DNA from: Klebsiella phage vB_KM5a1-KLB31 | Sequence record: PP582757.1 | Length of the DNA: 64,000 nt | Strand: one strand, 5' to 3' | In this document: positions 1-64,000 of the stretch, piece after piece | Layout: every line of letters starts with the position of its first letter | How positions within the stretch are numbered: the first letter of the stretch is position 1 | The notes under the pieces: generated by a model | Seen by the model: only the letters and a program-made list of their open reading frames with translations | Told to the model about the DNA's origin: nothing | Databases searched by the model: none | Program-made: the position numbers and the translations under genes

Positions 1-1500
1 CCTGCCAGCATTACAAACGTTCAGGCCGCATTAGCGGCCATTAACCAACAGGCCGTAGATGGTATTCCTGGAGCTACTCAAACTATTATTGGTATTAGCC
101 GTTTTGCTAACCAATCTGAAGTAGATGCAGGCGTATTGACAAACGTGGCTGTTTCACCGGCTACTTTAAAATCTACCGTAACTCGTCCTCAGGCATCAGA
201 AACCGTAGTTGGTCTTACTCGTTATGCTACTGATGCCGAAGCAGTTGCTGGTACTTTACGTGATGCAGCCATTGTCCCGGCTAGTCTTAAAGCACATACT
301 AACGATCTTTTCACTCGTGTATTTGCTCGTCAGGCAACAGAAACTGCAACCGGCGTTGCCAAGATTTCTACTAGTGCAGCGGCATTAGCCGGTACCGATG
401 ATACCACTATTATGACCCCTAAGAAGACGCTAGCGGCAATTAACAATGCTACGTCTAAGATTCCATCACCATCTATTGCAACTACCACCTCTAATGGTCT
501 AGTACGTATTGCGTTGCCTGGTGAAGTAATTGCTGGGACTCTTGATAACGGTATTGCTGTTTCTCCTAAAGGATTGGCAAGCCTTATTTCTACGACCGAT
601 CGTCGTGGCCTTGTTGAATTAGCTACTGGCGCTGAAGTTTCCGGCGGTACTGATACTACTCGTGCTATTACACCTGCAACTCTTTTAAGCCGTACAGGTG
701 CTGTGAACCGTCTTGGCTTGGTTAAATTAACCACGACTGTAGGTTCTGGTGACGGTTCTACTGCATTAGCTTATAATGCTGATGTTGTCCATCTTCGTGG
801 TGGTCAAACAATTAATGGTAACTTAGGCTTAACTGGCCAAATTACCGCAGGCAACTTTAACCTAACCGGTTCTGGTACTATTGGCGGTAATTTAAACGTT
901 GTTGGTAACCTTACTCGTAATGGTCGCCAAGTTGTTACTGTTGATATGATTGGCGATGATGTTCCGGTTGGCGTAATTATGATGTGGGCTGGTCCATTAA
1001 ACCGCGTTCCTTCTAAATGGCGTCAGGCCGATGGTTGGACCGGGTATATTGGCAATAGTGCTTATGCAACTCTCCAATCTATATTCCCTAGTGGAATTCC
1101 TGATATGCGTGGTTTATTTGTTCGTGGTGCCGGTGTCGGTGTTCATATTACCAGCCAAGTAGGTACGGATTCAAAAGGTAAACCTAAATTAGGTAATGGT
1201 TGCGGTGGCGGTAGTGTAGGAACTGTTCAACCACAAATGGTTCGTACGCATAAACATGAATCTGGTTGGGGCGAGCATCTTAATCGTCTTAGTGCTAGAA
1301 ACGGTGCTACTGTTCGTAACGGTTATATGGGTTCTAACAAAACCGACTATGACAACTACAAATATTTTACTAACGGTGGCGAAGAAGTTGAAGCTGAAAA
1401 CATTCGTGATAGTTTCGGCACTATGAACTCTGCCGGCCTGATGGGCTCAGAAAACCGTCCGTGGAATATGTCGGTTTATTACATTATCAAAATACAGTAA
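1..1500 (+). CDS. 12: Short tail fibre protein gp12, 5'-truncated by the window edge
   Basis: Frame 1 is open from nt 1. The listed ORF at 136 is an internal start. Repeated VxGxxRxAT/TDDTTxxTP motifs and a C-terminus RPWNMSVYYIIK match T4 gp12 (T4: RPWNISLNYIIK). Confidence 0.8.
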   Translation, partial: PASITNVQAALAAINQQAVDGIPGATQTIIGISRFANQSEVDAGVLTNVAVSPATLKSTVTRPQASETVVGLTRYATDAEAVAGTLRDAAIVPASLKAHTNDLFTRVFARQATETATGVAKISTSAAALAGTDDTTIMTPKKTLAAINNATSKIPSPSIATTTSNGLVRIALPGEVIAGTLDNGIAVSPKGLASLISTTDRRGLVELATGAEVSGGTDTTRAITPATLLSRTGAVNRLGLVKLTTTVGSGDGSTALAYNADVVHLRGGQTINGNLGLTGQITAGNFNLTGSGTIGGNLNVVGNLTRNGRQVVTVDMIGDDVPVGVIMMWAGPLNRVPSKWRQADGWTGYIGNSAYATLQSIFPSGIPDMRGLFVRGAGVGVHITSQVGTDSKGKPKLGNGCGGGSVGTVQPQMVRTHKHESGWGEHLNRLSARNGATVRNGYMGSNKTDYDNYKYFTNGGEEVEAENIRDSFGTMNSAGLMGSENRPWNMSVYYIIKIQ

Positions 1501-1509
1501 GGAATAAAA

Positions 1510-3171
1510 ATGTTAAACAAACTGGAACTCAAAAAACTTCCGTTTGTTGATGACTGTCCTGAAGCTGACCAGAAGCGCATCCGTTGGGTGCGCAATGGTG
1601 AACTGCTCACGGCCGCATCGACTAAGTACGGTAATGACGGCGTGCTTAATGAATCCGGAGTAGGTATCTTTACGGACGTCCTTACTCTTGAGGATAATGC
1701 TAACGCTACTAAAGATTCACTTAATCTGGTTATTGACAACGTCAATAATATCAATGAAGCCCTTGAAATGGGTAGCGACGTTGATATTATCAAACAGATT
1801 AATACGAACAAAGAGAACATTGAAATTCTCCAAGTTCATATGCAATTCGCAGAAACAAATATTGGCGAACTAGAAACTGATACAGAATTTCTGAAAGAAG
1901 ATGTCGGTGTTTATGACCCTTCTAAAGATAATACTTATCGCCCTATCCGTAATGATTTAGTATTCATCAAAACTGAAATGGGTAACTATCCTGACCAGGA
2001 TATGAACGGTAATACTGAGATTGGTAAACAGTCTACTGGTATGAAGCGTCGTATTATCGACAACAGTTCGGCCATCGTTAATACTATTGCTCGTGTCCAG
2101 AAATTAGAAGACGATTATCAGGATTCTGATGTAGGTTCATTAAGTATTAAAGTAAATGAGCTTCGTGAAGAAGTAGGCCCTCGTACAGAATCTATTGGTA
2201 AGCCGGCAATTTATTCTCGTTTGACTACTCTCGAGACCGGTCAAGCAGGTTTGAAAGTTGAAATGGCCGATGTAAAGACTGCCATTAACTTTGGTTCAGG
2301 TCCTACTATTGCAACTCGTATGACCAATGCTGAAACTCGTTTAACCGGATTAGAAACCATTGTTTCTGCTCCTATTACAGGCCTTGTTCCTCGAGTAACT
2401 GCTAATGAAAATGCTATTGGTACTGCAGCACAACCATTATCCATTAATGGACGTTTGAGCACTCTTCGCACGGATTTAGATGCTTTGTCTATTGTCGTCG
2501 GTAAAGATTCAAGTTCTGGTCTTCGTGGACAGGTTACTTGGCTTACTCAAACAATGGGCACGGAAATTAACCCGGCACCTACTTCTGTTCAAGGACGTTT
2601 AAAGGTTGTTGAAACTCGTTCATTGGCTTCTGCTACTGCCATCCAGGATATTCAGACTGAAATTGGTAATAACAATAGTGGTTTGAAAGGCGCAGTGAAC
2701 CGTCATACTCGTCAATTAGATGGTACGAACCCTAACGGTAGTACTGTTGAAGAACGTGGTGTTGTTTTAAGTTGTAAACAGCTTGAAACTAAAGTTGCTT
2801 CTCAGCTTCCAGACGCACCAAGTGATGGACAGGAATATGTTCGTAAAAATGCCGCTTGGACTGTAGCTTCTGCGTTTTCTGGCGCTGCAGATGTTGCTCA
2901 GTTAAAAATTGATGTAGCAGGTCTTGATTCACGTTTAACGGCGGTTGAACTTAAGGCTAATGGTAACACTAACGATATTATAGCATTAGGTACTCGTGTT
3001 AGTAATGTCGAAACAAGCATTGCTGATTTAGATGATATCCGCCAGGATATAACTACACTTCAGCAGGCAATCGCAACTAAAATTGATGAAGCTCCTTCTG
3101 ATGGTGAAGCATATGTTCGTAAAGATGGCACATGGGTTCTCTTAAGCACGTTCTTAACACCAACTCCATAA
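1510..3171 (+). CDS. wac: Fibritin (whisker/neck fibre) with C-terminal foldon
   Basis: C-terminus [23 protein letters not shown] matches the T4 foldon [27 protein letters not shown]. Long heptad-repeat coiled-coil body. Position between genes 12 and 13. Confidence 0.9.
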   Translation: [553 protein letters not shown]

Positions 3172-3172
3172 C

Positions 3173-3194
3173 AAAAGGGCTTCGGCCCTTTTTT
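3173..3194 (+). terminator. Rho-independent terminator after wac (GGGC-UUCG-GCCC hairpin plus T6)
   Basis: aaaagggcttcggcccttttttc. The UUCG tetraloop hairpin is flanked by an A-run and a T-run. Confidence 0.6.
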
Positions 3195-3196
3195 CG

Positions 3197-3204
3197 TATA
3201 AATA
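3197..3204 (+). promoter_or_regulatory. T4-type late promoter TATAAATA for gene 13
   Basis: Exact TATAAATA lies about 25 nt upstream of the gene 13 ATG, followed by an AAGAGGA Shine-Dalgarno. Confidence 0.55.
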
Positions 3205-3228
3205 CGGTTATTAATAAGAGGACTCCTT

Positions 3229-4152
3229 ATGGCTACTGAATCTTACAACCCTAAACAGCTCAAGGACGCCATCTTGCGCCGCCTGGGCGCACCAATAGTA
3301 AATATTGAAGTTACTACTGACCAAGTATACGATTGCATCCAGCGCGCTCTAGAGCTATACGGTGAGTACCATTATGATGGGTTCAATAAAAACTATTTGG
3401 CTTTCCATATTGGCGATGACGATTTAGCTCGTGACCTAGTATTCGATCTTTCGGATAAACGAGTTTTTGCTGTTACACAAATTATTCGTACTAATGTTGG
3501 TTCATTAACTTCAATGGACGGGCAAGCAACTTATCCATGGTTCACCGATTTCGTATTAGGCCTGGCAGGTATTAATGGCGGCATGGGCTCTTCATGTAAT
3601 ACTTTTGGTCCTAATGCCTTTGGTGCTGATTTGTCTTATTTTACCCAGTTAATGCAATATCGTTCTATGATGCAGGACATCATGACTCCATTGCCTGATT
3701 ATTGGTATAATGACGACACAGGACAATTAAAAGTAATGGGTAACCTTCGTAAAGGTGACGTTCTTATAATTGAAGTTTACACTCAAAGTTTTGTTGATGT
3801 TGATGCTATGGCCGGCGGTATTGCTGGGTATGGTTATGCAGGCGTGCCTAAAGATAATTGGTCATTAAGTGATCGTTATGACGACCCATATCGCACTATG
3901 CCAGGTATTCGTGCTGGCGAAACGACTCAGCCAAAACAAGGCGCATATAATAACCGTTGGGTTAAAGATTATGCTACAGCACTTGTTAAAGAAGTGAACG
4001 GTAATATTTTAGCCAGACACCAAGGTATGCAATTGCCTGGTGGCGTGACTGTTGACGGTATGCGGTTAATTGAAGAGGCTCGAATGGAAAAAGAAAGACT
4101 CCGTGACGAACTCGATCTTTTAGACCCACCATTTGGTATTCTGGTAGGTTAA
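3229..4152 (+). CDS. 13: Neck protein gp13
   Basis: 307 aa (T4 gp13 is 309 aa). Synteny wac-13-14. Confidence 0.8.
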
Positions 4153-4153
4153 T

Positions 4154-4924
4154 ATGGCTACTTATGATTCAAGTTTATTTGCCAAGTTAGAAAATGACAC
4201 AGGCTATAATAAGACAAACGAAAGTGAAATACTCAATCCTTACGTAAACTTTAACAACTATCAAAACACTCAGACTTTAGCCGATGTTATTGTTGCTGAA
4301 AGTATTCAGATGCGTGGAATTGAAATGTATTACATTCCACGTCAGTTTGTTAAACCTGATATTATTTTTGGTGAAGACCCTCAATCTAAATTTGACAAGG
4401 CCTGGAAGTTTGCGGCTTATCTTGATAGCTTTGATGGTTATTCCGGTGACAATACCTATTTCAGTAAATTCGGTATGATGGTCAATGACGAAGTTACGTT
4501 AACCATTAACCCTAATCTGTTCAAGCACCAAACAAATGGTAAAGAACCTATTGCCGGTGACTTGGTTTATTTCCCTATGGATAACAGTTTGTTCGAAATA
4601 AACTGGGTCCAACCATATGACCCGTTCTATCAGATGGGTCAGAACGCCATGCGTAAAATAACGGCTACTAAGTTCGTTTACTCTGGCGAAGAACTTAAAC
4701 CAGAGCTTCAGCGAAATGAAGGAATTAACATTCCTGAGTTCAGCGAACTCGACTTGATGCCTGTTCAGAATATCGATGGTTTGGCTGATATCGATAATGA
4801 CCAGTATGCAGAAAGTAAAGCTTTCAATGATGAAGCGGAAACATTTGTTGAACCGTATATTGTTATCAATGGCCGAGGTCGAGAAGCTCCTAAAGGTCCT
4901 TTTGATGATGATTTCATGTCATAA
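4154..4924 (+). CDS. 14: Neck protein gp14
   Basis: 256 aa, the same length as T4 gp14. Start is 2 nt after the gp13 stop. Confidence 0.8.
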
Positions 4925-4937
4925 ATAAAGCATATAA

Positions 4938-4957
4938 CAGCCCGGTTTCCCGGGCTT
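4938..4957 (+). other. GC hairpin (AGCCCGG-TTTC-CCGGGCT) in the 5' leader of gene 15, downstream of a CATAAATA late-promoter-like box at 4920-4927
   Basis: Perfect 7-bp stem. Sits between the promoter-like box and the GGAGAAA Shine-Dalgarno of gene 15. Confidence 0.4.
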
Positions 4958-4967
4958 AGGAGAAATA

Positions 4968-5833
4968 ATGTTTGGACATTGGTACAATTCGTCTTTACGC
5001 CGCTATATCGTGTTAATGGGTGATTTGTTTTCCCATGTTCAAATTGCACGCCAGCGTTCAGACGGTGAAAGATATATTAAGGTGCCTATTACATACGCAT
5101 CTAAAGAACATTTCATGGCACAGATTAATAAGTGGACGGCTATTCAAAACCTTCCTCCAGACCCTAATCAGTGTTCAAAAGAAGAATACATGACGGCTAA
5201 GGCTAAAATAGAAACGGTTCTTCCTCGTATGAACCTTCATTTAGTCGATATGATGTACAACTCACAATATAAAACATCTATCCAAAACCGTACTTTGGCC
5301 CAGTATCAAAATGGTGACCCACGTAAACCTATTTCACAGTTTGCGCCAGTCCCAATGAAAATGATTTTTGAATTAGGCATTCATACTCGTAATCAAGATG
5401 ACATGTTCCAGATTATCGAACAGATTATGCCTTATTTCCAGCCACACTTTAATACAACAATAACGGAAATCTATACGAATGAAATCAAGTTCGAACGTGA
5501 TGTCCGTATCGTATTTCAGTCTTTGGCAATGGATGAACAAGTAGAAGGCGATAATATTTCTCGTCGTAGACTTGAATGGTCTGTTATGTTCGAAGTTAAT
5601 GGATGGTTATACCCGCCAGTTTCAGATTTGAATGGCGAGATTCGAACTGTTTATTTGGATTTCTTTGCCAACAGTAAAGAATTGAATCCGGAAGGTAATT
5701 TTGAATCGGTTGACACTGAAGTAGTTCCAAGAGATGTTGAAGAAGAAGATTGGGACGGAACTTCTAAACAAACTTATTCTCATGACATTCCTATTCCGGT
5801 TGACCCTAACCCACCTGGCCCTAGAGGTACATA

Positions 5834-5834
<1 letters not shown>
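4968..5834 (+). CDS. 15: Tail sheath stabiliser / tail completion protein gp15
   Basis: 288 aa. Synteny 14-15-16. Confidence 0.8.
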
Positions 5835-8156
<2,322 letters not shown>

Positions 8157-8183
8157 AAATAAAGCAATTACTGAGGACATATT

Positions 8184-10163
8184 ATGTTACTATCTCCGGG
8201 CATTGAGCTCAAAGAAACCAGTGTACAGAGCACTGTGGTTCGTAACGCTACGGGTCGTGCTGCTCTGGTTGGTAAATTCCAGTGGGGTCCTGCATTCCAG
8301 GTCGTACAGATTACCAACGAAGTAGAGCTGGTTGACACGTTTGGTACACCAAATAATGATGTAGCCGATTATTTCATGAGTGGCATGAACTTCCTGCAAT
8401 ATGGTAACGACTTACGTACTGTTCGTGTTGTTAACCGTGATGCTGCTAAGAACGCTTCTCCTGTGGCAGGCAACATTGAATCAACAATTAATACCGCTGG
8501 TTCTAACTATAAAGTTGGCGATGCAATTCGAGTTAAACGTCTGACTGATGTTATCGAATCTGAAGGTAAAATTACTAAAGTAGGAACTGGTGGTCAAATC
8601 CAGGCTGTATTCATTCCTTCTGGTAAAATTATCGCTCATGCTAAATCAGTAGGTGAATATCCTAATTTAGGTTCCGCATGGACTGCCGAAATTACCTCGA
8701 GTTCTTCCGGTGTTTCCGGTACTATTTCTATCGGCGCTATTGAAACCGATTCCGGTATTCTTCTGACCGAAGCAGAATCTGCTCTGAGCGAAATCCAGTC
8801 TCTGGAATTCCAGGCAGAACTGGCGAAATATTCTATGCCTGGTATCGTAGCCCTTTATCCTGGTGAAATCGGTTCTACTATCGAAGTTGAAGTAGTTTCT
8901 TATGCCGATTACCAGAAAGGAAATGCTCTTCAGCTGCCAATTTACCCTACTGGTGGTACTCGTGCTTCCGTAGCTAAGGCTATTTTCAATTACGGCCCAC
9001 AGACTGAAAACCAGTACGCAATTATTGTTCGTCGTGATGGCGCAGTGGTTGAAAACGTAATTCTGTCTACCCTTCGTGGTGAAAAAGACGTTTACGGTAA
9101 TAACATCTTTATGGATGATTATTTCGCTAAAGGTACAAGCAACTACATCTTCGCTACTTCTCTGAACTGGCCAGCCGGTTTCAGCGGTGTAATTAAGATG
9201 CAAGGTGGTTTGTCAGCAAACGATCAAGTTACCGCCGGTGACCTGATGCAAGGTTGGGACCTGTTCGCAGATCGTGAAGCCCTGCATATTAACCTGTTAA
9301 TTGCAGGTGCTTGTTCCGGTGAAGGTGATGCTACTGCTTCTACTGTACAGAAACACGTTGTGTCTATTGCAGACGAACGTCAGGATTGCCTGGCATTTAT
9401 TTCTCCGCCTAAAGGTCTGATGGTTAACGTTCCACTTCAGCGCGCTGTTGATAACCTTATCGATTGGCGTGGTGGTACTGGTGCATTCGACACCGATAAC
9501 ATGAACATAAGCACGACTTATGCTGCTATCGATGGCAACTATAAATATCAATATGATAAGTACAACGATGTGAACCGTTGGGTTCCGTTAGCTGCCGATA
9601 TGGCTGGTCTGTGTGCTCGTACGGATGACGTAAGTCAGCCTTGGATGTCTCCAGCCGGTTATAACCGTGGTCAGTTACTGAACGTTATTAAACTTGCTAT
9701 TGAGCCTCGTCAGTCTCATCGTGATCGTATGTACCAGGACGGTATTAACCCAGTTGTTGGTTTTGCTGGTGGTGATGGCTTTGTTCTGTTTGGCGATAAA
9801 ACTGCGACTAAGGTTCCGTCTCCGATGGACCACATCAACGTACGTCGTCTGATGAACATGCTCAAGAAAAATATCGGTGATGCTTCTAAATACAAACTGT
9901 TCGAGCTGAACGACAACTTCACTCGCTCTAGTTTCCGTATGGAAACAGCCCAGTACTTGGCCGGTATTAAAGCATTGGGTGGTATTTACGAAGGTCGTGT
10001 GGTTTGTGATACTACGAACAACACTCCGTCCGTTATCGACCGTAACGAGTTCGTAGCTTCTATCTACGTTAAACCTGCACGTAGCATCAACTATATCACT
10101 CTGAACTTCGTAGCAACCTCTACAGGTGCCGACTTCGACGAGTTGATTGGTCCTGCTCAGTAA
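8184..10163 (+). CDS. 18: Tail sheath protein gp18
   Basis: 659 aa, identical in length to T4 gp18. Position after gene 17. Confidence 0.95.
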   Translation: MLLSPGIELKETSVQSTVVRNATGRAALVGKFQWGPAFQVVQITNEVELVDTFGTPNNDVADYFMSGMNFLQYGNDLRTVRVVNRDAAKNASPVAGNIESTINTAGSNYKVGDAIRVKRLTDVIESEGKITKVGTGGQIQAVFIPSGKIIAHAKSVGEYPNLGSAWTAEITSSSSGVSGTISIGAIETDSGILLTEAESALSEIQSLEFQAELAKYSMPGIVALYPGEIGSTIEVEVVSYADYQKGNALQLPIYPTGGTRASVAKAIFNYGPQTENQYAIIVRRDGAVVENVILSTLRGEKDVYGNNIFMDDYFAKGTSNYIFATSLNWPAGFSGVIKMQGGLSANDQVTAGDLMQGWDLFADREALHINLLIAGACSGEGDATASTVQKHVVSIADERQDCLAFISPPKGLMVNVPLQRAVDNLIDWRGGTGAFDTDNMNISTTYAAIDGNYKYQYDKYNDVNRWVPLAADMAGLCARTDDVSQPWMSPAGYNRGQLLNVIKLAIEPRQSHRDRMYQDGINPVVGFAGGDGFVLFGDKTATKVPSPMDHINVRRLMNMLKKNIGDASKYKLFELNDNFTRSSFRMETAQYLAGIKALGGIYEGRVVCDTTNNTPSVIDRNEFVASIYVKPARSINYITLNFVATSTGADFDELIGPAQ

Positions 10164-10246
10164 GACGACGCCAGGGCTCTTTAATTAGGGCCCTGACAAT
10201 ATCTTATCAGGTAAAAATTAAATTCAACAGGCCCCGCCTGGAACGT

Positions 10247-10254
10247 TATAAATA
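10247..10254 (+). promoter_or_regulatory. Late promoter TATAAATA for gene 19
   Basis: Exact TATAAATA 12 nt upstream of the gene 19 ATG. Confidence 0.55.
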
Positions 10255-10265
10255 AAGAGAGAACT

Positions 10266-10757
10266 ATGGAACTTACCGATATCACTCGCGCTTTTGAATC
10301 AGGTGACTTCGCACGTCCTAACCTGTTCGAAGTTGAAATTCCTTTCTTAGGAAAAAACTTCAGCTTCAAATGTAAAGCGGCCCCTATGCCAGCAGGCATC
10401 GTAGAAAAAGTACCAGTCGGTTATATGAACCGTAAAATCAACGTAGCGGGCGACCGTACATTTGATGATTGGACAATTACCATCTATAATGATGATGCTC
10501 ATGACACTCGTCAGGCCATTGTTGATTGGCAGAATCTTTGCCATGGTATGACCAACGAAATTACTGGTGCAGCACCGGCAGAATATAAAAAAGTTGCAAC
10601 CGTTCGTCAATTCCATCGTGATGGCAAGACTATTACTAAAGAAGTGACTATTACCGGTTTGTGGCCTACCAACGTTGGTGAAGTTCAGATGGATTGGGAT
10701 TCGAATAACGAAGTTGAAACATTTGAAACAACCTTCGCTATTGACTGGTGGGAATAA
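10266..10757 (+). CDS. 19: Tail tube protein gp19
   Basis: 163 aa, the same length as T4 gp19. Confidence 0.95.
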   Translation: MELTDITRAFESGDFARPNLFEVEIPFLGKNFSFKCKAAPMPAGIVEKVPVGYMNRKINVAGDRTFDDWTITIYNDDAHDTRQAIVDWQNLCHGMTNEITGAAPAEYKKVATVRQFHRDGKTITKEVTITGLWPTNVGEVQMDWDSNNEVETFETTFAIDWWE

Positions 10758-10760
10758 GCA

Positions 10761-10794
10761 TATAAATAGTATTATCAAGGAGACTTCGGTCTCC
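10761..10794 (+). promoter_or_regulatory. Late promoter TATAAATA (10761-10768) followed by a GGAGAC-UUCG-GUCUCC leader hairpin (10779-10794) for gene 20
   Basis: Exact TATAAATA, then a perfect 6-bp stem with UUCG tetraloop before the ATG at 10817. Confidence 0.5.
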
Positions 10795-10816
10795 TTTCCC
10801 TACTTCGGAGACTCTA

Positions 10817-12394
10817 ATGGCAGCATTTAATAATAACATACTAAGTATTTTTGCTCCGTGGGCAAAAGCCGACGAGCTTGAATACAAAGAACAATTAAAC
10901 AACGATTTAGAGTCCATCACGGCGCCGAAGTTAGATGATGGAGCTCGTGAAGTCGAAGCTCAAGAACGTGATGTCCCATATAACGCGTTGATGCAACAGA
11001 TGTTCGGTACTAATGAACCGTTCATGAAAAATACGCGTGAACTTATCGACACGTATCGTAATTTAATGAATAACTACGAAGTTGATAACGCTGTTGCAAA
11101 CATTGTTTCTGATGCTATCGTCTATGAAGATGACCATGATGTGGTTTCATTAAATCTTGACGGTACCAAGTTTAGTCAAAATATTAAAGATAAAATTCTT
11201 GAAGAGTTCGGTGATGTTTTAAATTGCCTGAACTTCCAACGTAAAGGCACCGACCATTTCCAACGTTGGTATGTTGATTCACGAATCTTCTTCCATAAGA
11301 TTATTAACGTGAACAAACCAAAAGAAGGTATTCAAGAACTTCGTCGTTTAGACCCACGTCAATTACAGTTCGTTCGTGAAGTTGTTACTAAAAACGAAGC
11401 TGGCGTAAAAATTGTAGAAGGATATCGTGAATATTTCATCTATGATACTGGTCTAGAAAGTTATTCGTGTGATGGGCGTATTTACGAAGCCGGAACAAAA
11501 ATTAAAATTCCACGGGCTGCAATCGTATATGCTCATTCAGGTTTGTTATCATGTTGTGGTAAGAACATTATTGGTTATTTGCATCGTGCAATTAAACCAG
11601 CAAACCAGTTAAAATTAATGGAAGATGCGTTAGTCATCTACCGTATTACCCGTGCTCCTGACCGTCGTGTATTCTACATTGATACCGGCAACATGCCTTC
11701 ACGTAAGGCCGCAGCACACATGCAACATATTATGAACACGATGAAAAACCGTGTCGTATATGATGCCACGACAGGTAAAATTAAAAACCAGCAACACAAT
11801 ATGTCTATGACTGAAGACTATTGGCTGCAGCGTCGTGATGGTAAAGCAGTTACCGAAGTTGATACCATGCCTGGTGCTACTGGTATGTCGGATATGGACG
11901 ACGTTCGTTATTTCCGCCAGTGCTTATATCGTGCTCTGCGTATTCCTGAATCACGTATTCCTAGTGACCAGAACAGCGGTGTAATGTTCGATGCAGGTAC
12001 AACTGTTTCACGTGATGAACTTCAGTTTGCTAAATGGATTCGTCAGCTTCAAAACAAATTTGAGGAAATATTCCTCGACCCTCTGAAAACCAACTTAATT
12101 CTGAAGAAAATCATCACAGAAGATGAGTGGAATGAAGAGATAAATAATATTAAAGTTGTGTTTAACCGTGATAGCTATTTCAGCGAAATGAAAGATGCCG
12201 AAATCATGGAACGCAGAATCAATATGCTAACAATGGCCGAGCCGTTTATCGGTAAGTACATTTCCCATAATACAGCTATGAAGGATTTCCTTCAGATGTC
12301 TGATGAGGAAATTAACCAAGAAGCTAAGCAAATTGAATTAGAGTCCGATGAGGCTCGTTTCCAAAACCCAGACGAAGAAGAAGAGGAATTCTAA
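10817..12394 (+). CDS. 20: Portal vertex protein gp20
   Basis: 525 aa (T4 gp20 is 524 aa). Position between genes 19 and 67. Confidence 0.95.
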
Positions 12395-12660
12395 TGGAAG
12401 ATTTAATCGAAGCTATTAAATCAAACGACCTCGTCGCAGTCCGTAAGGCATTTAGTACCTTGATGACTGAGAAGAAAACTAGTTTGATTGAAGAGCGTAA
12501 GGTCGAAATCGCTCGTTCCGTAATGATTGAAGGCGAAGAAGCTGAAGACGACGAGGACGATGAAGACGAAGGTAAAGACAAAGACGACAAATCTGATAAA
12601 GATGACAAGTCCGATAAGTCTGACAAAAAGCCTGGTAAAGACGATAAAGAGGAAGAATAA
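12394..12660 (+). CDS. 67: Prohead core protein gp67
   Basis: 88 aa with a highly acidic D/E/K-rich C-terminus ([15 protein letters not shown]). ATGA overlap with the gene 20 stop. Position as in T4. Confidence 0.7.
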
Positions 12661-13088
12661 TGTTCCTTATCCCTGATGAATATGAATTAGTAACGGAAAA
12701 CGTTGACAAGTTAATTCCAGAAGCACAGGGTCGTTTTGCCGAATTATCTGCAGCATTAGATAAAGCAGATATAAATAATCTTGTAGAGAACATGATTGCA
12801 GGTGGTGATATCGAAATGGGTATCGCACTTGGTTCATTGAATGAAGAAATGCAGTTAGACGAATTCATCGTAAAACACGTTTCTTCTCGCGGTGAACTTA
12901 CGCGTACTAAAGACCGTAAGACACGTGAGCGTAATGCATTCCAGACTACCGGATTATCTAAAGCAAAACGTCGTCAGATTGCTCGCAAAGCATCTAAGAC
13001 CAAACGTGCTAATCCTTCTATTCAGGTTCGTGGTGAGCGTAAACGTAAAAAAGCTCGTGCGAAACGTAAAGCATTTGGACTCTCATAA
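12660..13088 (+). CDS. 68: Prohead core protein gp68
   Basis: 142 aa (T4 gp68 is 141 aa). Basic C-terminus. Translationally coupled to genes 67 and 21. Confidence 0.7.
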
Positions 13089-13717
13089 TGAATGAACCCA
13101 TGTTACTAATTGAAACATGGGGTCAGCCAGGCGAGATTAAAGACGGTGTTCCTATGATGGAATCCCACGATGGAACGGAATCTGGTTTAAAGCCAGGCCT
13201 TTATATCGAAGGTGTCTTTATGCAAGCCGAAGTAGTTAACCGTAATAAACGCCTTTATCCTAAACGTATTTTGGAAAAAGCCGTGGCCAATTATATGGCT
13301 GAACAGGTTGCTACTAAACAAGCACTTGGAGAATTAAACCATCCACCTCGTGCAAATGTTGACCCTATGCAAGCCGCTATTATTATCGAAGATATGTGGT
13401 GGAAAGGCAACGACGTATATGGTCGTGCAAGAATTATTGAAGGTGACCACGGTCCGGGTGATAAACTCGCTGCTAATATCCGTGCTGGTTGGGTTCCTGG
13501 TGTCTCTAGTCGAGGTCTAGGCTCTTTAACTAAATCGCCTAAAGGATATAACATCGTTAACGAAGGTTTTAAATTGACGGTGGGTGTTGACGCTGTATGG
13601 GGTCCTAGTGCTCCTGATGCATGGGTTACGCCAAAACAAATTACTGAATCTACTGAAGATTACAGTGCCGATAACGAATTCCTTGCTCTTGCTAAAGCAC
13701 TCAAGAATTCGTTATAA
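13088..13717 (+). CDS. 21: Prohead core protease gp21
   Basis: 209 aa (T4 gp21 is 212 aa). Synteny 68-21-22. Confidence 0.9.
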   Translation: MNEPMLLIETWGQPGEIKDGVPMMESHDGTESGLKPGLYIEGVFMQAEVVNRNKRLYPKRILEKAVANYMAEQVATKQALGELNHPPRANVDPMQAAIIIEDMWWKGNDVYGRARIIEGDHGPGDKLAANIRAGWVPGVSSRGLGSLTKSPKGYNIVNEGFKLTVGVDAVWGPSAPDAWVTPKQITESTEDYSADNEFLALAKALKNSL

Positions 13718-13722
13718 ATAAT

Positions 13723-13730
13723 TATGTAAC
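13723..13730 (+). promoter_or_regulatory. Late promoter TATAAATA for gene 22
   Basis: Exact TATAAATA 20 nt upstream of the ATG at 13750. Confidence 0.5.
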
Positions 13731-13749
13731 TTAACAACAGGACTACAAA

Positions 13750-14577
13750 ATGCTTAAAGAACAACTTATCGCTGAAGCTCAGACTATTGATGCTTCCGTT
13801 GCTCTTGACAGTATTTTCGAAACAGTTAATCTGTCCCCGGAAGCTAAAGAGACCTTTGGCACTGTATTCGAAGCAACCGTCAAGCAGCACGCCGTTAAAT
13901 TGGCAGAATCTCATATTGCTCTTATCGCTGAAAAAGCTGAAGAAGCAGTAGAAAAAAATAAAGAAGAAGCCGAAGAAAAAGCTGATAAAAAAATCGCTGA
14001 ATCTGCCGGTAAATTCTTAGACCATATCGCTAAAGAATGGATGGCTGAAAACCAGGTTGCTATCGACCGTGGTATCAAAGCAGACCTGTTCGAATCGATG
14101 GTTGGTGGTCTTAAAGAACTGTTCGTTGAACATAACGTTGTTATTCCAGAAGAAGCCGTGGACGTAGTCGCTGAAATGGAAGAAGAACTGGCTGAACAGA
14201 AACAAGAAACAGCTCGTCTGTTTGAAGAAGTAAGTAAGCGCGACTCGTACATCAATTACGTGCAGCGTGAAGTAGCGGTTAATGAAGCTACCGTCGATTT
14301 AACTGAATCTCAGAAAGAAAAAGTACAGTCTCTTGTAGAAGGTATGGATTATTCTGAATCCTTCGGTACTAAGTTGGGTGCAATCGTGACCATGGTTAAA
14401 GGTTCTACGGTCACCGAATCTGAAGCAAAACCAATCACTGAAGGTGCTATAAATACACCTGAAGATGATGCTTCAGCACTGAACTTCGTTACAGAAGCAG
14501 TTGAAGAAGATAAAGCCGTTAAGGCTCCAATGACCCTGGCTGACCAGGCTGCTGCTTTCGCAGCTCGAATTTCTTAA
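13750..14577 (+). CDS. 22: Prohead scaffolding core protein gp22
   Basis: 275 aa. Acidic and alanine-rich helical composition typical of gp22. Position before gene 23. Confidence 0.85.
   Translation: MLKEQLIAEAQTIDASVALDSIFETVNLSPEAKETFGTVFEATVKQHAVKLAESHIALIAEKAEEAVEKNKEEAEEKADKKIAESAGKFLDHIAKEWMAENQVAIDRGIKADLFESMVGGLKELFVEHNVVIPEEAVDVVAEMEEELAEQKQETARLFEEVSKRDSYINYVQREVAVNEATVDLTESQKEKVQSLVEGMDYSESFGTKLGAIVTMVKGSTVTESEAKPITEGAINTPEDDASALNFVTEAVEEDKAVKAPMTLADQAAAFAARIS
14448..14455 (+). promoter_or_regulatory. Candidate late promoter TATAAATA for gene 23, inside the 3' end of gene 22
   Basis: Exact TATAAATA about 143 nt upstream of the gene 23 ATG. No TATAAATA lies in the short 22-23 intergenic gap. 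Confidence 0.35.
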
Positions 14578-14597
14578 TTTAACAAGGTTATCAACAC

Positions 14598-16157
14598 ATG
14601 AAAAACAACACTCTCGTAACTAAATGGCAGAAACTGCTTGAGAACGAAAACCTGCCTGAAATCGTAGGTGCGTCTAAACAAGCTATCATTGCTAAAATCT
14701 TCGAAAACCAGGAAACTGATATTCTTCAGGCTCCTGAATACCGTGACGAAAAAATCGCTGAAGCGTTTGGTTCTTTCTTGACCGAAGCTGAAATCGGTGG
14801 TGACCACGGTTATGATGCAACCAACATCGCTTCTGGTAATGCTTCTGGTGCTGTTACCCAGATCGGTCCAGCAGTAATGGGTATGGTTCGTCGTGCTATT
14901 CCTCATCTGATCGCTTTCGACATCTGTGGTGTTCAGCCTCTGAACAACCCAACTGGCCAGGTATTTGCTCTGCGTGCCGTTTACGGTAAAGACCCAATCG
15001 CTGCCGGTGCTAAAGAAGCGTTCCACCCAATGTACGCTCCAGATGCAATGTTCTCAGGCCAAGGCGCTGCTGAAGTCTTCGAGAAAATCGCTGCTGGTAA
15101 AGCTCTGACCGCTGGTAAAATCTACGTTCACGATTTCGTAGAAACTGGCCGTGCACACGTTCAGGCTGTTGAAGCTGTGACCGTTGATGCTGGTGCTACC
15201 GATGCTGGTAAACTGGATGCTGAAGTTGCTAAGCTCCTGGAAGCTGGTACCGTTGCAGAAATCGCTGAAGGTATGGCTACTTCTATCGCCGAACTGCAGG
15301 AAGGCTTCAATGGTTCTACTGACAACCCGTGGAACGAAATGGGCTTCCGTATCGATAAACAAGTTATCGAAGCTAAATCCCGTCAGCTGAAAGCAAGCTA
15401 CTCTATCGAACTGGCACAGGACCTGCGCGCAGTACACGGTATGGACGCTGATGCCGAACTGAGTGGTATTCTGGCTACAGAAATTATGCTGGAAATCAAC
15501 CGTGAAGTAATCGATTGGATTAACTTCTCTGCACAGGTTGGTAAATCTGGTATGACCCAGACCGTTGGTTCTAAAGCCGGTGTGTTTGACTTCCAGGACC
15601 CTATCGACGTACGTGGTGCTCGTTGGGCTGGTGAAAGCTTCAAAGCTCTGATGTTCCAGATTGACAAAGAATCTGCTGAAATCGCTCGTCAGACCGGTCG
15701 TGGTGCAGGTAACTTCCTGATTGCTTCTCGTAACGTTGTTAACGTATTGGCTGCAGTTGACCCAAGCGTTTCTCCAGCAGCACAGGGTCTGGGCCAGGGT
15801 TATAACGTTGACACTACCAAAGCAACCTTCGCAGGTGTTCTGGGTGGTCGTTACCGTGTGTATATCGACCAGTACGCTCGTCAGGACTACTTCACCATTG
15901 GTTATAAAGGTTCTAACGAGATGGACGCAGGTATCTACTACGCGCCATACGTTGCACTGACTCCACTGCGTGGTTCCGATCCGAAGAACTTCCAGCCGGT
16001 AATGGGCTTCAAAACTCGTTACGGTATCGGTATCAACCCGTTTGCTGATAGCGCTGCACAACAGCCTAAAGGTCGTATCACTTCAGGCATGCCTGATATC
16101 GTGAACAGCCTGGGTCTGAACGGTTACTTCCGTCGTGTATATGTTAAAGGTATCTAA
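14598..16157 (+). CDS. 23: Major capsid protein gp23
   Basis: 519 aa. Near-identity to T4 gp23 along the whole length (e.g. GPAVMGMVRRAIP, DNPWNEMGFRIDKQVIEAKSRQLKA, GSDPKNFQPVMGFKTRYGIGINPF). Confidence 0.97.
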   Translation: MKNNTLVTKWQKLLENENLPEIVGASKQAIIAKIFENQETDILQAPEYRDEKIAEAFGSFLTEAEIGGDHGYDATNIASGNASGAVTQIGPAVMGMVRRAIPHLIAFDICGVQPLNNPTGQVFALRAVYGKDPIAAGAKEAFHPMYAPDAMFSGQGAAEVFEKIAAGKALTAGKIYVHDFVETGRAHVQAVEAVTVDAGATDAGKLDAEVAKLLEAGTVAEIAEGMATSIAELQEGFNGSTDNPWNEMGFRIDKQVIEAKSRQLKASYSIELAQDLRAVHGMDADAELSGILATEIMLEINREVIDWINFSAQVGKSGMTQTVGSKAGVFDFQDPIDVRGARWAGESFKALMFQIDKESAEIARQTGRGAGNFLIASRNVVNVLAAVDPSVSPAAQGLGQGYNVDTTKATFAGVLGGRYRVYIDQYARQDYFTIGYKGSNEMDAGIYYAPYVALTPLRGSDPKNFQPVMGFKTRYGIGINPFADSAAQQPKGRITSGMPDIVNSLGLNGYFRRVYVKGI

Positions 16158-16167
16158 TACCTAACAA

Positions 16168-16200
16168 ATGGGAGACTTCGGTCTCCCATTTTTGTTTCTT
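16168..16200 (+). terminator. Terminator after gene 23 (AUGGGAGAC-UUCG-GUCUCCCAU plus T-run)
   Basis: Perfect 9-bp stem, UUCG loop, followed by tttttgtttctt. Confidence 0.7.
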
Positions 16201-16206
16201 GACCAT

Positions 16207-16214
16207 TATAAATA
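16207..16214 (+). promoter_or_regulatory. Late promoter TATAAATA for gene 24
   Basis: Exact TATAAATA 27 nt upstream of the ATG. AAGAGGAA Shine-Dalgarno follows. Confidence 0.55.
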
Positions 16215-16240
16215 ATCATATACACTAAGAGGAATGTGCA

Positions 16241-17521
16241 ATGAGTAAAATTCATGACCTGTTGCGCGAATCAACAACTACCGTAGCCAACTCCGAGGCT
16301 CGTCCAAATCTTGTTGCACTGACTCGCGCCACTACAAAATTAATTTACAGTGATATTGTTGCACAGCAACGTACCACTCAACCTGTAGCTGCATTATATG
16401 GTGTCAAATATCTGTCGCCCGATAATGAATTCACATTTGCTACTGCTGCAACTTATGCAGGTGCTATTGGTTCAGAAGAACGTAAAACTATTCCTGAATA
16501 TACTGCTGGTATTAAAGCAGGATTGAAGAAAGGTGATTTTTTCAAATATCAGAATGTCGTTTATAAAGTATTAGTAGATGCGCCATTTGCTAATATCACT
16601 GAAACTGATTTGACTTTGTCTCTTCAAATTGCCTTAGTTCTTCTGACTGTTCGACTTATGTCTGATGCAGCTGATACCGAGAAATTTGAAGGTGGTGACC
16701 ATATTGCAGAAGCTAAATTCAAAATCAACAAATGGCAAGCTCATGTTCGTACTCGTAAACTGAAAAGTTCTCTGACTATTGAATTGGCCCAGGACCTTGA
16801 AGCTAACGGCTTTGATGCTCCTAATTTTGTTGAAGATGTATTGGCTACTGAAATGGCCGACGAAATCAACAAAGATATTTTACAGAGCTTAGTGACCATC
16901 TCCAAGCGTTATAAAGTTGAAGGCATTACCGATACCGGTTTCCTGGATTTAAGTTACCTTGCCGCGCCTGAAGCTGGTCGTTCTCTGTATCGTATGGTTT
17001 GTGAAATGGTTTCACATATTCAGCGTTCAACCACTTATACTGGTACATTTGTTGTTGCGTCTACGCGAGCGGCAGCGGTACTCGCCGCATCTGGCTGGTT
17101 GAAACATAAACCTGAAGACGACCAATATCTCTCTCAGAACGCCTATGGCTTCCTGGCTAATGGTCTGCCACTGTATTGTGATACAAACACTCCACTGGAC
17201 TATGTGATTGTTGGCGTTAAGGAAGATTTAGGTGGGAAGGAAGTAGTTGGTTCACTGTTCTACGCTCCTTATACTGAAGGTCTGAATTTAGATGACCCTG
17301 AACATGTAGGTACGTTTAAGGTTGTTGTTGACCCAGATAGTTTACAGCCTTCTGTTGCATTACTCGTTCGTTATGCATTGGCGGCAAACCCGTATACGGT
17401 TGCTAAAGATGATAAGGAAGCTCGTATTATCGATGCGGGTAATATGGACTTAATGGCGGGACGTAGTGACCTTTCTGTACTGCTTGGTGTCAAGCTTCCA
17501 GAAATCATTATTGAAGACTAA
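16241..17521 (+). CDS. 24: Capsid vertex protein gp24
   Basis: 426 aa. Strong match to T4 gp24 (LVALTRATTKLIYSDIVA, NGFDAPNF, EMADEINKDILQSL, GRSLYRMVCEMVSHIQ). Confidence 0.95.
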   Translation: MSKIHDLLRESTTTVANSEARPNLVALTRATTKLIYSDIVAQQRTTQPVAALYGVKYLSPDNEFTFATAATYAGAIGSEERKTIPEYTAGIKAGLKKGDFFKYQNVVYKVLVDAPFANITETDLTLSLQIALVLLTVRLMSDAADTEKFEGGDHIAEAKFKINKWQAHVRTRKLKSSLTIELAQDLEANGFDAPNFVEDVLATEMADEINKDILQSLVTISKRYKVEGITDTGFLDLSYLAAPEAGRSLYRMVCEMVSHIQRSTTYTGTFVVASTRAAAVLAASGWLKHKPEDDQYLSQNAYGFLANGLPLYCDTNTPLDYVIVGVKEDLGGKEVVGSLFYAPYTEGLNLDDPEHVGTFKVVVDPDSLQPSVALLVRYALAANPYTVAKDDKEARIIDAGNMDLMAGRSDLSVLLGVKLPEIIIED

Positions 17522-17524
17522 AAA

Positions 17525-17552
17525 TAAAGGGAACCGTAAGGTTCCCTTTTTC
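17525..17552. terminator. Bidirectional terminator between gene 24 (+) and rnlB (-): AGGGAACC-GUAA-GGUUCCCU flanked by A- and T-runs
   Basis: aaataaagggaaccgtaaggttccctttttcg. Confidence 0.7.
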
Positions 17553-17555
17553 GTA

Positions 17556-18566
17556 TTAATTCGATACTAATTCAATCCATACAGGACGAATAACACCCTG
17601 TACATAAGTTACAAGTTCTTTCTTCACAACATCTGGCTGGTCGGCATCAGTAATAAAGATTTCTTCACGACCCGCTTCTTCAAGAATATCTTGAACAGTC
17701 AGACCCATCACTTTACCGAAGTCTTTCGGGCCTACTTCACCAATCTTACTAATAACGTTGTTAACACGGTTCAGAGTGGCATAAGCCGCTAATGTAGACA
17801 GTGTAACTTTATCAATATCAGTCAGAACTACTGCGGCCTTAATAGGCTTATCTGATTTAGCCTTTTCACTGAACTTAGAGTTCTTACACTTAATAGCCAC
17901 ACGAGTACCATTAGGGAAGAACTTAGGATAACAAGGCTTCAGAACATAACCTTCTGCAATATTACGTGTGCCTGGCTCGATACCAAACGTGTGTTTATTA
18001 GCCGTTTCAAGGTCAACATGCTTAATCAGAGAATTATATGAACCAACAACTACATCAAAGTCGTTAGGAAGTTGAGCCAAAACATCAAATTTACCGCGAC
18101 CGAGCAATGGAGCCATTTTGAAGCCAAACGTATTACACATGGTTTCCATCATGTAATCATCTACAAACTGATTAGTGCCTTGATCGGTCTTAACCAGGAT
18201 ATCGAAGACATAGAAGTCTTTCTCACCATAATCAACACCCTTCTGAATTCCACCACCAGCAAACTCACCAAAAATCTGCATCGAAGAGCCTTCTTTAATA
18301 GTGTGCTGTACTGCCTTGATACTGTCATTATATTTCTTCAGAATAACAGAGTAACCAAAGAAATCTTCAGCTGGTAGAATAGGACCAGTGCGCTTCGCGC
18401 ATGTGACTGCGTCACGTTCAATTATGATACTAAAGTTTGTACCATGAATCTTTTCACGTGCTACCCAACCTTCAGTTACATCAAGGCCTGCACCACGAAT
18501 CTTCTCAATAAACTTACCATTGTAGTGGTTTTCAAGACTGGAATACTTTTCGAACATAATAAACAT
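17556..18566 (-). CDS. rnlB: RNA ligase 2 (Rnl2)
   Basis: 336 aa. [33 protein letters not shown] and [10 protein letters not shown] motifs match T4 Rnl2. Confidence 0.9.
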
Positions 18567-18639
18567 CCTATATTAATAGAAACGATCTTCTTACCCGGGC
18601 CGTTATAAATAGCACCCAAACCATTATAACTAAATATAA

Positions 18640-18660
18640 CACATAAAATTTAAAGCATAT
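18640..18660 (-). promoter_or_regulatory. Candidate MotA-dependent middle promoter for rnlB (MotA box TATGCTTTA)
   Basis: Minus-strand reading aatatGCTTTAaattttatgtgtTATATT matches the MotA-box consensus (a/t)(a/t)TGCTT(t/c)A about 12 nt upstream of a -10-like element. Confidence 0.3.
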
Positions 18661-18665
18661 TTGAA

Positions 18666-19034
18666 TTAGTAAACAATTTCAACCCAATCGCCATCGCGTT
18701 GGTCATGTTTCCAATTAACTACTACGCCTTCATCCTGCATCCACTTTGTCAACTGGTCTTTATATTTCTTTGCCAGAGCAGATGGGTACCAGTTGAATTG
18801 ACGTTTTCCTTTCATTGCCTGGTTTTTAAATTCCAGTTCGACTTCATCTTGTGCCTGTTTGAGCTCGCCTGTGGCGACAGACTCCGCCAAGGCACCGTAA
18901 TGAGCAGCCAGAGTAGTAATACGTGTCTCTTTGTTTGAGGGCTTCAGACCGCCAATAGGATGGCCTGATTCATCCCAACCTTGGATACGACGTTCATTTT
19001 TAAATTGCTCGGATGGAAACATTGGGTCACGCAT
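18666..19034 (-). CDS. Hypothetical protein (position of T4 24.2)
   Basis: 122 aa ORF between rnlB and hoc. No recognisable motif. Confidence 0.45.
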   Translation of the reverse strand: MRDPMFPSEQFKNERRIQGWDESGHPIGGLKPSNKETRITTLAAHYGALAESVATGELKQAQDEVELEFKNQAMKGKRQFNWYPSALAKKYKDQLTKWMQDEGVVVNWKHDQRDGDWVEIVY

Positions 19035-19245
19035 TGTAGCCTCTCATTTTCTCAACTAATTTAGTGTGATTGGTGATTAAACGTTTACGATAAACAACAC
19101 GTTCACGGTTCTTTGCACGTTCCTTAGCCTTCTCAACTTTAATCCATTCCTTCATAGCTTCTTTAGCACTGATGCCGAACTGTTTAGCGATATCAATGAA
19201 GGTTACACCGTTCTCGTGCATCATATGAATCTTTAATGCTTTCAT
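19027..19245 (-). CDS. Small putative helix-turn-helix DNA-binding protein (position of T4 24.3)
   Basis: 72 aa. GVTFIDIAKQFGISAKEAMKEW resembles a helix-turn-helix, followed by a basic tail. Confidence 0.45.
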   Translation of the reverse strand: MKALKIHMMHENGVTFIDIAKQFGISAKEAMKEWIKVEKAKERAKNRERVVYRKRLITNHTKLVEKMRGYNA

Positions 19246-19295
19246 TTGTTATCTCACTTATGAATGTAGGGACATTAAATCATCAAGTTTTAAAA

Positions 19296-19325
19296 GCAAA
19301 AAAGGACTCCCGAAGGAGTCCTTTA
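19296..19325 (-). terminator. Terminator after hoc (minus strand: AGGACUCC-UUCG-GGAGUCCU plus U7)
   Basis: Plus strand is aaaaaaggactcccgaaggagtccttt, which reads as hairpin plus T-run on the minus strand. Confidence 0.6.
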
Positions 19326-19326
19326 A

Positions 19327-20148
19327 TTAGTAGATAATACCTGCATCTAAAGCAGAACGATGAACAATTCGTCCATTACGGGATTCTTGAACATCAACTT
19401 CAGGATAATCATCAATCATTTTAGCAAGATTAGCTAAATGGCAGTAGTAAGGGGTGTCGGCTGCCGTGGCAGTTTTCCAATCCTTACCTTCGACAGTAAG
19501 TTTCTGAATGGCATCCATAACCCACCAACCAGCCCAGATATAAGCAGAAGTTCGGTGCGGAAGAGGGTGGACATAAAGAATAGGACATTCAGCCGGGATT
19601 TCTGCTTCAGCCGACTGAACGGTTATTACAACTACATTAGATGTTTCTGATGCTGGGTCAAAACCTGCCGCAGTAGCCGATACGGTACAACTTAAATTAA
19701 TAGTTCCTTCGGTAGAAGCCGTAGCAGTAATATTTGCCGTAGTTTCACCAGTAGACCAGCTATAAGTCAATGCAGCACCTGGAGCCTGACCAGTAACTGC
19801 AACAGAGGCGGTATATTCTTCGCCAACTTTAAGAGTCGTTGGCTGAGCTGTTGCAACAACAGATAAAGTCATGACATCATTAACCGTAAGGTTGGTTGTC
19901 TGAGTCTGAACATCATCCGGCTCTGAATCAACTTTAGTGGTGGAAACAACTTTAATTACTTTAACACCTGCCGTAGCGGCTGTGTAATTAAAGGCGTCGG
20001 TTACAGAACTCTGAACTACATTGTCAACAGACCATTCATAAGTGGTCGTTGCACCTTCAGGGGCTCCCGTTAAAGTAGTGGTAAATGCTTGAGAATCACC
20101 AACAGTAATAGTCGGATTACTCGGTAAAAGTGTAAGAACAGTTGCCAT
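19327..20148 (-). CDS. hoc: Highly immunogenic outer capsid protein Hoc (short form)
   Basis: 273 aa, T/S-rich Ig-like beta composition. Position between rnlB and inh, as in T4. Confidence 0.7.
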   Translation of the reverse strand: MATVLTLLPSNPTITVGDSQAFTTTLTGAPEGATTTYEWSVDNVVQSSVTDAFNYTAATAGVKVIKVVSTTKVDSEPDDVQTQTTNLTVNDVMTLSVVATAQPTTLKVGEEYTASVAVTGQAPGAALTYSWSTGETTANITATASTEGTINLSCTVSATAAGFDPASETSNVVVITVQSAEAEIPAECPILYVHPLPHRTSAYIWAGWWVMDAIQKLTVEGKDWKTATAADTPYYCHLANLAKMIDDYPEVDVQESRNGRIVHRSALDAGIIY

Positions 20149-20177
20149 ATTAATTCCTTAGTAAAGGGCCGAAGCCC

Positions 20178-20927
20178 TTAATCCAAAATAACAAAACTAG
20201 AGTTACGTGTTTCGCGAATGCGAACTGAACCCTCACGCTTGATGTAATAAATCAAACTTAGAACTGTATCTAACCCGTAGTGATGTGGGAAACTTTTAGG
20301 TTTGGATTTCCAATCTGGGTTCTTTGTAATCCATTCGTAAATCCACCAAGGGAGAGTACAATAACCTTGACCTGGTCCGATTTTAGTTAATGACGGGCTG
20401 TAATTAGCCGGGAGTTCATATAACTCAGCTTTTTCAGATTCGATGATGGTTTGAATAGCCTGATTTAAATGCTCTTCATTAATAGGCTCGACAGGTTTTT
20501 CAATTACTTCACCTTCAGATGTTACGGTGATAGTGACATCGCCGATCGGAGCACTCGGAATAAATGGCGTACGAAGTTCGACTTCAGGAACTTTGATTTC
20601 AAGAACTTCAGGACGTTCGGTAGGACTGTCAAACAGAAGCTTGGCTTCTTCTTTTGCGCCTTCATCATCATTGATAATGAATTCTTTCTTACCTTCAAGT
20701 TCGTCATCAGCATCGATAAGGTCTGAAATAGATAGGCCTTCATTATCTTCAGGCAGAGGTTCAGACGCCAACTCTTTTAAACCGGCTTCGATATCAAGAA
20801 CAAGATTTTCAAACGAACGAGTTTTCTTGACTTTGATACCAAATTGTTCGGCATACGCTACGAGCTTATCTTTAGCTTCTTTTTTATCTTCGAGTGCACG
20901 AAGGTCTTCAATATATTGGTAATCCAT
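20178..20927 (-). CDS. inh: Inh-like protein (inhibitor of prohead protease gp21)
   Basis: 249 aa. N-terminus YQYIEDLRALEDKKEAKDKLVAYAEQFGIKVKK resembles T4 Inh. Located between hoc and uvsW. Confidence 0.6.
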   Translation of the reverse strand: MDYQYIEDLRALEDKKEAKDKLVAYAEQFGIKVKKTRSFENLVLDIEAGLKELASEPLPEDNEGLSISDLIDADDELEGKKEFIINDDEGAKEEAKLLFDSPTERPEVLEIKVPEVELRTPFIPSAPIGDVTITVTSEGEVIEKPVEPINEEHLNQAIQTIIESEKAELYELPANYSPSLTKIGPGQGYCTLPWWIYEWITKNPDWKSKPKSFPHHYGLDTVLSLIYYIKREGSVRIRETRNSSFVILD

Positions 20928-20946
20928 AATGTTGTCTCTTCTAGTG

Positions 20947-20968
20947 TATAAATATGTATGTATTTATA
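20947..20968. promoter_or_regulatory. Divergent late promoters: TATAAATA on the plus strand (20947-20954, uvsW side) and on the minus strand (20961-20968, inh-hoc side)
   Basis: gtgtataaatatgtatgtatttataac. Confidence 0.45.
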
Positions 20969-20984
20969 ACTGGGACTGACTCCA

Positions 20985-22484
20985 ATGCAAATTAATGTTC
21001 ATTTTGAAAATTTTAGTCATGTTCGTATTGAGTGTGATGAATCCACTTTTTACGAATTAAGAGACTACTTCAGTTTTGAAGCTGATGGGTACAAATTTAA
21101 TCCAAAATACAAGTACGGTCAATGGGACGGACGAATTCGTCTTTTAGACTACAATAAACTTTTACCATTTGGTCTTGTAAGCCAGATGAAGAAATTTGCA
21201 TCTCAATTCGAGTATCATCTTTGGATTGACCCGAAGATTGCAGAAAAAGAAGAGATTAGCAAAGACGATTACACTAAGTGGATTGATGGCCTTGATATTT
21301 ACTCAGGCAATACTCAAATCAAGCCACATTGGTATCAATTTGACGCCGTGTTGCATGGCCTGACAAATCGTCGCTCGATTCTGAATTTACCTACATCGGC
21401 AGGTAAATCATTAATTCAGGCACTCCTGGCACGTTATTACGTTGAGAACTATGAGGGTAAAATTTTAATCCTGGTCCCAACAACTGCTCTGGTCGATCAG
21501 ATGATTAATGACTTTGCCGATTATCGTTTATTTGGCAAACAGCATATGCTTGGTATTCGTGCTGGGACAAAGCGTGATTCTGATGCAATGATTTATGTTT
21601 CAACATACCAAACCGCAGTGAAACAACCTAAAGAATGGTTCCATCAGTTCGGCATGTTTATGAACGATGAATGCCACTTAGCGACCGGTAAATCTATTTC
21701 TACCATTATTGAAGGGTTAACGAACTGTATGTTTAAGTTCGGTCTTTCAGGTTCTCTGAAAGATGGCAAAGCCAACCTTATGCAATACATGGGTCTGTTT
21801 GGTGATATCTTCCGTCCTGTTTCAACATCACAATTAATGGATGAAGGCGCGGTAACCGAACTGAAAATTAACTCAATCTTCCTTCGTTATCCAGATGAAT
21901 TCTGCGTTAAGATGAAAGGTAAAGATTACCAGACCGAAATTAAAGTTATCACTAAAGCTGATAGACGAAATAAATGGATTGCAAATTTAGCCGTTAAATT
22001 AGCTAAGAAAGACGAGAACGTATTCTTGATGTTCAAAAATATCGAACACGGTAAAAAGCTCGTCGAACTAGTTAAAGAAGCAGGTGGCAAGCAAGTTTAT
22101 TATGTGTCAGGTGAAGTGACTACTGAAGTTCGTAATGCTCTTAAAGTTATGGCCGAAAACGGTAAGGGTATTATCGTAGTAGCTTCTTATGGCGTATTCT
22201 CTACTGGTATCAGTGTTAAGAACTTACACCATATTATTTTCGCTCATCCGGTGAAATCTAAAATTATTGTCTTGCAGACAATTGGCCGAGTTCTTCGTAA
22301 ACATGATTCTAAAGATGTTGCCCAAGTATGGGACATCATTGATGATATGGGTGTTAAACCTAAATCAGCATCTGCTAAAAAGAAATATGTTCACTTGAAC
22401 TACGCGTTGAAACACGCATTAGAGCGTATCCAACGATATGCTGATGAAAAATTTAACTACGTTATGAAACAGGTAGAAATCTAA
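20985..22484 (+). CDS. uvsW: UvsW helicase (SF2 ATP-dependent DNA helicase)
   Basis: 499 aa. About 80 percent identical to T4 UvsW (estimated from recall; FHDFSHVRIECDESTF, LNLPTSAGKSLIQALLA, MNDECHLATGKS, VASYGVFSTGISVKNLHH). Confidence 0.95.
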   Translation: MQINVHFENFSHVRIECDESTFYELRDYFSFEADGYKFNPKYKYGQWDGRIRLLDYNKLLPFGLVSQMKKFASQFEYHLWIDPKIAEKEEISKDDYTKWIDGLDIYSGNTQIKPHWYQFDAVLHGLTNRRSILNLPTSAGKSLIQALLARYYVENYEGKILILVPTTALVDQMINDFADYRLFGKQHMLGIRAGTKRDSDAMIYVSTYQTAVKQPKEWFHQFGMFMNDECHLATGKSISTIIEGLTNCMFKFGLSGSLKDGKANLMQYMGLFGDIFRPVSTSQLMDEGAVTELKINSIFLRYPDEFCVKMKGKDYQTEIKVITKADRRNKWIANLAVKLAKKDENVFLMFKNIEHGKKLVELVKEAGGKQVYYVSGEVTTEVRNALKVMAENGKGIIVVASYGVFSTGISVKNLHHIIFAHPVKSKIIVLQTIGRVLRKHDSKDVAQVWDIIDDMGVKPKSASAKKKYVHLNYALKHALERIQRYADEKFNYVMKQVEI

Positions 22485-22711
22485 TGAAATCATTTGCCGA
22501 TATTATGTATGAAGCCGCTATTGAAGGCTTTATGGCTAAAATCGGCTCTTGTCAGACCACGGACGGTTTGAAGGAGCTGGAAGGCTATTACAAGAAACGC
22601 TCTAAAGAAGCAGAACTGAAGGATTCTGATGACATCAGTATTCGTGATGCTTTGGAAGGGAAGAAAATTGAACTTTCGTCTATTGATGACGAGAAAGAAG
22701 AAGACTTCTGA
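22484..22711 (+). CDS. uvsW.1: UvsW.1 (UvsW C-terminal accessory domain protein)
   Basis: 75 aa ORF, ATGA-coupled to uvsW. T4 UvsW.1 is 76 aa. Confidence 0.7.
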   Translation: MKSFADIMYEAAIEGFMAKIGSCQTTDGLKELEGYYKKRSKEAELKDSDDISIRDALEGKKIELSSIDDEKEEDF

Positions 22712-22712
22712 T

Positions 22713-22750
22713 ACAAAAAAGCCCCAACCGTAAGGAAGGGGCAAAAACCA
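22713..22750. terminator. Bidirectional terminator between convergent uvsW.1 and the uvsY-downstream ORF (GCCCC...GGGGC hairpin with A-runs either side)
   Basis: aaaaaagccccaaccgtaaggaaggggcaaaaacc. Confidence 0.5.
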
Positions 22751-22767
22751 ACAAGTTGGCTATCACA

Positions 22768-22935
22768 CTAGATTAGTAATTGAGTTTCATTAAGCTGCTC
22801 TTCGGTATTTTCCGTAACTGGCAAGCTTTGGGCATAATTATAACATGGACCTGGATGGCAAGGGCCTTTGTCTGAATGAACAACCAATACAGAGTCGATT
22901 GGAGTTTTACAGACAACACAAATCTGTTCTGACAT
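22768..22935 (-). CDS. Small Cys4 zinc-ribbon protein, uvsY.-2-like; under the 60-aa cutoff of the ORF track
   Basis: Hand translation gives MSEQICVVCKTPIDSVLVVHSDKGPCHPGPCYNYAQSLPVTENTEEQLNETQLLI (55 aa) with a CxxC...CxxxxC pattern. Lies between uvsW.1 and uvsY as in T4. Confidence 0.5.
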   Translation of the reverse strand: MSEQICVVCKTPIDSVLVVHSDKGPCHPGPCYNYAQSLPVTENTEEQLNETQLLI

Positions 22936-22967
22936 GATTGTCTCCTTAGTTTCTTTTACAAATTTAT

Positions 22968-23399
22968 TTATACATCACCTGCTTCGAACTTGCGAATTTC
23001 ATGCATAGTTTTAAGATTAAAACCACGTGCCTTGATTGCATCAAGAGCAGAACTAGCAAAGTCTTGCAACAGTTGCCAATATTGAATGCTTGTATCAATC
23101 TTTAACAGACTTGAATCAGCAGCCAATACGGTTTTCATTTCGGACCTTTCATATTGGTCCATACACACTTCTTCGCCTGGCTCACCACGACCAGTATAGA
23201 AATCCAATGCCTTTTTACCAGCAGTCTTTTTCTGAATTTCCAACCTCATGATTTCCTTCTTACAGTTACTATAAAGGCGAAGCCACTTGCTGTGCAGCAA
23301 GACGTTGTTCTGTACTTCCCACTGCAATTTAGTACTGTCAATCTTTAAATCACCATCCAATTCATCTTGGAAAGCTTCTAACTTAAACTCTACTGCCAT
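22968..23399 (-). CDS. uvsY: Recombination mediator UvsY
   Basis: 143 aa. STKLQWEVQNNVLLHSKWLRL, ERSEMKTVLAADSSLLKIDTSIQYW and LDAIKARGF match T4 UvsY. Confidence 0.9.
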   Translation of the reverse strand: MAVEFKLEAFQDELDGDLKIDSTKLQWEVQNNVLLHSKWLRLYSNCKKEIMRLEIQKKTAGKKALDFYTGRGEPGEEVCMDQYERSEMKTVLAADSSLLKIDTSIQYWQLLQDFASSALDAIKARGFNLKTMHEIRKFEAGDV

Positions 23400-23457
23400 A
23401 ATGTTTTCCTGTTAAACAACCCATAGACCCATTATAACATCACATTCCAGGGAGCAA

Positions 23458-23847
23458 TTAGGCTGATGCCGACAACTGAACTCTGATTTGCTCTAAAGTA
23501 TCTGGGTCATCGACAATACTGAACTGAACTGTGACTATGACGGTGTTATCATCATAGATTGGAGTTACTTGGACCGTTAGACGTGAAATACGTGGTTCGA
23601 AGTTCCGCACAGCGGAAACAATATTTCTTTGAATTGTATCAGCAATTAATGGTGACATGTTTTCGAATAACTGGTCACTGATATCGCATCCAAAATCAGG
23701 CATAAAAGGGCGTGAACCCTTACGTGTGGTTATAATACCTAAAAGACTGTTTTTTACTGCTCGAGCACCAACAACCTTAGCAACGTCATGCTTCCAGTCT
23801 TGAGACATTTCGGGGCTTAAATCCGAATACATCAAATTGATATTCAT
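23458..23847 (-). CDS. 25: Baseplate wedge protein gp25
   Basis: 129 aa. SLLGIITTRKGSRPFMPDFGCDISDQLFENM and SAVRNFEPRI are nearly identical to T4 gp25. Confidence 0.9.
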   Translation of the reverse strand: MNINLMYSDLSPEMSQDWKHDVAKVVGARAVKNSLLGIITTRKGSRPFMPDFGCDISDQLFENMSPLIADTIQRNIVSAVRNFEPRISRLTVQVTPIYDDNTVIVTVQFSIVDDPDTLEQIRVQLSASA

Positions 23848-24476
23848 TATAACACCTTAAAGAACTCTTTAAGTCCCTTGATAACATGGACATGAGATTC
23901 GCCACACTCACAAGAGATAGGCACTGCCAACTGTATTTGAGGGCGTGTTAACATCAAAGATATACGTTCGATGTCTTCAGTTGTTATGGCCGCATAAAGG
24001 TCATCGATTTCAGCGTCTGAAAGATCGTCTACTGAAAGGGTGGTTCCGTCCGGGATAACAATGTATTCAATACATTCTGCTACCATTTGTGCTTTGTTCT
24101 TATCTTGGAATAAGCCTGGGTAACGGAATTTTACTTTGAATTCTTTAAATGAGTACAGAAGCTCTTCTGTTGAATCTACACTCGCATGCATAAGGTTAAT
24201 TGGGATAGGAATTTCTTTCCCACAGGCGCATTCCCAGGTACGTTCTACGTTAACTTCGCCTATAGAGTTAGCCCAAAGATTAACTAACAGAAGTTCACCT
24301 TCATGACGAGTCAAATCTTTTGCATCGGTACATTTTTTAATCAATGAAAGAATCTCATCTTCCATACGACCTTCTAATTTAGCTTGTAAAAGGTCTTTGT
24401 ATTCTCTTAGTGTGAACGCTCTGCACTGGATATCTGTTTTGCCGATGCGAGCAATAAATTTATATTCATTAGGCAT
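23847..24476 (-). CDS. 26: Baseplate hub subunit gp26
   Basis: 209 aa (T4 gp26 is 208 aa). ATGA-coupled to gene 25. Position 25-26 divergent from 51. Confidence 0.8.
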   Translation of the reverse strand: MPNEYKFIARIGKTDIQCRAFTLREYKDLLQAKLEGRMEDEILSLIKKCTDAKDLTRHEGELLLVNLWANSIGEVNVERTWECACGKEIPIPINLMHASVDSTEELLYSFKEFKVKFRYPGLFQDKNKAQMVAECIEYIVIPDGTTLSVDDLSDAEIDDLYAAITTEDIERISLMLTRPQIQLAVPISCECGESHVHVIKGLKEFFKVL

Positions 24477-24497
24477 AATTAGCTCCTCTTATATGAC

Positions 24498-24509
24498 TAT
24501 TTATAAATA
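24498..24509. promoter_or_regulatory. Palindromic bidirectional late promoter TATTTATAAATA serving gene 26 (-) and gene 51 (+)
   Basis: The 12-mer tatttataaata is its own reverse complement and contains TATAAATA on both strands. Confidence 0.45.
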
Positions 24510-24526
24510 CACGAAAGGAGATACTC

Positions 24527-25276
24527 ATGGCTAATATTATTCGTTGTAAAATGCCGGACGGTGTCCATCGTTTCAAGCCGTTTACAGTCGCAGACTATAG
24601 AGATTTTCTTTTGGTTCGAAATGATATGGGCAATAAGTCCGAAGAAGAACAAATCATTCTTTTAGATGAAATGCTTGAAGATTATTTCGGAGATTATCCG
24701 AAATCTTGGCGTCCATACATGTTCGTCCAGGTTTATTCCGGTTCGATAGGTAAAACAAAAATACCTGTTATGTATGAATGCAGCACTTGTGGTAAAAACA
24801 AACAGTTTTTATTTAACATGGCTCAAGATGAACTTAAAGCTCCTTCAATAGAAGTGGCAGGCCTTAAAATAGAATTTAACTTCCCGGATGAAATACTAGA
24901 AGACAAATCTGAAATGATTCTTTCTACCATAAAGTCGGTTGAAGATTCTAATGCAAAATACAGTTGGGCTTCATTATCCGAAGAAGAACAAGTCGCAGTA
25001 ATTGATGCCATTGATTTAGAATCCTTTGAGTCTCTTATGAAGCAGATGGCTCCAATTCGATTCGATATAAAGTTTGGATGTTGTCAGAAACGTCATATTG
25101 TTTACGAACGTTTCATCGACATTTTCAGATTATTACTGAACCCTGATGAAGTTTTTTCCTTCTATCAAGTAAACCATTTGCTGGTCAAAAATCATTACAA
25201 TTTAGAAAGTATTATGCAAATGATTCCTATTGAACGCAGTATTGCACTCTCACTAGTTGAAAAGGACCTTAAATGA
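24527..25276 (+). CDS. 51: Baseplate hub assembly catalyst gp51
   Basis: 249 aa, the same length as T4 gp51. Position 26/51-27. Confidence 0.75.
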
Positions 25277-26460
25277 GTAAGACTATTCAACGTGAAGGTT
25301 ATCCTAATATAAGCATCAAACTTTATCAAGACTATGATGCTTGGCTTGAACACCGATTTGTCGAGTTGGCTGCAACCTTTACTACATTAACAATGCGTGA
25401 TGGCCTTTACGGTCGCAATGAAGGCCTTCTTCAGTTTTATGATGCAAAGAACCTTCACACTAAAATGGATGGCGAACAGATTATTCAAATATCCGTAGGT
25501 AACGCTAATACTCAGCGTACTCAAACCAGGATATATGGATGCAAACACTTTTCAGTGAGTGTTGACTCTAAAGGTGATAACATAATCACAATCCAATTGG
25601 CAACCATTCATTCATTAGAAGATTTGAAGTTTAGTCGGATGTTCTTCCCTAGTGTTCAAGAAACACTGACAGAAATGATTGGTGTGATTTATCAAGACAG
25701 ACCTTTGATAGCTCCTCCTATAAATGGAATAAACGTTTATGTTCCTAACGTTCCATGGTGTGACAATATAAACCAATACATGAGCTTTGTTCGTGATATG
25801 GGTCTCGCCGTTGATTCAGACAAATTCGTATTTGTCTGGGAAGATATCGACGGGATTGAAATCATGGATTACGAAATGATGATAGCCCAAGAGCCTATTA
25901 ATTTCGTCGTCGGTGAACCACGACTCATTGGTCAATATGTTCAGGACCTTGAAACTCCTATTGCTTTTGATTTTGAATGGCTTGTAAAAGCTAACCAACA
26001 TTCACGTAAGCCGTATGAGAACGCTACTGTGTATGCACATAGTTTTCTTGATAAAAGTGCTACACGAGTTACATTTGGTGAAGGACAAAACAGTATTCTG
26101 GTTTCTCGCTCCGGTGCTTATTCTGAAGCAACATATCGAAATGGTTTTGAAGAGGCCCAACGATTAATTACTATGACACAATATGATGGGTATGCTCATT
26201 GTAAGACGTTTGGTAATTTTGAATTGACTCCTGGCGATAAGATTAACTTCTATGACCCTAAGAACCAATTCCAGTACGATTTTTACGTAGATGAAGTTAT
26301 TCACGAGATGAGTAACAACACGTCTATAACGAACTTATACATGTTTACAAACGGCAAGGCAATTAAAGTCGAAGAGCCGCCTAAGGTTAAAAATGAACTT
26401 AAAACTTATTCTCCCGATCAAGAAAATAACGATGAAGGGGAAGACGGTCAGTCTTCCTAA
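25273..26460 (+). CDS. 27: Baseplate hub subunit gp27
   Basis: 395 aa. [49 protein letters not shown] resembles the T4 gp27 N-terminus. Confidence 0.85.
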
Positions 26461-26917
26461 GCTTGGTCTTAAACACCACAATATGGTAAAAGATGAGAAG
26501 AACCCCTTAGTGGCTCTTAAAACTATAATGAATTCGATTCATCCTGGATTGAATGCAGCCGAAACCGACTTCATTAGTTTGCATCTTTTAGAATTCAATA
26601 ACAAATTAAAAAGTGAAGTCACTAAAGATGGGTTCACTTATAAATTAGACGATGTTTATATTTGCCAAAGGCTTGAGTTCCAATTTGGTGGTAAAGAATA
26701 CAAGTTTCGTTCACATGAGCCATTTGAACAATTTGGTCCTGTTGATGACGTACTGAAAACTCTTTATCTTGGTGATGATATACCAGATTTTCTGGATATG
26801 CCGGCCTTTGTTTCTAAATGGGCCGACGACATAACTAGCACAGTAGCTATTCCAGGTCCTAATGGTCCTATTAAAGGAATGCTCCAGATTATGGACCTAT
26901 TAAATGAAGAAAAATAA
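26393..26917 (+). CDS. 28: Baseplate hub distal subunit gp28 (start uncertain: 26393 or 26432)
   Basis: 174 aa from 26393 (T4 gp28 is 177 aa). Overlaps the gene 27 end. Confidence 0.65.
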
Positions 26918-28670
26918 TTCCGAATCACAGAGCTTCCGTCGTAAGAAGCTCATTGAAGATATGGCGCCTCAACGTCGTGCTGAGGCCCTGGCGTCTTCTC
27001 AAAATGAAGAGCTAAGTAACATTGCCGATCAGATGAAAGACGCCCAGGCGGCGTCTGAGATGACTGCAGAGGCTATTGAGAACAAAGGCAACCAGATTAT
27101 AGGTTCTTTGAATAATCTGGATAAAAGCATTAAAGACGTAGTCGCCGGTACGGAAATAACGTCCGAAGCAGTAGAACGTGTAGCCGTTAATACCCAAGCA
27201 ACGACCGGAGCAGCAAGAGCAATTTCCGCAAAGATTTCTAAGCTGACCGATATGCTTGCGGAGAAATTGTCTAGTGAGGTTAAAAAATCTCCTAGCACTC
27301 AAGAAACAACCACTTTAGCCGCTCTTCAAGAAGCTATGCCTATTCAGGTTGAACAACCTAAATTGGAAGAACTTATAGCTCAATTGATACCACAAGGTCC
27401 TATTCCAGAAGATGCCCCTTTCTTACCACCTCCGACGACTCCACAGGAAGAAACGGAAAATAAGAAAGACAAGGATAAAAAGACCGATGATGCCGGCTTT
27501 AAAATGGATGACCTCCTTAAAATAACTAAAGGCGGTTTTAAGGCTGTTGTTTCTGTTTCTGATAAAATTGCTAGTATGCTTTTCAAATATACTGTGACGG
27601 CTTTAGCTAATGCAGCTAAATTTGCTGCCCAGATGTTTGCATTAGTCCTTGGTATCGACATGATTCAAGTCTACTTCCAGTATTTCATGAAGCAATTTGA
27701 AGCCGGATGGAAAGACTTCAATGACAAATTCAAGGAATGGGGACCAATTCTAGAAGGCTTAATGACCTTTGCTAAAAATGCCCAGACGATGTTCAGTGAG
27801 AAAAACTGGATTGGATTGGCTACTGCAATAGTTAAAGGAATGGTATCGCTGACAGAAAATATGGCAAATCTTTTAATGTTAGGCATCGGCAAATTAACTG
27901 CCGCCATGCTCCGTGCATTAGGTTTTAATGATGCAGCCGATAATGTTGAAGGTTCATCTTTAATGACGTATCAGCAGAAAACTGGTGCCACATTAGATGA
28001 CCAGGACCAGACAACTTTGGCTAAATACCAAGACCGTAAAGATGCTGAAGCATTTGAAGCTAAAAAGGACATGGACAAACGCTTTAAAGGTAAAGACAAA
28101 GGACTTGCCGTAGCCGAGCAATACGGAACTGTTTCAAAAGAAACAGCCGAAGAAATTCGTTCAGGTGGAATCGATTCTACATTCCGTGATATGCCAGAAG
28201 AGCAACGTCTCGACATAATCAAAAAGCGTAATAATGCCCAGGCTGATATTATTCGTCTGACTAAAACGGCCGAAGATATTATGAAGCCTGATGCAGTCGA
28301 TAAGAAAAATGCTAAAGAGTCTTATGATGATATTCAAAAACAACTTAATGACCCTGCATTAAAGGCCGCTCCTAAAGATTTAAATATGGAACAGCTTATC
28401 GATAAAATGAACAAATCACTTGAGAAATTTAATGACCAACCGGCATTAAAACCTCAGCCGATAGAACAACGTGAAGAAACCCAACAGGCTAAACGCGTTG
28501 ATGAAGGTTTGAAAGCTAAAGCTTCTTCAGTAAATACTCCGGCTGGTACAGGTTTACAAAATCTGGTCCAGCAAGTGAACGTTCAGAAAAATAGTAAAAC
28601 CCAGTACAACGTGCCACCACAATCAGCTACACCTGCTCCTGGTATGCACGGTGCTACTCGAGTTAATTAA
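26904..28670 (+). CDS. 29: Baseplate hub / tail-length determinator gp29
   Basis: 588 aa (T4 gp29 is 590 aa). Position 28-29-48. Confidence 0.8.
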   Translation: MKKNNSESQSFRRKKLIEDMAPQRRAEALASSQNEELSNIADQMKDAQAASEMTAEAIENKGNQIIGSLNNLDKSIKDVVAGTEITSEAVERVAVNTQATTGAARAISAKISKLTDMLAEKLSSEVKKSPSTQETTTLAALQEAMPIQVEQPKLEELIAQLIPQGPIPEDAPFLPPPTTPQEETENKKDKDKKTDDAGFKMDDLLKITKGGFKAVVSVSDKIASMLFKYTVTALANAAKFAAQMFALVLGIDMIQVYFQYFMKQFEAGWKDFNDKFKEWGPILEGLMTFAKNAQTMFSEKNWIGLATAIVKGMVSLTENMANLLMLGIGKLTAAMLRALGFNDAADNVEGSSLMTYQQKTGATLDDQDQTTLAKYQDRKDAEAFEAKKDMDKRFKGKDKGLAVAEQYGTVSKETAEEIRSGGIDSTFRDMPEEQRLDIIKKRNNAQADIIRLTKTAEDIMKPDAVDKKNAKESYDDIQKQLNDPALKAAPKDLNMEQLIDKMNKSLEKFNDQPALKPQPIEQREETQQAKRVDEGLKAKASSVNTPAGTGLQNLVQQVNVQKNSKTQYNVPPQSATPAPGMHGATRVN

Positions 28671-28678
28671 GGAATAAC

Positions 28679-29746
28679 ATGCAGATTAAAGAACTAACTG
28701 GTGAAGATGTTTGGAATACATGGAAAGGCGGAGAATCGGTCTCCGCTGGCCAATCCAAAATGAAAAGCACCCAGAAAACAATTAGCGCTCAATACCCAGC
28801 CGAACGTGCTGCCGGTAATGATAACACTCTGGACCTGCGTGTTAACGATCTTTATAAGAATGGGCTGTTATTTACAGCCTATGACTATTCTGCTCGAACT
28901 ACGCCAGATATGCGTTCATTACGTGAGCAGTTCCAAAAAGGTGTATTAAAAGGTGGTTTTAACCCACTTAAGAAATTTATTGCCGGTTCATATAACACAG
29001 ACAATTTTGATTCTACTCCGGTTGCGAACCTTTTACTTCCGAGGTCTAAATCTGACGTTGAATCGGTTTCCCATAAATTCAACGATGTTGGCGAATCACT
29101 TATTTCACGCGGCGGCGGTACTGCAACAGGTGTTTTAAGTAACTTGGCTTCTCATGCTGTATTCGGTGCCCTTGAATCCATGACTAATGGTGTAATGGCC
29201 GATGCTGGAGAACAAATTTATACTACGGCACGAAGCATGTACGCAGGTCCTGATAACCGTACTAAAGTATTTACTTGGGAAATGACTCCACGTAATGTAC
29301 AGGACCTTATTCAAATCATCAAAATTTATGAAGTGTTTAACTATTATTCTTATGGTGAAACAGGCAACAGTGCTATGGCTTCTGAACTTAAAGAACAAAT
29401 AGACACTTGGTATAAGTCTACATTCTTTAAAAAGGAAGCTATTGATTCATTTGAAGGAACTACAGCTGGTGAAGCTATTACTAGTTTCCTTTCAAACGTA
29501 ATTGTCGTAAGCAACCCGACTGTATGGTTTATTCGCAACTTTGGTCAGACAAGTTCATTTGATGGACGAGCCGACGTATTTGGCCCTTGTCAAATACAAA
29601 GTGTTCGATTTGATAAATCTCCGGATGGTCATTTTACGGGTCTTGCCGTAGCGCCTAACTTGCCGAGTACGTTTGTTCTGGAAATTACTTTCCGTGAAAT
29701 CCTGACACTGAACCGTGGCTCACTTTATTTGGGTGGTATTCAATAA
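28679..29746 (+). CDS. 48: Baseplate tail tube cap gp48
   Basis: 355 aa. Synteny 29-48-54. Confidence 0.8.
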   Translation: MQIKELTGEDVWNTWKGGESVSAGQSKMKSTQKTISAQYPAERAAGNDNTLDLRVNDLYKNGLLFTAYDYSARTTPDMRSLREQFQKGVLKGGFNPLKKFIAGSYNTDNFDSTPVANLLLPRSKSDVESVSHKFNDVGESLISRGGGTATGVLSNLASHAVFGALESMTNGVMADAGEQIYTTARSMYAGPDNRTKVFTWEMTPRNVQDLIQIIKIYEVFNYYSYGETGNSAMASELKEQIDTWYKSTFFKKEAIDSFEGTTAGEAITSFLSNVIVVSNPTVWFIRNFGQTSSFDGRADVFGPCQIQSVRFDKSPDGHFTGLAVAPNLPSTFVLEITFREILTLNRGSLYLGGIQ

Positions 29747-30708
29747 TGTTTACATTACAGGAATTTCAAAACCAAGCGGCGAATATAGACTTTCAGCGTA
29801 ATAACTTATTCAGTGTGGTCTTTGCGACCACACCTTCTTCTAAATCTCAGGCATTACTTGACCAGTTTGGTGGAGCATTATTTAACAATTTGCCATTAGA
29901 CACCGACTGGTTCGGTATTACTCAAGGTGAAGTGACTCAAGGTATTACTACACTGATTACGGCGGGTACACAACAGCTTATTCGTAAATCAGGTGTAAGT
30001 AAATATTTGATTGGGGCAATGAGCAACCGTGTTGTTCAAAGTTTATTAGGCGAGTTTGAAGTCGGGACTTATTTGATTGACTTCTTCAATATGGCTTATC
30101 CTACTGCCGGATTATTAGTTCATACGGTTAAAGTTCCTGACAACCAATTGAACTATGAAATGGACTTGAACCATAACGCCCCGAACATTAAAATAACAGG
30201 TCGTGAATACGCTCCGTTTATTTTAAGTTTCCGTATGGATTCAGAAGCGGCAAACTATCGTGCATTCAATGATTGGGTTAACGCAGTCCAAGACCCAGTG
30301 ACAGGTCTTCGTGCTTTACCTGAAGACGTCGAAGCCGATATCCAAGTTAACTTACACGCACGTAATGGTTTACCACATACCGTAGTAATGATGCAAGGAT
30401 GTGTCCCTGTGGGCGTCAGCGCGCCCGAGCTCAGTTATGATGGTGATAATCAGATTGCTACGTTCGATGTGACCTTCGCATACAGAGTGATGTCTACCGG
30501 CGCCGTAGGTGAACAAGCAGCATACGACTGGTTAGAAGATAAAGCTATCAACGTCATCAACAAAATAAATCCTATGCAATCACTTTCACAAGAAGTTGCA
30601 AGATTAAGTCGTTTGTCGGGTGCTCAGAGTGGAATGAGAAACTTACTGAATGGATTTGGCAGTGGTGGCTTGACAGGGGTTGTATCTGGCGGTGGCAGGA
30701 TATTATAA
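29746..30708 (+). CDS. 54: Baseplate tail tube initiator gp54
   Basis: 320 aa, the same length as T4 gp54. ATGA-coupled to gene 48. Confidence 0.85.
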   Translation: MFTLQEFQNQAANIDFQRNNLFSVVFATTPSSKSQALLDQFGGALFNNLPLDTDWFGITQGEVTQGITTLITAGTQQLIRKSGVSKYLIGAMSNRVVQSLLGEFEVGTYLIDFFNMAYPTAGLLVHTVKVPDNQLNYEMDLNHNAPNIKITGREYAPFILSFRMDSEAANYRAFNDWVNAVQDPVTGLRALPEDVEADIQVNLHARNGLPHTVVMMQGCVPVGVSAPELSYDGDNQIATFDVTFAYRVMSTGAVGEQAAYDWLEDKAINVINKINPMQSLSQEVARLSRLSGAQSGMRNLLNGFGSGGLTGVVSGGGRIL

Positions 30709-30710
30709 CG

Positions 30711-30738
30711 AAAAAAGGGAGAGCGTTTGCTCTCCCTT
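30711..30738. terminator. Bidirectional terminator between gene 54 (+) and the alt-downstream ORF (-): GGGAGAGC-GUUU-GCUCUCCC
   Basis: aaaaaagggagagcgtttgctctccctt. Confidence 0.6.
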
Positions 30739-30744
30739 AGGGGT

Positions 30745-31074
30745 TTATTTACGGAAGCCTAAGAATGCAGGCACAACCATATCTGCATCAGGCAATTCAG
30801 CTTCTGATTCAAATTCTTCCATCGGTTTGGCATTGAAGAAAACAGAAATATTAACAGGCGCTTCACTTTCGAATTGACCTGTGATAATACCAGTAAAGAT
30901 ATTATCAGTCTGCGCTTCATTAATGAAGTTTGCTGCTGGTCTGATGTTGAACTGAGCTTTTTCACCAAACACCTTACGAAGTTCAGTAATCAGCATTTCG
31001 TTAAAAGCTGGTTCCACGATACGAACGTTGTCCATGGAAGTTTCAGTGCCGTTAAAACGAATGAATGAACGCAT
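30745..31074 (-). CDS. Hypothetical protein downstream of alt
   Basis: 109 aa. GAGGA Shine-Dalgarno. Has its own early-type promoter just upstream. Confidence 0.5.
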   Translation of the reverse strand: MRSFIRFNGTETSMDNVRIVEPAFNEMLITELRKVFGEKAQFNIRPAANFINEAQTDNIFTGIITGQFESEAPVNISVFFNAKPMEEFESEAELPDADMVVPAFLGFRK

Positions 31075-31094
31075 TTTGATATCCTCACTTGTGA

Positions 31095-31130
31095 TTGAGA
31101 TTACATCATAACACGTTCATTCGGCGTTGT
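31095..31130 (-). promoter_or_regulatory. T4-type early promoter (minus strand: GTTTAC-N17-TATGAT)
   Basis: rc: GTTTACAacgccgaatgaacgtgtTATGATgtaatctcaatcac. Member of the repeated promoter/leader cassette. Confidence 0.45.
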
Positions 31131-31133
31131 AAA

Positions 31134-33239
31134 CTACCCTTCAATAAACTTAGGTGGAGTGTCATCTGGGTCAATAAAGGACGCTAATAGACCAAGTGCT
31201 TCGCGTTTAGCTGCGGCATCATAACCAGAAGAACTAAATGAAGCAAAGCTTACAGGAGCATCCGAATCATCAGTACTGTCCATTGTTACCAGTTCACCAC
31301 TTTCTAGAAGAGCATCGCCATCATAGACTACCATGGATTCGTTCAGAGCATCAGAAGTCATGACTTCCGCCTGGATGAATTTCTGGTTATTGTATTCCAT
31401 GCCATCATTATAAGAAGCATCAGTGATTTTGTTAATCTGGACCATAGTACCACGCGGGAGAATGATTTCCATTTCACCGCCCATATTACTGATATCGCCA
31501 GGATAAACAACGTTAATCTTCTCTGCACCACTAATAGCCCAACCTACCATCATACGAACAACTTCTTCGCCTTTCAACTCGACAACATCAGCCATGATAG
31601 ATGGGACAATAGCTTCTTCGTCATTCTTATCAATGTTAAGAACATTACGAGTATTATCTGACGCCATACCAACGCCAAGATTACCTTTCCAACCACCAAA
31701 GATAATAGGCATCAAAGAAGTTGAAACAAAGTTCCTGAAATAGAATACACGGTTTTTAACCATTGCTTCGTAAATAGGCTTACGAATCGACTGTGCACGC
31801 CATAAGGTAAGACCTTCAGGAATACGATCACCTTTCTTAAATGCATCATCAAGGTTTTTAATAGCAGTGGTTACTTCTTTTTCATTTAATGTATCTTGAG
31901 TAGCATCAGAGAAACGACCTAAGAGCATGTTATTGATGTCATGATAACCAGAGCCGCAATATTCTTTAATACCACGTTTTTCAGCCGGAGTATATTGCTT
32001 AGGCGTACGCATCAAAGTAACTTGATGAATTGTGGATGATACGTTTTTAGCATAACCTTGAAGTAAGTTCTTAATGAAGTTAGTTCTCTTCATGTTCCAC
32101 AGTTTAGTAACTTGGGCTTCTTTTTCTTCTTGAGAACCGAACCAACCACCGTCTTTATATTGCTTATCAAAGAAAGTGACTTTGTGTTCTTCTAGCTTAT
32201 CAAGAGCAGTTTGTATAAATGCCTGCATACTTTCTACAGAAGTCAGGTTATTATTGCCAATACGATTTTCAAGTTCTTTGGCAATAGCACCTTCAAGTTT
32301 CTCCATCTTAGCAGGAGAAATTTTTACCATATCTGAAATACGCCATGATATGCCGGAAGCAGCTAAAGCCGCAGACTGATTTCGAGAAGCTTTAGATGTA
32401 ATGCTAGTTAAGATTTCACCTGCTTCAGGAATAATTTCCGCTGTAGCCGGTTTACTGAATTCAGCCGCACTTTCTTCATATTCTTCGAATTTAGCCGGGT
32501 TATGAATGATATCAGAAGTCAATGACTGGCTTGCTGCAATCTGACGACGAGAAATCTTAGTACGAGAAATAACAGAACGGTCTGAACGTTTTTCTTCTAC
32601 GGCTGCAATAGAACCAGCAATAGCAGTTTCTTTAGTTACCTGTTGTCCGTCTTTTTTGTTTACATAAACTTCGCCGACTTCAGAATCAACTTTGGTATAG
32701 ATGTCCGGGTTAATTCCAGGCATGCCATTGATATCTTCAATCTGAGCATTCTTACGAACAACCAGAATGTAAGTATGTTTGCCAGTGAAATTATACAGAG
32801 CAGGAACAACTTTAAACTTACCACCAGTTTTCTGCATAACCAGACGTTGAATAACACGTTGGACCACAGGACCTTGGCCTTTCATTTTCTTAGTAGGGAA
32901 GCGGAACATTACTGCATCCATACGGAATTTCTTGACCTGTGCATAGACAGTTTCAAAGATGGTATTAATTGAGTCGATAGGGCTCACACCTAACCCACCT
33001 TTCAATTCTGCCGGAGTACCCTTAGCAGATAATGACATCAGGATAACGTGGGCATATTTATCGCCGGCCTTAACCTGTTTAATTGCATCACCTTCAGACG
33101 TATATGAAACCATACGAGCGACGAGATTGCTTTCATCATTACCAATCTTCCAGATTTGCGGCACTTTTAATTTTGGATTCAAGTTCACGACAGCCAGTGT
33201 GCCTTCGCTGTCAAAAACTTCATTCAATTGTTCAGACAT
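31134..33239 (-). CDS. alt: Alt-like ADP-ribosyltransferase (virion-packaged, modifies host RNA polymerase)
   Basis: 701 aa (T4 Alt is 682 aa). Position between gene 54 and the ligase gene. C-terminal ART-like region (R...STS...E pattern: FYFRNFVSTSLMP). A late-promoter-like CATAAATA and AAGAGGAAC Shine-Dalgarno lie upstream. Confidence 0.8.
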   Translation of the reverse strand: MSEQLNEVFDSEGTLAVVNLNPKLKVPQIWKIGNDESNLVARMVSYTSEGDAIKQVKAGDKYAHVILMSLSAKGTPAELKGGLGVSPIDSINTIFETVYAQVKKFRMDAVMFRFPTKKMKGQGPVVQRVIQRLVMQKTGGKFKVVPALYNFTGKHTYILVVRKNAQIEDINGMPGINPDIYTKVDSEVGEVYVNKKDGQQVTKETAIAGSIAAVEEKRSDRSVISRTKISRRQIAASQSLTSDIIHNPAKFEEYEESAAEFSKPATAEIIPEAGEILTSITSKASRNQSAALAASGISWRISDMVKISPAKMEKLEGAIAKELENRIGNNNLTSVESMQAFIQTALDKLEEHKVTFFDKQYKDGGWFGSQEEKEAQVTKLWNMKRTNFIKNLLQGYAKNVSSTIHQVTLMRTPKQYTPAEKRGIKEYCGSGYHDINNMLLGRFSDATQDTLNEKEVTTAIKNLDDAFKKGDRIPEGLTLWRAQSIRKPIYEAMVKNRVFYFRNFVSTSLMPIIFGGWKGNLGVGMASDNTRNVLNIDKNDEEAIVPSIMADVVELKGEEVVRMMVGWAISGAEKINVVYPGDISNMGGEMEIILPRGTMVQINKITDASYNDGMEYNNQKFIQAEVMTSDALNESMVVYDGDALLESGELVTMDSTDDSDAPVSFASFSSSGYDAAAKREALGLLASFIDPDDTPPKFIEG

Positions 33240-33274
33240 AATAGTTCCTCTTATAGTTGTCTGTATTTATGCCC

Positions 33275-33298
33275 AAAAGGAGCCCGAAGGCTCCTTGT
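33275..33298 (-). terminator. Hairpin-terminator upstream of alt (minus strand: AAGGAGCC-UUCG-GGCUCCUUUU)
   Basis: Plus strand is aaaaggagcccgaaggctccttgtt. Confidence 0.5.
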
Positions 33299-33483
33299 TA
33301 CCAAAGTGGTAATAATGTACGATACACTTCAAAGCCTGGAGCTTTTTCATGAGCATCGAATGATGCATTAAAATTGTCCCATTGGGACCAATCTTCGAAC
33401 TCGAGAATAATCTGAGAACAAGAAGTAGAGATATCTCCACCTTCTTTACGAGCAATTACAACTGTTTCAAGATATGCTTTCAT
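33298..33483 (-). CDS. Small hypothetical protein, ATGA-coupled to the ligase stop
   Basis: 61 aa from the ATG at 33483. The ligase TGA stop overlaps this ATG. Confidence 0.4.
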   Translation of the reverse strand: MKAYLETVVIARKEGGDISTSCSQIILEFEDWSQWDNFNASFDAHEKAPGFEVYRTLLPLW

Positions 33484-35000
33484 AGTCCTGTCTGGTCCCA
33501 TGAACCAAATACATCTTCAAATGTATCTGCACTTGTTTTATCAAAACGGAAGCCTTTAATGATCGGTAAGAAAATACCAACAGTACCATCTTTACGACCT
33601 TTAGAGTGCACCCAACCATTACATTCACAATCTGCAATACGGCCAACCAATTCGCCTGATAAAGCTAACGTCATCAGAAGTTCACGGTCCATTTCATCGC
33701 GTTCATCGATTGGAATATCAACCCATTGGCCTTTAATCTTCTTACGAGTTGTATCAGTGAAACCTGAACCACAATCGGAAGTAATCTTACCACACAGAGA
33801 TTTAATCTCTACGCCACCAAGTTTATTTGGGTCTTTAGAGTGTGGATAGAAACCGACGATTTCCATTGCAATATCGATAACTTCTTTGAACTTGATAAGG
33901 TTCTTAGAACGTTTGTTTTCCCAGAAGGAACCAATGTTCTTCAGAATAATACCTTCAAGCTTCATATCGACATATTTCTTATAGACTTCACGAGCTTCTT
34001 TAAGGTTATGAACGATTTGGTTCTCAATCAGAATTACACTATCAAAGCCATGCAATACTACAGCTTCTGAAATCATAATTTCTAGAGCACGGAAACGAAC
34101 ATCATATGCGAAGCCAGGCTTTTCACCTTCAGAATAAACCACATCGAGTGGAACGTAATCCCATGCCTGCAATTTCATTCCAGATGCTTCGACCTGAGAG
34201 ATTGTGCCTTTAAGAGATTTGTTCGCTAATCCATTTGAGGTGCTACGATCTACGTTCTGGAATTCAGCAGCTTTACTCAGTTCAGGCATTTCTTCTTCAA
34301 ACATGCCGAATAGGTCATTATCAGCCTTTGGTTCAACCTTAGGAGCATGATAAACCAGCTCACCGTCAATCATTACACCGGATGGGTGACGTTTACGGGC
34401 ATCTTCAGTCATAATCATCAGCTCTTTTGCAAGCTTATGAAGACCTTGATATTCGTTACCTGCACGAGAGAAGAATTTAACACCATCATCGGTTACTTCA
34501 GCAAAACAACGAGCACCATCGGCTTTTAACTGAGCGAATGCAGGCCATTTGATATGTTTTTCAATCAGCTTTTCATCATAGCTCGAAGCCAACATCTGAG
34601 GCTGTTCTGGAATACAGTTCTTCCAGATTTTATTTGCAATAGTCGGACCTGTACCACATTCAAGGTCACGCATCATTACACGACGTAATACTTCTTCTTC
34701 ACCTTTCTGTGAGAACATTACATCATGAATAAGCATACCTACTTGGCGAATAGCTTCATGCCCGGTATAAACACGGGTTGCTAATTTCTGTTCAAAGAAA
34801 TCCAGGCCTTCATCGAGTGTACGTGTTCCACGAGACTCAATTACTTCAGGCCATTTTTTGATGCCATAGTTGAAACGTTTAGAATAAGCCATAATGAACA
34901 CACGTTTCAGAAGGTCATTACCTTTCTCACGTTCCATGATAGCTTTCTTTTCGTTAATAGAATCAGTCGCAGCCAATTCATTCAGGATATTAATAATCAT
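33480..35000 (-). CDS. 30: ATP-dependent DNA ligase gp30
   Basis: 506 aa. AFAQLKADGARCFAEV (adenylation Lys motif), VMIDGELVYH, EGIILKN and CECNGW match T4 DNA ligase. Confidence 0.95.
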   Translation of the reverse strand: MIINILNELAATDSINEKKAIMEREKGNDLLKRVFIMAYSKRFNYGIKKWPEVIESRGTRTLDEGLDFFEQKLATRVYTGHEAIRQVGMLIHDVMFSQKGEEEVLRRVMMRDLECGTGPTIANKIWKNCIPEQPQMLASSYDEKLIEKHIKWPAFAQLKADGARCFAEVTDDGVKFFSRAGNEYQGLHKLAKELMIMTEDARKRHPSGVMIDGELVYHAPKVEPKADNDLFGMFEEEMPELSKAAEFQNVDRSTSNGLANKSLKGTISQVEASGMKLQAWDYVPLDVVYSEGEKPGFAYDVRFRALEIMISEAVVLHGFDSVILIENQIVHNLKEAREVYKKYVDMKLEGIILKNIGSFWENKRSKNLIKFKEVIDIAMEIVGFYPHSKDPNKLGGVEIKSLCGKITSDCGSGFTDTTRKKIKGQWVDIPIDERDEMDRELLMTLALSGELVGRIADCECNGWVHSKGRKDGTVGIFLPIIKGFRFDKTSADTFEDVFGSWDQTGL

Positions 35001-35008
35001 GTTATTCC

Positions 35009-35251
35009 TTAATAGCCATGTGTGTTTCTATTATACGCCACTTCAGTCAGGAGCAAATCAATCTTCTTTTGATATGTGTAATATGGCTCATGGATATGGA
35101 CGTAGATAAAACCTTGAGCAATACATTCTTCAAAGACTTCTTCACCTTTTGCATCACGGAAAATAGGGTACATGCGCAAGAACTGGTTAACATGACCGAA
35201 GTCACGTGTACGAGTAGGTTGGCCATCACGCATTAAATGCATAACAAACAT
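35009..35251 (-). CDS. Hypothetical protein (30.1 position)
   Basis: 80 aa ORF abutting the ligase gene. Confidence 0.4.
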   Translation of the reverse strand: MFVMHLMRDGQPTRTRDFGHVNQFLRMYPIFRDAKGEEVFEECIAQGFIYVHIHEPYYTYQKKIDLLLTEVAYNRNTHGY

Positions 35252-36081
35252 TATTTGGTGTCCCCATAATAAGCACGAAGGTCGCTTGGTGTTACATTAC
35301 GATAGCTTTCAGGCTTTGGTGCTCGTGGATTAAACGGCCAAACATACGGATAAGGAACATTAATAGGGCGAACCTCAGCCCGACGATCAATTTCTGCCTG
35401 GATGCTTGCCAAAGATTTTGCTGCTTCTTGGCGTTTCAGCTCAATCGCTACTAGATTGTCCCAATCTTTAACCTGAGTACAATCATCCGCATTACCGACG
35501 CGTTCACCACGAACCATCCAGTAAACTGGAGTTCCAAGAATACGATGGGCTGCCTGGCAATGGTGCGGAAGGTCATCAACATAGAACTTAACACGGTTAC
35601 CGTATTTCAGACGGACCTTAGTAAGAATCATTTCCTTACTTTCATTATGGGCACACATCTGGATGTCCTGGAATGCGCCAGGGAACAGAGCATTCAAATT
35701 GAATTGTCTATTCAGACGGGCATCAATAGAATCACCAAGCGCCGTCACGGCTACAAAATCATAGACTTTCTTGAGCTTGTTAATATGACGCAGGGCATCC
35801 ATATAAGGAGCCAGATAACGAATAAAGTCGGAGCAATTGTATTTGTTAATCAGTTGCTCGCCCAATGAGTCATCACAACCAAACAGTGTGCCTGGTTTAA
35901 TGAACTTATCATCCTGAATCATCTCCAGAATATGTTCAAGAGGCAGGTTATATTTCTGAGCGAAATAAGGCAGGCCTGACTGCCAAGACAACAGAACACC
36001 ATCGACGTCTGTTGCAATTACTGGCCTTTCATTTTGGGTCAAAGATGTGGTCATATTTGGTCCAATCAATTTCAGATTCAT
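35251..36081 (-). CDS. HAD-superfamily 5'(3')-deoxyribonucleotidase-like protein (start uncertain: ATG at 36081 or 36054; track start 36180 is TTG inside the upstream ORF)
   Basis: VIATDVDGVLLSW is the DxDGV motif I of HAD 5'(3')-deoxyribonucleotidases. YVDDLPHH is a later acidic motif. Confidence 0.55.
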   Translation of the reverse strand: MNLKLIGPNMTTSLTQNERPVIATDVDGVLLSWQSGLPYFAQKYNLPLEHILEMIQDDKFIKPGTLFGCDDSLGEQLINKYNCSDFIRYLAPYMDALRHINKLKKVYDFVAVTALGDSIDARLNRQFNLNALFPGAFQDIQMCAHNESKEMILTKVRLKYGNRVKFYVDDLPHHCQAAHRILGTPVYWMVRGERVGNADDCTQVKDWDNLVAIELKRQEAAKSLASIQAEIDRRAEVRPINVPYPYVWPFNPRAPKPESYRNVTPSDLRAYYGDTK

Positions 36082-36229
36082 AAGAGACAAAGGCGAATTG
36101 TTGCCCTTGTCGTACACGTTCTTTAATGAGATGCATCGTAATGCAACTGCCAGGGAATTCACGTTGGCTACTTGCGCCAATAGTTATTAATTGTCCTAGT
36201 GGAAACCCACCATTTAAACTGCCAACCAT
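36029..36229 (-). CDS. Hypothetical small protein
   Basis: 66 aa. Very strong ribosome-binding site GAGGTGGATTT-ATG. Confidence 0.45.
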   Translation of the reverse strand: MVGSLNGGFPLGQLITIGASSQREFPGSCITMHLIKERVRQGQQFAFVSYESEIDWTKYDHIFDPK

Positions 36230-36534
36230 AAATCCACCTCACTATAAACATCTTCATTACCATCAGCCCAACGAACAGCATACCAGAAATCGGGTGTGTA
36301 TTTATTCGGAGGCAGAACCATAATAACCCAACCTGGGATAGTTCCTGCACCTGCTTTAGATACAGAGTCGCCGGGCATGAATTTAGGAGGATTAATCATC
36401 AGCATATTGAAGGGCTCCGGTAAAGTCGTCATCACCAATTGAACGAATATCGCAATCATCGAGAATAGCTTCGAACTGGCGACCCTGAACATCATCTTGC
36501 TGCTCCCAAGTAACCCAGGCAGCAGAGGTACCAA
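36214..36534 (-). CDS. Hypothetical small protein (true start probably internal)
   Basis: 106 aa open frame. Internal ATGs would give 60-70 aa. Confidence 0.3.
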   Translation of the reverse strand: MVPLLPGLLGSSKMMFRVASSKLFSMIAIFVQLVMTTLPEPFNMLMINPPKFMPGDSVSKAGAGTIPGWVIMVLPPNKYTPDFWYAVRWADGNEDVYSEVDLWLAV

Positions 36535-36640
36535 ATTCAGTGATAGTCAAATCAACTGATTGAAGACGCTGGGCATGAACATTAGCCATAATAGCAATGT
36601 AACCAAGGTCTTCAGCGCGCGCCATAATGATCTTACTCAT
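36392..36640 (-). CDS. Hypothetical small acidic protein
   Basis: ORF in the 30.x cluster. Start moved to the internal ATG (MSKIIMARAEDLGY) adjacent to the upstream stop. Confidence 0.35.
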   Translation of the reverse strand: MSKIIMARAEDLGYIAIMANVHAQRLQSVDLTITEFGTSAAWVTWEQQDDVQGRQFEAILDDCDIRSIGDDDFTGALQYADD

Positions 36641-36837
36641 TCTTCCACCTCTACCCAATCAGGGAACACGAAGAAATCGGGTGCATCAACCATATAGCAG
36701 ACTTTGTCGTCTTTCACTAGGCAACCCAAGACTTCGACCATTTCGTTATTCTGAAGACAACGAGCCAATTTTGATGCACGAGATTTAGATGTCATAACAA
36801 CCATAATATTTTCCTCAGATTTTAGTAGCAGAAACAA
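36637..36837 (-). CDS. Hypothetical small protein
   Basis: 66 aa ORF in the 30.x cluster. Confidence 0.3.
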   Translation of the reverse strand: MFLLLKSEENIMVVMTSKSRASKLARCLQNNEMVEVLGCLVKDDKVCYMVDAPDFFVFPDWVEVEE

Positions 36838-37012
36838 GATTCAAATCAGACCAATAACCGACCGGATTAAGCGCCTCAATTTTTTCATTGATTCGCTTTT
36901 CAAGATTTTCCCAAGGCCATACGGTAATAGTTGATTCAAAAGTATCTTCAATCAGACCTTGGGAATGAGGGTGGTCAGAGACCACCTCAAATTTAAGTAA
37001 ATATTTTGCCAT
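36815..37012 (-). CDS. Hypothetical small protein
   Basis: 65 aa ORF in the 30.x cluster. Confidence 0.35.
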   Translation of the reverse strand: MAKYLLKFEVVSDHPHSQGLIEDTFESTITVWPWENLEKRINEKIEALNPVGYWSDLNLVSATKI

Positions 37013-37368
37013 TAGATAATGAACTCGGTTGATACTACGTCCCAGATTGCTTCACGTTGTTCTTCAGTAGTTTTCTGACCAAGAACATGGCGAAGATAAA
37101 GTTTGACCAGAAGCTGACGATTATCGCCATGCCATGATGGGTGAGAATCAAAATCACGAGTACGAACTTCATCATGTAGGCCAACTTTGATTGTCGAACC
37201 TTTGATTGAAACATCTAAGCAAGGACCGTTTTCAAAAGCGAAGAAGCAGTAGTTGTCCATGTGATACATGTCAATCTGAGCAACTGTGCCATTGTTGTGT
37301 TTCCACAGCAGAATTGGAGATTGACCTGCATCATTCACATATTTGCGTTCGAAGTTGTTGAAGTTCAT
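37012..37368 (-). CDS. Hypothetical protein
   Basis: Start set at the internal ATG (MNFNNFERKYV), because the upstream part of the track ORF is occupied by an early promoter. Confidence 0.45.
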   Translation of the reverse strand: MNFNNFERKYVNDAGQSPILLWKHNNGTVAQIDMYHMDNYCFFAFENGPCLDVSIKGSTIKVGLHDEVRTRDFDSHPSWHGDNRQLLVKLYLRHVLGQKTTEEQREAIWDVVSTEFII

Positions 37369-37384
37369 TTTGTTATCCCGTTTA

Positions 37385-37440
37385 AGTAGTTTGCTGATTG
37401 AGTGTACATAATACCACACTCAATCAGCGTTGTAAACTGT
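37385..37440 (-). promoter_or_regulatory. Early promoter with the -10 embedded in a 12-bp perfect palindrome
   Basis: rc: GTTTACAacgCTGATTGAGTGTggTATTATgtACACTCAATCAG. The arms ctgattgagtgt and acactcaatcag flank TATTAT. Confidence 0.5.
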
Positions 37441-37925
37441 TAATCGAACTTAATTTCAGATACTACACGAGCTGTTGTTTCTAAACGGAAAATGTTGACT
37501 TCAGTCCCAGGAACATTGCCTTTAAGAACAAATTCTGCATGTTCTTTTGCTTTAGACAAAGTGAAACGAGTAGGAGTGGCACCACCTACAGTGTAAACTT
37601 CACCTGGGCTTGTCACTACGACAATGCGGTCTTCTACATCATCTGCCACTTTAACTTCAGTGAACAATTCCCACTCATCTTTATAGAACCATGATGCAGA
37701 CCATTCTTCTTCTTTAAAGTGAGGCAGGGCTTCTAGGCGAGAAATAGTCTCACCACCTTCAAATCGAATCTCAAAGACACCATCAGAATCGCCGTCTTCA
37801 AAAGAAACCACTTCAAACTTACGACCACGCAAATAGGCTACGATTCCACGATTAAGTTTTGAGGCCAGACGAATAAATTCATCAACGTTCTTTTCTTCGA
37901 GCACGTACCACTTATTCAGTTCCAT
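37440..37925 (-). CDS. Hypothetical protein
   Basis: 161 aa ORF in the 30.x cluster. Confidence 0.5.
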   Translation of the reverse strand: MELNKWYVLEEKNVDEFIRLASKLNRGIVAYLRGRKFEVVSFEDGDSDGVFEIRFEGGETISRLEALPHFKEEEWSASWFYKDEWELFTEVKVADDVEDRIVVVTSPGEVYTVGGATPTRFTLSKAKEHAEFVLKGNVPGTEVNIFRLETTARVVSEIKFD

Positions 37926-37932
37926 ATTTTTC

Positions 37933-38403
37933 TCACTTAAATTTAGTTGAAACTACTTTAGGCTCTTTGCGAGTTGTCATACGATCGATACCTTTGAAGA
38001 CAATAACAGTGTCATCAGGATGGTTTTTAAGCCACATCTCGCCATAAGCCACAGCATCATCATAGCTTTTGTTCTTTTCACGAATCAAGTAGCCTGGCAC
38101 CTCTGGAGAACAAACCAGACAACCATAATCGTTTTCGCCTACTTCTTCGAACAAATGGAATTCAGAATCAAATGAGATAATCACGCCATTCATTTCGCCA
38201 CGCAGCGAATAAGTATCGTGAACTCGAACTTGACCATTTTCGTTCTTTACACCGACTTTCGTCACAGAACCAGACTGCCGCGTTTCAATGACGATAAATT
38301 CGCCACTTAAAACATCAACATACTTAATGTTTTGTGTTGCAGAGTTAATGAATGATTCACGTGATTCCTCATCTTTAAAGCGATAAGTCTTTTGTACTTG
38401 CAT
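37933..38403 (-). CDS. Hypothetical protein
   Basis: 156 aa ORF in the 30.x cluster. A UUCG hairpin (38422-38437) sits between it and the upstream gene. Confidence 0.5.
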   Translation of the reverse strand: MQVQKTYRFKDEESRESFINSATQNIKYVDVLSGEFIVIETRQSGSVTKVGVKNENGQVRVHDTYSLRGEMNGVIISFDSEFHLFEEVGENDYGCLVCSPEVPGYLIREKNKSYDDAVAYGEMWLKNHPDDTVIVFKGIDRMTTRKEPKVVSTKFK

Positions 38404-38435
38404 TTTAGTTTCCTCAATTAAGAGCCCGAAGGCTC

Positions 38436-38801
38436 TTAACGGACTTTAGTCCAGTTAGTCAAATCAATTTTACCGGCTTTCTTAATCTTTTCAATTAGAT
38501 TGTCAGCACGAGTACGGCCGTTTTCATACCAAACAACATCTTCTGAACAATCTTCATCTTCATAAGTCTCAGAACGAATATGACCATGAATTGTGGTTTT
38601 CAATGCGTAGATTTCACCAGTGAAGAAGTTCTCAACAGTGATATGCCATGCAAAATCATCAGAAGGACCATCAGGAGTCATACAATGAACTACATCACCT
38701 TGATACTTGCTTACCATCCACTGTAACTCATTTACGGTCTGTGCTTTATAACCGTCATGGTCTTTGCATTTCACTGTAGCGTTCAGATTGATGATTGTCA
38801 T
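38436..38801 (-). CDS. Hypothetical protein
   Basis: 121 aa ORF. Leader ...acATGGAGAcuuaaaaAUG carries a GGAG Shine-Dalgarno. Confidence 0.5.
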   Translation of the reverse strand: MTIINLNATVKCKDHDGYKAQTVNELQWMVSKYQGDVVHCMTPDGPSDDFAWHITVENFFTGEIYALKTTIHGHIRSETYEDEDCSEDVVWYENGRTRADNLIEKIKKAGKIDLTNWTKVR

Positions 38802-38814
38802 TTTTAAGTCTCCA

Positions 38815-38852
38815 TGTTGATTGAGTGTACATCATATCACAATCCTAGGAGA
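38815..38852 (-). promoter_or_regulatory. Early promoter (minus strand: GTTTAC-N17-TATGAT) plus conserved leader
   Basis: rc: GTTTACttctcctaggattgtgaTATGATgtacactcaatcaacATGGAGA. Confidence 0.5.
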
Positions 38853-38871
38853 AGTAAACACCGCCATGAAA

Positions 38872-38900
38872 ACAAAAATGGGAACCACTAGGGTTCCCAT
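38872..38900 (-). terminator. Terminator (minus strand: AUGGGAACC-loop-GGUUCCCAU plus UUUUUGU). An identical copy follows gene 32
   Basis: Plus strand acaaaaatgggaaccactagggttcccat. The identical 29-mer recurs at 57046-57074. Confidence 0.6.
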
Positions 38901-38904
38901 AACA

Positions 38905-39090
38905 TTATACTGCGCGTGGCTTACCAAAGCAAGCTGCATCTGCACGTAGAACTGCACGAGCACGAGCTTGAAGTTTGCTTACCAGCTGATTGATACGCTT
39001 GTTGGACCCACGCTTGTAGCCAGCGCGTTTAGAATCACCAACAACCACTTTTTCTACTTTCTTTGCTTTAGCTTGTTTAGCCATTTTCAT
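38905..39090 (-). CDS. Small highly basic protein (about 59-61 aa; start at ATG 39090 or 39084)
   Basis: M(KM)AKQAKAKKVEKVVVGDSKRAGYKRGSNKRINQLVSKLQARARAVLRADAACFGKPRAV. The first codon of the track ORF (39135) is TTG and lies in a hairpin. GGAAG Shine-Dalgarno precedes the ATG at 39084. Confidence 0.4.
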   Translation of the reverse strand: MKMAKQAKAKKVEKVVVGDSKRAGYKRGSNKRINQLVSKLQARARAVLRADAACFGKPRAV

Positions 39091-39375
39091 CTTCCATTTC
39101 GGAGAAATACATGGGAGCCAACAACTCTCCCGCAAGCCCTCGAGGGGTACGTTTAAACTCTTATCTGTTGCACGCCGTTAGCTTAAAGGGTCCGGGTCCG
39201 ATTTCTCGAGGATAAGATATACACCGATGGATGTATAGGCCTTGAGGCGTACTCCCAATTAGCCATCGCCTTGGGGTAGCATGCACTTGCCGTTTATTTC
39301 AAGTTCGCACTTTAGTAGCGTTCACTGAAGGTTTTGACTTATTTAACGTCGGGATAACCTACAACCATGACATCA

Positions 39376-39621
39376 TTACTTCAGCGTAACCACATAATGG
39401 CGAACTGCTTTACGAGCAGCACTGCACAGTGGATATGCATATTTTAGTACATCTTGTGCCTGAAGCGTATCACGCAGAGTAGCCTGTACAGGATTCAGAT
39501 GTTTAAAGCCGGACAGAACAGACAGAATTTCTGCTTGAACATCAATGCTTGCACCATAGTTATCGTGGCCTGCATTCCATGCTTTATGTTGAAGATCTAG
39601 AGCGTTAGTGATAATAGACAT
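39376..39621 (-). CDS. rIII: Lysis-inhibition accessory protein RIII
   Basis: 81 aa (T4 RIII is 82 aa). DLQHKAWNAGHDNYGASIDVQAEILSVL resembles T4 RIII. Position adjacent to gene 31, as in T4. Confidence 0.65.
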   Translation of the reverse strand: MSIITNALDLQHKAWNAGHDNYGASIDVQAEILSVLSGFKHLNPVQATLRDTLQAQDVLKYAYPLCSAARKAVRHYVVTLK

Positions 39622-39735
39622 TATTCATCCTCAAAATGAGGTTAATATAGATGGAGCCCCGTAACCCTCATGGTACGGCGCATCTCCACCACGTAGAAGA
39701 GGCTAGCGTCATCTGACATTCGACTCTTCATAATT

Positions 39736-40059
39736 TTATTTATACAAGCAAGGAATTGCTTTGTAATGGCAGGTCACAAATTTCTGTTTAATGTCCTTGG
39801 CTTTACGAACACCAAGTGCAACCAGAGGATGTGGAACGTTTGCAATTTTACCTACCGGAATAGGAGTCAAATCACCAACTTCACAGAAACCTTCTGGGAC
39901 ATCAGGACCAATTGAATAAACTTCACACATCTCAGGCAATTCGCCTTGATGTAATTTACCAATCACAATACCACTTGCGGTAACTTCTTCGTCGCCTGCT
40001 TGTTTAGGCTCAGAAACCAGAATAATGTATTCACCTACTGCTTTAATTGGAAGTTCCAT
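39736..40059 (-). CDS. 31: Co-chaperonin gp31 (GroES analogue)
   Basis: 107 aa. [48 protein letters not shown], and C-terminus [16 protein letters not shown] identical to T4 gp31. Confidence 0.9.
39738..39745 (-). promoter_or_regulatory. Candidate late promoter TATAAATA (minus strand) upstream of rIII, inside the 3' end of gene 31
   Basis: Plus-strand tatttata is TATAAATA on the minus strand, about 115 nt upstream of the rIII ATG. Confidence 0.35.
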
Positions 40060-40084
40060 TATTAATCCATATCATTGGGTTATG

Positions 40085-40116
40085 TACTAATAATAACACA
40101 CAACCCATAAAGCAAA
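40085..40116 (-). promoter_or_regulatory. Candidate MotA-dependent middle promoter of gene 31 (MotA box TTTGCTTTA, 12-nt spacer, TATTAT)
   Basis: rc: aaTTTGCTTTAtgggttgtgtgtTATTATtagtacataacccaat. Short inverted repeat tgggtt/aaccca flanks the -10. T4 gene 31 is known to use a middle promoter. Confidence 0.4.
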
Positions 40117-40449
40117 TTACTTACCTACGAACTGAAGCAGGTGCTCAACTTTCATACCGTTAACTGAAATCAGTTTATCGATAGAGAAGCCACGCCATTG
40201 TTTAATTGTTGCATCGAAACATGGGACCATATCGGTAGCTTCTTTACGAGGCTTGGCCGGAGATACATATGATTCAAATACTTCAGCACCAACCAGAGTT
40301 GTTACTACGGCTTTGTCGCGAGTCGCAGACATAGTACGAATAGTGCCATCGGCTTTTTCAAACACGATTTCAGATACGCCCATTGCGAGTTTAGTTTTCA
40401 GAATTTCGCGCAGAGCAATTTTTTGTTCAACAGTTAATTTAGTAGACAT
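40117..40449 (-). CDS. Hypothetical protein (31.1 position)
   Basis: 110 aa ORF between gene 31 and cd. Confidence 0.5.
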   Translation of the reverse strand: MSTKLTVEQKIALREILKTKLAMGVSEIVFEKADGTIRTMSATRDKAVVTTLVGAEVFESYVSPAKPRKEATDMVPCFDATIKQWRGFSIDKLISVNGMKVEHLLQFVGK

Positions 40450-40451
40450 AA

Positions 40452-40688
40452 TCAGTCCTTCAATACAGTTCGGATTTTATGAGCACCTCGTTCTCTTAAG
40501 ACTTTTAAGAGTTTAAGGCATTTGTTTTTACGGTCTTTAACATAGCTTGGGTCTTCAGAGTCAACCCAATCGGTCGTATAAAGAGTCTTCCATTTAGAGA
40601 AGAATCCTTCTTTATATTCTACGGCGAAGCAAACATTGACTGCGCCATATGAACTCAGACCGGTGGTTTCGATAATACGTGATTTCAT
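40452..40688 (-). CDS. Hypothetical protein (31.2 position)
   Basis: 78 aa ORF. ATGA-coupled to cd. Confidence 0.5.
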   Translation of the reverse strand: MKSRIIETTGLSSYGAVNVCFAVEYKEGFFSKWKTLYTTDWVDSEDPSYVKDRKNKCLKLLKVLRERGAHKIRTVLKD

Positions 40689-41239
40689 TATTCACCACAG
40701 AAATTACGAATGTTTTCCCAGTTCAGCGAACGGAGATTATTACGCTGATACTCAACCACTTCAATTCCGGCTTCAAGTAGAATATCAGCCCAATTGTCAG
40801 GAGAACGGTCATAACGCTCTGCGTAAACGACTTTCTTAATACCTGACTGAGAAATAGCCTTAGTACATTCAGGACAAGGAGACGCCGTACAGTACAACGT
40901 AGCACCTTCAATTGAAGAGCCTTTACGTGCTGCAAACAGAATGGCATTCAGTTCGGCATGGATTTCATTTTTAGAAGACCATTCGCTATGAGCCGGACGA
41001 TGTTCTTTGGCCAGGACTTTTAAGACACCAAAGCCACGATGAATTGGATAATCGACTTCTTTAATCCAACCTTGTTCTTCGGCATGGTCACAGCAGTTAG
41101 TTCCGCCGGCCGGAGAACCATTATAACCGGTAGAAATGATACGGCCATCTTTTTCGATAACTGCACCTACTTTCCAGGAACAGCATTTTGATTCTTGCGA
41201 TATCAGGTAAGCAATTTGTAAGTAAGTGCTAGCTTTCAT
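40688..41239 (-). CDS. cd: dCMP deaminase
   Basis: 183 aa. Zinc-binding deaminase motifs CCDHAEEQ (HxE) and CTASPCPEC (PCxxC). Confidence 0.9.
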   Translation of the reverse strand: MKASTYLQIAYLISQESKCCSWKVGAVIEKDGRIISTGYNGSPAGGTNCCDHAEEQGWIKEVDYPIHRGFGVLKVLAKEHRPAHSEWSSKNEIHAELNAILFAARKGSSIEGATLYCTASPCPECTKAISQSGIKKVVYAERYDRSPDNWADILLEAGIEVVEYQRNNLRSLNWENIRNFCGE

Positions 41240-42235
41240 TTAAATAGCCTTTTGATTAATATAAGACAGAAGCTCTTCAGTATGTTCCCAACCAATACAG
41301 GCATCTGTAATAGAAACACCATAGAGCATATTATCAGAAATCTTTTGATTTCCTTCATGTAGATTAGATTCTATCATAATACCTTTGACAAAGGCGTTAT
41401 CTGCTACCAATCTGCCAACATGAAGTTGATTTGAGAAATAACCGGTCGCATTAGCATGACTACAGTCAACCATAACGTTATGATTAAGACTTTGAGCTGA
41501 AGCAGCAACTACGGCTTCATTAATATCGGACTCTGAATAATTAGGTCCTTCACTACCACCACGCAATACGATATGGGTATTAACATTGCCTTCGGCATGA
41601 ACGATACCTACTTTACCATCATGGTCCATACCCATATAACGATGCGGATACGCCGCAGAAAGAATTGCATCAGTAGCAACCTTAACAGAACCATTTGTTC
41701 CATTTTTAAAGCCAACGCACATAGGCAGGCCTGAAGCAATTTCACGGTGAGTCTGGCTCTCGGTTGTACGAGCACCGATTGCGACCCAAGAGAAAATACC
41801 TGTAAGATACTTAATCGTGAATGGGTCTAACACTTCAGTCGCTAGTGGCAGGCCTAAGCTTAATAGTTCTAAGCAAAGTTCACGAGCCATTTCGAGCCCA
41901 CGGTTTATGTCAAATGAGCCATTCAATTCTGGGTCATTAATGAAACCTTTCCAACCTACAGTTGTTCTTGGTTTCTCAAAATAAACACGCATAACCAAAA
42001 GAAGATTTGGAAATTGTTTTTGTACTTCGGCTAAACGTTCACCGTATTCGAGAGCAGCTTTAGGGTCATGAATTGAACAAGGGCCTACAACAATAATTTT
42101 GCGTGGGTCTTCGCCATTCATAATCGAATTTACTTGTTCACGATGAGCAGCAACTTGTTTTTCAAGTGCCACCGTCAAAGGATATGTTTCAACCAATGTT
42201 TTTGGAGAAATTAGTGATTCGACTAATGGTAGCAT
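41240..42235 (-). CDS. 3-deoxy-D-arabino-heptulosonate-7-phosphate (DAHP) synthase, class I alpha (AroG/AroF/AroH-like)
   Basis: 331 aa. IIVVGPCSIHDP, MRVYFEKPRTTVGWKGFINDP, IGARTTESQTHREIASGL, GFKNGTNGS and VSITDACIGWE are near-identical to the E. coli AroG core motifs. Confidence 0.85.
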   Translation of the reverse strand: MLPLVESLISPKTLVETYPLTVALEKQVAAHREQVNSIMNGEDPRKIIVVGPCSIHDPKAALEYGERLAEVQKQFPNLLLVMRVYFEKPRTTVGWKGFINDPELNGSFDINRGLEMARELCLELLSLGLPLATEVLDPFTIKYLTGIFSWVAIGARTTESQTHREIASGLPMCVGFKNGTNGSVKVATDAILSAAYPHRYMGMDHDGKVGIVHAEGNVNTHIVLRGGSEGPNYSESDINEAVVAASAQSLNHNVMVDCSHANATGYFSNQLHVGRLVADNAFVKGIMIESNLHEGNQKISDNMLYGVSITDACIGWEHTEELLSYINQKAI

Positions 42236-42244
42236 TATTTTACC

Positions 42245-42496
42245 TTAATTTTTATAAACGGAAACCGATTCTACTCGACCATCCATATGTCTAACGATAT
42301 TATAATATTCTTCTGAATAAGCAAGAGTATCTTTTTCGCCTTTTTCAATGGTAATCAAATATGAAACAGGACTTTCTTGTTGAACGCGCACTTTTACGTC
42401 ATCACGTCGTTCAGAGATTTTATTAATCAGGGCCTGAGCAAACTGAGGGATTGCTGCGGCGAATTCTTCGATAGAAAACTGTTTATCTGAAATCAT
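42245..42496 (-). CDS. Hypothetical protein
   Basis: 83 aa ORF. ATGA-coupled within the cd-pseT accessory cassette. Confidence 0.4.
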   Translation of the reverse strand: MISDKQFSIEEFAAAIPQFAQALINKISERRDDVKVRVQQESPVSYLITIEKGEKDTLAYSEEYYNIVRHMDGRVESVSVYKN

Positions 42497-42771
42497 GCTA
42501 CGGCCACCTGTACTGAATTAGCATCATAGTCCACTGTAACAAAAACATACAGCGGTTCGGTATCGCCACAATCAATTTCTACTTCGCAAGTAGAAACAAA
42601 AGAAGTATGATTAATAGATACTTTCTGAACATCAGGAGCCAGAATAGCTAGTGCGCCAGTTACTTCAGCATGAACTTTAAGTTCGCCCGGGACATCACGT
42701 TTAGTCAGGCAATGATTACCAAGGACCTGACGGAATACCATACTTACTAATTCAGAATATTTAGGGAACAT
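42493..42771 (-). CDS. Hypothetical protein
   Basis: 92 aa ORF in the cd-pseT accessory cassette. Confidence 0.4.
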   Translation of the reverse strand: MFPKYSELVSMVFRQVLGNHCLTKRDVPGELKVHAEVTGALAILAPDVQKVSINHTSFVSTCEVEIDCGDTEPLYVFVTVDYDANSVQVAVA

Positions 42772-42781
42772 TTTGTTTTCC

Positions 42782-43030
42782 TCAATGGACAGTGTGAACT
42801 ACGACACGAACAACGAATGCTACTACAGGGTCGTTGATTGGTGGGAACTCAACGTAATATTCTCCCTGATAGCGTTTGTTCAGGTCAGTACGGATTTCAG
42901 CAATAGCATTAATCAACGCAGGGTTGAATACTGCACCTTGGAGCTTACGAAGCATTTTATAGGCTTCTTGCTCGACTTCATGATGTTTATCGTACATATC
43001 ATTTTCCTCATATGACCGGAAGTGCATCAT
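42782..43030 (-). CDS. Hypothetical protein
   Basis: 82 aa. First gene after the early promoter at 43018-43060. AGGAAAATGAT Shine-Dalgarno then ATG. Confidence 0.4.
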   Translation of the reverse strand: MMHFRSYEENDMYDKHHEVEQEAYKMLRKLQGAVFNPALINAIAEIRTDLNKRYQGEYYVEFPPINDPVVAFVVRVVVHTVH

Positions 43031-43057
43031 ATCACATACTTCCGGCGTTGTAAACAG

Positions 43058-43060
<3 letters not shown>
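43018..43060 (-). promoter_or_regulatory. Early promoter with the -10 inside an 8-bp perfect palindrome
   Basis: rc: GTTTACAacgCCGGAAGTatgtgaTATGATgcACTTCCGGtcatATGAGGAA. Confidence 0.5.
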
Positions 43061-44117
<1,057 letters not shown>

Positions 44118-44121
<4 letters not shown>

Positions 44122-44600
44122 ACGCCAAGTTCCTCATACAATTCCGCGCGTAAAGTTTTAAGGAGCTTACCAGTTTCATAAGCATGGTGCTCACCAATAT
44201 TGCCATCACCAACCGAACGTTGAGTCGCACCATGATGTTTAGCTGCTTCTTCGAAACGTTTCACAATATCACGAACGCGTTCTAATTCATTATATTCTTC
44301 AATGAACTCTGGATATTCCCAGACAGGACGCATCATACGATACCAGTTTTGAAGCGTAATATAATTTGATTCAAGAAGATTGAAAACCTGAGAAGGCAGG
44401 TCGGAACCAGGCGCATAGAAAGTAACTTGGGTTACCATATCTTGCCCATTGATACGAGTCCAAGTATAAGAAAACGTCGCTTTCTTTTCGAGAGGAGTTT
44501 TCATGCATGAACCGATTTTGAGAAGGTCTTTAAGACCAGGAGATTTGATACCAGAGATGTACTCTGCATGTGCTACGAAAGAGTTGTTACGTAAAGTCAT
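44118..44600 (-). CDS. Hypothetical protein; one of two candidates for Alc in the pseT-rnlA interval
   Basis: 160 aa. The first of three translationally coupled ORFs ending in pseT (this ORF, the 55-aa ORF at 43954-44121, pseT). In T4 alc lies between pseT and rnlA, but the Alc sequence is not recalled well enough to assign it. Confidence 0.4.
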
Positions 44601-44643
44601 AATATTTTCCTCAGTTTGAGATATCCGTGGAGGGCCGAAGCCC

Positions 44644-44937
44644 TCATTTACATTTTGTTTCTTTCAGGTCTTTACGGTAGTAACATATCACATCATTTGA
44701 ATCTTTAACATATCTGCTGATATCATCCATCCAAGAACGATATTTCTGTGACTCTTCAAATGGCATACCTACCCAGGCTTTTCCATCGATTACTTTTACT
44801 TCCCACTTACTGTCATAAGCCTTAATAGGGTCTGGCCAGGATGGATGGACCTTTTCAACTTTAGTGGGCTCAGGTAACGCCTGGGAACATCCGGTCACTA
44901 AGACAGATAAACATATGGCTGCGATTTTTAAATTCAT
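44644..44937 (-). CDS. Outer-membrane spanin (o-spanin) lipoprotein
   Basis: 97 aa. Signal peptide plus lipobox (MNLKIAAICLSVLVTGC), C-terminal Cys. Starts 4 nt inside the preceding i-spanin gene. Confidence 0.6.
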   Translation of the reverse strand: MNLKIAAICLSVLVTGCSQALPEPTKVEKVHPSWPDPIKAYDSKWEVKVIDGKAWVGMPFEESQKYRSWMDDISRYVKDSNDVICYYRKDLKETKCK

Positions 44938-45284
44938 TTCGTCGCCTCCTGGAGGTCCTGAGCAAACTTATTGAAGCTTGCGTTAATTTGGTTTTCTACC
45001 AGTTGTGGCTTCTTGGCCACGACATCAGAACGCTTTGCATCTTTATCAAGCTTTTGGTCAGAAGCTTTTTGAGTCTGACGACGGTCGCTACGACTCTTGT
45101 CAATAGCCTGAAGGCCTTTAAAATCATCTTGCAGAGTTTTAATCTGCTCTGATTGTGTTTTGGCTGTTTGTGTCACTGTCTCTAAATCAGCAGACAATGA
45201 CTCAATACGTAGGTTTTGAACAAATAGTCCTGCACCAGCCAGTGCAGCAATAATGACCATTGTTCCCCAGATATTTACTTGCAT
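44934..45284 (-). CDS. Inner-membrane spanin (i-spanin)
   Basis: 116 aa. N-terminal transmembrane segment (VIIAALAGAGLFV), then a charged coiled-coil periplasmic domain. Sizes match T4 PseT.3 and PseT.2. Confidence 0.6.
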   Translation of the reverse strand: MQVNIWGTMVIIAALAGAGLFVQNLRIESLSADLETVTQTAKTQSEQIKTLQDDFKGLQAIDKSRSDRRQTQKASDQKLDKDAKRSDVVAKKPQLVENQINASFNKFAQDLQEATK

Positions 45285-45772
45285 AACTTTTTGATAACCT
45301 CTACGATATCGTCACGAGATAGGCCATTAACCAGAACATGACGAGCAGATTCAGATTGGACTTTATGGCTGTTATCGATAAGCTCTGCAACTTCGTCTGA
45401 AGAAAGTGTGCTGTGAGCGATACCGAGACGATTGAACTTATCTGTAAGTGGGTCACAGATAATGTAGAATTTATGCCCATCAATATGGACATTAGGCTGA
45501 CTGATGTTAATGAACACCTCAGCATTAGGCAGGTTGTTGGACAAGAACTCAACCATTGTATCAACCGCCTGGGGCATTGCTTCGCGACGTTCTTCGGTCT
45601 GCTTTGTGCTATAAGCTTTCTGTTTGACCTTTTGAGCCAATTTGCGGCCGAGTGTTAAACGAAGGTCAGAGAGAAAACCTACACGCTTCGTTCCTTTATA
45701 TACACTGATTCCGTCATGACGATCGCCAAATTCGGTTACTACCATGTCATTAGAGATAAGCTGTAAATTCAT
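45275..45772 (-). CDS. Hypothetical protein; second Alc candidate (immediately downstream of rnlA)
   Basis: 165 aa. Has its own early promoter at 45781-45830. Confidence 0.4.
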   Translation of the reverse strand: MNLQLISNDMVVTEFGDRHDGISVYKGTKRVGFLSDLRLTLGRKLAQKVKQKAYSTKQTEERREAMPQAVDTMVEFLSNNLPNAEVFINISQPNVHIDGHKFYIICDPLTDKFNRLGIAHSTLSSDEVAELIDNSHKVQSESARHVLVNGLSRDDIVEVIKKLCK

Positions 45773-45780
45773 ATTAATTT

Positions 45781-45830
45781 CCTCATGATTGGGTGTAAGG
45801 ACATTCTATCACACCTTACACCCATTGTAA
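45781..45830 (-). promoter_or_regulatory. Early promoter with the -10 inside a 10-bp palindrome
   Basis: rc: GTTTACAatGGGTGTAAGGtgtgaTAGAATgtCCTTACACCCaatcATGAGGA. Confidence 0.45.
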
Positions 45831-45831
45831 A

Positions 45832-46983
45832 CTACTCTTCAACAACTTTAATTGTTGAGTATTCAGCTGGAACCAGAGTCTTGTGTTCTTTCATGAAAAC
45901 AGACGAGATTCGTTCGACAACTTTATCATAGTCGATACCATTACCGAAAGCCATCATAATGATGCCAAACAGACCAGGTTTAGACTTCAAGACTGTCTGA
46001 GCAGTTACAGCATAATCTTTACGATCTTTGCCGGCGATAACAGCATAAAGTGATTCGAGTTCTGCAAGAGATTCTGTCAGATAGTCACGATAGATGTCTT
46101 CGAAGGTTTCGATTTTTCTGATAGCATAATCGTCGCCAAAGAACATTGCCTTGATATCGTCAGAACCACCTGCAATAATCACTTCAAACAGGCGTTGGTT
46201 ATTGTTGATTGAATCTTTAGTGTGGTGCAGTGCACTGTACCATTTAGTTTTCAGTTTAAATTTCTGGCCTGATTCGAGTTCAAAGATAAACCCTTCGATA
46301 CCTTCTTGGGCTCGGATTTCTTCAATGAAGTCTTCGTTGCTCGTATCAAAGTCATAACCACGAACCAGATAAGGACGAAGAACACCGTCTTTAAAAAGCT
46401 CTGTGTACGGAACGTATTCGCCTGTATCATTTTCACGAACGTTGAGCAGAATCAGATTTCGGTCTTGATAATCAAGAACGATTCGATTTGTCGGAGCAAC
46501 ATACTCAAAGTTACAAGTAAAACCATTTTTAGCGAGTTCAGACACACGTTCTTTAAATGCATCATTGCTTGGAGCGGAAATCCATTGGAGAGCTTCGGCG
46601 GCCTGTTGGCTATAAACAGAAGTCTTTGACTTCATGCCAAGACGACCTTTGTCAATATAAGAAGAGATAAGAGAACCATCTTCTTTAGCCATTGCCAAGA
46701 CGACTTTGGTCAGGTCTAACCCAATAGTGAAAGGACATTCATTAAGGTTAAAGAACTTTTCCATTGGACGAGATGCGATACGGACTGGTTTATCACCATC
46801 CATTTCAAACATGATGCCACGGCATTCTAAAGCAGAAGGCTCAAGCCAATCAGTGTAAGAAGCTAAATGATAGCTGAACACGCGGAAATCAGTATCAAGA
46901 GCAGATTTAAAATCTTTGAAGAAGAACTTAGTTTTATCGCGTTCAGTTACAGCCATCAGTTCATTGAATAATTTTTGCATCAC
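45832..46983 (-). CDS. rnlA: RNA ligase 1
   Basis: 383 aa. ALECRGIMFEMDGDKPVRIASRPMEKFFNLNE (adenylation Lys motif) and NFEYVAPTNRIVL match T4 Rnl1. Confidence 0.9.
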   Translation of the reverse strand: MMQKLFNELMAVTERDKTKFFFKDFKSALDTDFRVFSYHLASYTDWLEPSALECRGIMFEMDGDKPVRIASRPMEKFFNLNECPFTIGLDLTKVVLAMAKEDGSLISSYIDKGRLGMKSKTSVYSQQAAEALQWISAPSNDAFKERVSELAKNGFTCNFEYVAPTNRIVLDYQDRNLILLNVRENDTGEYVPYTELFKDGVLRPYLVRGYDFDTSNEDFIEEIRAQEGIEGFIFELESGQKFKLKTKWYSALHHTKDSINNNQRLFEVIIAGGSDDIKAMFFGDDYAIRKIETFEDIYRDYLTESLAELESLYAVIAGKDRKDYAVTAQTVLKSKPGLFGIIMMAFGNGIDYDKVVERISSVFMKEHKTLVPAEYSTIKVVEE

Positions 46984-47390
46984 TTAACCTTATGTTGTGT
47001 ATTCCACGGTGGATTGAAGAGCTTGATAAACATTGGCTCTTCCAAGTCAGTAGTAGAAACTGACATTGTTCCAAGCTCGTTTGTCATTGATAGGTTAAAA
47101 CACTGACGTGCATAGAACTCTACCTTTTTACCAGATATTAACGCATCGTATATTGCAGCAGATTTAATCGAATCACTATTTTGCATTGTCCGATTAATGC
47201 TTGTTCTATAATAGTTTATTCGTTTACGTAAGTTTTTAGTTTTCCCGATGTACATTAACTCTTCATCGACGGCGATAGCGTAAATAACATTTTGCTTATT
47301 CGGTACCGTAAGAGTTTGGATTGTGCAATCGTCATTGAGCTCTAATGTAACATACTTTATAAACGAATATTCATTTGCTATAGCTTGCAT
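46980..47390 (-). CDS. denA: Endonuclease II (GIY-YIG family)
   Basis: 136 aa, the same length as T4 EndoII. EYSFIKY, NVIYAIAVDEELMYIGKTKNLRKRINYYR (GIY-YIG), and KVEFYARQCFNLSMTNELGTM are near-identical to T4. Confidence 0.9.
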   Translation of the reverse strand: MQAIANEYSFIKYVTLELNDDCTIQTLTVPNKQNVIYAIAVDEELMYIGKTKNLRKRINYYRTSINRTMQNSDSIKSAAIYDALISGKKVEFYARQCFNLSMTNELGTMSVSTTDLEEPMFIKLFNPPWNTQHKVK

Positions 47391-47397
47391 ATGAAAT

Positions 47398-47413
47398 CAG
47401 GGCCGAAGCCCTG
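47398..47413 (-). other. Intercistronic UUCG-tetraloop hairpin between nrdB and denA (CAGGGC-UUCG-GCCCUG)
   Basis: Plus strand cagggccgaagccctg lies between the nrdB stop and the denA ATG. Confidence 0.5.
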
Positions 47414-47416
47414 TCC

Positions 47417-48595
47417 TTAAAGATAAACTCTGAAACCGTTCAGCACATCTGCATCGACGTCATTATCGATTTGAGCAACCAAGTAAGAAGAAATTTCTAC
47501 TTCTTGTGGTGCTGCCTGTACAAGGTCAGAGTTCAGATATTCACGAATCCAAGGAATAGGATGTCGTGTTGATTCAAGTACAATATCACATGGCAGGCCA
47601 GCAGCTTTCATTCTGCTTACAGTCAGGTAATCAATGAACTGGTGCAGAACTTCAACGTTCAGACCTGGCAGACCACCATTACGGAACAGGTGAATGGCCC
47701 ATTCTTTTTCTTGACGGTTCACATCCATGAAGATTTTTACTGCTTCGGCTTCACATTCTTTAGCAATATCAACCCATTCTTGTCCATCAGTACCAAGTTG
47801 AAGCTGACGAATAATGTACTGAGTAGATTTCAGGTGAAGCTGTTCGTCACGTGCAATGAACTTCATAATCTTGCTGTTACCTTCCATGATTTCCATATTC
47901 TTATGGAAGTTGAAGGTACAAGCGAACGAAACATAGAAACGAATTGCTTCAAGAGCATTGACAGAATGCAGACACAGATAAAGAGCTTTCATCAGGTCAT
48001 GTTTGCAATTATCAGCATGGTCACGAGCATCCTGAATAAATTCTTCGTCGTGTTCAGTGCCTTCATAAAATTCTACATCGGCAACAGCATTCTGCCAATA
48101 ACGAGTTTTAGCCAGAACATCATCATACAATACGCCGATAGATTCTGCACGAGCCATAATAGCTTCATCGAGAATAATTTCGTCGAAGATTTTAGCCGGG
48201 TCAGCGAACAGGTTACGCATGATATGTGTATAAGAACGACTATGGATAGTCTCAGAGAATGTCCAAGTAGCAACCCATGTGTCTAATGCTGGATCGGAAA
48301 TCAAAGCCATCAGGACCGCTGCAGGCGCACGACCTTGAATAGAATCCAGCAGACTTTGGTATTTAAGATTGGAAATAAAGATGTCTTGCTGGTGATCGGC
48401 TAATTTGTCGAATTGAGCCTTATCGGTCATCAGGTTAACTTCTTCAGGTCGCCAGAAGAAACTCAATTGCTTTTCGGTGAGGTCTTCAAATTGTTTGTGA
48501 CGCTGAATATCATAACGAGCAATACCAAGTCCTGAGCCAAAGAACATCGGTTCGTTCATGATATCAACTTGTTCTGTATTAAAAACTGTACTCAT
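47417..48595 (-). CDS. nrdB: Ribonucleotide reductase small subunit, intron-less
   Basis: 392 aa. Di-iron and radical motifs (WTFSETIHSRSYTHI, EAIRFYVSFACTF). The reading frame is uninterrupted, whereas T4 nrdB carries a group I intron. Confidence 0.95.
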   Translation of the reverse strand: MSTVFNTEQVDIMNEPMFFGSGLGIARYDIQRHKQFEDLTEKQLSFFWRPEEVNLMTDKAQFDKLADHQQDIFISNLKYQSLLDSIQGRAPAAVLMALISDPALDTWVATWTFSETIHSRSYTHIMRNLFADPAKIFDEIILDEAIMARAESIGVLYDDVLAKTRYWQNAVADVEFYEGTEHDEEFIQDARDHADNCKHDLMKALYLCLHSVNALEAIRFYVSFACTFNFHKNMEIMEGNSKIMKFIARDEQLHLKSTQYIIRQLQLGTDGQEWVDIAKECEAEAVKIFMDVNRQEKEWAIHLFRNGGLPGLNVEVLHQFIDYLTVSRMKAAGLPCDIVLESTRHPIPWIREYLNSDLVQAAPQEVEISSYLVAQIDNDVDADVLNGFRVYL

Positions 48596-48756
48596 AGGGT
48601 ATACATCCTGTTCATTAATTCTGGTGTAGGTCGCATTGCTTCAGCTTGACGGCAAAATTCTTCGTCTAAAGCCATTAGCCTTGCCTTAATCTTTTCTTTA
48701 TCTTCATCAGTCAAAACGATTTCATGAGATAATGCAATCAAATCTTGAACAGTCAT
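48592..48756 (-). CDS. Small ORF (54 aa) ATGA-coupled to nrdB; below the ORF-track size cutoff
   Basis: Hand translation gives MTVQDLIALSHEIVLTDEDKEKIKARLMALDEEFCRQAEAMRPTPELMNRMYTL. Its TGA overlaps the nrdB ATG. GAGGAAG Shine-Dalgarno upstream. Confidence 0.35.
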   Translation of the reverse strand: MTVQDLIALSHEIVLTDEDKEKIKARLMALDEEFCRQAEAMRPTPELMNRMYTL

Positions 48757-48959
48757 TTAACTTCCTCATATCTGAAATCTAAAGACTTATATTGTTTGTT
48801 TGAGAATACAACGCCAATCTTAATACCTTCCATAAGATTGTATAAAGCAGTATGGTGTTTTGCTTTAATAGGAACTTCTCTTAAATCTGCTCTTGTAAGC
48901 AGGCGTTCCTTACCATCAATAATCATATAGATGTCGTATGTCTTTTTAGCATGTTTCAT
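48753..48959 (-). CDS. Hypothetical small protein (68 aa from the Shine-Dalgarno-preceded ATG at 48959)
   Basis: GAGGAGAGTAAA-ATG. Stop overlaps the next ATG (ATGA). Confidence 0.4.
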   Translation of the reverse strand: MKHAKKTYDIYMIIDGKERLLTRADLREVPIKAKHHTALYNLMEGIKIGVVFSNKQYKSLDFRYEEVK

Positions 48960-48998
48960 TTTACTCTCCTCAAAAGGCTCGTCCATGAGCCAATTCTA

Positions 48999-51254
48999 TT
49001 ACAGTTTACAAGCAGCGCAATCGTCGGCTTTTGGCATTTCAATTTCGTAATCGTCAGTACCAGAACCATCACGAGTATTATGATAATAAGCCGTCTTACC
49101 ACCGAGTGACCAGAAGTAAAGCATATCACGCATCATCGTTGACATCTCGACCTTACCTTTAGGGAAGTTCTGAGGGTCATAATCAAAGTTCGTAGAAATA
49201 GACTGACATACGAATTTCTGCATAATTGCAGCCTGGGTCAGGTAACCACGCATACCACGTTTAGTCATCTGCCACAGATAATCATAAAGCTCGATATTAT
49301 CTTCAACCTTAGGAACAACCTGGTTAAACGAACCTTCTTTAGATTCTTTAACGCTTACTGGCCCACGCGGTGGCTCGATGCCGTTGGTACTATTTGATAC
49401 TTGTGAGGATGATTCACATGGCATAAGTGCCGAGAGTGTGCTATTACGAATGCCATATGTTGCAAGGTCTTCCCGCAGCTTCGACCAGTCACAAACATAG
49501 TTTGGCGCTGCGACATTGTCAATCTTTTTATTGTACCAGTCGATAGGTAATTCACCTCGAGACCAACGAGTGTCTGAATAATATTCGCAACGGCCTTTTT
49601 CTTTGGCGAGCTTGACGGAGGCAGTAATGAGTCCATACTGTAATCTTTCAAATAATTCGTGAGTCAAATCGTTAGCATCATCGTATGTAGCGAAGTTATT
49701 AGCCAGGAACCCGGCATAGTTCGTTACACCAACACCTAATGCACGACGCTTTTTAGCTTTCAGAGCTTCCTTAACCGGATAATCTTGATAATCAAGCAGG
49801 TTGTCAAGAGCACGTACCTGGATTTCGGCTAGTTCATTTACCATGTCCTGGTCTTGGTAATCAAAGCTATCCAGAACAAATGCCGCTAGCGTACACAGAG
49901 CGATTTCAGGGTCATCACCACCGACATCTTTAGTAGGCAAGGCAATTTCACAGCACAGGTTACTTTGTTTAACCGTTGCGATGTCACGAATAAACGGACC
50001 ATGGTCGCCGACATTATCTACGAAATAAGGATAAATTCGTGCAGTACCAGAACGTTCGGTGAAGAATGTTTCGAACAATTCGAGAGCTTTAATACGTTTC
50101 TTACGAACAGTTGGGTCACGTTCCAAGGTCGTATAAAGATTACGGAATGCTTCTGGGTCTTTAAAGTAATCTTCATAAAGCAGACCGGCACAAACTTCAG
50201 GGCTGAATAATGTGATGTAGTCATTCTTAATAAGACGTTCTAACATCAGGTCATTAATCTGGACGCCATAATCTAAGTGACGAATACGGTTCTCGTCTAC
50301 ACCTTTATTGTTCTTCAGAACGAGAAGGTTTTCGACTTCTAAGTGCCAGATTGGATAATACAATGTTGCTGCACCACCGCGTACACCACCTTGGGAACAT
50401 GATTTAACAGAAGCTTGAATAGTTTTCCAGAATGGAATCACGCCGGTGTGTTTGACTTCGCCATGGCCAATCTTAGAACCTTCTGCACGAATCATACCGG
50501 CGTTAACACCAATACCTGCGCGTTTACTGATGTACTTAATGATTGAAGCATTTGTGGTATTAATCGAATCCAGTGAATCACCACCTTCAATAACAACACA
50601 ACTACTAAACTGACGAGTCGGAGTACGAACACCTGCCATAATCGGAGTTGGCAGAGAAATCTGACGTTTACTTACGGCATCATAGAAACGAACAGCATGC
50701 TTAATACGATCAATCGGTTCGTCTTGATGCAGGCACATACCAATCAGCATAAATGCGAATTGAGGAGTCTCATATACCTTACCATTAGAACGGTTCTTGA
50801 CCAGGTATTTTTCTTTCAGCTGCATTGTTCCAGCGTACGTGAGTTCGAAGTCACGGTCGTGGTCGATACGAGATTCAAGATAAGCGATTTCTTCGGCAGA
50901 CCATTTCTGCAGGATTTCTTTATCATAAAGACCCGCATTGACAACACTAGAAATATGGTCGATAAATGACGGTGGTTCGAACTGTCCGTAGACGTCCTTA
51001 CGTAACGCAAACATAGCCAGATTAGAAGCAACATACTGGAAATCAGGCTCCTGAACAGAGATAGCATTCGCCGCTACTTTAATAATAGCGATTTGAATAT
51101 CACGGGTGCTCATACCGTCCTGAAGATATGGTTTCACTCGTTCGTACAAGTCATATGGGTCAATATTAGTATTTTTGGTTGCCCAATCCAATACTTGGAT
51201 AATTTTATGTGGTTCAAACAGCGTTGCAATACCGCTGGACTTTACTACTTGCAT
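48999..51254 (-). CDS. nrdA: Ribonucleotide reductase large subunit
   Basis: 751 aa (T4 NrdA is 754 aa). ATP-cone N-terminus, and catalytic motifs in the C-terminal half (the Cys439-equivalent signature sequence is not identified here). Confidence 0.95.
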   Translation of the reverse strand: MQVVKSSGIATLFEPHKIIQVLDWATKNTNIDPYDLYERVKPYLQDGMSTRDIQIAIIKVAANAISVQEPDFQYVASNLAMFALRKDVYGQFEPPSFIDHISSVVNAGLYDKEILQKWSAEEIAYLESRIDHDRDFELTYAGTMQLKEKYLVKNRSNGKVYETPQFAFMLIGMCLHQDEPIDRIKHAVRFYDAVSKRQISLPTPIMAGVRTPTRQFSSCVVIEGGDSLDSINTTNASIIKYISKRAGIGVNAGMIRAEGSKIGHGEVKHTGVIPFWKTIQASVKSCSQGGVRGGAATLYYPIWHLEVENLLVLKNNKGVDENRIRHLDYGVQINDLMLERLIKNDYITLFSPEVCAGLLYEDYFKDPEAFRNLYTTLERDPTVRKKRIKALELFETFFTERSGTARIYPYFVDNVGDHGPFIRDIATVKQSNLCCEIALPTKDVGGDDPEIALCTLAAFVLDSFDYQDQDMVNELAEIQVRALDNLLDYQDYPVKEALKAKKRRALGVGVTNYAGFLANNFATYDDANDLTHELFERLQYGLITASVKLAKEKGRCEYYSDTRWSRGELPIDWYNKKIDNVAAPNYVCDWSKLREDLATYGIRNSTLSALMPCESSSQVSNSTNGIEPPRGPVSVKESKEGSFNQVVPKVEDNIELYDYLWQMTKRGMRGYLTQAAIMQKFVCQSISTNFDYDPQNFPKGKVEMSTMMRDMLYFWSLGGKTAYYHNTRDGSGTDDYEIEMPKADDCAACKL

Positions 51255-51547
51255 TATAAGTCCTCTAGTGAAAATGTATCTTTAAAAAGTTTGTTAACGA
51301 TATGAGCTATTATATCACCATGACAATCCTTTGGTTTACATGTGCAGCCAAGCCTCATACCACGAAGAGTCTCTAAGTGAGCTTTCGTAATTACTCCAGT
51401 TCTAATCTTTTCGATGAATTCAGACTTAAAAGCCGAGATATTTTCATCTCGGCTGCCGTCTTTATATGGGTTGCCCCACATCGTTCCACGTTGAATGTTC
51501 ACATCGAAGTCGGACTGGTATTTATTCACCACCCGACAGACTCTCAT
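51254..51547 (-). CDS. Small Cys/His-motif protein (DUF4326-like)
   Basis: 97 aa. WGNPY...GCTCKPKDCHGD. ATGA-coupled to the upstream ORF. Confidence 0.45.
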   Translation of the reverse strand: MRVCRVVNKYQSDFDVNIQRGTMWGNPYKDGSRDENISAFKSEFIEKIRTGVITKAHLETLRGMRLGCTCKPKDCHGDIIAHIVNKLFKDTFSLEDL

Positions 51548-51771
51548 TCACACGCTCTTAATGCTGCTTGAAGGACTTCAATAAGGTCACGAGCATGGTC
51601 TCGGTCCATATCAAACCCAAGACCAGGCGTATTCATTTTAATACGAATGGTATTATCGTAATTAGGATAACAGACAGCCTGAATTTTCTGCCAGTGTTTG
51701 TCTGTCACTAATTCTATTTTGACCTGGTGAAGCGTATCACCGGGACTATTGCTGTCTGTTCTCTTAATCAT
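51544..51771 (-). CDS. Hypothetical protein
   Basis: 75 aa ORF. ATGA-coupled to td. Confidence 0.4.
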   Translation of the reverse strand: MIKRTDSNSPGDTLHQVKIELVTDKHWQKIQAVCYPNYDNTIRIKMNTPGLGFDMDRDHARDLIEVLQAALRACE

Positions 51772-52634
51772 ACTGCCATCTTCGCTTTAATTGTTGGATG
51801 GGATTCGTAACCGACCAATTTGAAGTCTTTATGAGTCATGACTTCGGTCACATGCTTCAACTGACCAGCAGTTGTTACGCCTTCAGCATTGAAGTTTTCA
51901 GGCCAATTAATTTCTAGTTCACACAGTTCTTTAGGCTTACGACGCAGGATTTCTTCGCATTGTTCTACATGGTTTGAATAGATGTGTGTATTGCCGCCTG
52001 AGAACACGAGGTCACCCGGAATAAGATTACACATCTTAGCTACGATATGCAACAGAGCGGCGTAAGAGGCAATATTAAACGGCAATCCTAAGAACACGTC
52101 TACTGAACGTTGATACCATTGCAGGTCTAAATATCCATTACGGACGTTGAACTGATAGAACATATGGCAAGGAGGCAGAGCCATCTGGTCGATTTCAGCA
52201 GGGTTCCACGCAGAAACAATCTGACGACGATCATTAGGCAGAGCCTTGATACGATCGATGATTTTTACAACTTGGTCAACACCACCAAAATCGCGCCACT
52301 GTTTACCATACACCGGGCCGAGTTCGCCACCAGAGTAGCCAAGGTCCCGAGCCTGATTTTCATAGTTTTCGTCCCAAATAGTTTTACCTTCGATTAATGA
52401 ACCATGCGTACGTTGACGGAGTTCATTAACATTTGTGCTACCGGACAAGAACCAAAGCAATTCAGCAATACAAGCCTTCCATGCTAATTTCTTAGTCGTT
52501 ACAGCCGGGAATCCTTGAGTCAAGTCCCAACGGGCCTTCGTCCCGAATACTGCAATTGTTCCTGTTCCAGTACGGTCATCAGTTTCATAACCAGTGGTAA
52601 GAATATGTTGAATCAGATGTTGGTATTGTTTCAT
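51768..52634 (-). CDS. td: Thymidylate synthase, intron-less
   Basis: 288 aa. Continuous frame with thymidylate synthase core motifs (IWDENYENQ, PPCHMFYQFNV with the catalytic Cys, WNPAEIDQMALPPCH). T4 td is split by a group I intron. Confidence 0.95.
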   Translation of the reverse strand: MKQYQHLIQHILTTGYETDDRTGTGTIAVFGTKARWDLTQGFPAVTTKKLAWKACIAELLWFLSGSTNVNELRQRTHGSLIEGKTIWDENYENQARDLGYSGGELGPVYGKQWRDFGGVDQVVKIIDRIKALPNDRRQIVSAWNPAEIDQMALPPCHMFYQFNVRNGYLDLQWYQRSVDVFLGLPFNIASYAALLHIVAKMCNLIPGDLVFSGGNTHIYSNHVEQCEEILRRKPKELCELEINWPENFNAEGVTTAGQLKHVTEVMTHKDFKLVGYESHPTIKAKMAV

Positions 52635-52987
52635 TCTGCACCTAATATAAAGAGAATCTCACTGCCACGTTTATCGAATCTACCTCTCAGATAGACTGTA
52701 TCTTCATTATAACGCAGATTTTGTGCAGCAATTTCTTTAATCATTTGAACATGACTAATTAGGACCTTAACATGAATGGCGCCATTACTAATACCGTCTG
52801 GCCAGACCTGGAAACCGTTATCAGCATTACGAAGATTCTTAATATTACATTCAATCTCGTAGAAGCCATGGTCAATTGTATTAAACAAATGAGGATTGCG
52901 CTTATACGCATCGATAGTAGGAACCGAACCTTGGATTACAAGAGCCCATTTCTTTTGAACTGCATCACGATCAATAAGGCGAATCAT
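52631..52987 (-). CDS. Hypothetical protein (frd-td interval)
   Basis: Start moved to the internal ATG (MIRLIDRD). Confidence 0.35.
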   Translation of the reverse strand: MIRLIDRDAVQKKWALVIQGSVPTIDAYKRNPHLFNTIDHGFYEIECNIKNLRNADNGFQVWPDGISNGAIHVKVLISHVQMIKEIAAQNLRYNEDTVYLRGRFDKRGSEILFILGAE

Positions 52988-53306
52988 AATGAACCTCTGT
53001 TTCAGGAACGAAGTAGAAATCTGAACCATTCTTTTCGAACTGACCAATCATTGTAACAAAATCGCCTTCAAATGTGATATTACCAATTGAAGCAGCTTTA
53101 AGCCAGGAACGAGTGTTACGTTTCAGGTTAGTAGTGAATTGTTTGAACGGGCCAAACTCACCAGTCATATATTCAGGGTCTTTGCTCTGATATGAATTAC
53201 GAATTTCGTCAATTCGAATACGAAGAGCATAGATGCCTTTGTCAAACTGAGGACCTTTCCATTTAGGTTGGGTCTGGAATTTTTCAATCAAATGGGCTTG
53301 ATACAT
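52971..53306 (-). CDS. Hypothetical protein
   Basis: 111 aa ORF. ATGA-coupled to frd. Confidence 0.4.
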   Translation of the reverse strand: MYQAHLIEKFQTQPKWKGPQFDKGIYALRIRIDEIRNSYQSKDPEYMTGEFGPFKQFTTNLKRNTRSWLKAASIGNITFEGDFVTMIGQFEKNGSDFYFVPETEVHYDSPY

Positions 53307-53905
53307 TATTTCACCTTATAAACCGTTTCGATGATTTGAGTAACTTCATCACATTGATACCAATGATTCTCAACCATTTTATATTGGTTTCGCATAGTAT
53401 AGATGAGCTCTTCAGGCATCTGAACATCAGAGTTAACACGATGGTCTTTAATAATGTTGGTATGAACCACCTGGTCAACCCTGGTAAGCGCCTGTTGAAT
53501 TAATTTCTTACCGCCAATAATACTTACAGCCGTATTATTCCGGCTTACAGTAGTGTCCCAGGGATATTCCTTGGTGGCTGTAGAAGTGATAATAATATCA
53601 CCATTCAAGAAGCGTTCGAACTCATCGTCATACATGATTTCAGATGCATACGTGCCATCTTTAGTCTGAGGCTTTGTACTCAGAGATTTGCAGACAACAA
53701 TATGGCGACGACCCGGCAATGGCTTTCTGAAGCTCATAAAAGTTTTAGAACCCATAATCAAAATGCTATTATCAGTACGAGCCTTGAAGTTTTTCATGTC
53801 CTGAGGAATATGTCCCCACGGAAGTCCATCACCCAGCCCGAAAGCGATTTCATTTCGACCGTCAACGGTCTTCGTATTACAAGTTGCAAATACTAATTGG
53901 AGCAT
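53306..53905 (-). CDS. frd: Dihydrofolate reductase
   Basis: About 199 aa from MLQLVF. TKTVDGRNEIAFGLGDGLPWG, KNFKARTDNSILIMGSKTF, and C-terminus ENHWYQCDEVTQIIETVYK match T4 Frd. Confidence 0.9.
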   Translation of the reverse strand: MLQLVFATCNTKTVDGRNEIAFGLGDGLPWGHIPQDMKNFKARTDNSILIMGSKTFMSFRKPLPGRRHIVVCKSLSTKPQTKDGTYASEIMYDDEFERFLNGDIIITSTATKEYPWDTTVSRNNTAVSIIGGKKLIQQALTRVDQVVHTNIIKDHRVNSDVQMPEELIYTMRNQYKMVENHWYQCDEVTQIIETVYKVK

Positions 53906-54138
53906 CGTTCTTCCCACCATTCAAATACAGTGATTTCTTTAGAGAAGGCATCAGAGTCAATGAACTCGCCATCTTCATCATATAATGTAATGCAAATCAT
54001 AGGATGAACGCATTCACCTTCAGAAGCACAATATGCTTCTTCTACAGCATCTTTTAAGATTTGTGGTTTTACGCCAAGGAAAATCTTTTCGACTTCCAGG
54101 TCACCACGATTATTACGCCATTCAACAAGAGTAATCAT
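53893..54138 (-). CDS. Hypothetical small protein
   Basis: ORF with a GGGGA Shine-Dalgarno before the internal ATG at 54138. Confidence 0.35.
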   Translation of the reverse strand: MITLVEWRNNRGDLEVEKIFLGVKPQILKDAVEEAYCASEGECVHPMICITLYDEDGEFIDSDAFSKEITVFEWWEERCSN

Positions 54139-54139
54139 A

Positions 54140-54355
54140 TTATCCCCAAAGGTCTTCAATCATTTCGAATTCATCTACAAACCAATAACCTTCTTGTTCA
54201 TAGATATCAAGTGGAACATACAAAACAGTACGGCCGTTAGGAGTTCCACCTGCCTGTAAAGTTCGAATTATATCGCCTTTCATGACATGATACAATTGCC
54301 CTGCTACAAGATATTTCTCGCAGTCTTTAGGGACCGGAACGAAGTTAATTTGCAT
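54140..54355 (-). CDS. Hypothetical small protein
   Basis: 71 aa ORF in the frd-32 cluster. Confidence 0.35.
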   Translation of the reverse strand: MQINFVPVPKDCEKYLVAGQLYHVMKGDIIRTLQAGGTPNGRTVLYVPLDIYEQEGYWFVDEFEMIEDLWG

Positions 54356-54594
54356 CAGCGCACCTCGATATAAGCAACATATTTAGGAAGAATATAACCA
54401 TCATCACCTTCACCAATAGCAAAGCGATAGTTATTCCCACGACCTTGTTCCCATACTAAAGTCACAGTATGAAGGGTTCCATAGGTGGTTTCAATAACAA
54501 ACGGCTCATCATAAGCTTCGTTTGAATAAAGCGTATCCAAACAAAAATCAGGTCCAATTTTAACCAGACGAATATCTTTATATTCGAGTTCCAT
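54355..54594 (-). CDS. Hypothetical small protein
   Basis: 79 aa ORF in the frd-32 cluster. Confidence 0.35.
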   Translation of the reverse strand: MELEYKDIRLVKIGPDFCLDTLYSNEAYDEPFVIETTYGTLHTVTLVWEQGRGNNYRFAIGEGDDGYILPKYVAYIEVR

Positions 54595-54839
54595 TATAAT
54601 TTCCTCAGCTCATCACGAATGATGTTAATGAAACGACGTGTCATTTCGATATTAGCTTCGCGGCCTAATCGACTGAAAATGCCTTTGGTCATATCATCAT
54701 AAGTCACAGTCATAACTTTATTAAGCTTTGACAATGCTTCCTTTTGTCCCTTAGTTTCGGCTTCTTTAAGAGCTTTATCAAACTCTTCTTTGTTCATTAT
54801 AATTTGCATCAACCCTGCCTCATTCCACAATGGAAACAA
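54594..54839 (-). CDS. Hypothetical small protein
   Basis: 81 aa ORF in the frd-32 cluster. Confidence 0.35.
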   Translation of the reverse strand: MFPLWNEAGLMQIIMNKEEFDKALKEAETKGQKEALSKLNKVMTVTYDDMTKGIFSRLGREANIEMTRRFINIIRDELRKL

Positions 54840-54887
54840 CGTCCACCTGCAAACATCAGGTGGGCACCACAGTACTTACATTCCCAA

Positions 54888-55208
54888 TCAGAAAGAATTC
54901 GAAACATGCCCACTCGCCTTAACCATTCGGCGAAGAGTTTCCATTCCAGCTTTAACAGCTTCAGAAATTTCTTCAAATGGTGCTTTAGTCAGAATAAAAA
55001 GTGAACCACATTTCTGGCCATGCATGCAACCGTGGATTACCTGGTCATCAAGTGGAATATCACCATAACATGACTCTACTTTGCCAGCAACTTTATTACC
55101 ACGTGAATGTGGGTCAAATTCCAGATGGATATACGACACACCCGGAATAGTTTCAAATTGGCAACGGACCTTAACACGTGGATAACCTGTTACGCTAATT
55201 TTAGACAT
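54888..55208 (-). CDS. Hypothetical Cys/His-containing protein
   Basis: 106 aa. C...C...HGCMHGQKCG pattern suggests possible metal binding. Confidence 0.4.
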   Translation of the reverse strand: MSKISVTGYPRVKVRCQFETIPGVSYIHLEFDPHSRGNKVAGKVESCYGDIPLDDQVIHGCMHGQKCGSLFILTKAPFEEISEAVKAGMETLRRMVKASGHVSNSF

Positions 55209-55486
55209 TATTTCTTCGCCTTAGCAAGTTTGAATGCAGCTTTGAAAGCAGGAACATCGTCGATGTCAATCATGAAGCCACAACCCATACCTTCTTCATA
55301 AAGAGGGCAAAGGTCACAATAGTCATGCCAGGTTTTCTCTTTACCGCCAATTGAGAAGCCAGTGTCCATTGCACATAGGATGTCCTCAACACGTTCGAGT
55401 TCTTCTGGATTCTTATCATGAATACAGAACAGCCATTTGCCACGATATTCAGAACCTAAGTTAATGCTTTCACGTTGAAGTTTCAT
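55208..55486 (-). CDS. Hypothetical Cys-rich small protein
   Basis: 92 aa from the AGGAG-preceded ATG. Contains CIHD...CDLCPL...GCGF. Confidence 0.4.
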   Translation of the reverse strand: MKLQRESINLGSEYRGKWLFCIHDKNPEELERVEDILCAMDTGFSIGGKEKTWHDYCDLCPLYEEGMGCGFMIDIDDVPAFKAAFKLAKAKK

Positions 55487-55489
55487 TTT

Positions 55490-55550
55490 AATCTCCTTGT
55501 TGGTGTAAGAGTATAGTAACATGCTCCTACACCGTTGTACACTATCTTTT
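55490..55550 (-). promoter_or_regulatory. Early-type promoter (GTGTAC -35 variant, TACTAT -10) with an imperfect inverted repeat flanking the -10
   Basis: rc: GTGTACAacGGTGTAGGAGcatgtTACTATaCTCTTACACCaacaAGGAGAttaaaATG. Confidence 0.4.
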
Positions 55551-55784
55551 TAAGGCTTCTTTAAATTTTTCAAGAGAAACCGTATCGCTTGGTACCAGAT
55601 ACACATTGTTAGTCATCCGGCCATCCAACCCGAAGACCTGCACACAGAGGTCGTAATAGTTGTCTTCAACCAAAGACATCATTTTAGGCTGATGGACCAT
55701 ATCAAACAATTGGACAACATTTGTACCAGCCCATTTGTTTGAATTTCCGTCATAACCGTAATCTTCAACTAAGATGTAAATCAT
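55542..55784 (-). CDS. Hypothetical small protein
   Basis: 80 aa ORF in the frd-32 cluster. Confidence 0.35.
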   Translation of the reverse strand: MIYILVEDYGYDGNSNKWAGTNVVQLFDMVHQPKMMSLVEDNYYDLCVQVFGLDGRMTNNVYLVPSDTVSLEKFKEALKR

Positions 55785-55999
55785 GCCATCTCCAGAATTT
55801 CGTTGATGTAAAAAGGGCGAACTTTAGAATTCAGATAGAATTCATCAATGAAGTCGATCAGATTATCAGAAGGACCAGTGATAGTTGCTAACTTAGCATA
55901 GGCTTCACCTACCATTTTCACTTCTAGCTTAACGTTGTACTGAGAAGCAACTTCTTCCGCACGAGCTACATTGTTCACTACGATTTCTAAAGTTTTCAT
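55781..55999 (-). CDS. Hypothetical small protein
   Basis: 72 aa ORF. GGAGAAC Shine-Dalgarno. Confidence 0.4.
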   Translation of the reverse strand: MKTLEIVVNNVARAEEVASQYNVKLEVKMVGEAYAKLATITGPSDNLIDFIDEFYLNSKVRPFYINEILEMA

Positions 56000-56004
56000 T
56001 TTAG

Positions 56005-56058
56005 TTCTCCATGTTGGTGTAGAAGCATAATAACCTGTTTCTACACCGTTGTAAACTA
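56005..56058 (-). promoter_or_regulatory. Early promoter with the -10 inside a 9-bp palindrome
   Basis: rc: GTTTACAacGGTGTAGAAacaggtTATTATgcTTCTACACCaacATGGAGAactaaaATG. Confidence 0.5.
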
Positions 56059-56424
56059 CTTAATGAAATTCTTTTTGATCAAATCAATCATAGCTTCAAA
56101 GTTGGATTGATTGACTTCGATAGTCATTGAAATCAGACCACCTTTATTTGAAACTTCAGAACCTTCTACAACTTCTTCAAAGTAGCAGAATTCTTCTGAG
56201 CAAAGCTCGAAGTAATCGTCACCACTATCATCAGAACGATAGATTTCGCCATTCTTAGTGCGAATTTTGTTCACGAAAGACCCATCACAGAAGCTTGTAT
56301 CAAGAACAGTGAATGTTCCTCCACCTTCTTCAATCAGGTTAACCATGTGTTCATTGTTACTGTTTTCATCAATGAATTGCTGGCGGAGTGTTGGGATTAA
56401 ACGGTATACTTTGCCTTCTTTCAT
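56056..56424 (-). CDS. Hypothetical acidic protein
   Basis: 122 aa ORF in the frd-32 cluster. Confidence 0.4.
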   Translation of the reverse strand: MKEGKVYRLIPTLRQQFIDENSNNEHMVNLIEEGGGTFTVLDTSFCDGSFVNKIRTKNGEIYRSDDSGDDYFELCSEEFCYFEEVVEGSEVSNKGGLISMTIEVNQSNFEAMIDLIKKNFIK

Positions 56425-56434
56425 TTCGGTTTCC

Positions 56435-56677
56435 TCAGTTGCACAGAGCTACAATTTTAGCTTCAAGAGTTTTCATATTTTCGCGATGCAAGTCACGAGT
56501 CTTACCTACGCCTTCTGGATAAGTTCCATCATAAGTGGAATTCTCATTTCCAGTGGCCAGAATTACGAGATGCCACATCATAGATTCCATGAAAGCGTAA
56601 TCTTTTAAAAGAACGCCTTTTTCAATAGCTTTACCACGTTTGGCACGAAGTTTAGACAATTCGTGTGAGCTATGCAT
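56435..56677 (-). CDS. Hypothetical small protein
   Basis: Start at the internal ATG (MHSSHELSKLRAK), adjacent to the upstream stop. Confidence 0.35.
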   Translation of the reverse strand: MHSSHELSKLRAKRGKAIEKGVLLKDYAFMESMMWHLVILATGNENSTYDGTYPEGVGKTRDLHRENMKTLEAKIVALCN

Positions 56678-56678
56678 A

Positions 56679-56900
56679 TTAAGCCTCGATGCTTTCAAGA
56701 GTTTCAGCTTTCATTTCAGGGTCCATACCGACCATGTACTCAGCACGAAGATAATCTTCGATAGTGCAGATGTCACCTTCGATTGTGACCTGAGAATCAA
56801 TCCAACCATGTTCACAAGCAACTTCTTTCAGTTTGTAACGCTCAAGGCAGGTTTCGTTGAAGTATTCATAATCACATACGCTTAAAGTAATACGAGCCAT
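56679..56900 (-). CDS. Hypothetical small protein (first gene after the promoter at 56915-56960)
   Basis: 73 aa from MARITLS. CUGGAGAUACAAAA-AUG Shine-Dalgarno. Confidence 0.4.
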   Translation of the reverse strand: MARITLSVCDYEYFNETCLERYKLKEVACEHGWIDSQVTIEGDICTIEDYLRAEYMVGMDPEMKAETLESIEA

Positions 56901-56914
56901 TTTTGTATCTCCAG

Positions 56915-56960
56915 TTTGTTGGTGTAGGAGCATAATAACCTGTTTTAAAGTCGTTGTAAA
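56915..56960 (-). promoter_or_regulatory. Early promoter (GTTTAC-N17-TATTAT) plus conserved CTCCTACACCAACA leader
   Basis: rc: GTTTACAacgactttaaaacaggtTATTATgctcctacaccaacaaactGGAGA. Confidence 0.5.
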
Positions 56961-56980
56961 CACCTTTGTGCAAAACCCCC

Positions 56981-57045
56981 TAATGGCACATATAAGTTAC
57001 ATTATCCGCAAAAAGTGGGCTTAATGTAACTTATATGTGCCATTA
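56981..57045. repeat. Perfect 24-bp inverted repeat with a 17-nt spacer (taatggcacatataagttacatta ... taatgtaacttatatgtgccatta)
   Basis: The right arm is the exact reverse complement of the left arm. Located between the gene 32 terminator and the next early promoter. Confidence 0.8.
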
Positions 57046-57074
57046 ACAAAAATGGGAACCACTAGGGTTCCCAT
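57046..57074 (-). terminator. Gene 32 terminator; identical copy of the 38872-38900 terminator
   Basis: acaaaaatgggaaccactagggttcccat lies 7 nt after the gene 32 stop. On the minus strand it reads as hairpin plus UUUUUGU. Confidence 0.65.
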
Positions 57075-57080
57075 TCATTA

Positions 57081-57983
57081 TTACAGACCAGCTAACAGGT
57101 CATCCAGACCATCGTCGTCACCACCAGCTTTTACACCGGTATCTTCAACATCTGGAGTGCTTGGTTTGGAGCTAGTGAACTCGGCCATTTCTTTATCGAA
57201 ACCGTCCAGTTCTGCACCCATTGCATCAGCTTTAGAAGCCGCTACAGAAGCAGCACCACCAAGAGCGGCCGTACCCATTACCTGAGCAAATTTCTTCTGG
57301 TTATCTTCCAGAGATTTGAACTTAGCCAGTTCCTGCAGGTCACCCATGTCTTCCATCAGTTTCTTCTGAACTGCTTCGTCATCGATACCTGGGATTTCTG
57401 ACTGATTCAGGAATTTGGAGTCGTCGTAGTTTTTGAAGCCACCGACCATTTTGCATTTCAGTGCGAAGTTAGCACCTTCATAGACACAAGTCACGTCAAC
57501 TGGAGTTTCACCAATCTCAGTATCAACTTCAACCATCTGGTTAATTTTGTCCATGATTTTCTGACCGAAACGATATTTGAATACTTTACCTTCATTAGCA
57601 GGAACAGCAGGGTCTTTAACAACCAGGATGTTAGCCCAGAAAGAAGTTTTACGTTTCAGCAAACGGTATTCTGCTTCATTGGTGTTGAATGAATCATGCT
57701 TGTTCAGGTGAGCACACACTGGGCAAGATTCGAAATCACCGTGAGTAGAAGTACAGTTTTCAATATACCATTTACCATTTTTCTTGAAGCCGTGGTTAAC
57801 CAGTTTCAGGAATGGAGACGGGTTTGCTTCGTTTTTAGAAGGCAGGAAGCGAATCACAGCACTACCAACACCGTCGGTATCTTTCAGTTTCCACTCGTTC
57901 TTATCATCATCATAAGAACCTTTACCACCTTTCATTGCGGACAGTTGAGCCTGAAGTTCTGCTGGGTTTTTGCGCTTAAACAT
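57081..57983 (-). CDS. 32: Single-stranded DNA-binding protein gp32
   Basis: 300 aa. [50 protein letters not shown], and acidic C-terminus DDLLAGL match T4 gp32. Confidence 0.95.
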
Positions 57984-58060
57984 ATTTGATTACCTTATTT
58001 ACAGTTATTTTTAAAATTTACAGTTTTTAACAGTTTCAATGAACAGTTTTCTTGCTTCGA
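57984..58060 (-). promoter_or_regulatory. Gene 32 5' leader / putative translational operator (A/U-rich with repeated UAAA elements), overlapping the gene 59 3' end
   Basis: rc leader: ...aactgtaaattttaaaaataactgtaaataaggtaatcaaatATG. T4 gene 32 mRNA carries an autoregulatory unstructured A/U-rich operator plus an upstream pseudoknot at this position. Confidence 0.35.
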
Positions 58061-58664
58061 CAGGGTCAATAATAAGAATTTTCTTATATGCATTTAACTT
58101 TGTCGAGTACTTAGACCAGACTAAATCATTTGTTTGGTCATCGTGTTTATTTATTATATCCAAGAAGGAGTCAAGCAAAATAAACGTTTCGAATGAAATA
58201 ACATTCGATTGAAGGAGCTTGAAAATATAGCTCGAGTTCACTTTAGTATTATACTCAAATATCTCTGACAGCGCTTTAACTTCAACTTTCTTACTGAAGT
58301 AATAGATGTTTTTGATATCGTCTTCGAATACTTGTTTTATACGTTTTAACCGACCGATATATTCACGGTAGAAAACGAGTGCGTCAGCATCACTGATGTC
58401 GCCAATCCATGCGTCTTGGTTCGCAACCAAGTTAGACATGAAAATGAGCGTGAGCTCTTTCAAAGTGTATTTATCACTTAATTTTTCGAAGAAATATTTG
58501 TCACGGCGTTTTTGATAGGCACCGTCTGACACTCGCATAACCCAATTGTACTTAACAACATCATAACGCCCATTGAAGTGCTGTTTAATGGCCAAGTACA
58601 AAGTGTAGACACTCTTGCCATTGACCATGCGATTGTTGTTAGCGGGCATGCGAATTTTAATCAT
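58011..58664 (-). CDS. 59: Helicase loader gp59
   Basis: 217 aa, the same length as T4 gp59. MIKIRMPA, YDVVKYNWVMRVSDGAYQKRRDKYFF, NLVANQDAWIGDISDADALVFYREYIGRLK and SSYIFKLLQSNVISFETFILLDSF are near-identical to T4. Confidence 0.9.
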   Translation of the reverse strand: MIKIRMPANNNRMVNGKSVYTLYLAIKQHFNGRYDVVKYNWVMRVSDGAYQKRRDKYFFEKLSDKYTLKELTLIFMSNLVANQDAWIGDISDADALVFYREYIGRLKRIKQVFEDDIKNIYYFSKKVEVKALSEIFEYNTKVNSSYIFKLLQSNVISFETFILLDSFLDIINKHDDQTNDLVWSKYSTKLNAYKKILIIDPVEARKLFIETVKNCKF

Positions 58665-58966
58665 AACAAGAAGTCCAACGTATTTGTTTTCTGAGTACGG
58701 GCCATTGAAGGGCGTAACAGTTTATCGTCAATAGCTTCATTACGAATTTTATCAATAATTCCGGCTGGAATATAACGAGCGAATTGACCTTCTGGAATGG
58801 AGTTTTCTTCTAAGAAAGAAGTCGTAGCTTCAAGATAACCCATTTCACCCTGGGCGACGATAGCTTCAATCGTGAATGCGTTCTGTTGTTTATCCAACAG
58901 AATATTCAAGGGTTCAGTAGGAGCCACTTGGGCTCCATCAAAATCAATTATCGAAGACTGAGTCAT
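58661..58966 (-). CDS. 33: Late transcription co-activator gp33
   Basis: 101 aa (T4 gp33 is 112 aa). ATGA-coupled to gene 59. Position 59-33-dsbA. Confidence 0.7.
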   Translation of the reverse strand: MTQSSIIDFDGAQVAPTEPLNILLDKQQNAFTIEAIVAQGEMGYLEATTSFLEENSIPEGQFARYIPAGIIDKIRNEAIDDKLLRPSMARTQKTNTLDFLL

Positions 58967-59222
58967 ACAGCTCTACCACTTCAGTTTTTTCGTCTTCAAA
59001 ACGTTCACGAGTGCCTTTATGATACAGAGCGAACAGTTGATTAAACATCTTACCGTCAACGCCTAGTTCATCTTTAGCTTTGGTACGAAGTTCAGAGACT
59101 TCGCCCATATAGCCTTCGGCTTTCAGTTTTGCATCAGATGCTGATTTAACCAGTTTGGCGAGTTCTTCACCATGGGTATCAGGACAAAATTCAACTTTCA
59201 CTTTTTTAGCTTCTTTAGCCAT
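58944..59222 (-). CDS. dsbA: dsDNA-binding protein DsbA (start at the internal ATG MAKEAKKVKVEF)
   Basis: 92 aa from the ATG at 59222 (T4 DsbA is 89 aa). Position between rnh and gene 33. Confidence 0.65.
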   Translation of the reverse strand: MAKEAKKVKVEFCPDTHGEELAKLVKSASDAKLKAEGYMGEVSELRTKAKDELGVDGKMFNQLFALYHKGTRERFEDEKTEVVELYDSVFDN

Positions 59223-59232
59223 AATATTCACC

Positions 59233-60177
59233 TTAATAGAAATCAGCAACGTGTGCAGTAAGTTTAGACAGGCCACTCTTCACGAAATAAGGATATACAC
59301 GTGATTTGGCCGGTTTGTTATATTCATTATAACGTTTCATGATTAAAGCAACAATATCATCTGGAATCTGGTCCATATCGATGAGGATAATGTTTTCTTT
59401 GAAACGTTTGAACTGTTCTTCAGTCAGAAGTTTTTTAACTTCATCATGGTCATAATAATTCAATGCAATAGCATCCAGTTCACTTTGTTTAGTGGATGGA
59501 GTACGTTCACCATCAATTCGAGTTAACCAGAAGTCACCGCGAACTTTAATTGATGCGACGTTATCTTTCTTATCGCCTTTAACTACTTTAACAACACAAT
59601 CCATAAGCGAATCACCAGATTTGGTTTTAACCCATTTCTTATGCATTGGTGACCATTGTTTTACGCCTGGATATTTGTGAAGCTGTGTGAAGTCACCATC
59701 CGAAGATACGACAACAACAGGATGACCTAATGATGTCAGGTGTTTGACGAGCACAGCAATATGGTCATCGGCCTCAATCTTATCTATGTTCATTACTACA
59801 TGAGGCATATATTTTTCGAGTTCTTCGATAATAATATGCATTGCTTCGAAAAGACCTTCCCAATCGAATGGAGAATCTTCACGATCAACTTTACGGTTCT
59901 TTTTGTAATAATGAGAATAATCACGACGCCAATACCCTGATTTAGAGTTATCAACGCAGATAATCATGTTTGGATAACCTTGTTTCTTGAAGTCCTTCAT
60001 ATTTTTCTTGATGGAGTTCAGAACCAAGTGACGAAGCATTGCAGTAGTTACCTTAGGAAACTTTGCATTTTCACCGAATTCGGTAAAAGCGGCAGCCATG
60101 ATAATTTGGCTGAAGTCCAGAAGGGCGAAGCCTTCCTTTTCCCTGTCTTCTTCAGGGAGTAAAAAATCTAATTCCAT
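59233..60177 (-). CDS. rnh: RNase H / 5'-3' flap exonuclease
   Basis: 314 aa. SGYWRRDYSHYYKKNR, DKIEADDHIAVLVK, VVSSDGDFTQLHKYPGVKQWSPMHKKWVK, and GDKKDNVASIKVRGDFW match T4 RNase H. Confidence 0.9.
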   Translation of the reverse strand: MELDFLLPEEDREKEGFALLDFSQIIMAAAFTEFGENAKFPKVTTAMLRHLVLNSIKKNMKDFKKQGYPNMIICVDNSKSGYWRRDYSHYYKKNRKVDREDSPFDWEGLFEAMHIIIEELEKYMPHVVMNIDKIEADDHIAVLVKHLTSLGHPVVVVSSDGDFTQLHKYPGVKQWSPMHKKWVKTKSGDSLMDCVVKVVKGDKKDNVASIKVRGDFWLTRIDGERTPSTKQSELDAIALNYYDHDEVKKLLTEEQFKRFKENIILIDMDQIPDDIVALIMKRYNEYNKPAKSRVYPYFVKSGLSKLTAHVADFY

Positions 60178-60220
60178 ATGAACCTCTGTTCAATTAGTCA
60201 ACTCAGCTATCTTATCACAT

Positions 60221-60228
60221 TTCTGAGT
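60221..60228 (+). promoter_or_regulatory. Late-promoter-like CATAAATA upstream of gene 34
   Basis: 7 of 8 match to TATAAATA, 44 nt before the gene 34 ATG. Confidence 0.3.
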
Positions 60229-60271
60229 AGCATAAATAATGTTATTACTACCTAACAAAGGGAACACTTCA

Positions 60272-63200
60272 ATGGCCGATCAATTTAAACCTGCATTCCG
60301 TGCCACGTCTGGTCTCGATGCAGCAGGCGAAAAGGTTGTCAACGTTGCCAAAGCCGACTTCGGTACATTAACTGACGGTGTTAACGTTGACTTTTTCATC
60401 GAAGAAAACACTCTTCAACAGTATGATTCGACTCGTGGTTATCGCCAGAACTTCGCAGTTATCTATGATAACCGTGTTTGGGTCTCTAACCAGGATATCC
60501 CTGCACCTGCTGGCGCATTCGCAGAACTTCGTTGGAAAGCAGTTCGTACCGATCCAAAATGGGTCGAAATCAAACAACCTGTTTACCAACTCAAATCAGG
60601 TGATTATGTAACTGTTAACTCAGAACAATCACCGTGCAATATGTCTTTACCATCGTCTCCACAGGATGGCGATACCATCGTTATTAAAGATATCGGTAAT
60701 AATGCCGGTTATAACGAAATGAAAGTACGTGCGACTAACCAATCAATTGTTCGTTTTGGTCAGCAAGTAACTGAAACTCTTTTAACCAAGCCACTGAGCT
60801 ATAATATTCTTATTTTTAGTAATCGTCTGTGGAACTTCTACCAGACTGCTCAGGAAGAACGTGGTATTCGTGTAGAACCTTTAGTAGAATTCAAGGCTCA
60901 AGCCGGTGATTCAATTTTCCGTCGTTATACTTCGGCAAACCCGGTTACTATTCTTCTGCCAAAATACGCTAACCAAGGCGACATCATTAAGTCTGTTGAT
61001 ATTGACGGCTTAGGTCCGATGTACCACCTGATTATTAAATCAAGTGACCCAACCATTGGTATCGATTCTCCTGGTGTTTTACAGAAAGAATATCGTACGA
61101 GTGGTGATGGCCTGCTTACTTATGTTGCAGCCGATCGTGTCTGGAAAACTTGGGACGGTGATATTCGTACACGTCTTCGTATTGTTCGTGATAACGTTAA
61201 GCTTATGCCTAATGAAAGTATCACGGTATTCGGCGACAACAATATGGTTTCTCAGACAATCAATATTGAACTGCCTACTGATGTTTCTATCGGTGACACA
61301 ATCAAGATTGCTCTGAACTATCTTCGTAAACAACAGACTGTTATTCTTAAAACGACTGGTGGTGATAAGATTGCGACTGATATTAAGTTGCTTCAATTCC
61401 CTAAACGTTCTGAATATCCGCCTGATGCTACTTGGGTCACTGTGTCTCAGTTAGAATTTAATGGTGATATTAACTACACCCCGGTAATTGAGTTTAGTTA
61501 TACGGAAGAGGCTGGTGCAGGTGTTTGGATTGTTCAACAGAACGTTCCAACCGTCGAACGTGTCGATTCTAAAGATAATAACACTCGTAAACGTCTTGGT
61601 GTTATCTCACTGGCAAGCCAGACTGAAGCGAACGTTGATTTTGAAAATGCTCCTATTAAAGAATCAGCTATTACTCCTGAAACATTAGCTAATCGCGTGG
61701 CGACCGAGTCTCGTCGTGGTATTGCACGTATTGCTACAACTGCACAAGTTAACCAAGATACTACATTTGCTTTCCAGGACGATTTAATTATCTCTCCTAA
61801 GAAATTAAATGAACGTACTGCTACTGAAACTCGTCGTGGTTTAGCTGAAATTGCAACTCAAACTGAAACCAACCAAGGAACAGATGATAGTACCATTATA
61901 ACGCCGTTGAAGTTGACAGCACGCAAGGCATCTGAAACTTTAACAGGTATCGCTAAGCTGGTATCGACTGTAGGCACCGCACCAGGTGTAGATCGTCCAA
62001 CTCTTGGTACTAACGTGTATAACAGTGCTAATAATATTGATATCGTGACTCCTATGTCATTGTCTCAATTAAAAGGTACTTATACCGAACAGGGTCTTTG
62101 GATTGGTGCAATTGAATCTGAAGTCATCGCTGGTGTAATGAACAACGGTTTCCCGAACGGTGTTGTTACTCCTGAAATGCTTCATAAGAAAACCTCTACT
62201 GATTCTCGTATTGGTCTGATTCAAATTGCTAAACAGACTGAAGTAGATGCCGGTACTGATTACACTAAAGCTGTTACTCCTAAAACTCTGAATGACCGTA
62301 AGGCTTCCGAGACTTTAACGGGTATTGCCGAAATTGCAACCCAGGCGGAGCTAGATGGCGGCACAGATGATGTACGTATTTCTACTCCTTTGAAAATTAA
62401 AACCCACTTCGCTGATACTACGCGTCGTGAAGTGACTGCTGCGTCTGGTCTCGAAGTTACCGGTACGGTATGGGACAAAATAAGTTTCAACATCAAACCT
62501 TCTGCTGAAGCACAACGCGGTACTTCCCGTCTTGCAACACAAGGCGAAGTTGATACTGGCACAGATGATGCGACAATTGTTACACCACTTAAGTTACAGC
62601 GTAAAAAAGCCACTGAAGGTACCGAAGGTATTATTCAGGTTGCTACTCAGGCAGAAGTTATTGCTGGGACTAATGGCTTAAAAGCTGTTCCACCTGTTCA
62701 TTTGAAATATATTGCACAGACGGAAAAAACTTGGGAAGCTACTGCAGCTCGTCGTGGTTTCGTTAAATTAACTGAAAATACCTTGACGTTTAAAGGTGAT
62801 GCAGTTAATGGTTCTGGTCGTTTACTGCCAGATGGAAGTGCAAACCTCCCGGCTCTTGATGGTTTAATGAAAGATGGATTTGCCGTATCTCCATATGAGA
62901 TGAACCGTGCACTTCAGTATTTCTTACCAGCAAATGCTAAAGCTGTTGACACCGATAAATTAGATGGCCTGGATTCACTTCAGTTCATTCGTCGTGATGT
63001 CGACCAATCGGTTGAAGGTAAACTCACTTTAACTAAAGAAACGATCCTGACGGCGCCTCTGACATCCAGCACTTATGCTTCATTCGCTGGTACACTGAGT
63101 GCTAAAGACATCGCAACTGAAGGACCTATTATTATTCTTAATGGTACTAACCGTTGGAATATAAGAGCTCTTAATAACGCGACAACTCTTACTTTTGGTA

Positions 63201-64000
63201 ATACAGCTAACGTACTGACCATTAATAGTGCGACTGGTAACGTTGCTGCTCAGAATAACCTTTCTGCTGGTGCTGAAGTTAGCGCTACCACTAAGTATAA
63301 TCTGAACAGTCGAACTGTTATTGAGACCACAGCAGGAACTCCTAATGCAACATTAGCAGTCGGTGATAATGCTCAAAACCTGGTTCTGAAAACTTTAGAT
63401 GCCGGTAATATCGTTGCAAATGGCGGTGGTGCATATAAAGTATTGACCGAGAAGAATGCTAAAGAAATCGTTGACCGTGACTTCGTCAAGAAAGAAGGCG
63501 ATACGATGGGTGGCAAACTGAACATCAATGCTCCTGTTCTGCCTAAAATCACTGAAGCGCAAGCATTGGCTCCTTTGAATACGAATAACTTCGGTTTCTG
63601 GACTGCGGATATAACAACTCCGACTGAATATCAGAAGCTTCCAGGTTATGCTGTTCCTGTGATGGAAATAATCGATGGTTCTTCAACCGGCCATGTCGAT
63701 CATTATGATTACGTTAAGGCTCCAGGTGTAATGACCGGTACTGGTACTTCATTGACCAGTATGACTCGTACTTGGACTCCACGTCCTCAGTCTATTCAAG
63801 ATAACCATAATGCTAACACCATTTGGATTTCTGTTTGGGACTTGGCTCGTAATAAATGGGGTGAATGGGGACGTGTGTATACGAATCAGGCTCCACCAAC
63901 TGCTGCTGAAATTGGTGCTGTGTCTTCTTCAGGTTCTGCATTTAATAACCTGACTATTCGTGATTGGTTGCAAGTTGGCCAAGTACGTATTGAGCCGGAC
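60272..64000 (+). CDS. 34: Long tail fibre proximal subunit gp34, 3'-truncated by the window edge
   Basis: Open frame from the ATG at 60272 (MADQFKPAFRATSGLDAAGEKVVNVA) to the window end. Collinear with T4 gp34 (LLQFPKRSEYPP, QQNVPTVERVDS, ITPETLANR, ATETRRG repeats). Absent from the ORF track because no stop is reached. Confidence 0.9.
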   Translation, partial: MADQFKPAFRATSGLDAAGEKVVNVAKADFGTLTDGVNVDFFIEENTLQQYDSTRGYRQNFAVIYDNRVWVSNQDIPAPAGAFAELRWKAVRTDPKWVEIKQPVYQLKSGDYVTVNSEQSPCNMSLPSSPQDGDTIVIKDIGNNAGYNEMKVRATNQSIVRFGQQVTETLLTKPLSYNILIFSNRLWNFYQTAQEERGIRVEPLVEFKAQAGDSIFRRYTSANPVTILLPKYANQGDIIKSVDIDGLGPMYHLIIKSSDPTIGIDSPGVLQKEYRTSGDGLLTYVAADRVWKTWDGDIRTRLRIVRDNVKLMPNESITVFGDNNMVSQTINIELPTDVSIGDTIKIALNYLRKQQTVILKTTGGDKIATDIKLLQFPKRSEYPPDATWVTVSQLEFNGDINYTPVIEFSYTEEAGAGVWIVQQNVPTVERVDSKDNNTRKRLGVISLASQTEANVDFENAPIKESAITPETLANRVATESRRGIARIATTAQVNQDTTFAFQDDLIISPKKLNERTATETRRGLAEIATQTETNQGTDDSTIITPLKLTARKASETLTGIAKLVSTVGTAPGVDRPTLGTNVYNSANNIDIVTPMSLSQLKGTYTEQGLWIGAIESEVIAGVMNNGFPNGVVTPEMLHKKTSTDSRIGLIQIAKQTEVDAGTDYTKAVTPKTLNDRKASETLTGIAEIATQAELDGGTDDVRISTPLKIKTHFADTTRREVTAASGLEVTGTVWDKISFNIKPSAEAQRGTSRLATQGEVDTGTDDATIVTPLKLQRKKATEGTEGIIQVATQAEVIAGTNGLKAVPPVHLKYIAQTEKTWEATAARRGFVKLTENTLTFKGDAVNGSGRLLPDGSANLPALDGLMKDGFAVSPYEMNRALQYFLPANAKAVDTDKLDGLDSLQFIRRDVDQSVEGKLTLTKETILTAPLTSSTYASFAGTLSAKDIATEGPIIILNGTNRWNIRALNNATTLTFGNTANVLTINSATGNVAAQNNLSAGAEVSATTKYNLNSRTVIETTAGTPNATLAVGDNAQNLVLKTLDAGNIVANGGGAYKVLTEKNAKEIVDRDFVKKEGDTMGGKLNINAPVLPKITEAQALAPLNTNNFGFWTADITTPTEYQKLPGYAVPVMEIIDGSSTGHVDHYDYVKAPGVMTGTGTSLTSMTRTWTPRPQSIQDNHNANTIWISVWDLARNKWGEWGRVYTNQAPPTAAEIGAVSSSGSAFNNLTIRDWLQVGQVRIEPD

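Follow-up and report, generated by a model that had tools for sequence, protein, structure and literature searches.

Promoter-embedded stem-loops at early-gene boundaries of a T4-like Klebsiella phage match PeSL elements and point to a probable role in RNA

Repeated intergenic cassettes that join an early promoter to a stem-loop are known from T4-like phages as promoter-early stem-loops (PeSLs). They have been reported in RB49/phi1, T4/PST, and KVP40/nt-1 (PMC2839356; Comeau et al. 2014, PMC4122927), and the stem-loop most commonly lies between the -35 and -10 elements or overlaps the -10 (Arbiol et al. 2010, PMC2839356). In lacZ fusions, RB49/phi1 examples displayed strong promoter activity together with terminator/attenuator activity, and with one stem-loop the drop in lacZ expression was similar to that caused by rrnB T1 (PMC2839356). 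A promoter-middle stem-loop (PmSL) has been described in Vibrio phage nt-1 (Comeau et al. 2014, PMC4122927). A related arrangement is found at T4 genes e, soc, 49, and I-TevI, where a promoter is contained within the 5' strand of a helix that sequesters the SD or AUG. The long transcripts of these genes fold and are poorly translated, and transcripts from the embedded promoters lack the 5' strand (Uzan and Miller 2010, PMC3014915). The published PeSL text makes no mention of covariation, ribosome-binding-site masking, or translation.

The window (the entire 64,000-nt stretch of DNA that we analyzed) belongs to a T4-like phage with the gene order alt...32 and is 95.7% identical to Edwardsiella phage PEi20 (Kanagawavirus) over positions 36000-40000 and 96-98% identical elsewhere. 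On its minus strand are eight early promoters (GTTTAC-N17/18-TAnnnT), which, like a single MotA-type promoter, occupy the tiny gaps that separate early genes. The exact motif GTTTAC-N15-19-TATNAT occurs six times on the minus strand of the window (31105-31134, 37408-37437, 38831-38859, 43026-43055, 56027-56056, and 56932-56961), compared with 0.22 matches expected. Two near variants lie at 45803-45832 (-10 TAGAAT) and 55513-55542 (GTGTAC and TACTAT), and the MotA-type site, also on the minus strand, spans 40090-40116 (MotA box TTTGCTTTA-N12-TATTAT). The repeated minus-strand motif of the original prediction is thus recovered as six exact sites, two close variants, and one MotA-type site. All of the predicted sites are real, although the intervals 31095-31130, 38815-38852, 45781-45830, and 56915-56960 clipped the -35 by 1-7 nt.

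The early-promoter consensus is GTTTACAAcg-N-caTGtTAttAT, with sigma-70-type hexamers ~17 bp apart. The sites share a leader (tACACyCAAyCA ... GGAG/GAGG ... ATG), in which the SD and ATG lie 25-45 nt downstream of the -10. The shared leader element ahead of the ATG is therefore present as predicted, and the assignment to T4-type early promoters with a conserved leader is borne out. At six sites, whose -35 elements begin at 31134, 37437, 43055, 45832, 55542, and 56056 (starting positions also serve as site names below), the upstream stop codon is 3 nt or less from the -35 or overlaps it. The 20 nt preceding the -35, which are coding sequence, have an AT content of 64%, versus 59% genome-wide and 56% further upstream. 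PEi20 contains 37 strict copies of the promoter, every one on the early-gene strand and most adjoining small hypothetical ORFs.

We divided the pairings into two classes. In class A, the 3' arm directly follows the -10, which occupies the loop; in class B, the 3' arm lies at the SD or start codon, and the loop is long. At five early promoters and the MotA-type site, the spacer is complementary to the sequence directly 3' of the -10, in agreement with the six palindromes originally proposed. The focal cassette (37360..37442, minus strand, as are all cassettes described here) separates an ORF-224 homologue from gene 30.7. Its stop codon TAA (37440-37442) is followed by the -35 GTTTAC (37432-37437), the 5' arm GCTGATTGAGTGT (37416-37428), the -10 TATTAT within the loop (37408-37413), the 3' arm ACACTCAATCAGC (37393-37405), the SD (37376-37379), and the ATG (37366-37368). 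The arms form 13 bp, one more than originally listed, and a G·U closing pair (RNA fold, -23.6 kcal/mol; z -5.4). They are kept in PEi20, CIP9, and Kosakonia phage 305, with one A·C mismatch in IME523.

Between pseT and an ORF-236 homologue (42989..43058), the -35 (43050-43055) and -10 (43026-43031) are combined with arms CCGGAAGT (43038-43045) and ACTTCCGG (43016-43023), an SD at 43005-43009, and an ATG at 42995-42997 (z -2.0). These arms are unchanged in four relatives, in which the flanks and -10 differ. At the rnlA/alc junction (45764..45835), the -35 (45827-45832) shares its G with the stop codon TAG; the arms GGGTGTAAGG (45814-45823) and CCTTACACCC (45791-45800) enclose the -10 TAGAAT (45803-45808), with the SD at 45780-45784 and the ATG at 45770-45772 (z -2.95). 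The cassette between an ORF-260 homologue and frd.1 (55478..55545) comprises the -35 GTGTAC (55537-55542), the -10 TACTAT (55513-55518), the SD (55493-55496), and the ATG (55484-55486), and its arms, GGTGTAGGAG (55524-55533) and CTCTTACACC (55502-55511), include one G·U pair (G·T in DNA; z -2.9). For the frd.2/ORF-261 homologue cassette (55991..56059; z -3.5), the corresponding elements are the -35 at 56051-56056, -10 at 56027-56032, SD at 56007-56010, ATG at 55997-55999, and arms GGTGTAGAA (56039-56047) and TTCTACACC (56016-56024). The MotA-type (middle) promoter between 31.1 and 31 (40051..40116; z -2.9) consists of the Mot box (40108-40116), the -10 TATTAT (40090-40095), and the ATG (40057-40059). 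Its arms, TGGGTTGTGT (40098-40107) and ACATAACCCA (40076-40085), likewise contain one G·U pair (G·T in DNA), and no other Mot-box site of the window pairs in this way. Folds of the window sites indicate that class A hairpins leave the SD uncovered.

The alt/alt.-3 cassette (31063..31137) differs in geometry. Its -35 (31129-31134) and -10 TATGAT (31105-31110) precede the SD (31082-31086), ATG (31072-31074), and codons 2-4 (31063-31071). An imperfect, three-segment helix of ~24 bp (-29.5 kcal/mol; z -3.8) joins the spacer, -10, and early leader (about 31092-31122) to the SD, ATG, and codons 2-4. In the PEi20 counterpart, the register is shifted but pairing persists (CGAATGAATG / CATTCATTCG). Within the window, masking of the SD and/or AUG by a helix with an embedded promoter is found at 31134, weakly at 38859, and at none of the five class A sites. 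Outside the window, it recurs at PEi20 positions 62906, 44257, and 73784, in alc orthologues with compensatory changes, and at 10/39 T4 promoters.

Two early promoters lack a significant hairpin. The 30.9/30.8 cassette (38793..38900) contains a terminator (ATGGGAACCCTAGTGGTTCCCAT plus a T-run, 38878-38900), the -35 (38854-38859), the -10 (38831-38836), and the ATG (38799-38801); only a weak, interrupted pairing links CTCC..GATTG (38840-38851) to CAATC..GGAG (38810-38823, SD included; z +0.3, not significant). The cassette upstream of frd.3 (56892..57076) follows the gene 32 terminator (57050-57076), and its -35 (56956-56961), -10 (56932-56937), SD (56909-56912), and ATG (56898-56900) are accompanied by no palindrome around the -10 (z +0.45). 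Upstream of this promoter lies an inverted repeat of 20 bp (56981-57045), the loop of which is in the opposite orientation in PEi20. A canonical intrinsic terminator, AAGGGAGAGC-AAAC-GCTCTCCCTT plus a T-run (30715-30738, minus strand), closes the leftward early unit after alt.-3 and exemplifies true terminators in this genome. A terminator scan of the window identified true terminators at 30715-30738, 38878-38900, and 57050-57076 and flagged none of the embedded hairpins. The U-run of an intrinsic terminator is absent after class A stems, whose 8-nt tails average 1.4 T and 3.5 A. Given this absence and the result of the scan, efficient intrinsic termination by class A hairpins is doubtful. An Rfam scan of the whole window yielded no matches at the gathering score.

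Arm complementarity is far above chance, both in a permutation of the window sites and genome-wide in PEi20. RNA folds gave z ≤ -2 at 7/9 window sites, the other two (38859 and 56961) having positive z. In an exact permutation of the nine sites, cognate spacer/leader duplexes averaged -15.1 kcal/mol versus -8.7 over all pairings, and only 6 of 362,880 partner arrangements were as low as the cognate one. Duplexes of -13 kcal/mol or lower occur at 7/9 window sites, compared with 2.7% of shuffled spacers; in PEi20, the respective values are 54% of promoters and 1.7% of shuffled spacers. At a threshold of -10 kcal/mol, 23/37 PEi20 early promoters qualify versus 10.1 ± 2.2 upon permutation (maximum of 19 in 20,000), and 26% of non-cognate pairs also reach this value. 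T4 early promoters carry the same signal, with spacer/leader pairing in 19/40 versus 6.5 ± 2.0 permuted; the T4 duplexes that include the SD are significant on the mean (p about 1e-4). For class B alone, the PEi20 signal is moderate (p = 0.006 on the mean, 0.14 on the count); the classes were split by SD-anchored duplexes, and a 16-nt leader cut splits class B helices and under-counts them.

Sequence changes among orthologues preserve the pairing. At 56056, GAA/TTC of the window is replaced by GGAG/CTCC in Kosakonia 305 and by GGAG/CTCT, with a G·U pair, in IME523 and CIP9. At the alc promoter of IME523, CIP9, Kosakonia 305, T4, and two further loci (L011 and L012), the spacer pairs with the SD, and compensatory changes maintain this pairing. 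All 12 pairs are formed in each of four distinct orthologues, with double compensatory changes at three and one-sided changes at two (both G·U), and slid controls are 35-54% paired; L013 (T4 type) has a different pairing register and was omitted from this count. The search of viral contigs for alc orthologues returned six loci, a small covariation table with too few members for a deep alignment. Between copies, arm length (6-13 bp), spacing (8-45 nt), sequence, and register all vary. For the class A paralogues, of which a fixed-column alignment was impossible, inspection of the duplexes showed a register that differs between copies (summed arm positions 13 to 19). Together, the statistics and covariation support the stems being under selection. 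They also uphold the original proposal that the arms co-vary to preserve structure and do not form a shared operator, as cognate arms pair better than non-cognate arms and orthologues carry compensatory changes. The window has class A at the alc promoter and the orthologues class B, each replacing the other. Because the classes interchange at alc and class A leaves the SD unmasked, no single function of the hairpin is proven.

Several observations bear on the molecule in which the hairpin acts. The internal mismatches of 46 helices are of two kinds, G·U on the mRNA-sense strand (13) and A·C (2), with no others (p = 0.004); removal of paralogous duplicates leaves about 10 to 2. Loop length is 8-14 nt for class A, and loops of class B and site 31134 reach ~45 nt. 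In PEi20, class A hairpins are present at 15/23 promoters whose -35 abuts the stop codon versus 1/14 with a gap of at least 25 nt (Fisher p = 0.0006), and 9 or 10 of these 14 gap promoters hold a separate GC-rich gap hairpin, often with a T-run. A strict terminator pattern had given no significant association between hairpin presence and an upstream terminator (Fisher, 2/23 vs 1/14); this pattern missed most gap hairpins, and the comparison above instead uses how far the stop lies from the -35 and folds the gaps directly. In the window, a canonical terminator precedes precisely two of the promoters, 38859 and 56961, and these are the ones that have no significant hairpin. The G·U excess, the varying loop size and register, and the occurrence of hairpins where separate upstream terminator hairpins are absent favor an RNA-level role over a cruciform.

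The most probable reading, to which we assign a probability of roughly 65%, is that these are PeSL-type cassettes whose hairpin, formed in read-through RNA, serves as a cistron-boundary attenuator, a 3'-end hairpin, or a ribosome-binding-site mask. The promoter's own transcript is predicted to start about 7 nt after the -10, so that the 5' arm would span about -30 to -17. Since the 5' arm would lie upstream of this start, a promoter's own transcript should lack it, and the hairpin should form only in read-through RNA. The nascent-RNA hairpin raised in the original prediction accordingly fits RNA read through from the upstream gene but not the promoter's own RNA. With the upstream stop abutting or overlapping the -35, the spacer would be the only freely variable DNA in which to place a 5' arm. 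The position of the -10 within the palindrome may then be a by-product of compaction, because the 5' arm is confined to the spacer and the 3' arm to the leader. In RNA read through from the upstream gene, the hairpin would mark the cistron boundary, where it could weaken or stop read-through, or else shield the upstream mRNA's 3' end. A class B hairpin would additionally hide the downstream ribosome-binding site, such that each cassette gene would be expressed mainly from its own unstructured transcript.

A broader version of this reading is possible, and we advance it tentatively. The cassettes may be a Tevenvirinae-wide device, T4 included, that sorts transcripts by origin, with read-through RNA folding and the promoter's own transcript staying open. 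Class A would truncate or stabilize RNA at the cistron boundary, class B would render it untranslatable and RegB-resistant at GGAG, and early genes would behave as autonomous, pulse-expressed modules. The PeSL papers and T4 reviews examined do not describe transcript sorting at early promoters, its covariation, or the exchange of one class for the other at alc, and the literature searched contained no maps of T4 RNA ends.

Alternatively, the stems could be recombination substrates (PeSL shuffling, mini-circles, and small inversions), with any RNA function secondary. Mini-circle crossovers have been mapped inside PeSLs, one of them within the loop (Arbiol et al., PMC2839356). In IME523 and CIP9, a 190-nt ORF interrupts the 43055 cassette precisely where the pseT stop meets the -35, and one replaced segment is flanked by the cassettes 56056 and 56961. 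The nearby 20-bp inverted repeat with its flipped loop would fit as well, as would a 14-nt "inverted complement" noted in the T4 RefSeq record, which is located at the loop of an early-promoter palindrome. However, recombination requires sequence common to the copies, not complementarity within a copy, and the latter is what is conserved. Among ORF-size indels relative to IME523, CIP9, and Kosakonia 305 (30-58.5 kb), ~2/13 abut a cassette, which is close to chance, and the G·U bias indicates RNA. We consider this reading unlikely.

A DNA-level structure, a cruciform or a displaced-strand hairpin, was part of the original prediction. On this reading, a cruciform, or a hairpin in a single-stranded DNA intermediate, would present or hide the -10 and thereby tune the promoter, for example with supercoiling or at early-promoter shut-off. 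The focal site does fold on both DNA strands (-14.8 kcal/mol each, z about -6) with the -10 exactly in the loop, and T4 early-promoter shut-off has been described as not fully understood (PMC3014915). Yet DNA hairpins at the non-focal sites are weak (-7 to -8 kcal/mol), the register of the arms relative to the -35 and -10 varies, and the 3' arms often coincide with the RNA signals SD and AUG. The stem mismatches, at 13 to 2, are G·U on the sense strand, equivalent to C·A on the other. Cruciform extrusion requires short central spacers, but in class A the loops are 8-14 nt long, and those of class B and site 31134 extend to ~45 nt. In the open complex, moreover, the 5' arm (about -30 to -17) remains duplex, which also counts against the DNA-level reading. 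Loop sizes, varying register, and the sense-strand G·U excess thus disfavor a cruciform or displaced-strand hairpin, and we regard a DNA-level role as quite improbable.

Less probable still is that the palindromes are functionless by-products of quasi-palindrome correction by strand switching, acting upon a duplicated palindromic master cassette. Such templated correction was classically described in T4. A consensus, GGTGTAGGA...TCCTACACC, is common to many copies, so complementarity is partly inherited, and non-cognate pairs reach -10 kcal/mol at the rate given above for PEi20. Nevertheless, cognate pairs stand far above non-cognate pairs, unrelated arm sequences exist (CCGGAAGT, CTGATTGAGTGT, and CTCCTTTTAGT), and arms are invariant while adjoining bases drift. 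The hairpins are also located where separate upstream hairpins are absent, and the asymmetry between G·U and A·C is unexpected from DNA-templated correction. Finally, it is highly improbable that the inverted repeat is an operator recognized by a dimeric DNA-binding protein of phage or host origin: dyad symmetry centered on a promoter element is typical of operators, and a subfamily of copies shares GGTGTAG / CTACACC, but arm sequence, length, spacing, and register differ with complementarity kept by compensatory change, and the equal non-cognate pairing predicted by a common operator was not observed. The operator and cruciform readings were rejected on the basis of varying arms, cognate excess, loop sizes, and G·U bias.

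The preferred reading, an RNA hairpin at the boundary between cistrons, extends the PeSL class to the Kanagawavirus group. As far as the searched literature shows, these data are the first statistical and covariation support for selection on PeSL stems, and the relevant molecule they indicate is sense-strand RNA from the upstream gene, not a cruciform. The published label "terminator" may be incomplete, given that U-runs are absent and that a subset of hairpins masks the following gene's ribosome-binding site. About half of the early promoters of T4 carry this signal, so the question lends itself to direct testing in the best-studied of phages. In annotation work, the cassettes mark early-gene boundaries reliably.

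Comparison with other hairpin systems helps to place the cassettes. Phage N4 virion RNA polymerase hairpin promoters and the single-strand promoters of conjugative plasmids, such as F Frpo, use a hairpin as the recognition element in single-stranded or extruded DNA. They share with the present sites a promoter tied to a DNA hairpin, whereas the promoters here have -35 and -10 elements of the ordinary duplex kind, with evidence pointing to a hairpin in RNA. Intrinsic terminators resemble the embedded hairpins in directly following a stop codon, and embedded hairpins occur where terminator hairpins are absent; the embedded hairpins differ in lacking a U-rich tail and in having larger loops (8-14 nt) and less GC-rich stems. 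The T4 masking hairpins have the geometry of class B, as found at 31134 and weakly 38859 in the window, at the three PEi20 sites named above, and at T4 regB, dexA, denV, and alc. In the T4 precedents, however, the embedded promoters are late and delay expression to late infection, whereas those here are early, and class A, to which most of the originally predicted sites belong, leaves the SD uncovered.

Although the palindromes had been thought unassignable to a described element, they match PeSLs (PMC2839356), and the MotA-type variant matches the PmSL (PMC4122927). With PeSLs, the cassettes share the stop codon, sigma-70-type early promoter, stem-loop with G·T pairs, SD, and ATG, along with their repeated, intergenic occurrence in a T4-like phage. 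The -35 here is GTTTAC, as in T4, compared with TTGACA in the published elements, and the stems are of mixed sequence (GGTGTAGGA-type and others), unlike the G-run/C-run stems of RB49. The window hairpins have no U-run, and terminator activity has been measured only for RB49/phi1. The link to indels is weak in the window, whereas the authors tie PeSLs to modular shuffling. They drew the PST/T4 stem-loops just upstream of the promoter, whereas in our scan about half of the early promoters of T4 pair the spacer with the leader. The site at 40076-40116 shares with the PmSL of nt-1 a Mot box (TGCTT), the -10 TATTAT, and a stem-loop; it is a single example, in another genus, and is known here from sequence. 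Overall, the window cassettes match the published PeSL and PmSL elements, and their identification is solid rather than new.

The window's minus strand contains the T4 early and middle genes in their classical block (alt, 30, 30.x, rIII, 31, cd, pseT, alc, rnlA, denA, nrdB, nrdA, td, frd, and 32). Positions 36000-40000 are 95.7% identical to Edwardsiella phage PEi20 (Straboviridae, Tevenvirinae, Kanagawavirus), and the whole window matches PEi20 97432-161325 at 96-98% identity; the next relatives, at ~83% identity, are Enterobacter phages IME523 and CIP9 and Kosakonia phage 305. Four segments (31544-32438, 42496-42725, 43974-44116, and 53930-54410), one of them an internal part of alt, gave no megablast alignment to PEi20 within flanks that are 96-98% identical, and they resemble local replacements or rapidly diverging stretches. 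A 1-kb gene at 41240-42253, annotated in PEi20 as phospho-2-dehydro-3-deoxyheptonate aldolase, also occurs in PEi20 and CIP9 and is precisely absent from IME523 and Kosakonia phage 305. Together with the arabinose-5-phosphate isomerase and phosphoheptose isomerase encoded elsewhere in PEi20, its annotation hints at a phage-encoded sugar pathway.

Within the window, the motif GTTTAC-N15-19-TATNAT has six minus-strand matches versus 0.22 expected. Near-variant early promoters occur at 45832 (TAGAAT) and 55542 (GTGTAC with TACTAT), and site 40116 bears a MotA box. The window sites have a common leader, for which the PEi20-wide consensus is GTTTACAAcg...caTGtTAttATg.tCcTACAC.AAcA...GGAG...ATG. In five early promoters, as in the MotA-type site, the spacer is complementary to the sequence right after the -10. 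Arms GCTGATTGAGTGT / ACACTCAATCAGC form 13 perfect pairs at the focal minus-strand promoter, 37437. Among the other minus-strand promoters, the spacer and -10 at 31134 pair with the SD, AUG, and first codons of alt.-3, pairing at 38859 is weak and interrupted, and 56961 has no such pairing. RNA fold z-scores range from -2.0 to -5.4 at the seven structured sites, and -13 kcal/mol is reached at 7/9 sites versus 2.7% of shuffled spacers. Upon exact permutation of spacers against leaders at the nine sites, only 6 of the 362,880 arrangements reach the real level of pairing. Motif counts, z-scores, and permutation thus bear out the original prediction of repeated promoter cassettes with palindromes; the sites it located are real, with the -35 clipped by a few bases at four of them.

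The PEi20 genome was assembled for a wider scan. Its 37 strict early promoters all lie on the early-gene strand, and at 23 of them spacer and leader form a duplex of at most -10 kcal/mol, versus 10.1 ± 2.2 with permuted partners (maximum 19 in 20,000), placing genome-wide arm complementarity above chance. This control is conservative because the consensus arms GGTGTAGGA / TCCTACACC are common to many cassettes; at -13 kcal/mol or lower, the comparison is 54% of promoters versus 1.7% of shuffled spacers. The signal extends to T4, where such duplexes (-10 kcal/mol or lower) occur at 19/40 early promoters versus 6.5 ± 2.0 permuted. Proximal duplexes account for 8/39 (0.9 ± 0.9 permuted), and duplexes that include the SD for 10/39, among them regB, dexA, denV, and alc.

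Orthologous promoters in the ~83%-identity relatives display true compensatory change. At early promoter 56056, GAA/TTC in the window corresponds to GGAG/CTCC in Kosakonia phage 305 and to GGAG/CTCT, with a G·U pair, in IME523 and CIP9. At early promoter 43055, arms CCGGAAGT / ACTTCCGG are invariant across relatives despite differences in the flanks and even in the -10. The alc promoter (45832) forms a short-loop palindrome in the window and PEi20; in five other lineages, the spacer pairs instead with the SD (CCCATTTTGTT / AACAAAATGGG; CCCCGTTTTGTT, with one G·U; CCTCATTTCGTT / AACGAAATGAGG; CTCCATTTCGTT / AACGAAATGGAG; and, in T4, AAGTCC[C]TCGTGTT / AACATGAGGACTT). Across four distinct alc orthologues, 12/12 pairs form in each sequence, three with double changes and two with one-sided G·U changes, versus 35-54% paired in slid controls. 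These changes and the permutation tests support the claim that covarying arms reflect a structural role.

Two classes of hairpin were defined. In class A, the 3' arm begins 1-3 nt past the -10, which thus lies within a loop of 8-14 nt. Class B 5' arms (CTCC... in many cases) come directly after the -35 and have the SD region as their partner, across loops of 25-45 nt. Both classes place the 5' arm at roughly -30 to -17. Judging from promoter geometry, the promoter's own transcript should start ~7 nt past the -10, beyond the 5' arm, so the hairpin would be absent from that transcript and possible only in RNA from the upstream gene. A third layout occurs at PEi20 genome coordinates 13891, 65205, and 9747 (L002, L003), with a 5' arm overlapping or following the -10 and a 3' arm covering the SD and ATG (e.g., TGATGACCT / AGGTCATCA); in this layout, part of the promoter's own transcript may fold.

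The original prediction favored a cruciform or a hairpin in the displaced strand or nascent RNA, forms that fit poorly. With equal penalties for G·T and A·C, 46 distinct helices from PEi20, relatives, and T4 contained 13 sense-strand G·U, two A·C, and no other internal mismatches (p=0.004; about 10 to 2 once paralogous duplicates are removed). Given that G·U on the mRNA-sense strand is C·A on the opposite strand, this bias speaks for an RNA helix of the sense strand and against a two-sided cruciform. The same conclusion is favored by the large variable loops, the variable register, and 3' arms that coincide with the SD or AUG, and DNA hairpin energies are modest, the focal site excepted. A nascent-RNA hairpin is disfavored by the 5' arm lying upstream of the predicted start.

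An upstream stop codon lies within 7 nt of the -35 at 23/37 PEi20 promoters, its TAG often overlapping the G of GTTTAC, which leaves the spacer as the sole unconstrained DNA for a 5' arm. Of these promoters, 15/23 have a class A hairpin, versus 1/14 with gaps of at least 25 nt (Fisher p=0.0006), and 9 or 10 of those 14 gaps contain a GC-rich hairpin of their own, in many cases with a tetraloop and T-run. Likewise, the window promoters without a significant embedded hairpin (38859 and 56961) are the two with a canonical terminator upstream (38878-38900 and 57050-57076). A hairpin thus marks almost every early gene boundary. The boundary hairpin would move into the promoter where there is no room outside, and the most fitting reading of a palindrome around the -10 is that it results from this packing as a by-product.

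The two terminators, after 30.9 and gene 32 on the minus strand, are identical (ATGGGAACCCTAGTGGTTCCCAT plus T-run) and make up a repeated terminator cassette. A perfect 20-bp inverted repeat, GGCACATATAAGTTACATTA ... TAATGTAACTTATATGTGCC (56981-57045, minus strand), separates the gene 32 terminator from the frd.3 promoter. Its 17-nt loop, agcccactttttgcgga, is the exact reverse complement of the PEi20 loop, tccgcaaaaagtgggct; a small segment has therefore flipped between two phages that are 96-98% identical. In T4 RefSeq NC_000866 (L017), a misc_feature at 133300-133313 reads 'inverted complement of previously reported sequence; corrects the early promoter Pe133295'. These 14 nt are the -10-containing loop between arms GGTAGAG / CTCTACC of an early-promoter palindrome, so an inversion of such a loop, whether genuine or a sequencing artefact, was once recorded there.

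Class A stems were rejected as canonical intrinsic terminators, as their tails are T-poor (mean 1.4 T and 3.5 A in the following 8 nt) and a terminator scan left them unflagged. For termination, the support in the literature is a lacZ assay of one RB49/phi1 stem-loop (PMC2839356). We therefore favor a hairpin in read-through RNA at the cistron boundary, taking the start site from promoter geometry. Candidate roles are attenuation, translational insulation, or 3'-end protection; we infer that the last could follow RegB cleavage (PMC3014915) at the GGAG ~5 nt downstream of the hairpin.

The element, which the original prediction could not assign to a described class, matches published stem-loops and is therefore already described; the window cassettes add new members from another genus. 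Arbiol et al. defined five subclasses of promoter-early stem-loops (PeSLs) by position, most commonly between -35 and -10 or over the -10, and marked G·T pairs in the stems (PMC2839356). Comeau et al. (2014) extended PeSLs to T4/PST and KVP40/nt-1 and added promoter-middle stem-loops (PmSLs) on Mot-box promoters (PMC4122927). The PeSL text makes no mention of covariation, translation, or read-through, and a T4 transcription review leaves promoter-embedded stems unmentioned. The indel link drawn by the PeSL authors is not evident in the window, where ~2/13 indels adjoin a cassette. One of these few is a 190-nt ORF in IME523 (L006 15551-15742) and CIP9 (L007 15785-15973), inserted at window 43055-43058, exactly between the pseT stop and a cassette -35. 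The role of such hairpins in read-through RNA can be addressed in T4, where our scan finds spacer/leader pairing, whereas the published drawings for PST/T4 put the stems immediately 5' of the promoter (PMC4122927). Class B resembles in geometry the established masks of T4 e, soc, 49, and I-TevI (PMC3014915), but the embedded promoter is early in class B and late in those masks.

Follow-up and report, generated by a model that had tools for sequence, protein, structure and literature searches.

The inhibitor site of type I-alpha DAHP synthases (DAHPS) has been described for E. coli AroG, in which positions 150, 151, 175, 180 and 209 are inhibitor-contact or feedback-resistance sites (PMC9529685), and an N-terminal extension belongs to the allosteric machinery of these enzymes (PMC4735112). 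Two proteins of the U32 family, TrhP and RlhA, require prephenate for the C5-hydroxylation of pyrimidines (PMC6599085). DAHPS genes of T4-like phages are themselves already known, being annotated, classed in PHROG and discussed in print: a 2025 paper discusses the gene of another Kanagawavirus and proposes an amino-acid role for it as an auxiliary metabolic gene (PMC11845039). The orthologue in Edwardsiella phage PEi20, a 99% identical protein, is annotated as phospho-2-dehydro-3-deoxyheptonate aldolase, and homologues were found in 212 phage records. A full-text literature search of limited depth returned no enzymology of any phage DAHPS and no paper tying one to U32 proteins or to chorismate mutase (CM), a link also unmentioned in the RB69, LC53 and KLB31 papers. 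The rebuilt inhibitor site and the pairing with U32 and CM described below were likewise not found in the literature reached, although prior work is possible given how limited the search was.

The window analyzed here is a 64,000-nucleotide stretch of Klebsiella phage vB_KM5a1-KLB31 (PP582757.1). The DAHPS gene and the features around it are listed in Table 1.

Table 1. DAHPS gene of the window with neighboring genes and candidate expression signals.
Feature	Coordinates	Strand	Basis and remarks
cd (dCMP deaminase)	40688..41239	-	PF00383, E 8e-28; PEi20 annotation
Phage short-form type I-alpha DAHP synthase CDS	41240..42235	-	331 aa, ATG start; stop codon 41240-41242
Shine-Dalgarno-like AAGG	42243..42246	-	8 nt upstream of ATG, overlaps stop of cd.2 homologue; junction TTAAGGTAAAATAATG, conserved in Entb_45
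cd.2 homologue (DUF7320)	42245..42496	-	Directly upstream of DAHPS; PF24005, E 1e-31
Candidate MotA-box-like middle promoter (TGCTTAT, 12 nt, TATAAT)	42297..42323	-	Regex scan; 62-88 nt upstream of DAHPS start, inside cd.2
cd.3 homologue (DUF7355)	42493..42771	-	PF24051, E 2e-25; PEi20 annotation; same transcription unit as DAHPS
Candidate sigma-70/T4-early-type promoter (TTTACA, 17 nt, TG-n-TATGAT)	43026..43054	-	Consensus scan, 10/12 matches, extended -10
pseT (polynucleotide kinase/phosphatase)	43058..43957	-	PF25109 and PF13671; upstream boundary of pseT...cd slot

An earlier sequence-only reading of the window had assigned the 331-aa minus-strand ORF to the class I-alpha DAHP synthases, and its exact coordinates, the family scores and an intact predicted active site all bear this out. 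The ORF scores 261 bits against PF00793 (E 9e-78, cutoff 25.5). Among the NCBIfam profiles, it clears the cutoff of 173 for TIGR00034 aroFGH with 433 bits and that of 343 for NF009395 with 456 bits, and it does not reach the AroG-specific NF006723 (375 bits vs. a cutoff of 568) or the AroH-specific NF009396 (393 bits vs. 463). It also matches the phrog_5045 profile with an E-value of 4.8e-174 (residues 1-330 against profile positions 8-337 of 341), a family that PHROG places in the category 'moron, auxiliary metabolic gene and host takeover'. Of the four motifs taken as diagnostic, GPCSIHDP (residue 51), MRVYFEKPRTTVGWKG (residue 82) and GARTTESQTHREIASGL (residue 154) are exact, while the fourth reads VSITDACIGWE and not KSITDACIGWE. 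The near-identity to E. coli AroG that had been claimed holds inside the motifs only: over the whole protein, identity is 48% to AroG, 51% to AroF and 46% to AroH. The closest solved structure is E. coli AroF (6AGM, E 1e-105), and the assignment to an AroG-like subtype has to be given up, since the nearest enzymes are of the AroF type, with Gly at position 211, and the protein falls within a phage-only clade.

The metal ligands C61, H268, E302 and D326 (AroG numbering) are invariant in the window protein and in 28/28 other short-form proteins. The same is true, across all phage copies, of the PEP and erythrose-4-phosphate (E4P) residues R92, K97, P98, R99, T100, R165, K186 and R234, and the KPRT motif (97-100) and G163-A164-R165 are invariant columns also across a 128-sequence alignment. 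An AlphaFold model of the phage DAHPS (pLDDT 94.3) is a (beta/alpha)8 barrel with an internal beta-hairpin extension formed by strands 198-203 and 209-214, and it superimposes on solved DAH7PS structures from N. meningitidis and E. coli with a TM-score of 0.94-0.96 and an rmsd of 1.3-1.6 Å. Judged by sequence and model, the ORF encodes a genuine type I-alpha DAHP synthase that is predicted to be catalytically competent, converting PEP and erythrose-4-phosphate to DAHP. A decayed or unused gene was also considered, and is ruled out by the purifying selection acting on the phage DAHPS (dN/dS 0.04-0.16).

The gene is on the same strand as its neighbors, as had been noted from the letters alone, and is tightly packed with them. 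Within the T4 slot to which it had been assigned, that of cd.1-cd.5 and pseT.1-pseT.3, it takes the cd.1 position between cd and the cd.2 homologue; the other half of that placement fails, as pseT.1-3 lie beyond pseT. Judging from the syntenic PEi20 genome, about 10-12 kb separates DAHPS from td and frd, which are therefore not adjacent to it as had been supposed. The DAHPS stop codon abuts the ATG of cd (junction TAAATG), consistent with co-transcription and possibly with coupled translation. In ZX14, a relative without DAHPS, annotation and junction show the cd.2 homologue abutting cd directly, so DAHPS-minus relatives of this kind differ by the presence or absence of a gene-sized segment. 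The pseT...cd slot houses DAHPS in at least five genera, with synteny in PEi20, JS09, Marfa, X20, Pm5461 and the metagenomic contig L011.

The early-type promoter candidate lies in the gap between pseT and a small ORF at 42782-43030. It is a possible start of the DAHPS-containing transcript, but a candidate only, because sigma-70/early-type sites are no more frequent in the region than expected from shuffled sequence. The MotA-like site keeps its offset in PEi20 and Entb_45, and is absent in ZX14 and in other genera; lying in coding sequence, with one match being close to chance expectation, it is a weak candidate. Neither site is above chance or broadly conserved. DAHPS would probably be expressed in the early or middle period, alongside its nucleotide-metabolism neighbors in the cd and pseT region.

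Where the phage enzyme departs from its cellular relatives is the feedback site. It lacks about 8-10 N-terminal residues relative to AroF, AroG and AroH: among the best 120 matches, 8-12 residues precede AroG position 19 in 24/24 short-form proteins, against at least 16 in the cellular matches tallied. Only five of 332 positions are conserved within both the phage and the cellular group yet differ between them, and four of these five (P150I, Q151K, S180P and F209Y) fall on sites published as contacting the inhibitor or conferring feedback resistance (hypergeometric p = 7e-6). In 99 cellular relatives S180 and F209 are 100% conserved and P150 and Q151 94-97%, and aligned with these relatives the phage DAHPS has neither the full N-terminal extension nor the canonical Phe/Tyr/Trp inhibitor site. 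T223A and D155G are also fixed in the phage copies. Since the N-terminal lid is absent and P150I, Q151K, S180P and F209Y are fixed, the phage DAHPS is probably insensitive to feedback by Phe, Tyr and Trp. The residues at the inhibitor site thus back the earlier suggestion that a phage copy may bypass host allosteric control; aligning them, as the sequence-only reading had proposed, gave I150, K151, P180 and Y209 in the phage copies. The strict conservation of these altered residues also fits binding of a novel effector or partner protein, and not just a loss of regulation.

The phage short-form DAHPS were monophyletic in 30/30 bootstraps, on a long stem and with a cellular protein as sister, and on these comparisons the short form is a clade found only in phages. 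Overall identity among proteins of different phage genera is 57-86%. When bacterial genomes of 185,579 species were searched, none matched the phage DAHPS above 52% identity, and the best match was not enterobacterial. A phylogeny had been called for to name both donor and subtype; the nearest enzymes are of the AroF type, and on the donor side the tree gives a phage-only clade with a cellular sister. Recent capture from a host was tried as an explanation and set aside: GC3 of the gene is 0.27 vs. 0.50-0.57 in E. coli aroF/G/H, and the 52% non-enterobacterial best match and the monophyly on a long stem also stand against it. As a whole, the earlier reading of the gene is partly supported.

More than 100 kb from DAHPS, the same phages carry a U32-family gene, often joined by a chorismate mutase of the AroQ type. 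The window contains neither a U32 nor a CM gene, and their presence in KLB31 is extrapolated from PEi20/PEi26 (about 97% nucleotide identity over 40000-44500). In PEi20, Entb_45 and LC53, a chorismate mutase that scores 40.9-44.6 bits with the CM_2 profile (cutoff 27) adjoins a Peptidase_U32 protein. Residues R11, R28, K39, E52 and S84 (PheA numbering) are invariant in the phage CM and Q88 is present, all of which we take to be active-site residues of EcCM; D48 and R51 are not conserved. No chorismate mutase was detectable in the Mosigvirus JS09, and Mosigviruses are the largest DAHPS-positive group.

The phage U32 proteins diverge from the rest of the family; they make up the subfamily phrog_5757 and carry an additional CX5CX3CX2C motif at the C-terminus. 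They match PF01136 with 45 bits (cutoff 22.4) through profile positions 2-65 alone, and reach 18 bits against a cutoff of 440 for the equivalog of UbiU, which together with UbiV represents the U32 proteins of anaerobic ubiquinone synthesis. A search of solved structures with the phage U32 sequence gave no match. The residue corresponding to TrhP E162 is conserved and is followed by cysteines (EFC...HC...SC) whose alignment with C170/C177 is ambiguous. The gene is located beside dCMP hydroxymethylase and arabinose-nucleotide genes. No other shikimate gene is annotated in the T4-like PEi20, nor did its ten largest hypothetical ORFs yield one, and no downstream Phe, Tyr, Trp or pABA genes are annotated there.

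Among phage records, DAHPS occurs in 212 and U32 in 221, and 191 of the union of 242 have both. Of the 195 short-form DAHPS records, about 191 carry U32, and the four with DAHPS only are at 60-80% identity; U32 is found without DAHPS in 30 records. These counts are dominated by closely related genomes and so represent few independent events; what can be made out is one clear within-genus co-loss of both loci and several losses of DAHPS only. The co-loss is seen in Kanagawavirus ZX14, in which precisely CM and U32 are missing at one locus and precisely DAHPS at the other. From listed features and coverage, U32 is also missing in IME523, Q7622 and Kosakonia 305. Gene 42, the NTP-transferase and the SIS isomerase are retained in all four of these phages. 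A role for DAHPS in the arabinosyl-hmC sugar route was rejected, because ZX14-type phages keep these three genes without DAHPS, CM or U32, and because RB69, a published ara-hmC phage, has U32 and no DAHPS match.

The same U32 subfamily recurs on the phage-like contigs L123-L125 (50.7-204 kb in full length), which we infer to be viral and of a lineage unrelated to the T4-like phages. There, a phrog_5757 U32 gene directly follows a DAHPS-CM fusion, and the contigs also encode DHQ synthase, shikimate kinase, DHQase-II/EPSP synthase, chorismate synthase and shikimate dehydrogenase, as well as an arabinose-5-P isomerase and a thymidylate-kinase-like gene. Prephenate dehydratase, prephenate dehydrogenase and aminotransferase are absent in the 21 kb examined. 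More distant viral DAHPS genes (L105-L108) are found in giant-virus-like surroundings, where neither CM nor U32 occurs within 4 kb, and are thus uninformative.

We considered whether the protein might be no working DAHP synthase at all, but an inactive paralogue or an enzyme for another substrate, for example one using arabinose-5-phosphate in the manner of KDO8P synthase. An arabinose-5-phosphate isomerase (SIS isomerase) is encoded by the same phages, and E. coli DAHPS does accept five-carbon sugar phosphates, if poorly. Such a function is nevertheless highly improbable: all DAHPS-specific catalytic and E4P-binding residues, KPRT included, are invariant, purifying selection is strong, every significant NCBIfam, PDB and fold match is a DAHP synthase with no KDO8P synthase among them, and ZX14-type phages keep the isomerase while lacking DAHPS. 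Top matches to KDO8P synthases or an inactive paralogue were the outcomes that would have spoken against the earlier identification, and the family scores and catalytic residues point to neither. A different question is whether the enzyme is still allosteric, with the rebuilt pocket (I150, K151, P180, Y209 and G155) binding a new ligand such as prephenate, chorismate or a nucleotide, or docking the phage CM. Phage genera share only 57-86% identity overall, yet the discriminating residues never vary among them, which is unlike a decaying site, and Lys151 and Tyr209 introduce polar groups. Second in the NCBIfam ranking for the phage CM comes the high-GC/archaeal family of monofunctional CMs, which presumably includes the M. 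tuberculosis CM that is activated by DAHPS binding, and DAHPS and CM are fused on L123-L125. Yet the phage copies lack the N-terminal segment by which type I-alpha enzymes close the pocket, the pocket itself is identical in Mosigviruses in which no CM is recognizable, and we know of no CM complex or partnership for a type I-alpha DAHPS, all of which makes a new effector improbable. Loss of feedback control is the reading we carry forward.

Freed from such control, the phage DAHPS would push carbon into the host shikimate pathway at any level of aromatic amino acids. Host AroB through AroC would then take DAHP to chorismate, and the phage AroQ chorismate mutase, where present, would take chorismate to prephenate, the metabolite that U32-family hydroxylases need; the phage U32 would be its consumer. 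We put it at about an even chance that the deregulated DAHPS is a prephenate supply line for the U32 enzyme rather than serving chiefly aromatic amino acids. More tentatively, DAHPS, AroQ CM and U32 may constitute one two-locus module providing feedback-proof prephenate for O2-independent C5-hydroxylation of pyrimidines, a reaction that would act on DNA precursors or on DNA/RNA and be connected with the hmC/arabinose hypermodification cluster. A module of this kind would explain why some phage-like genomes have a whole shikimate pathway around the same U32 gene. Alternatively, the phage enzyme, regulated or not, boosts chorismate for the Phe, Tyr and Trp that a surge of phage protein synthesis demands, or for folate and quinones, which is the textbook role of a DAHPS, and its link to U32 and CM reflects shared ancestry. 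In keeping with this, phrog_5045 is filed among auxiliary metabolic genes, the role has been proposed in print (PMC11845039), the gene has early nucleotide-metabolism genes as neighbors and lies 10-12 kb from td and frd, and Mosigviruses have no recognizable chorismate mutase. It nevertheless strikes us as rather unlikely. Left unexplained would be the pairing of about 191 of 195 short-form copies with U32 beside 30 U32 records without DAHPS, the joint absence of two unlinked loci from ZX14-type Kanagawaviruses, and the separate phage-like lineage that groups the pathway and CM around the same U32 subfamily; PEi20, moreover, has no annotated downstream Phe, Tyr, Trp or pABA genes. The Phe/Tyr/Trp or folate purpose put forward in the sequence-only reading likewise does not account for the near-constant U32 pairing and the joint loss in close relatives.

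If the phage DAHPS is naturally feedback-insensitive, it would be a clean case of a virus removing a metabolic control point of its host, and a ready-made deregulated entry enzyme of practical use in the production of aromatic compounds. If it is tied to CM and U32 as a prephenate supply line, the purpose of this auxiliary metabolic gene shifts from amino acids to cofactor supply for nucleic-acid modification, and phage nucleic-acid chemistry would include an unrecognized prephenate-dependent step. This would also give a function to two widespread and poorly labeled families, phrog_5757 ('peptidase') and phrog_10027 (unknown function), and the question is approachable in the tractable phages PEi20, CIP9, LC53 and JS09.

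Compared with known systems, the phage enzyme shares family, fold and active-site residues with E. coli AroF, AroG and AroH, and, like AroF-type enzymes, has Gly at AroG position 211, but differs from them by two short deletions in the C-terminal third. Engineering of the DAHPS N-terminus for feedback resistance was reportedly the subject of work by Zhang et al. in 2014. Feedback-resistant variants of AroG (P150L, S180F, D146N, L175D and F209A/S), of AroF and of C. glutamicum AroF involve the same positions and the same N-terminal element (PMC9529685). Unlike these laboratory variants, the phage DAHPS is a natural lineage in which the changes are jointly fixed and long conserved, the residues themselves (Ile, Lys, Pro and Tyr) are different, and resistance is predicted. 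Another parallel is P. aeruginosa PA1901/PhzC, an extra DAHPS without allosteric elements that feeds a dedicated pathway, that of phenazines (PMC6435475), as we infer for the phage enzyme; PA1901/PhzC, however, is a type II enzyme inside its own biosynthetic cluster, whereas the phage DAHPS is type I-alpha and has its proposed partners at a distance of more than 100 kb. Fusions or complexes of DAHPS with CM in B. subtilis (AroA(Q)), Prevotella/Porphyromonas (type I-beta) and M. tuberculosis also couple the first shikimate step to chorismate mutase, as does the fusion on L123-L125, but T4-like phages carry the two as separate genes far apart, and their DAHPS is type I-alpha. Finally, like the proteins of prephenate-dependent U32 hydroxylation systems, TrhP (tRNA ho5U34), RlhA (23S rRNA ho5C2501) and UbiU/UbiV (anaerobic ubiquinone), the phage companion is a putative Peptidase_U32 member with the essential Glu conserved, and it adjoins a chorismate mutase; unlike them, it belongs to the divergent phrog_5757 and lies among DNA-precursor and arabinose-nucleotide genes.

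The observation that a 331-residue open reading frame encodes a DAHP synthase (DAHPS) is confirmed. It occupies 41240..42235 on the minus strand, begins with ATG and matches Pfam DAHP_synth_1 with an E-value of 9e-78; family scores and active-site residues agree with the enzyme identity proposed in the sequence-only reading. Its NCBIfam scores clear the cutoffs of the aroFGH equivalog (433 bits, cutoff 173) and of NF009395 (456 bits, cutoff 343), but not those specific to AroG and AroH. Of the solved structures, E. coli AroF ranks first (6AGM, E 1e-105), ahead of N. meningitidis DAH7PS and E. coli AroG. Three of the four motif strings quoted in that reading are exact, while the fourth is VSITDACIGWE rather than KSITDACIGWE. 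The stated near-identity to AroG holds inside the motifs only: overall identity is 51% to AroF, 48% to AroG and 46% to AroH.

When the protein was aligned with AroG, AroF and AroH (AroG numbering is used throughout), the metal ligands C61, H268, E302 and D326 and the PEP/E4P residues R92, K97, P98, R99, T100, G163, A164, R165, K186 and R234 were all invariant, as they are in 29/29 members of a phage-only clade missing ~8-10 N-terminal residues, hereafter the short forms. An AlphaFold model (54 sequences) had a mean pLDDT of 94.3 and a pTM of 0.93, contained the internal β-hairpin, and superimposed on solved type I-alpha DAH7PS structures with TM-scores of 0.94-0.96 and an rmsd of 1.3-1.6 Å. 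Pairwise dN/dS was 0.04 against Edwardsiella phage PEi20 and 0.16 against the Kanagawavirus relative Entb_45; synonymous sites are saturated in more distant pairs. The gene has a GC content of 0.40 and a GC3 of 0.27, as in the rest of the window, while GC3 is 0.50-0.57 in E. coli aroF/G/H. The residues, the model, dN/dS and GC3 thus indicate that the gene is functional and old in phages, and not a recent capture from a host.

Among the best 120 from a collection of 5.8 billion proteins, the top 24 are 319-343 residues long and the other 96 are 332-385 residues (all but one at least 341) at 49-56% identity. The 29 short forms were monophyletic in 30/30 bootstraps of a neighbour-joining tree, on a long stem. 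Their deepest members sit on phage contigs, one of them again between pseT and cd, and the sister protein of the clade has an ordinary bacterial neighbourhood. A scan of one genome each from 185,579 bacterial and archaeal species returned no match above 52% identity; the nearest cellular proteins came from Verrucomicrobia, Kiritimatiellales, Chlorobium and assorted Gammaproteobacteria, and not from the hosts. Two IMG/VR contigs (L105 and L106, 262 kb and 26.6 kb) encode at 4001-5050 a viral DAHPS with only 48% identity to the window protein. Its sequence suggests an intermediate form: the protein shares S180P and F209Y with the short forms but keeps P150 and a 16-residue N-terminus. This gene adjoins a eukaryotic-type topoisomerase IB, a NUDIX protein and a thymidylate kinase. 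On another contig, L107, a DAHPS with 41% identity and cell-like residues adjoins a fused type II topoisomerase; the topoisomerase neighbours on L107, and on L105/L106, suggest giant viruses.

In the window, the DAHPS stop codon TAA abuts the ATG of cd downstream, an AAGG lies 8 nt 5' of the DAHPS start codon, and the cd.2 homologue is followed further upstream by cd.3, a small ORF and pseT. The proposed slot between cd and pseT stands for the T4 cd.1 position and fails for that of pseT.1-3. PEi20, JS09, Marfa, X20, Pm5461 and a metagenomic T4-like contig keep the pseT-cd slot. A terminator-like hairpin with a T-rich tail lies inside the coding sequence (41881-41902, minus strand) and is probably due to chance, because such sites in the region are as frequent as in shuffled sequence. 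At a position syntenic with approximately 47015-47221 of the window, denA (endonuclease II) of PEi20 is annotated at only 207 nt, or ~68 aa (AP014714.1 144510-144716). The T4 denA protein is much longer, and the PEi20 gene may be truncated or mis-called.

Coordinates of the DAHPS neighbours, the companion genes and the shikimate cluster
Feature	Location	Remarks
cd	window 40688-41239	downstream neighbour of DAHPS
cd.2 homologue	window 42245-42496	upstream neighbour of DAHPS
CM + U32	PEi20 AP014714.1 25733-27138 (L111); L115 3643-5051; L113 6001-7511
CANEVCGSTCTYC motif	L111 25972-27138, minus strand	PEi20 U32 gene; motif at protein residues ~340-352
DAHPS-CM/U32/shikimate cluster	L123 9068-19311; L124 8957-19311; L125 4052-12928	contigs of 50.7, 107 and 12.9 kb

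Window positions 40000-44500 match the DNA of Edwardsiella phages PEi20 and PEi26 (~97% identity; genus Kanagawavirus, Straboviridae). The PEi20 orthologue is a 99% identical protein annotated as phospho-2-dehydro-3-deoxyheptonate aldolase. The same gene in PEi26 (AP014715.1 138556-139548) is a "conserved hypothetical protein", and several Mosigvirus records also call it hypothetical. By tblastn, 212 phage records hold homologues, mainly in Mosigvirus (~77% identity), Winklervirus (68%), Klebsiella Marfa/F48-type phages (66%) and Proteus Bragavirus (59%). The gene belongs to a known family of phage auxiliary metabolic genes (AMGs), because the majority of these homologues are already named DAHP synthase, its PHROG family (phrog_5045) bears that name under the category "auxiliary metabolic gene", and a 2025 paper treats the gene of Kanagawavirus KLB31 as an aromatic-amino-acid AMG (PMC11845039). 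It is also listed in the phiC120 genome paper. The novelty first attached to the gene was therefore overstated. Our literature search found no enzymology of a phage DAHPS.

What, then, does the enzyme supply? No other shikimate genes are annotated in the whole PEi20 genome. In the interval from gene 42, which encodes dCMP hydroxymethylase, to gene 43, Pfam scans of the larger hypothetical PEi20 ORFs identified a 389-aa Peptidase_U32 protein (U32; its family includes prephenate-dependent hydroxylases), a 559-aa NTP-transferase and a SIS-domain arabinose-5-phosphate isomerase. An AroQ chorismate mutase (CM) of 79 aa is encoded between gene 42 and U32 (CM_2 42 bits, cutoff 27); its counterparts in Entb_45 and LC53, which GenBank already labels chorismate mutase, score 40.9 and 44.6. 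Of the PheA residues, the phage CMs share R11, R28, K39, E52 and S84 without exception and also have Q88. Several T4-like genera have a CM of 79-114 aa and a divergent U32 of ~389 aa between gene 42 and the arabinose-nucleotide genes; PHROG labels the two families "unknown function" (phrog_10027) and "peptidase" (phrog_5757). Neither gene has a match in the 64-kb window, and we infer their presence in this phage from PEi20 and PEi26. The CM goes unmentioned in the papers on LC53, RB69 and KLB31; the search was limited, so an earlier description of the DAHPS-CM-U32 association is possible.

Prephenate is the product of chorismate mutase, and DAHP synthase gates entry to the chorismate pathway. 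Two U32 proteins, TrhP and RlhA, hydroxylate C5 of tRNA uridine-34 and of 23S rRNA C2501, respectively, in a prephenate-dependent reaction; genetics and feeding established the prephenate requirement (PMC6599085). The phage U32 protein has diverged within the family. It retains the essential Glu, but its Cys pattern cannot be aligned unambiguously, and a sequence search of solved structures returned no relative. Its conserved C-terminal CANEVCGSTCTYC motif (CX5CX3CX2C), not found in E. coli TrhP, UbiU or UbiV, may bind an extra iron-sulfur cluster. Mosigviruses, the largest DAHPS-positive group, have at the CM position only a 53-aa ORF, in which no similarity to CM could be detected. In Escherichia phage JS09 (L118 2955-3237) this ORF, which resembles RB69 ORF049c, comes with a ~120 nt spacer, also with no detectable CM similarity; the ORF and spacer could be a CM remnant or a replaced gene. 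Prephenate in Mosigviruses would have to come from the CM domains of host PheA/TyrA.

U32 was found in 221 phage records and a fused DAHPS+U32 query in 242, so that 191 of these phylogenetically non-independent genomes have both genes, 21 only DAHPS and 30 only U32. Since 17 of the 21 DAHPS-only records fall below 60% identity, ~191/195 short-form records also carry U32, more than 100 kb from DAHPS. Those sampled below 60% (a Salmonella contig, Acinetobacter MD-2021a, Aeromonas HJ05 and faecal contigs) are cell-like or of other lineages, and at least one of the remaining four is partial (CEV1, 22.9 kb). U32 occurs without DAHPS in RB69, Yersinia phages, PM2, moha and others. Such an imbalance would be expected if DAHPS were an optional booster of a U32-centred function. 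The contrast is clear-cut within Kanagawavirus. Entb_45 has the order gene 42, CM, U32, a hypothetical gene, NTP-transferase and SIS; ZX14, with otherwise the same gene coordinates, lacks CM and U32 there, and its cd.2 directly adjoins cd, without the DAHPS gene that Entb_45 and the window carry there. Coverage and annotation gave a ZX14-like pattern for IME523, Q7622 and Kosakonia 305. Synonymous divergence of Entb_45 in cd is 0.46 to ZX14 and 0.75 to the window, and presence or absence is therefore not a single deep split. Judged by gene content, ZX14-type phages show that the arabinose route needs no U32, because they keep the arabinose genes without it.

About 200 proteins from metagenomes, at 48-58% identity, are related to the phage U32 subfamily. 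One phage-like contig family, from three assemblies (L123-L125; one contig of 204 kb is on record), encodes a protein with DAHP_synth_1 and CM_2 domains directly 5' of U32. Within 9 kb after U32 follow DHQ synthase, shikimate kinase, a DHQase-II/EPSP-synthase fusion, chorismate synthase and shikimate dehydrogenase. With the fusion, the cluster covers seven of seven shikimate steps and chorismate mutase; the 21 kb examined around it showed no enzyme that consumes prephenate. The stretch also encodes a homing endonuclease, a thymidylate-kinase-like protein (phrog_761) and an arabinose-5-phosphate isomerase (phrog_5670); these last two families, like those of its U32 and CM, occur in the PEi20 cluster. 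Recruitment of another DAHPS type, a CM fusion, to the same U32 subfamily in another lineage argues for function and not ancestry. The purpose first assigned to the gene, aromatic amino acids among others, was probably mistaken: DAHPS travels with CM and U32, an association that is a variant-level finding and merits experimental follow-up. Three L124 gene calls (3395-4900 and 6248-7435, minus strand; 11169-12170, plus strand) contain in-frame stops under the standard code, nine in one gene, and the same stretches in the near-identical L123 are called as short fragments; stop codons may be reassigned in this phage-like lineage. A 466-kb JGI contig, very large and megaphage-like (L120), has a U32 homologue at 6447-8086; the gene for dCMP deaminase comes immediately before it, and thymidylate kinase, UDG and a PolIII alpha subunit are encoded nearby.

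The feedback site of the phage enzyme is rebuilt. Type I-alpha allosteric machinery consists of an N-terminal extension and a β-hairpin, the first 14 residues being a flexible allosteric region (PMC4735112). All short forms have 8-12 residues before AroG position 19, and the cellular matches tallied have at least 16. Only five of 332 positions discriminate the groups (at least 90% conserved in 21 non-redundant phage sequences, at least 80% in 99 cellular ones, and different between them): P150I, Q151K, S180P, F209Y and T223A. Four are among 13 inhibitor-contact or feedback-resistance sites named in the literature (hypergeometric p = 7e-6). AroG P150L and D146N give full Phe resistance, S180F, L175D and F209A/S are resistant, and Q151 and S180 bind the inhibitor main chain (PMC9529685). 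In the phage enzyme Gly replaces D155, the residue of a stabilising salt bridge, and position 175 is Ile. The usual binding of Phe, Tyr or Trp would be impossible, and the suggested escape from feedback appears right, given where the discriminating residues lie. Invariance of the new residues across genera shows a site under constraint and not in decay, where a new ligand or a protein partner might bind. This altered site is likewise a variant-level finding deserving experimental follow-up. P. aeruginosa PA1901 sets a precedent as a DAH7PS that naturally lacks regulation and supplies a dedicated pathway (PMC6435475).

Follow-up and report, generated by a model that had tools for sequence, protein, structure and literature searches.

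A single-copy inverted-repeat module with conserved paired boxes between gene 32 and frd.3 in Kanagawavirus and related T4-like phages

Results

Genomic context of the repeat

The DNA analysed here is a stretch of 64,000 nucleotides from Klebsiella phage vB_KM5a1-KLB31 (PP582757.1), referred to as the window, in which a perfect inverted repeat lies between gene 32 and frd.3. Transcription at this locus runs on the minus strand, from gene 32 through its terminator, the repeat and an early-type promoter into frd.3, and the features, in that order, are:

57081-57983, minus strand: gene 32, coding sequence of the single-stranded DNA-binding protein (300-amino-acid open reading frame; Pfam gp32 on the identical protein)
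57043-57076, minus strand: intrinsic terminator of gene 32 (stem-loop 57076-57050, then a T-rich tail)
57022-57045, no strand assigned: 24-bp repeat arm nearer gene 32 (exact reverse complement of TAATGGCACATATAAGTTACATTA)
57026-57041, no strand assigned: 16-bp near-dyad box of the gene 32-side arm (plus strand GTAAC-TTATAT-GTGCC)
57005-57021, no strand assigned: 17-bp spacer (plus strand TCCGCAAAAAGTGGGCT)
56981-57004, no strand assigned: 24-bp repeat arm nearer the promoter (plus strand TAATGGCACATATAAGTTACATTA)
56985-57000, no strand assigned: 16-bp near-dyad box of the promoter-side arm (plus strand GGCAC-ATATAA-GTTAC)
56932-56961, minus strand: T4-early-type sigma-70 promoter (G-TTTACA-17-TATTAT; 10/12 match to consensus)
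56679-56900, minus strand: frd.3 homologue, the first gene behind the early promoter (Pfam Phage_FRD3, E = 1e-18)

The counterpart of the 300-amino-acid open reading frame in Edwardsiella phage PEi20 (Kanagawavirus, Tevenvirinae; 98.4% DNA identity to the window) is annotated as gene 32. A terminator scan resolves the hairpin behind it into 11 pairs, five of them G-C, with a loop of 5 and the tail TTGTTAATGG; this T-rich tail overlaps the opening bases of the repeat, which begins 4 nt past the stem-loop. The terminator stem covaries between genera (GGGAACC/GGTTCCC versus GGGAGAC/GTCTCCC), and T4 gene 32 has an equivalent hairpin. The early promoter sits 20 bp downstream of the repeat; its GTTTAC and -10 are kept in all relatives, and T4 is arranged likewise. 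The PeSL cassettes of T4-type phages (Arbiol 2010, PMC2839356; Comeau 2014, PMC4122927) are made up in this way, of a terminator stem-loop with a strong early promoter of the sigma-70 type behind it, and in the window the promoter and leader cassette recurs at 56055-55995 (promoter 56055-56027), there without any repeat. The placement after the gene 32 terminator and ahead of the following early promoter, proposed when the letters alone had been read, is borne out once the locus is followed on the minus strand. Several GenBank records carry spurious small genes annotated across the element.

The two arms are 100% complementary over 24 nt with 17 nt in between, as the earlier, sequence-only reading had described them. 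By chance, 64 kb would contain about 2e-8 perfect inverted repeats of 24 nt whose spacer is at most 80 nt, and a census of the whole window returned this one as its sole long perfect inverted repeat: the runners-up were only 75-86% complementary, which agrees with the same reading's remark that arms of this length are unmatched elsewhere in the window. The further copies of the 24-mer for which it had proposed a search did not materialise, there being none in the 64-kb window even with three mismatches allowed (in shuffled sequence, the search gave matches in 0 of 100 shuffles). The arms are AT-rich (25% G+C) and, compared with shuffled sequences, the hairpin folds with z = -8.3 as RNA and with z = -9.6 and -9.9 as DNA of the two strands; together with the terminator, the RNA hairpin is predicted at -53.8 kcal/mol.

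A number of candidate identities were rejected. The repeat is not an intrinsic terminator, having 25% G+C and no U-tract: it is followed by GGGGGTTTTG on the minus strand and by ACAAAAATG on the plus strand, neither with a T-run, and the terminator scan picks the gene 32 hairpin alone. A mobile palindrome of the REP or MITE kind was discarded on the single copy per genome and on the flanks, TTTTTGT and GGGGGTT, which are not duplicated; a protelomerase target was dropped along with the mobile and terminator readings on the same grounds of copy number, flanks and missing T-run. Searched against Rfam 15 with E up to 10, the element matched only microRNA-precursor look-alikes (15-22 bits, against gathering scores of 54-90), and reading the sequences gave no conserved match to a late promoter (TATAAATA) or a MotA box in the arms.

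Distribution among T4-like phages

The repeat is present at the same site in 16 GenBank phages (nine Kanagawaviruses and seven Winklerviruses), and also in IMG/VR and metagenome contigs and in four Logan assemblies; the possibility that it might be absent from all related genomes, and hence an accident of one strain, was checked and does not hold. Every Kanagawavirus or Winklervirus locus examined has it, bar one Winkler-like contig. Most Karamvirus genomes carry a homologous two-box module at this position, while T4 and more than 20 other gene 32 loci are without one, and in T4, SP18, Morganella phage MP1, Salmonella phage STML-198 and Citrobacter phage CkP1 the terminator is joined directly to the promoter. 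An unbiased census of 30 gene 32 loci found the module in five (four Kanagawavirus, one Winklervirus). Among contigs, L074 has a Winkler-like terminator and no module, and L075 has one box left. Since the module is missing in the close relatives CkP1, L074 and L088, its role, if any, is dispensable.

Pattern scans of IMG/VR and of one metagenome added no lineage beyond Kanagawavirus, Winklervirus and Karamvirus; single-arm matches within coding DNA in these scans were put down to chance, and an AT-rich contig family with TGTAAC-TTATAT-GTTACA was set aside as unrelated and probably coincidental. Across the whole genomes of PEi20, CC31 and CIP9, a 20-nt version of the box occurs once each. The repeat is thus the Kanagawavirus form of an optional non-coding module of 57-65 bp that is found in Kanagawaviruses, Winklerviruses and most Karamviruses: a real and conserved element, neither a strain accident nor a general feature of T4-like phages. 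About five independent lineages carry it, and the statistics on spacing and conservation given below are correspondingly thin.

Changes in the spacer and the arms

Between positions 56700 and 57400 (700 nt), the window and PEi20 differ by 11 mismatches, all of which fall at 57005-57021 and all of which disappear when the 17-nt spacer is reverse-complemented: the PEi20 spacer is the exact reverse complement of that in the window (17/17), its length unchanged. PEi26 has the flipped form with one further substitution. By their flanking sequences, these phages fall into two clades, the first consisting of the window, PEi20 and the SRR15674967 type (20-61 differences per 1200 nt) and the second of PEi26 and SRR24146891 (48 differences per 1200 nt), with about 150 differences per 1200 nt from one clade to the other. 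Because both orientations occur inside each clade (PEi20 flipped relative to the window and SRR15674967, PEi26 relative to SRR24146891) and all outgroups have the orientation of the window, there must have been at least two independent flips. On the transcribed strand, the flip turns the loop from U5 into A5, and nothing indicates counter-selection against this; the T5 run of the spacer keeps a constant length, whereas nearby runs of T and G vary in length.

No recombinase or invertase gene was found among the annotated and scanned neighbours, and a segment of 17 bp is too short for recombinase synapsis. The economical mechanism for the inversion would be fold-back template switching, or else a double exchange between the arms of two genome copies. 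The flip would then probably depend on replication, with double recombination between the arms yielding the same product. The recombination hotspot put forward earlier holds up in this narrow sense only, that the arms drive flips of the spacer.

The arms themselves change in concert. When 24 arm pairs were tallied over 17 distinct sequences, 17 pairs proved invariant and four had changed on both sides, with none changed on one side only; unpaired positions and mismatches are confined to the ends of the stem. The paired changes run from C:G to A:T in the Enterobacter group, from A:T to T:A in Winklervirus and from A:T to G:C in IME523. Two clean paired changes are transversions, for which passage through a G-U wobble intermediate is impossible, and no G-U intermediates were found. 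The published template-switch mechanism predicts homogenisation of arms, compensatory jumps and inversion of the loop (PMC8794818; PMC8604942), and template switching alone is able to create and maintain perfect stems (PMC8794818). We suggest that the perfect repeat arises as replication switches templates by fold-back, or through an equivalent exchange between arms, and that this process repeatedly copies one arm from the other, which would keep the two exactly complementary, fix mutations as paired changes and occasionally invert the segment in between.

Conserved boxes within the arms

Each arm contains a 16-bp near-dyad box with the consensus G(G/T)(C/A)AC-N6-GTTAC or its mirror, and with dyad symmetry at 5-7 of 8 pairs. 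This inner symmetry, like the inversion of the spacer, was beyond the reach of the earlier, sequence-only reading. The spacer-facing half-sites (GTTAC/GTAAC) do not vary among 19 variants drawn from three genera, and in 19 of 19 distinct variants the interval between the boxes is exactly 25 nt (41 bp from box to box), even though the regular expression used permitted 20-30 nt. A distance of 41 bp is about four helical turns, so both boxes face the same side of the helix. Box and GTTTAC are 12 to 24 nt apart, depending on the variant, and the sequence between the boxes is unrelated when Karamvirus is compared with Kanagawavirus.

In Karamvirus, two GTAAC-N6-GTTAC boxes occupy the same genomic position, with the N6 often direct and not mirrored, and are clearly homologous to those of Kanagawavirus: by hand count, the promoter-side box of CC31 matches the promoter-side arm of Kos305 at 21 of 24 positions, and the gene 32-side box of COW86c matches the gene 32-side arm of Kos305 at 19 of 22. 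The N6 is inverted between PG7 (GTAAC-TTTTAC-GTTAC) and contig L042 (GTAAC-GTAAAA-GTTAC), whose flanks are 96-97% identical; the half-sites thus stay fixed and the orientation of N6 is free. Conservation of the boxes stands out locally as well: a comparison of seven Kanagawaviruses with Enterobacter hosts shows variation at 0 of 32 box positions, against 9 of 17 in the promoter spacer, and several positions in the terminator loop vary too.

The boxes outlast the long hairpin. Its predicted folding is pronounced in Kanagawavirus, Winklervirus and L042 (z = -7.7 to -11) and weak in CC31 (-3.5), and no such folding is predicted in PG7, myPSH1140, Pet-CM3-4, COW86c and RZH (z = -1.4 to -2.3), where half-sites and spacing are still kept; altogether, about 30 Karamvirus genomes have lost the long hairpin and kept the boxes with their 41-bp spacing. 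No second GTAAC-N6-GTTAC box was found in the 64-kb window with up to one mismatch.

Discussion

Conservation of the half-sites, free orientation of the AT-rich centre and a spacing of about four turns are the features expected of paired duplex-DNA sites for a symmetric protein, and a single-strand hairpin would not require them. For this reason we favour, tentatively, the reading that the boxes are two protein-binding sites in duplex DNA, and that the perfect repeat and the flips come from fold-back template switching. A symmetric, probably dimeric, sequence-specific DNA-binding protein would recognise both boxes, and two dimers on one face of the helix would act on the junction of gene 32 and frd.3, either by blocking read-through from gene 32 or by modulating the early promoter of frd.3; the long hairpin would in that case be a by-product of homogenisation and not the functional form. 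Binding by the boxes is the least certain part of this explanation, which draws on comparison of sequences. A binding site for a dimeric regulator had been among the first suggestions for the repeat, and the comparative data favour it in that near-dyads and 41-bp spacing survive loss of the hairpin; its other half, the binder, was not found, none of the eight neighbours from frd.3 to frd.1 or the ten unnamed open reading frames of the region (18 in all) having a DNA-binding Pfam domain.

The boxes precede the -35 by 13-25 bp, a distance that is not constant, and it would be unusual for a repressor site to be placed like this. Their likeness to the TyrR box (TGTAAA-N6-TTTACA) and to GntR- or PadR-type sites is, we take it, a loose resemblance only; the literature searched for the half-sites contained nothing relevant. 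Since the window has no second box and the 20-nt version occurs once per genome, the module is not the operator of a global regulator. A gene for DsbA, a protein reported to bind A/T-rich late-promoter DNA weakly (PMC2988020), lies 2 kb upstream, and we do not favour it as the binder, T4 also having DsbA yet no module.

The serious rival, which we consider possible but unlikely, is that the functional form is the hairpin itself, in RNA or in the DNA of the lagging-strand template. As RNA, the 24-bp duplex would act in read-through transcripts as an RNase III-type site, as a block to 3' exonucleases or as an insulator between gene 32 and the frd.3 operon. The very high predicted stability (-53.8 kcal/mol and z = -8.3 for RNA, z about -9.7 for DNA) speaks for such a structure, but the element begins 4 nt past a good intrinsic terminator, so that little RNA should include it, and the lack of a T-run behind it means that it is no terminator. 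Selection acting directly on a hairpin would likewise account for the outward half-site and N6, asymmetric parts whose complementarity over 16-24 bp has stayed exact in all Kanagawavirus and Winklervirus genomes across three paired changes, with mismatches tolerated only at the ends of the stem; however, the clean paired changes are transversions with no G-U intermediates, and the long form is gone from the approximately 30 Karamvirus genomes that retain boxes and spacing. Every lineage can form a short stem next to the spacer (GTTACRTTA paired with TWWNGTAAC), whereas the small stem within the spacer is poorly conserved; that the flip is tolerated agrees with a requirement for structure alone, but the change of the loop from U5 to A5 shows no sign of having been counter-selected. 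The Rfam search, with its sub-threshold microRNA-precursor look-alikes, supplied no family for such an RNA. The RNA processing or stability element proposed at the outset is therefore conceivable, but weakened by the good terminator that precedes it and by loss of the hairpin in most Karamvirus: the stem length of an RNase III-type site is reached in Kanagawavirus and Winklervirus, and the structure is not conserved in Karamvirus.

It is less likely still that the module has no function at all and is a neutral palindromic by-product at a terminator-promoter junction, kept perfect and flipped by template switching alone, its conservation reflecting recent common ancestry and the horizontal spread of cassettes. 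The module is certainly optional: it is absent from T4, SP18, MP1, STML-198 and CkP1 and from all but five of the 30 census loci, and it is missing altogether in L074, with its Winkler-like terminator, and reduced to a single box in L075. Such junctions are known for cassette exchange (PMC4122927), a Gravdalen gene swap was seen here, and perfect stems can be created and maintained by template switching with no help from selection (PMC8794818). But homogenisation within a genome does not prevent divergence between lineages, and a neutral origin leaves the contrast between 0 of 32 variable box positions and roughly 25-50% of neighbouring neutral positions to be explained; half-sites and the exact 41-bp spacing span three genera in which gene 32 DNA is only about 75-80% identical, and the length of the spacer T5 is fixed while nearby T and G runs change.

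A stronger version of the binding-site reading, which we would rate as rather improbable, is that the module is a unique, one-per-genome site for a binder encoded by the phage or by its enterobacterial host and that every lysate would mix both orientations of the spacer. If this were true, such a site would provide a cis-acting function that T4 lacks, for example as an insulator or protein roadblock bordering gene 32, or as a replication- or partition-type site; the binder would be common to Kanagawaviruses, Winklerviruses and Karamviruses, and the perfect-repeat form would represent a fast flip-flop.

Two further readings are poorly supported. It seems improbable that the module is a DNA-level element of replication or recombination, that is, an origin-associated site of unwinding or cruciform formation, or a hotspot cut by a resolvase that promotes exchange of modules at the gene 32/frd boundary. 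The arms are AT-rich with one site per genome, and the spacer flips demonstrate that they interact, but the unpaired centre of 17-25 nt disfavours extrusion of a cruciform from duplex DNA; the element does sit at a boundary between core and variable genes where genes are swapped, but the breakpoints of those swaps lie after the promoter, outside the repeat. Most T4-like genera are without the element, and by reading the sequence no MotA-box middle promoter (TGCTT-like motif) is seen in the module. The link to T4 oriG and DNA unwinding that had been suggested is unsupported because T4, in which oriG was defined, has nothing at the corresponding site: its gene 32-frd.3 interval consists of terminator and early promoter only, and on the T4 map oriG would presumably lie more than 3 kb from the position of the repeat, near gene 34. 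Very improbable, finally, is a programmed invertible switch in which the spacer orientation directs a small internal promoter (GTTACA-18-GATAAT, a 9/12 match across the arm-spacer junction at 57030-57001 on the minus strand) towards frd.3 in the window and antisense into gene 32 in PEi20 and PEi26: its -10 exists in one orientation only, and phages that are nearly identical show either orientation as a result of at least two flips, but shuffled sequence yields matches of this quality as often (10 found, 8.0 expected), neither the Enterobacter group (GATAAA) nor Winklervirus (GCTTAT) has kept the -10, the 17 bp fall short of what synapsis takes and no invertase gene is nearby, and we rejected this promoter as chance-level and not conserved.

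T4-like phages are among the best-studied viruses, yet apart from promoters and terminators most of their intergenic DNA carries no annotation. Here, a strongly constrained, single-copy non-coding module lies beside gene 32, which ranks with the most heavily expressed replication genes, and it is apparently undescribed: the searchable literature, including that on PEi20 and PEi26, does not mention it. As a natural case of a perfect inverted repeat whose spacer has been flipped twice among phages that are 2-4% apart in their flanks, with a third inversion affecting the centre of a box in a different genus, the locus is unusually clean and offers a convenient system in which to measure template switching by the phage replisome. 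There is also a practical side, in that one flip produces 11 clustered apparent substitutions, which would mislead phylogenies or SNP typing.

Relation to known systems

We place the element with operator-like paired dyads and with inverted repeats flipped by template switching; its mutational behaviour and its PeSL setting are already known from other systems. We do not place it with PeSL stem-loops, terminators, invertons, origins or mobile palindromes, since a defining test failed in each case.

The setting is that of a PeSL: the flanking terminator (57076-57050) is followed by the promoter (56960-56932) on the border of a variable region, and gene swaps occur at this junction. However, the repeat is an extra single-copy insert between terminator and promoter and is itself no terminator, and most PeSL-type junctions after gene 32 are without it. 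Where PeSLs are multi-copy, the promoter and leader are indeed repeated in the window, and the repeat and box are single-copy both in the window and in whole genomes.

Resemblances to other long hairpins and invertible segments are partial. The RNase III sites of T7 early genes lie inside polycistronic RNA and have internal loops; they share with the present element a long intergenic hairpin of at least two helical turns between transcription units, whereas here the duplex is perfect, follows a terminator and is not kept as a hairpin in Karamvirus. The intergenic hairpins of chloroplasts are transcribed, mRNA-stabilising 3' stems that show small inversions, and they offer the same combination of a short loop between arms 3' of a gene with recurrent, homoplasious flips; here, a terminator precedes the element, and its transcription is only presumptive. 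The Hin, Gin, Cin and FimBE switches likewise have inverted repeats around a segment found in both orientations, but the segment here is 17 bp and not hundreds, no recombinase gene is near and no promoter or coding sequence in it is conserved.

The mutational pattern is closest to template-switch (quasipalindrome) mutation, with which it shares the exact inversion of a spacer, the explanation of clustered differences by one event and wobble-free paired changes in the arms. Ripley's work on T4 is said to have dealt with mutations of this kind. In T4-type DNA pools, which are rich in recombination, a double exchange between two genome copies would give a product like that of a template switch. 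From the mutations described in the relevant studies (Monttinen & Loytynoja 2022, PMC8794818; yeast study, PMC8604942), the present case differs in that the events recur within a conserved non-coding phage cassette, namely as two flips of the 17-bp spacer and one N6 flip in Karamvirus.

In its sequence plan, the module, with its two near-palindromic 16-bp sites, conserved 5-bp half-sites, free AT-rich centre and fixed spacing of about four turns, resembles the paired dyad operators that dimers of phage repressors and looping regulators bind on one face of the helix. It differs from them in that no binder was found, promoter hexamers are not overlapped and there is one pair per genome, and also in that the two sites, in two of the genera, mirror each other well beyond the half-sites.

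Exchange on the promoter side of the repeat

Four Logan assemblies (L092 and L094-L096) encode a gene 32 protein and carry a 24-bp inverted repeat identical to those of the window, but their early promoter has a spacer and -10 of the Enterobacter type, ACGCTTTCAAAACAGGTTACTATACTCC, where the window (56962-56925) has ACGACTTTAAAACAGGTTATTATGCTCC. The combination of an identical repeat and gene 32 protein with a different promoter spacer and -10 points to a recombination breakpoint just downstream of the module. Erwinia phage Gravdalen (L011) equals phages Vettismorki (L010) and X20 (L012) across terminator, repeat and promoter, and its leader and first gene differ from theirs, starting directly after the -10. 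The difference between Gravdalen and the other two is a gene swap at the gene 32/frd junction of the type known for PeSLs, the promoter-early stem-loop cassettes of T4-type phages.

The window holds a second copy of the promoter and leader, with no repeat upstream of it, and two small open reading frames lie in this neighborhood:

56055-55995, minus strand: second cassette of early promoter plus leader, GTTTACAACG..AAACAGGTTATTATGCT.CTACACCAACA..TGGAGA
55781-55999: 72-aa ORF, preceded by the second cassette
56435-56677, minus strand: 80-aa ORF (ORF-263 of the close relative PEi20), between frd.3 and frd.2

The 80-aa ORF occurs in Edwardsiella-type phages and is missing from Entb_45 and other Enterobacter-host Kanagawaviruses; a Pfam search assigned it to no family. 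Elsewhere in the window, flanked by homologues of cd and cd.2, lies a gene that is unusual for a T4-like phage and has the same annotation in PEi20:

41240-42235, minus strand: DAHP synthase of the aromatic-amino-acid pathway, 331 aa (Pfam DAHP_synth_1, E = 9e-78)

Motifs and gene calls within the repeat

Each arm contains AAC-N6-GTGC (57028-57040 and 56986-56998), the recognition sequence of the type I restriction enzyme EcoKI, which gives the repeat two inverted copies of it. The motif is kept in Winklervirus and lost in Enterobacter-host Kanagawaviruses, which have GTTC instead, and the match is probably a coincidence. A promoter-like GTTACA-18-GATAAT (57030-57001, minus strand), whose -10 straddles the junction of spacer and arm, is present only in the window's spacer orientation and would fall on the opposite strand in PEi20 and PEi26; its match quality is at chance level, and other species show no conservation of it.

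Small hypothetical CDSs, probably spurious gene calls, are drawn across the non-coding module in several GenBank records:

L008, 562-660, plus strand: hypothetical CDS
L010, 316-678, minus strand: hypothetical CDS
L035, 280-444, minus strand: hypothetical CDS
L036, 280-444, minus strand: hypothetical CDS

A perfect half-site palindrome, TGTAAC-TTATAT-GTTACA, occurs in one family of AT-rich IMG/VR viral contigs unrelated to these phages (L039-L041, L043, L044, L046-L048, L050, L053, L054, L056 and L058), where it sits just downstream of TAGTTTACAAAA and looks operator-like.

Gene 32 side of the junction

On the minus strand of Serratia phage LC53 (L013), in the interval from the stop codon of gene 32 to the repeat, a tandem duplication of ~77 nt spans the gene 32 3' end and the terminator stem's first half; the intact terminator is thus preceded by a partial second gene 32 tail. 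One of the Logan contigs (SRR24146891, L094) has an additional 222-aa ORF (820-1488) between genes 59 and 32, with no match in a Pfam search; in T4 and SP18, the matching position is occupied by the homing endonuclease segG.
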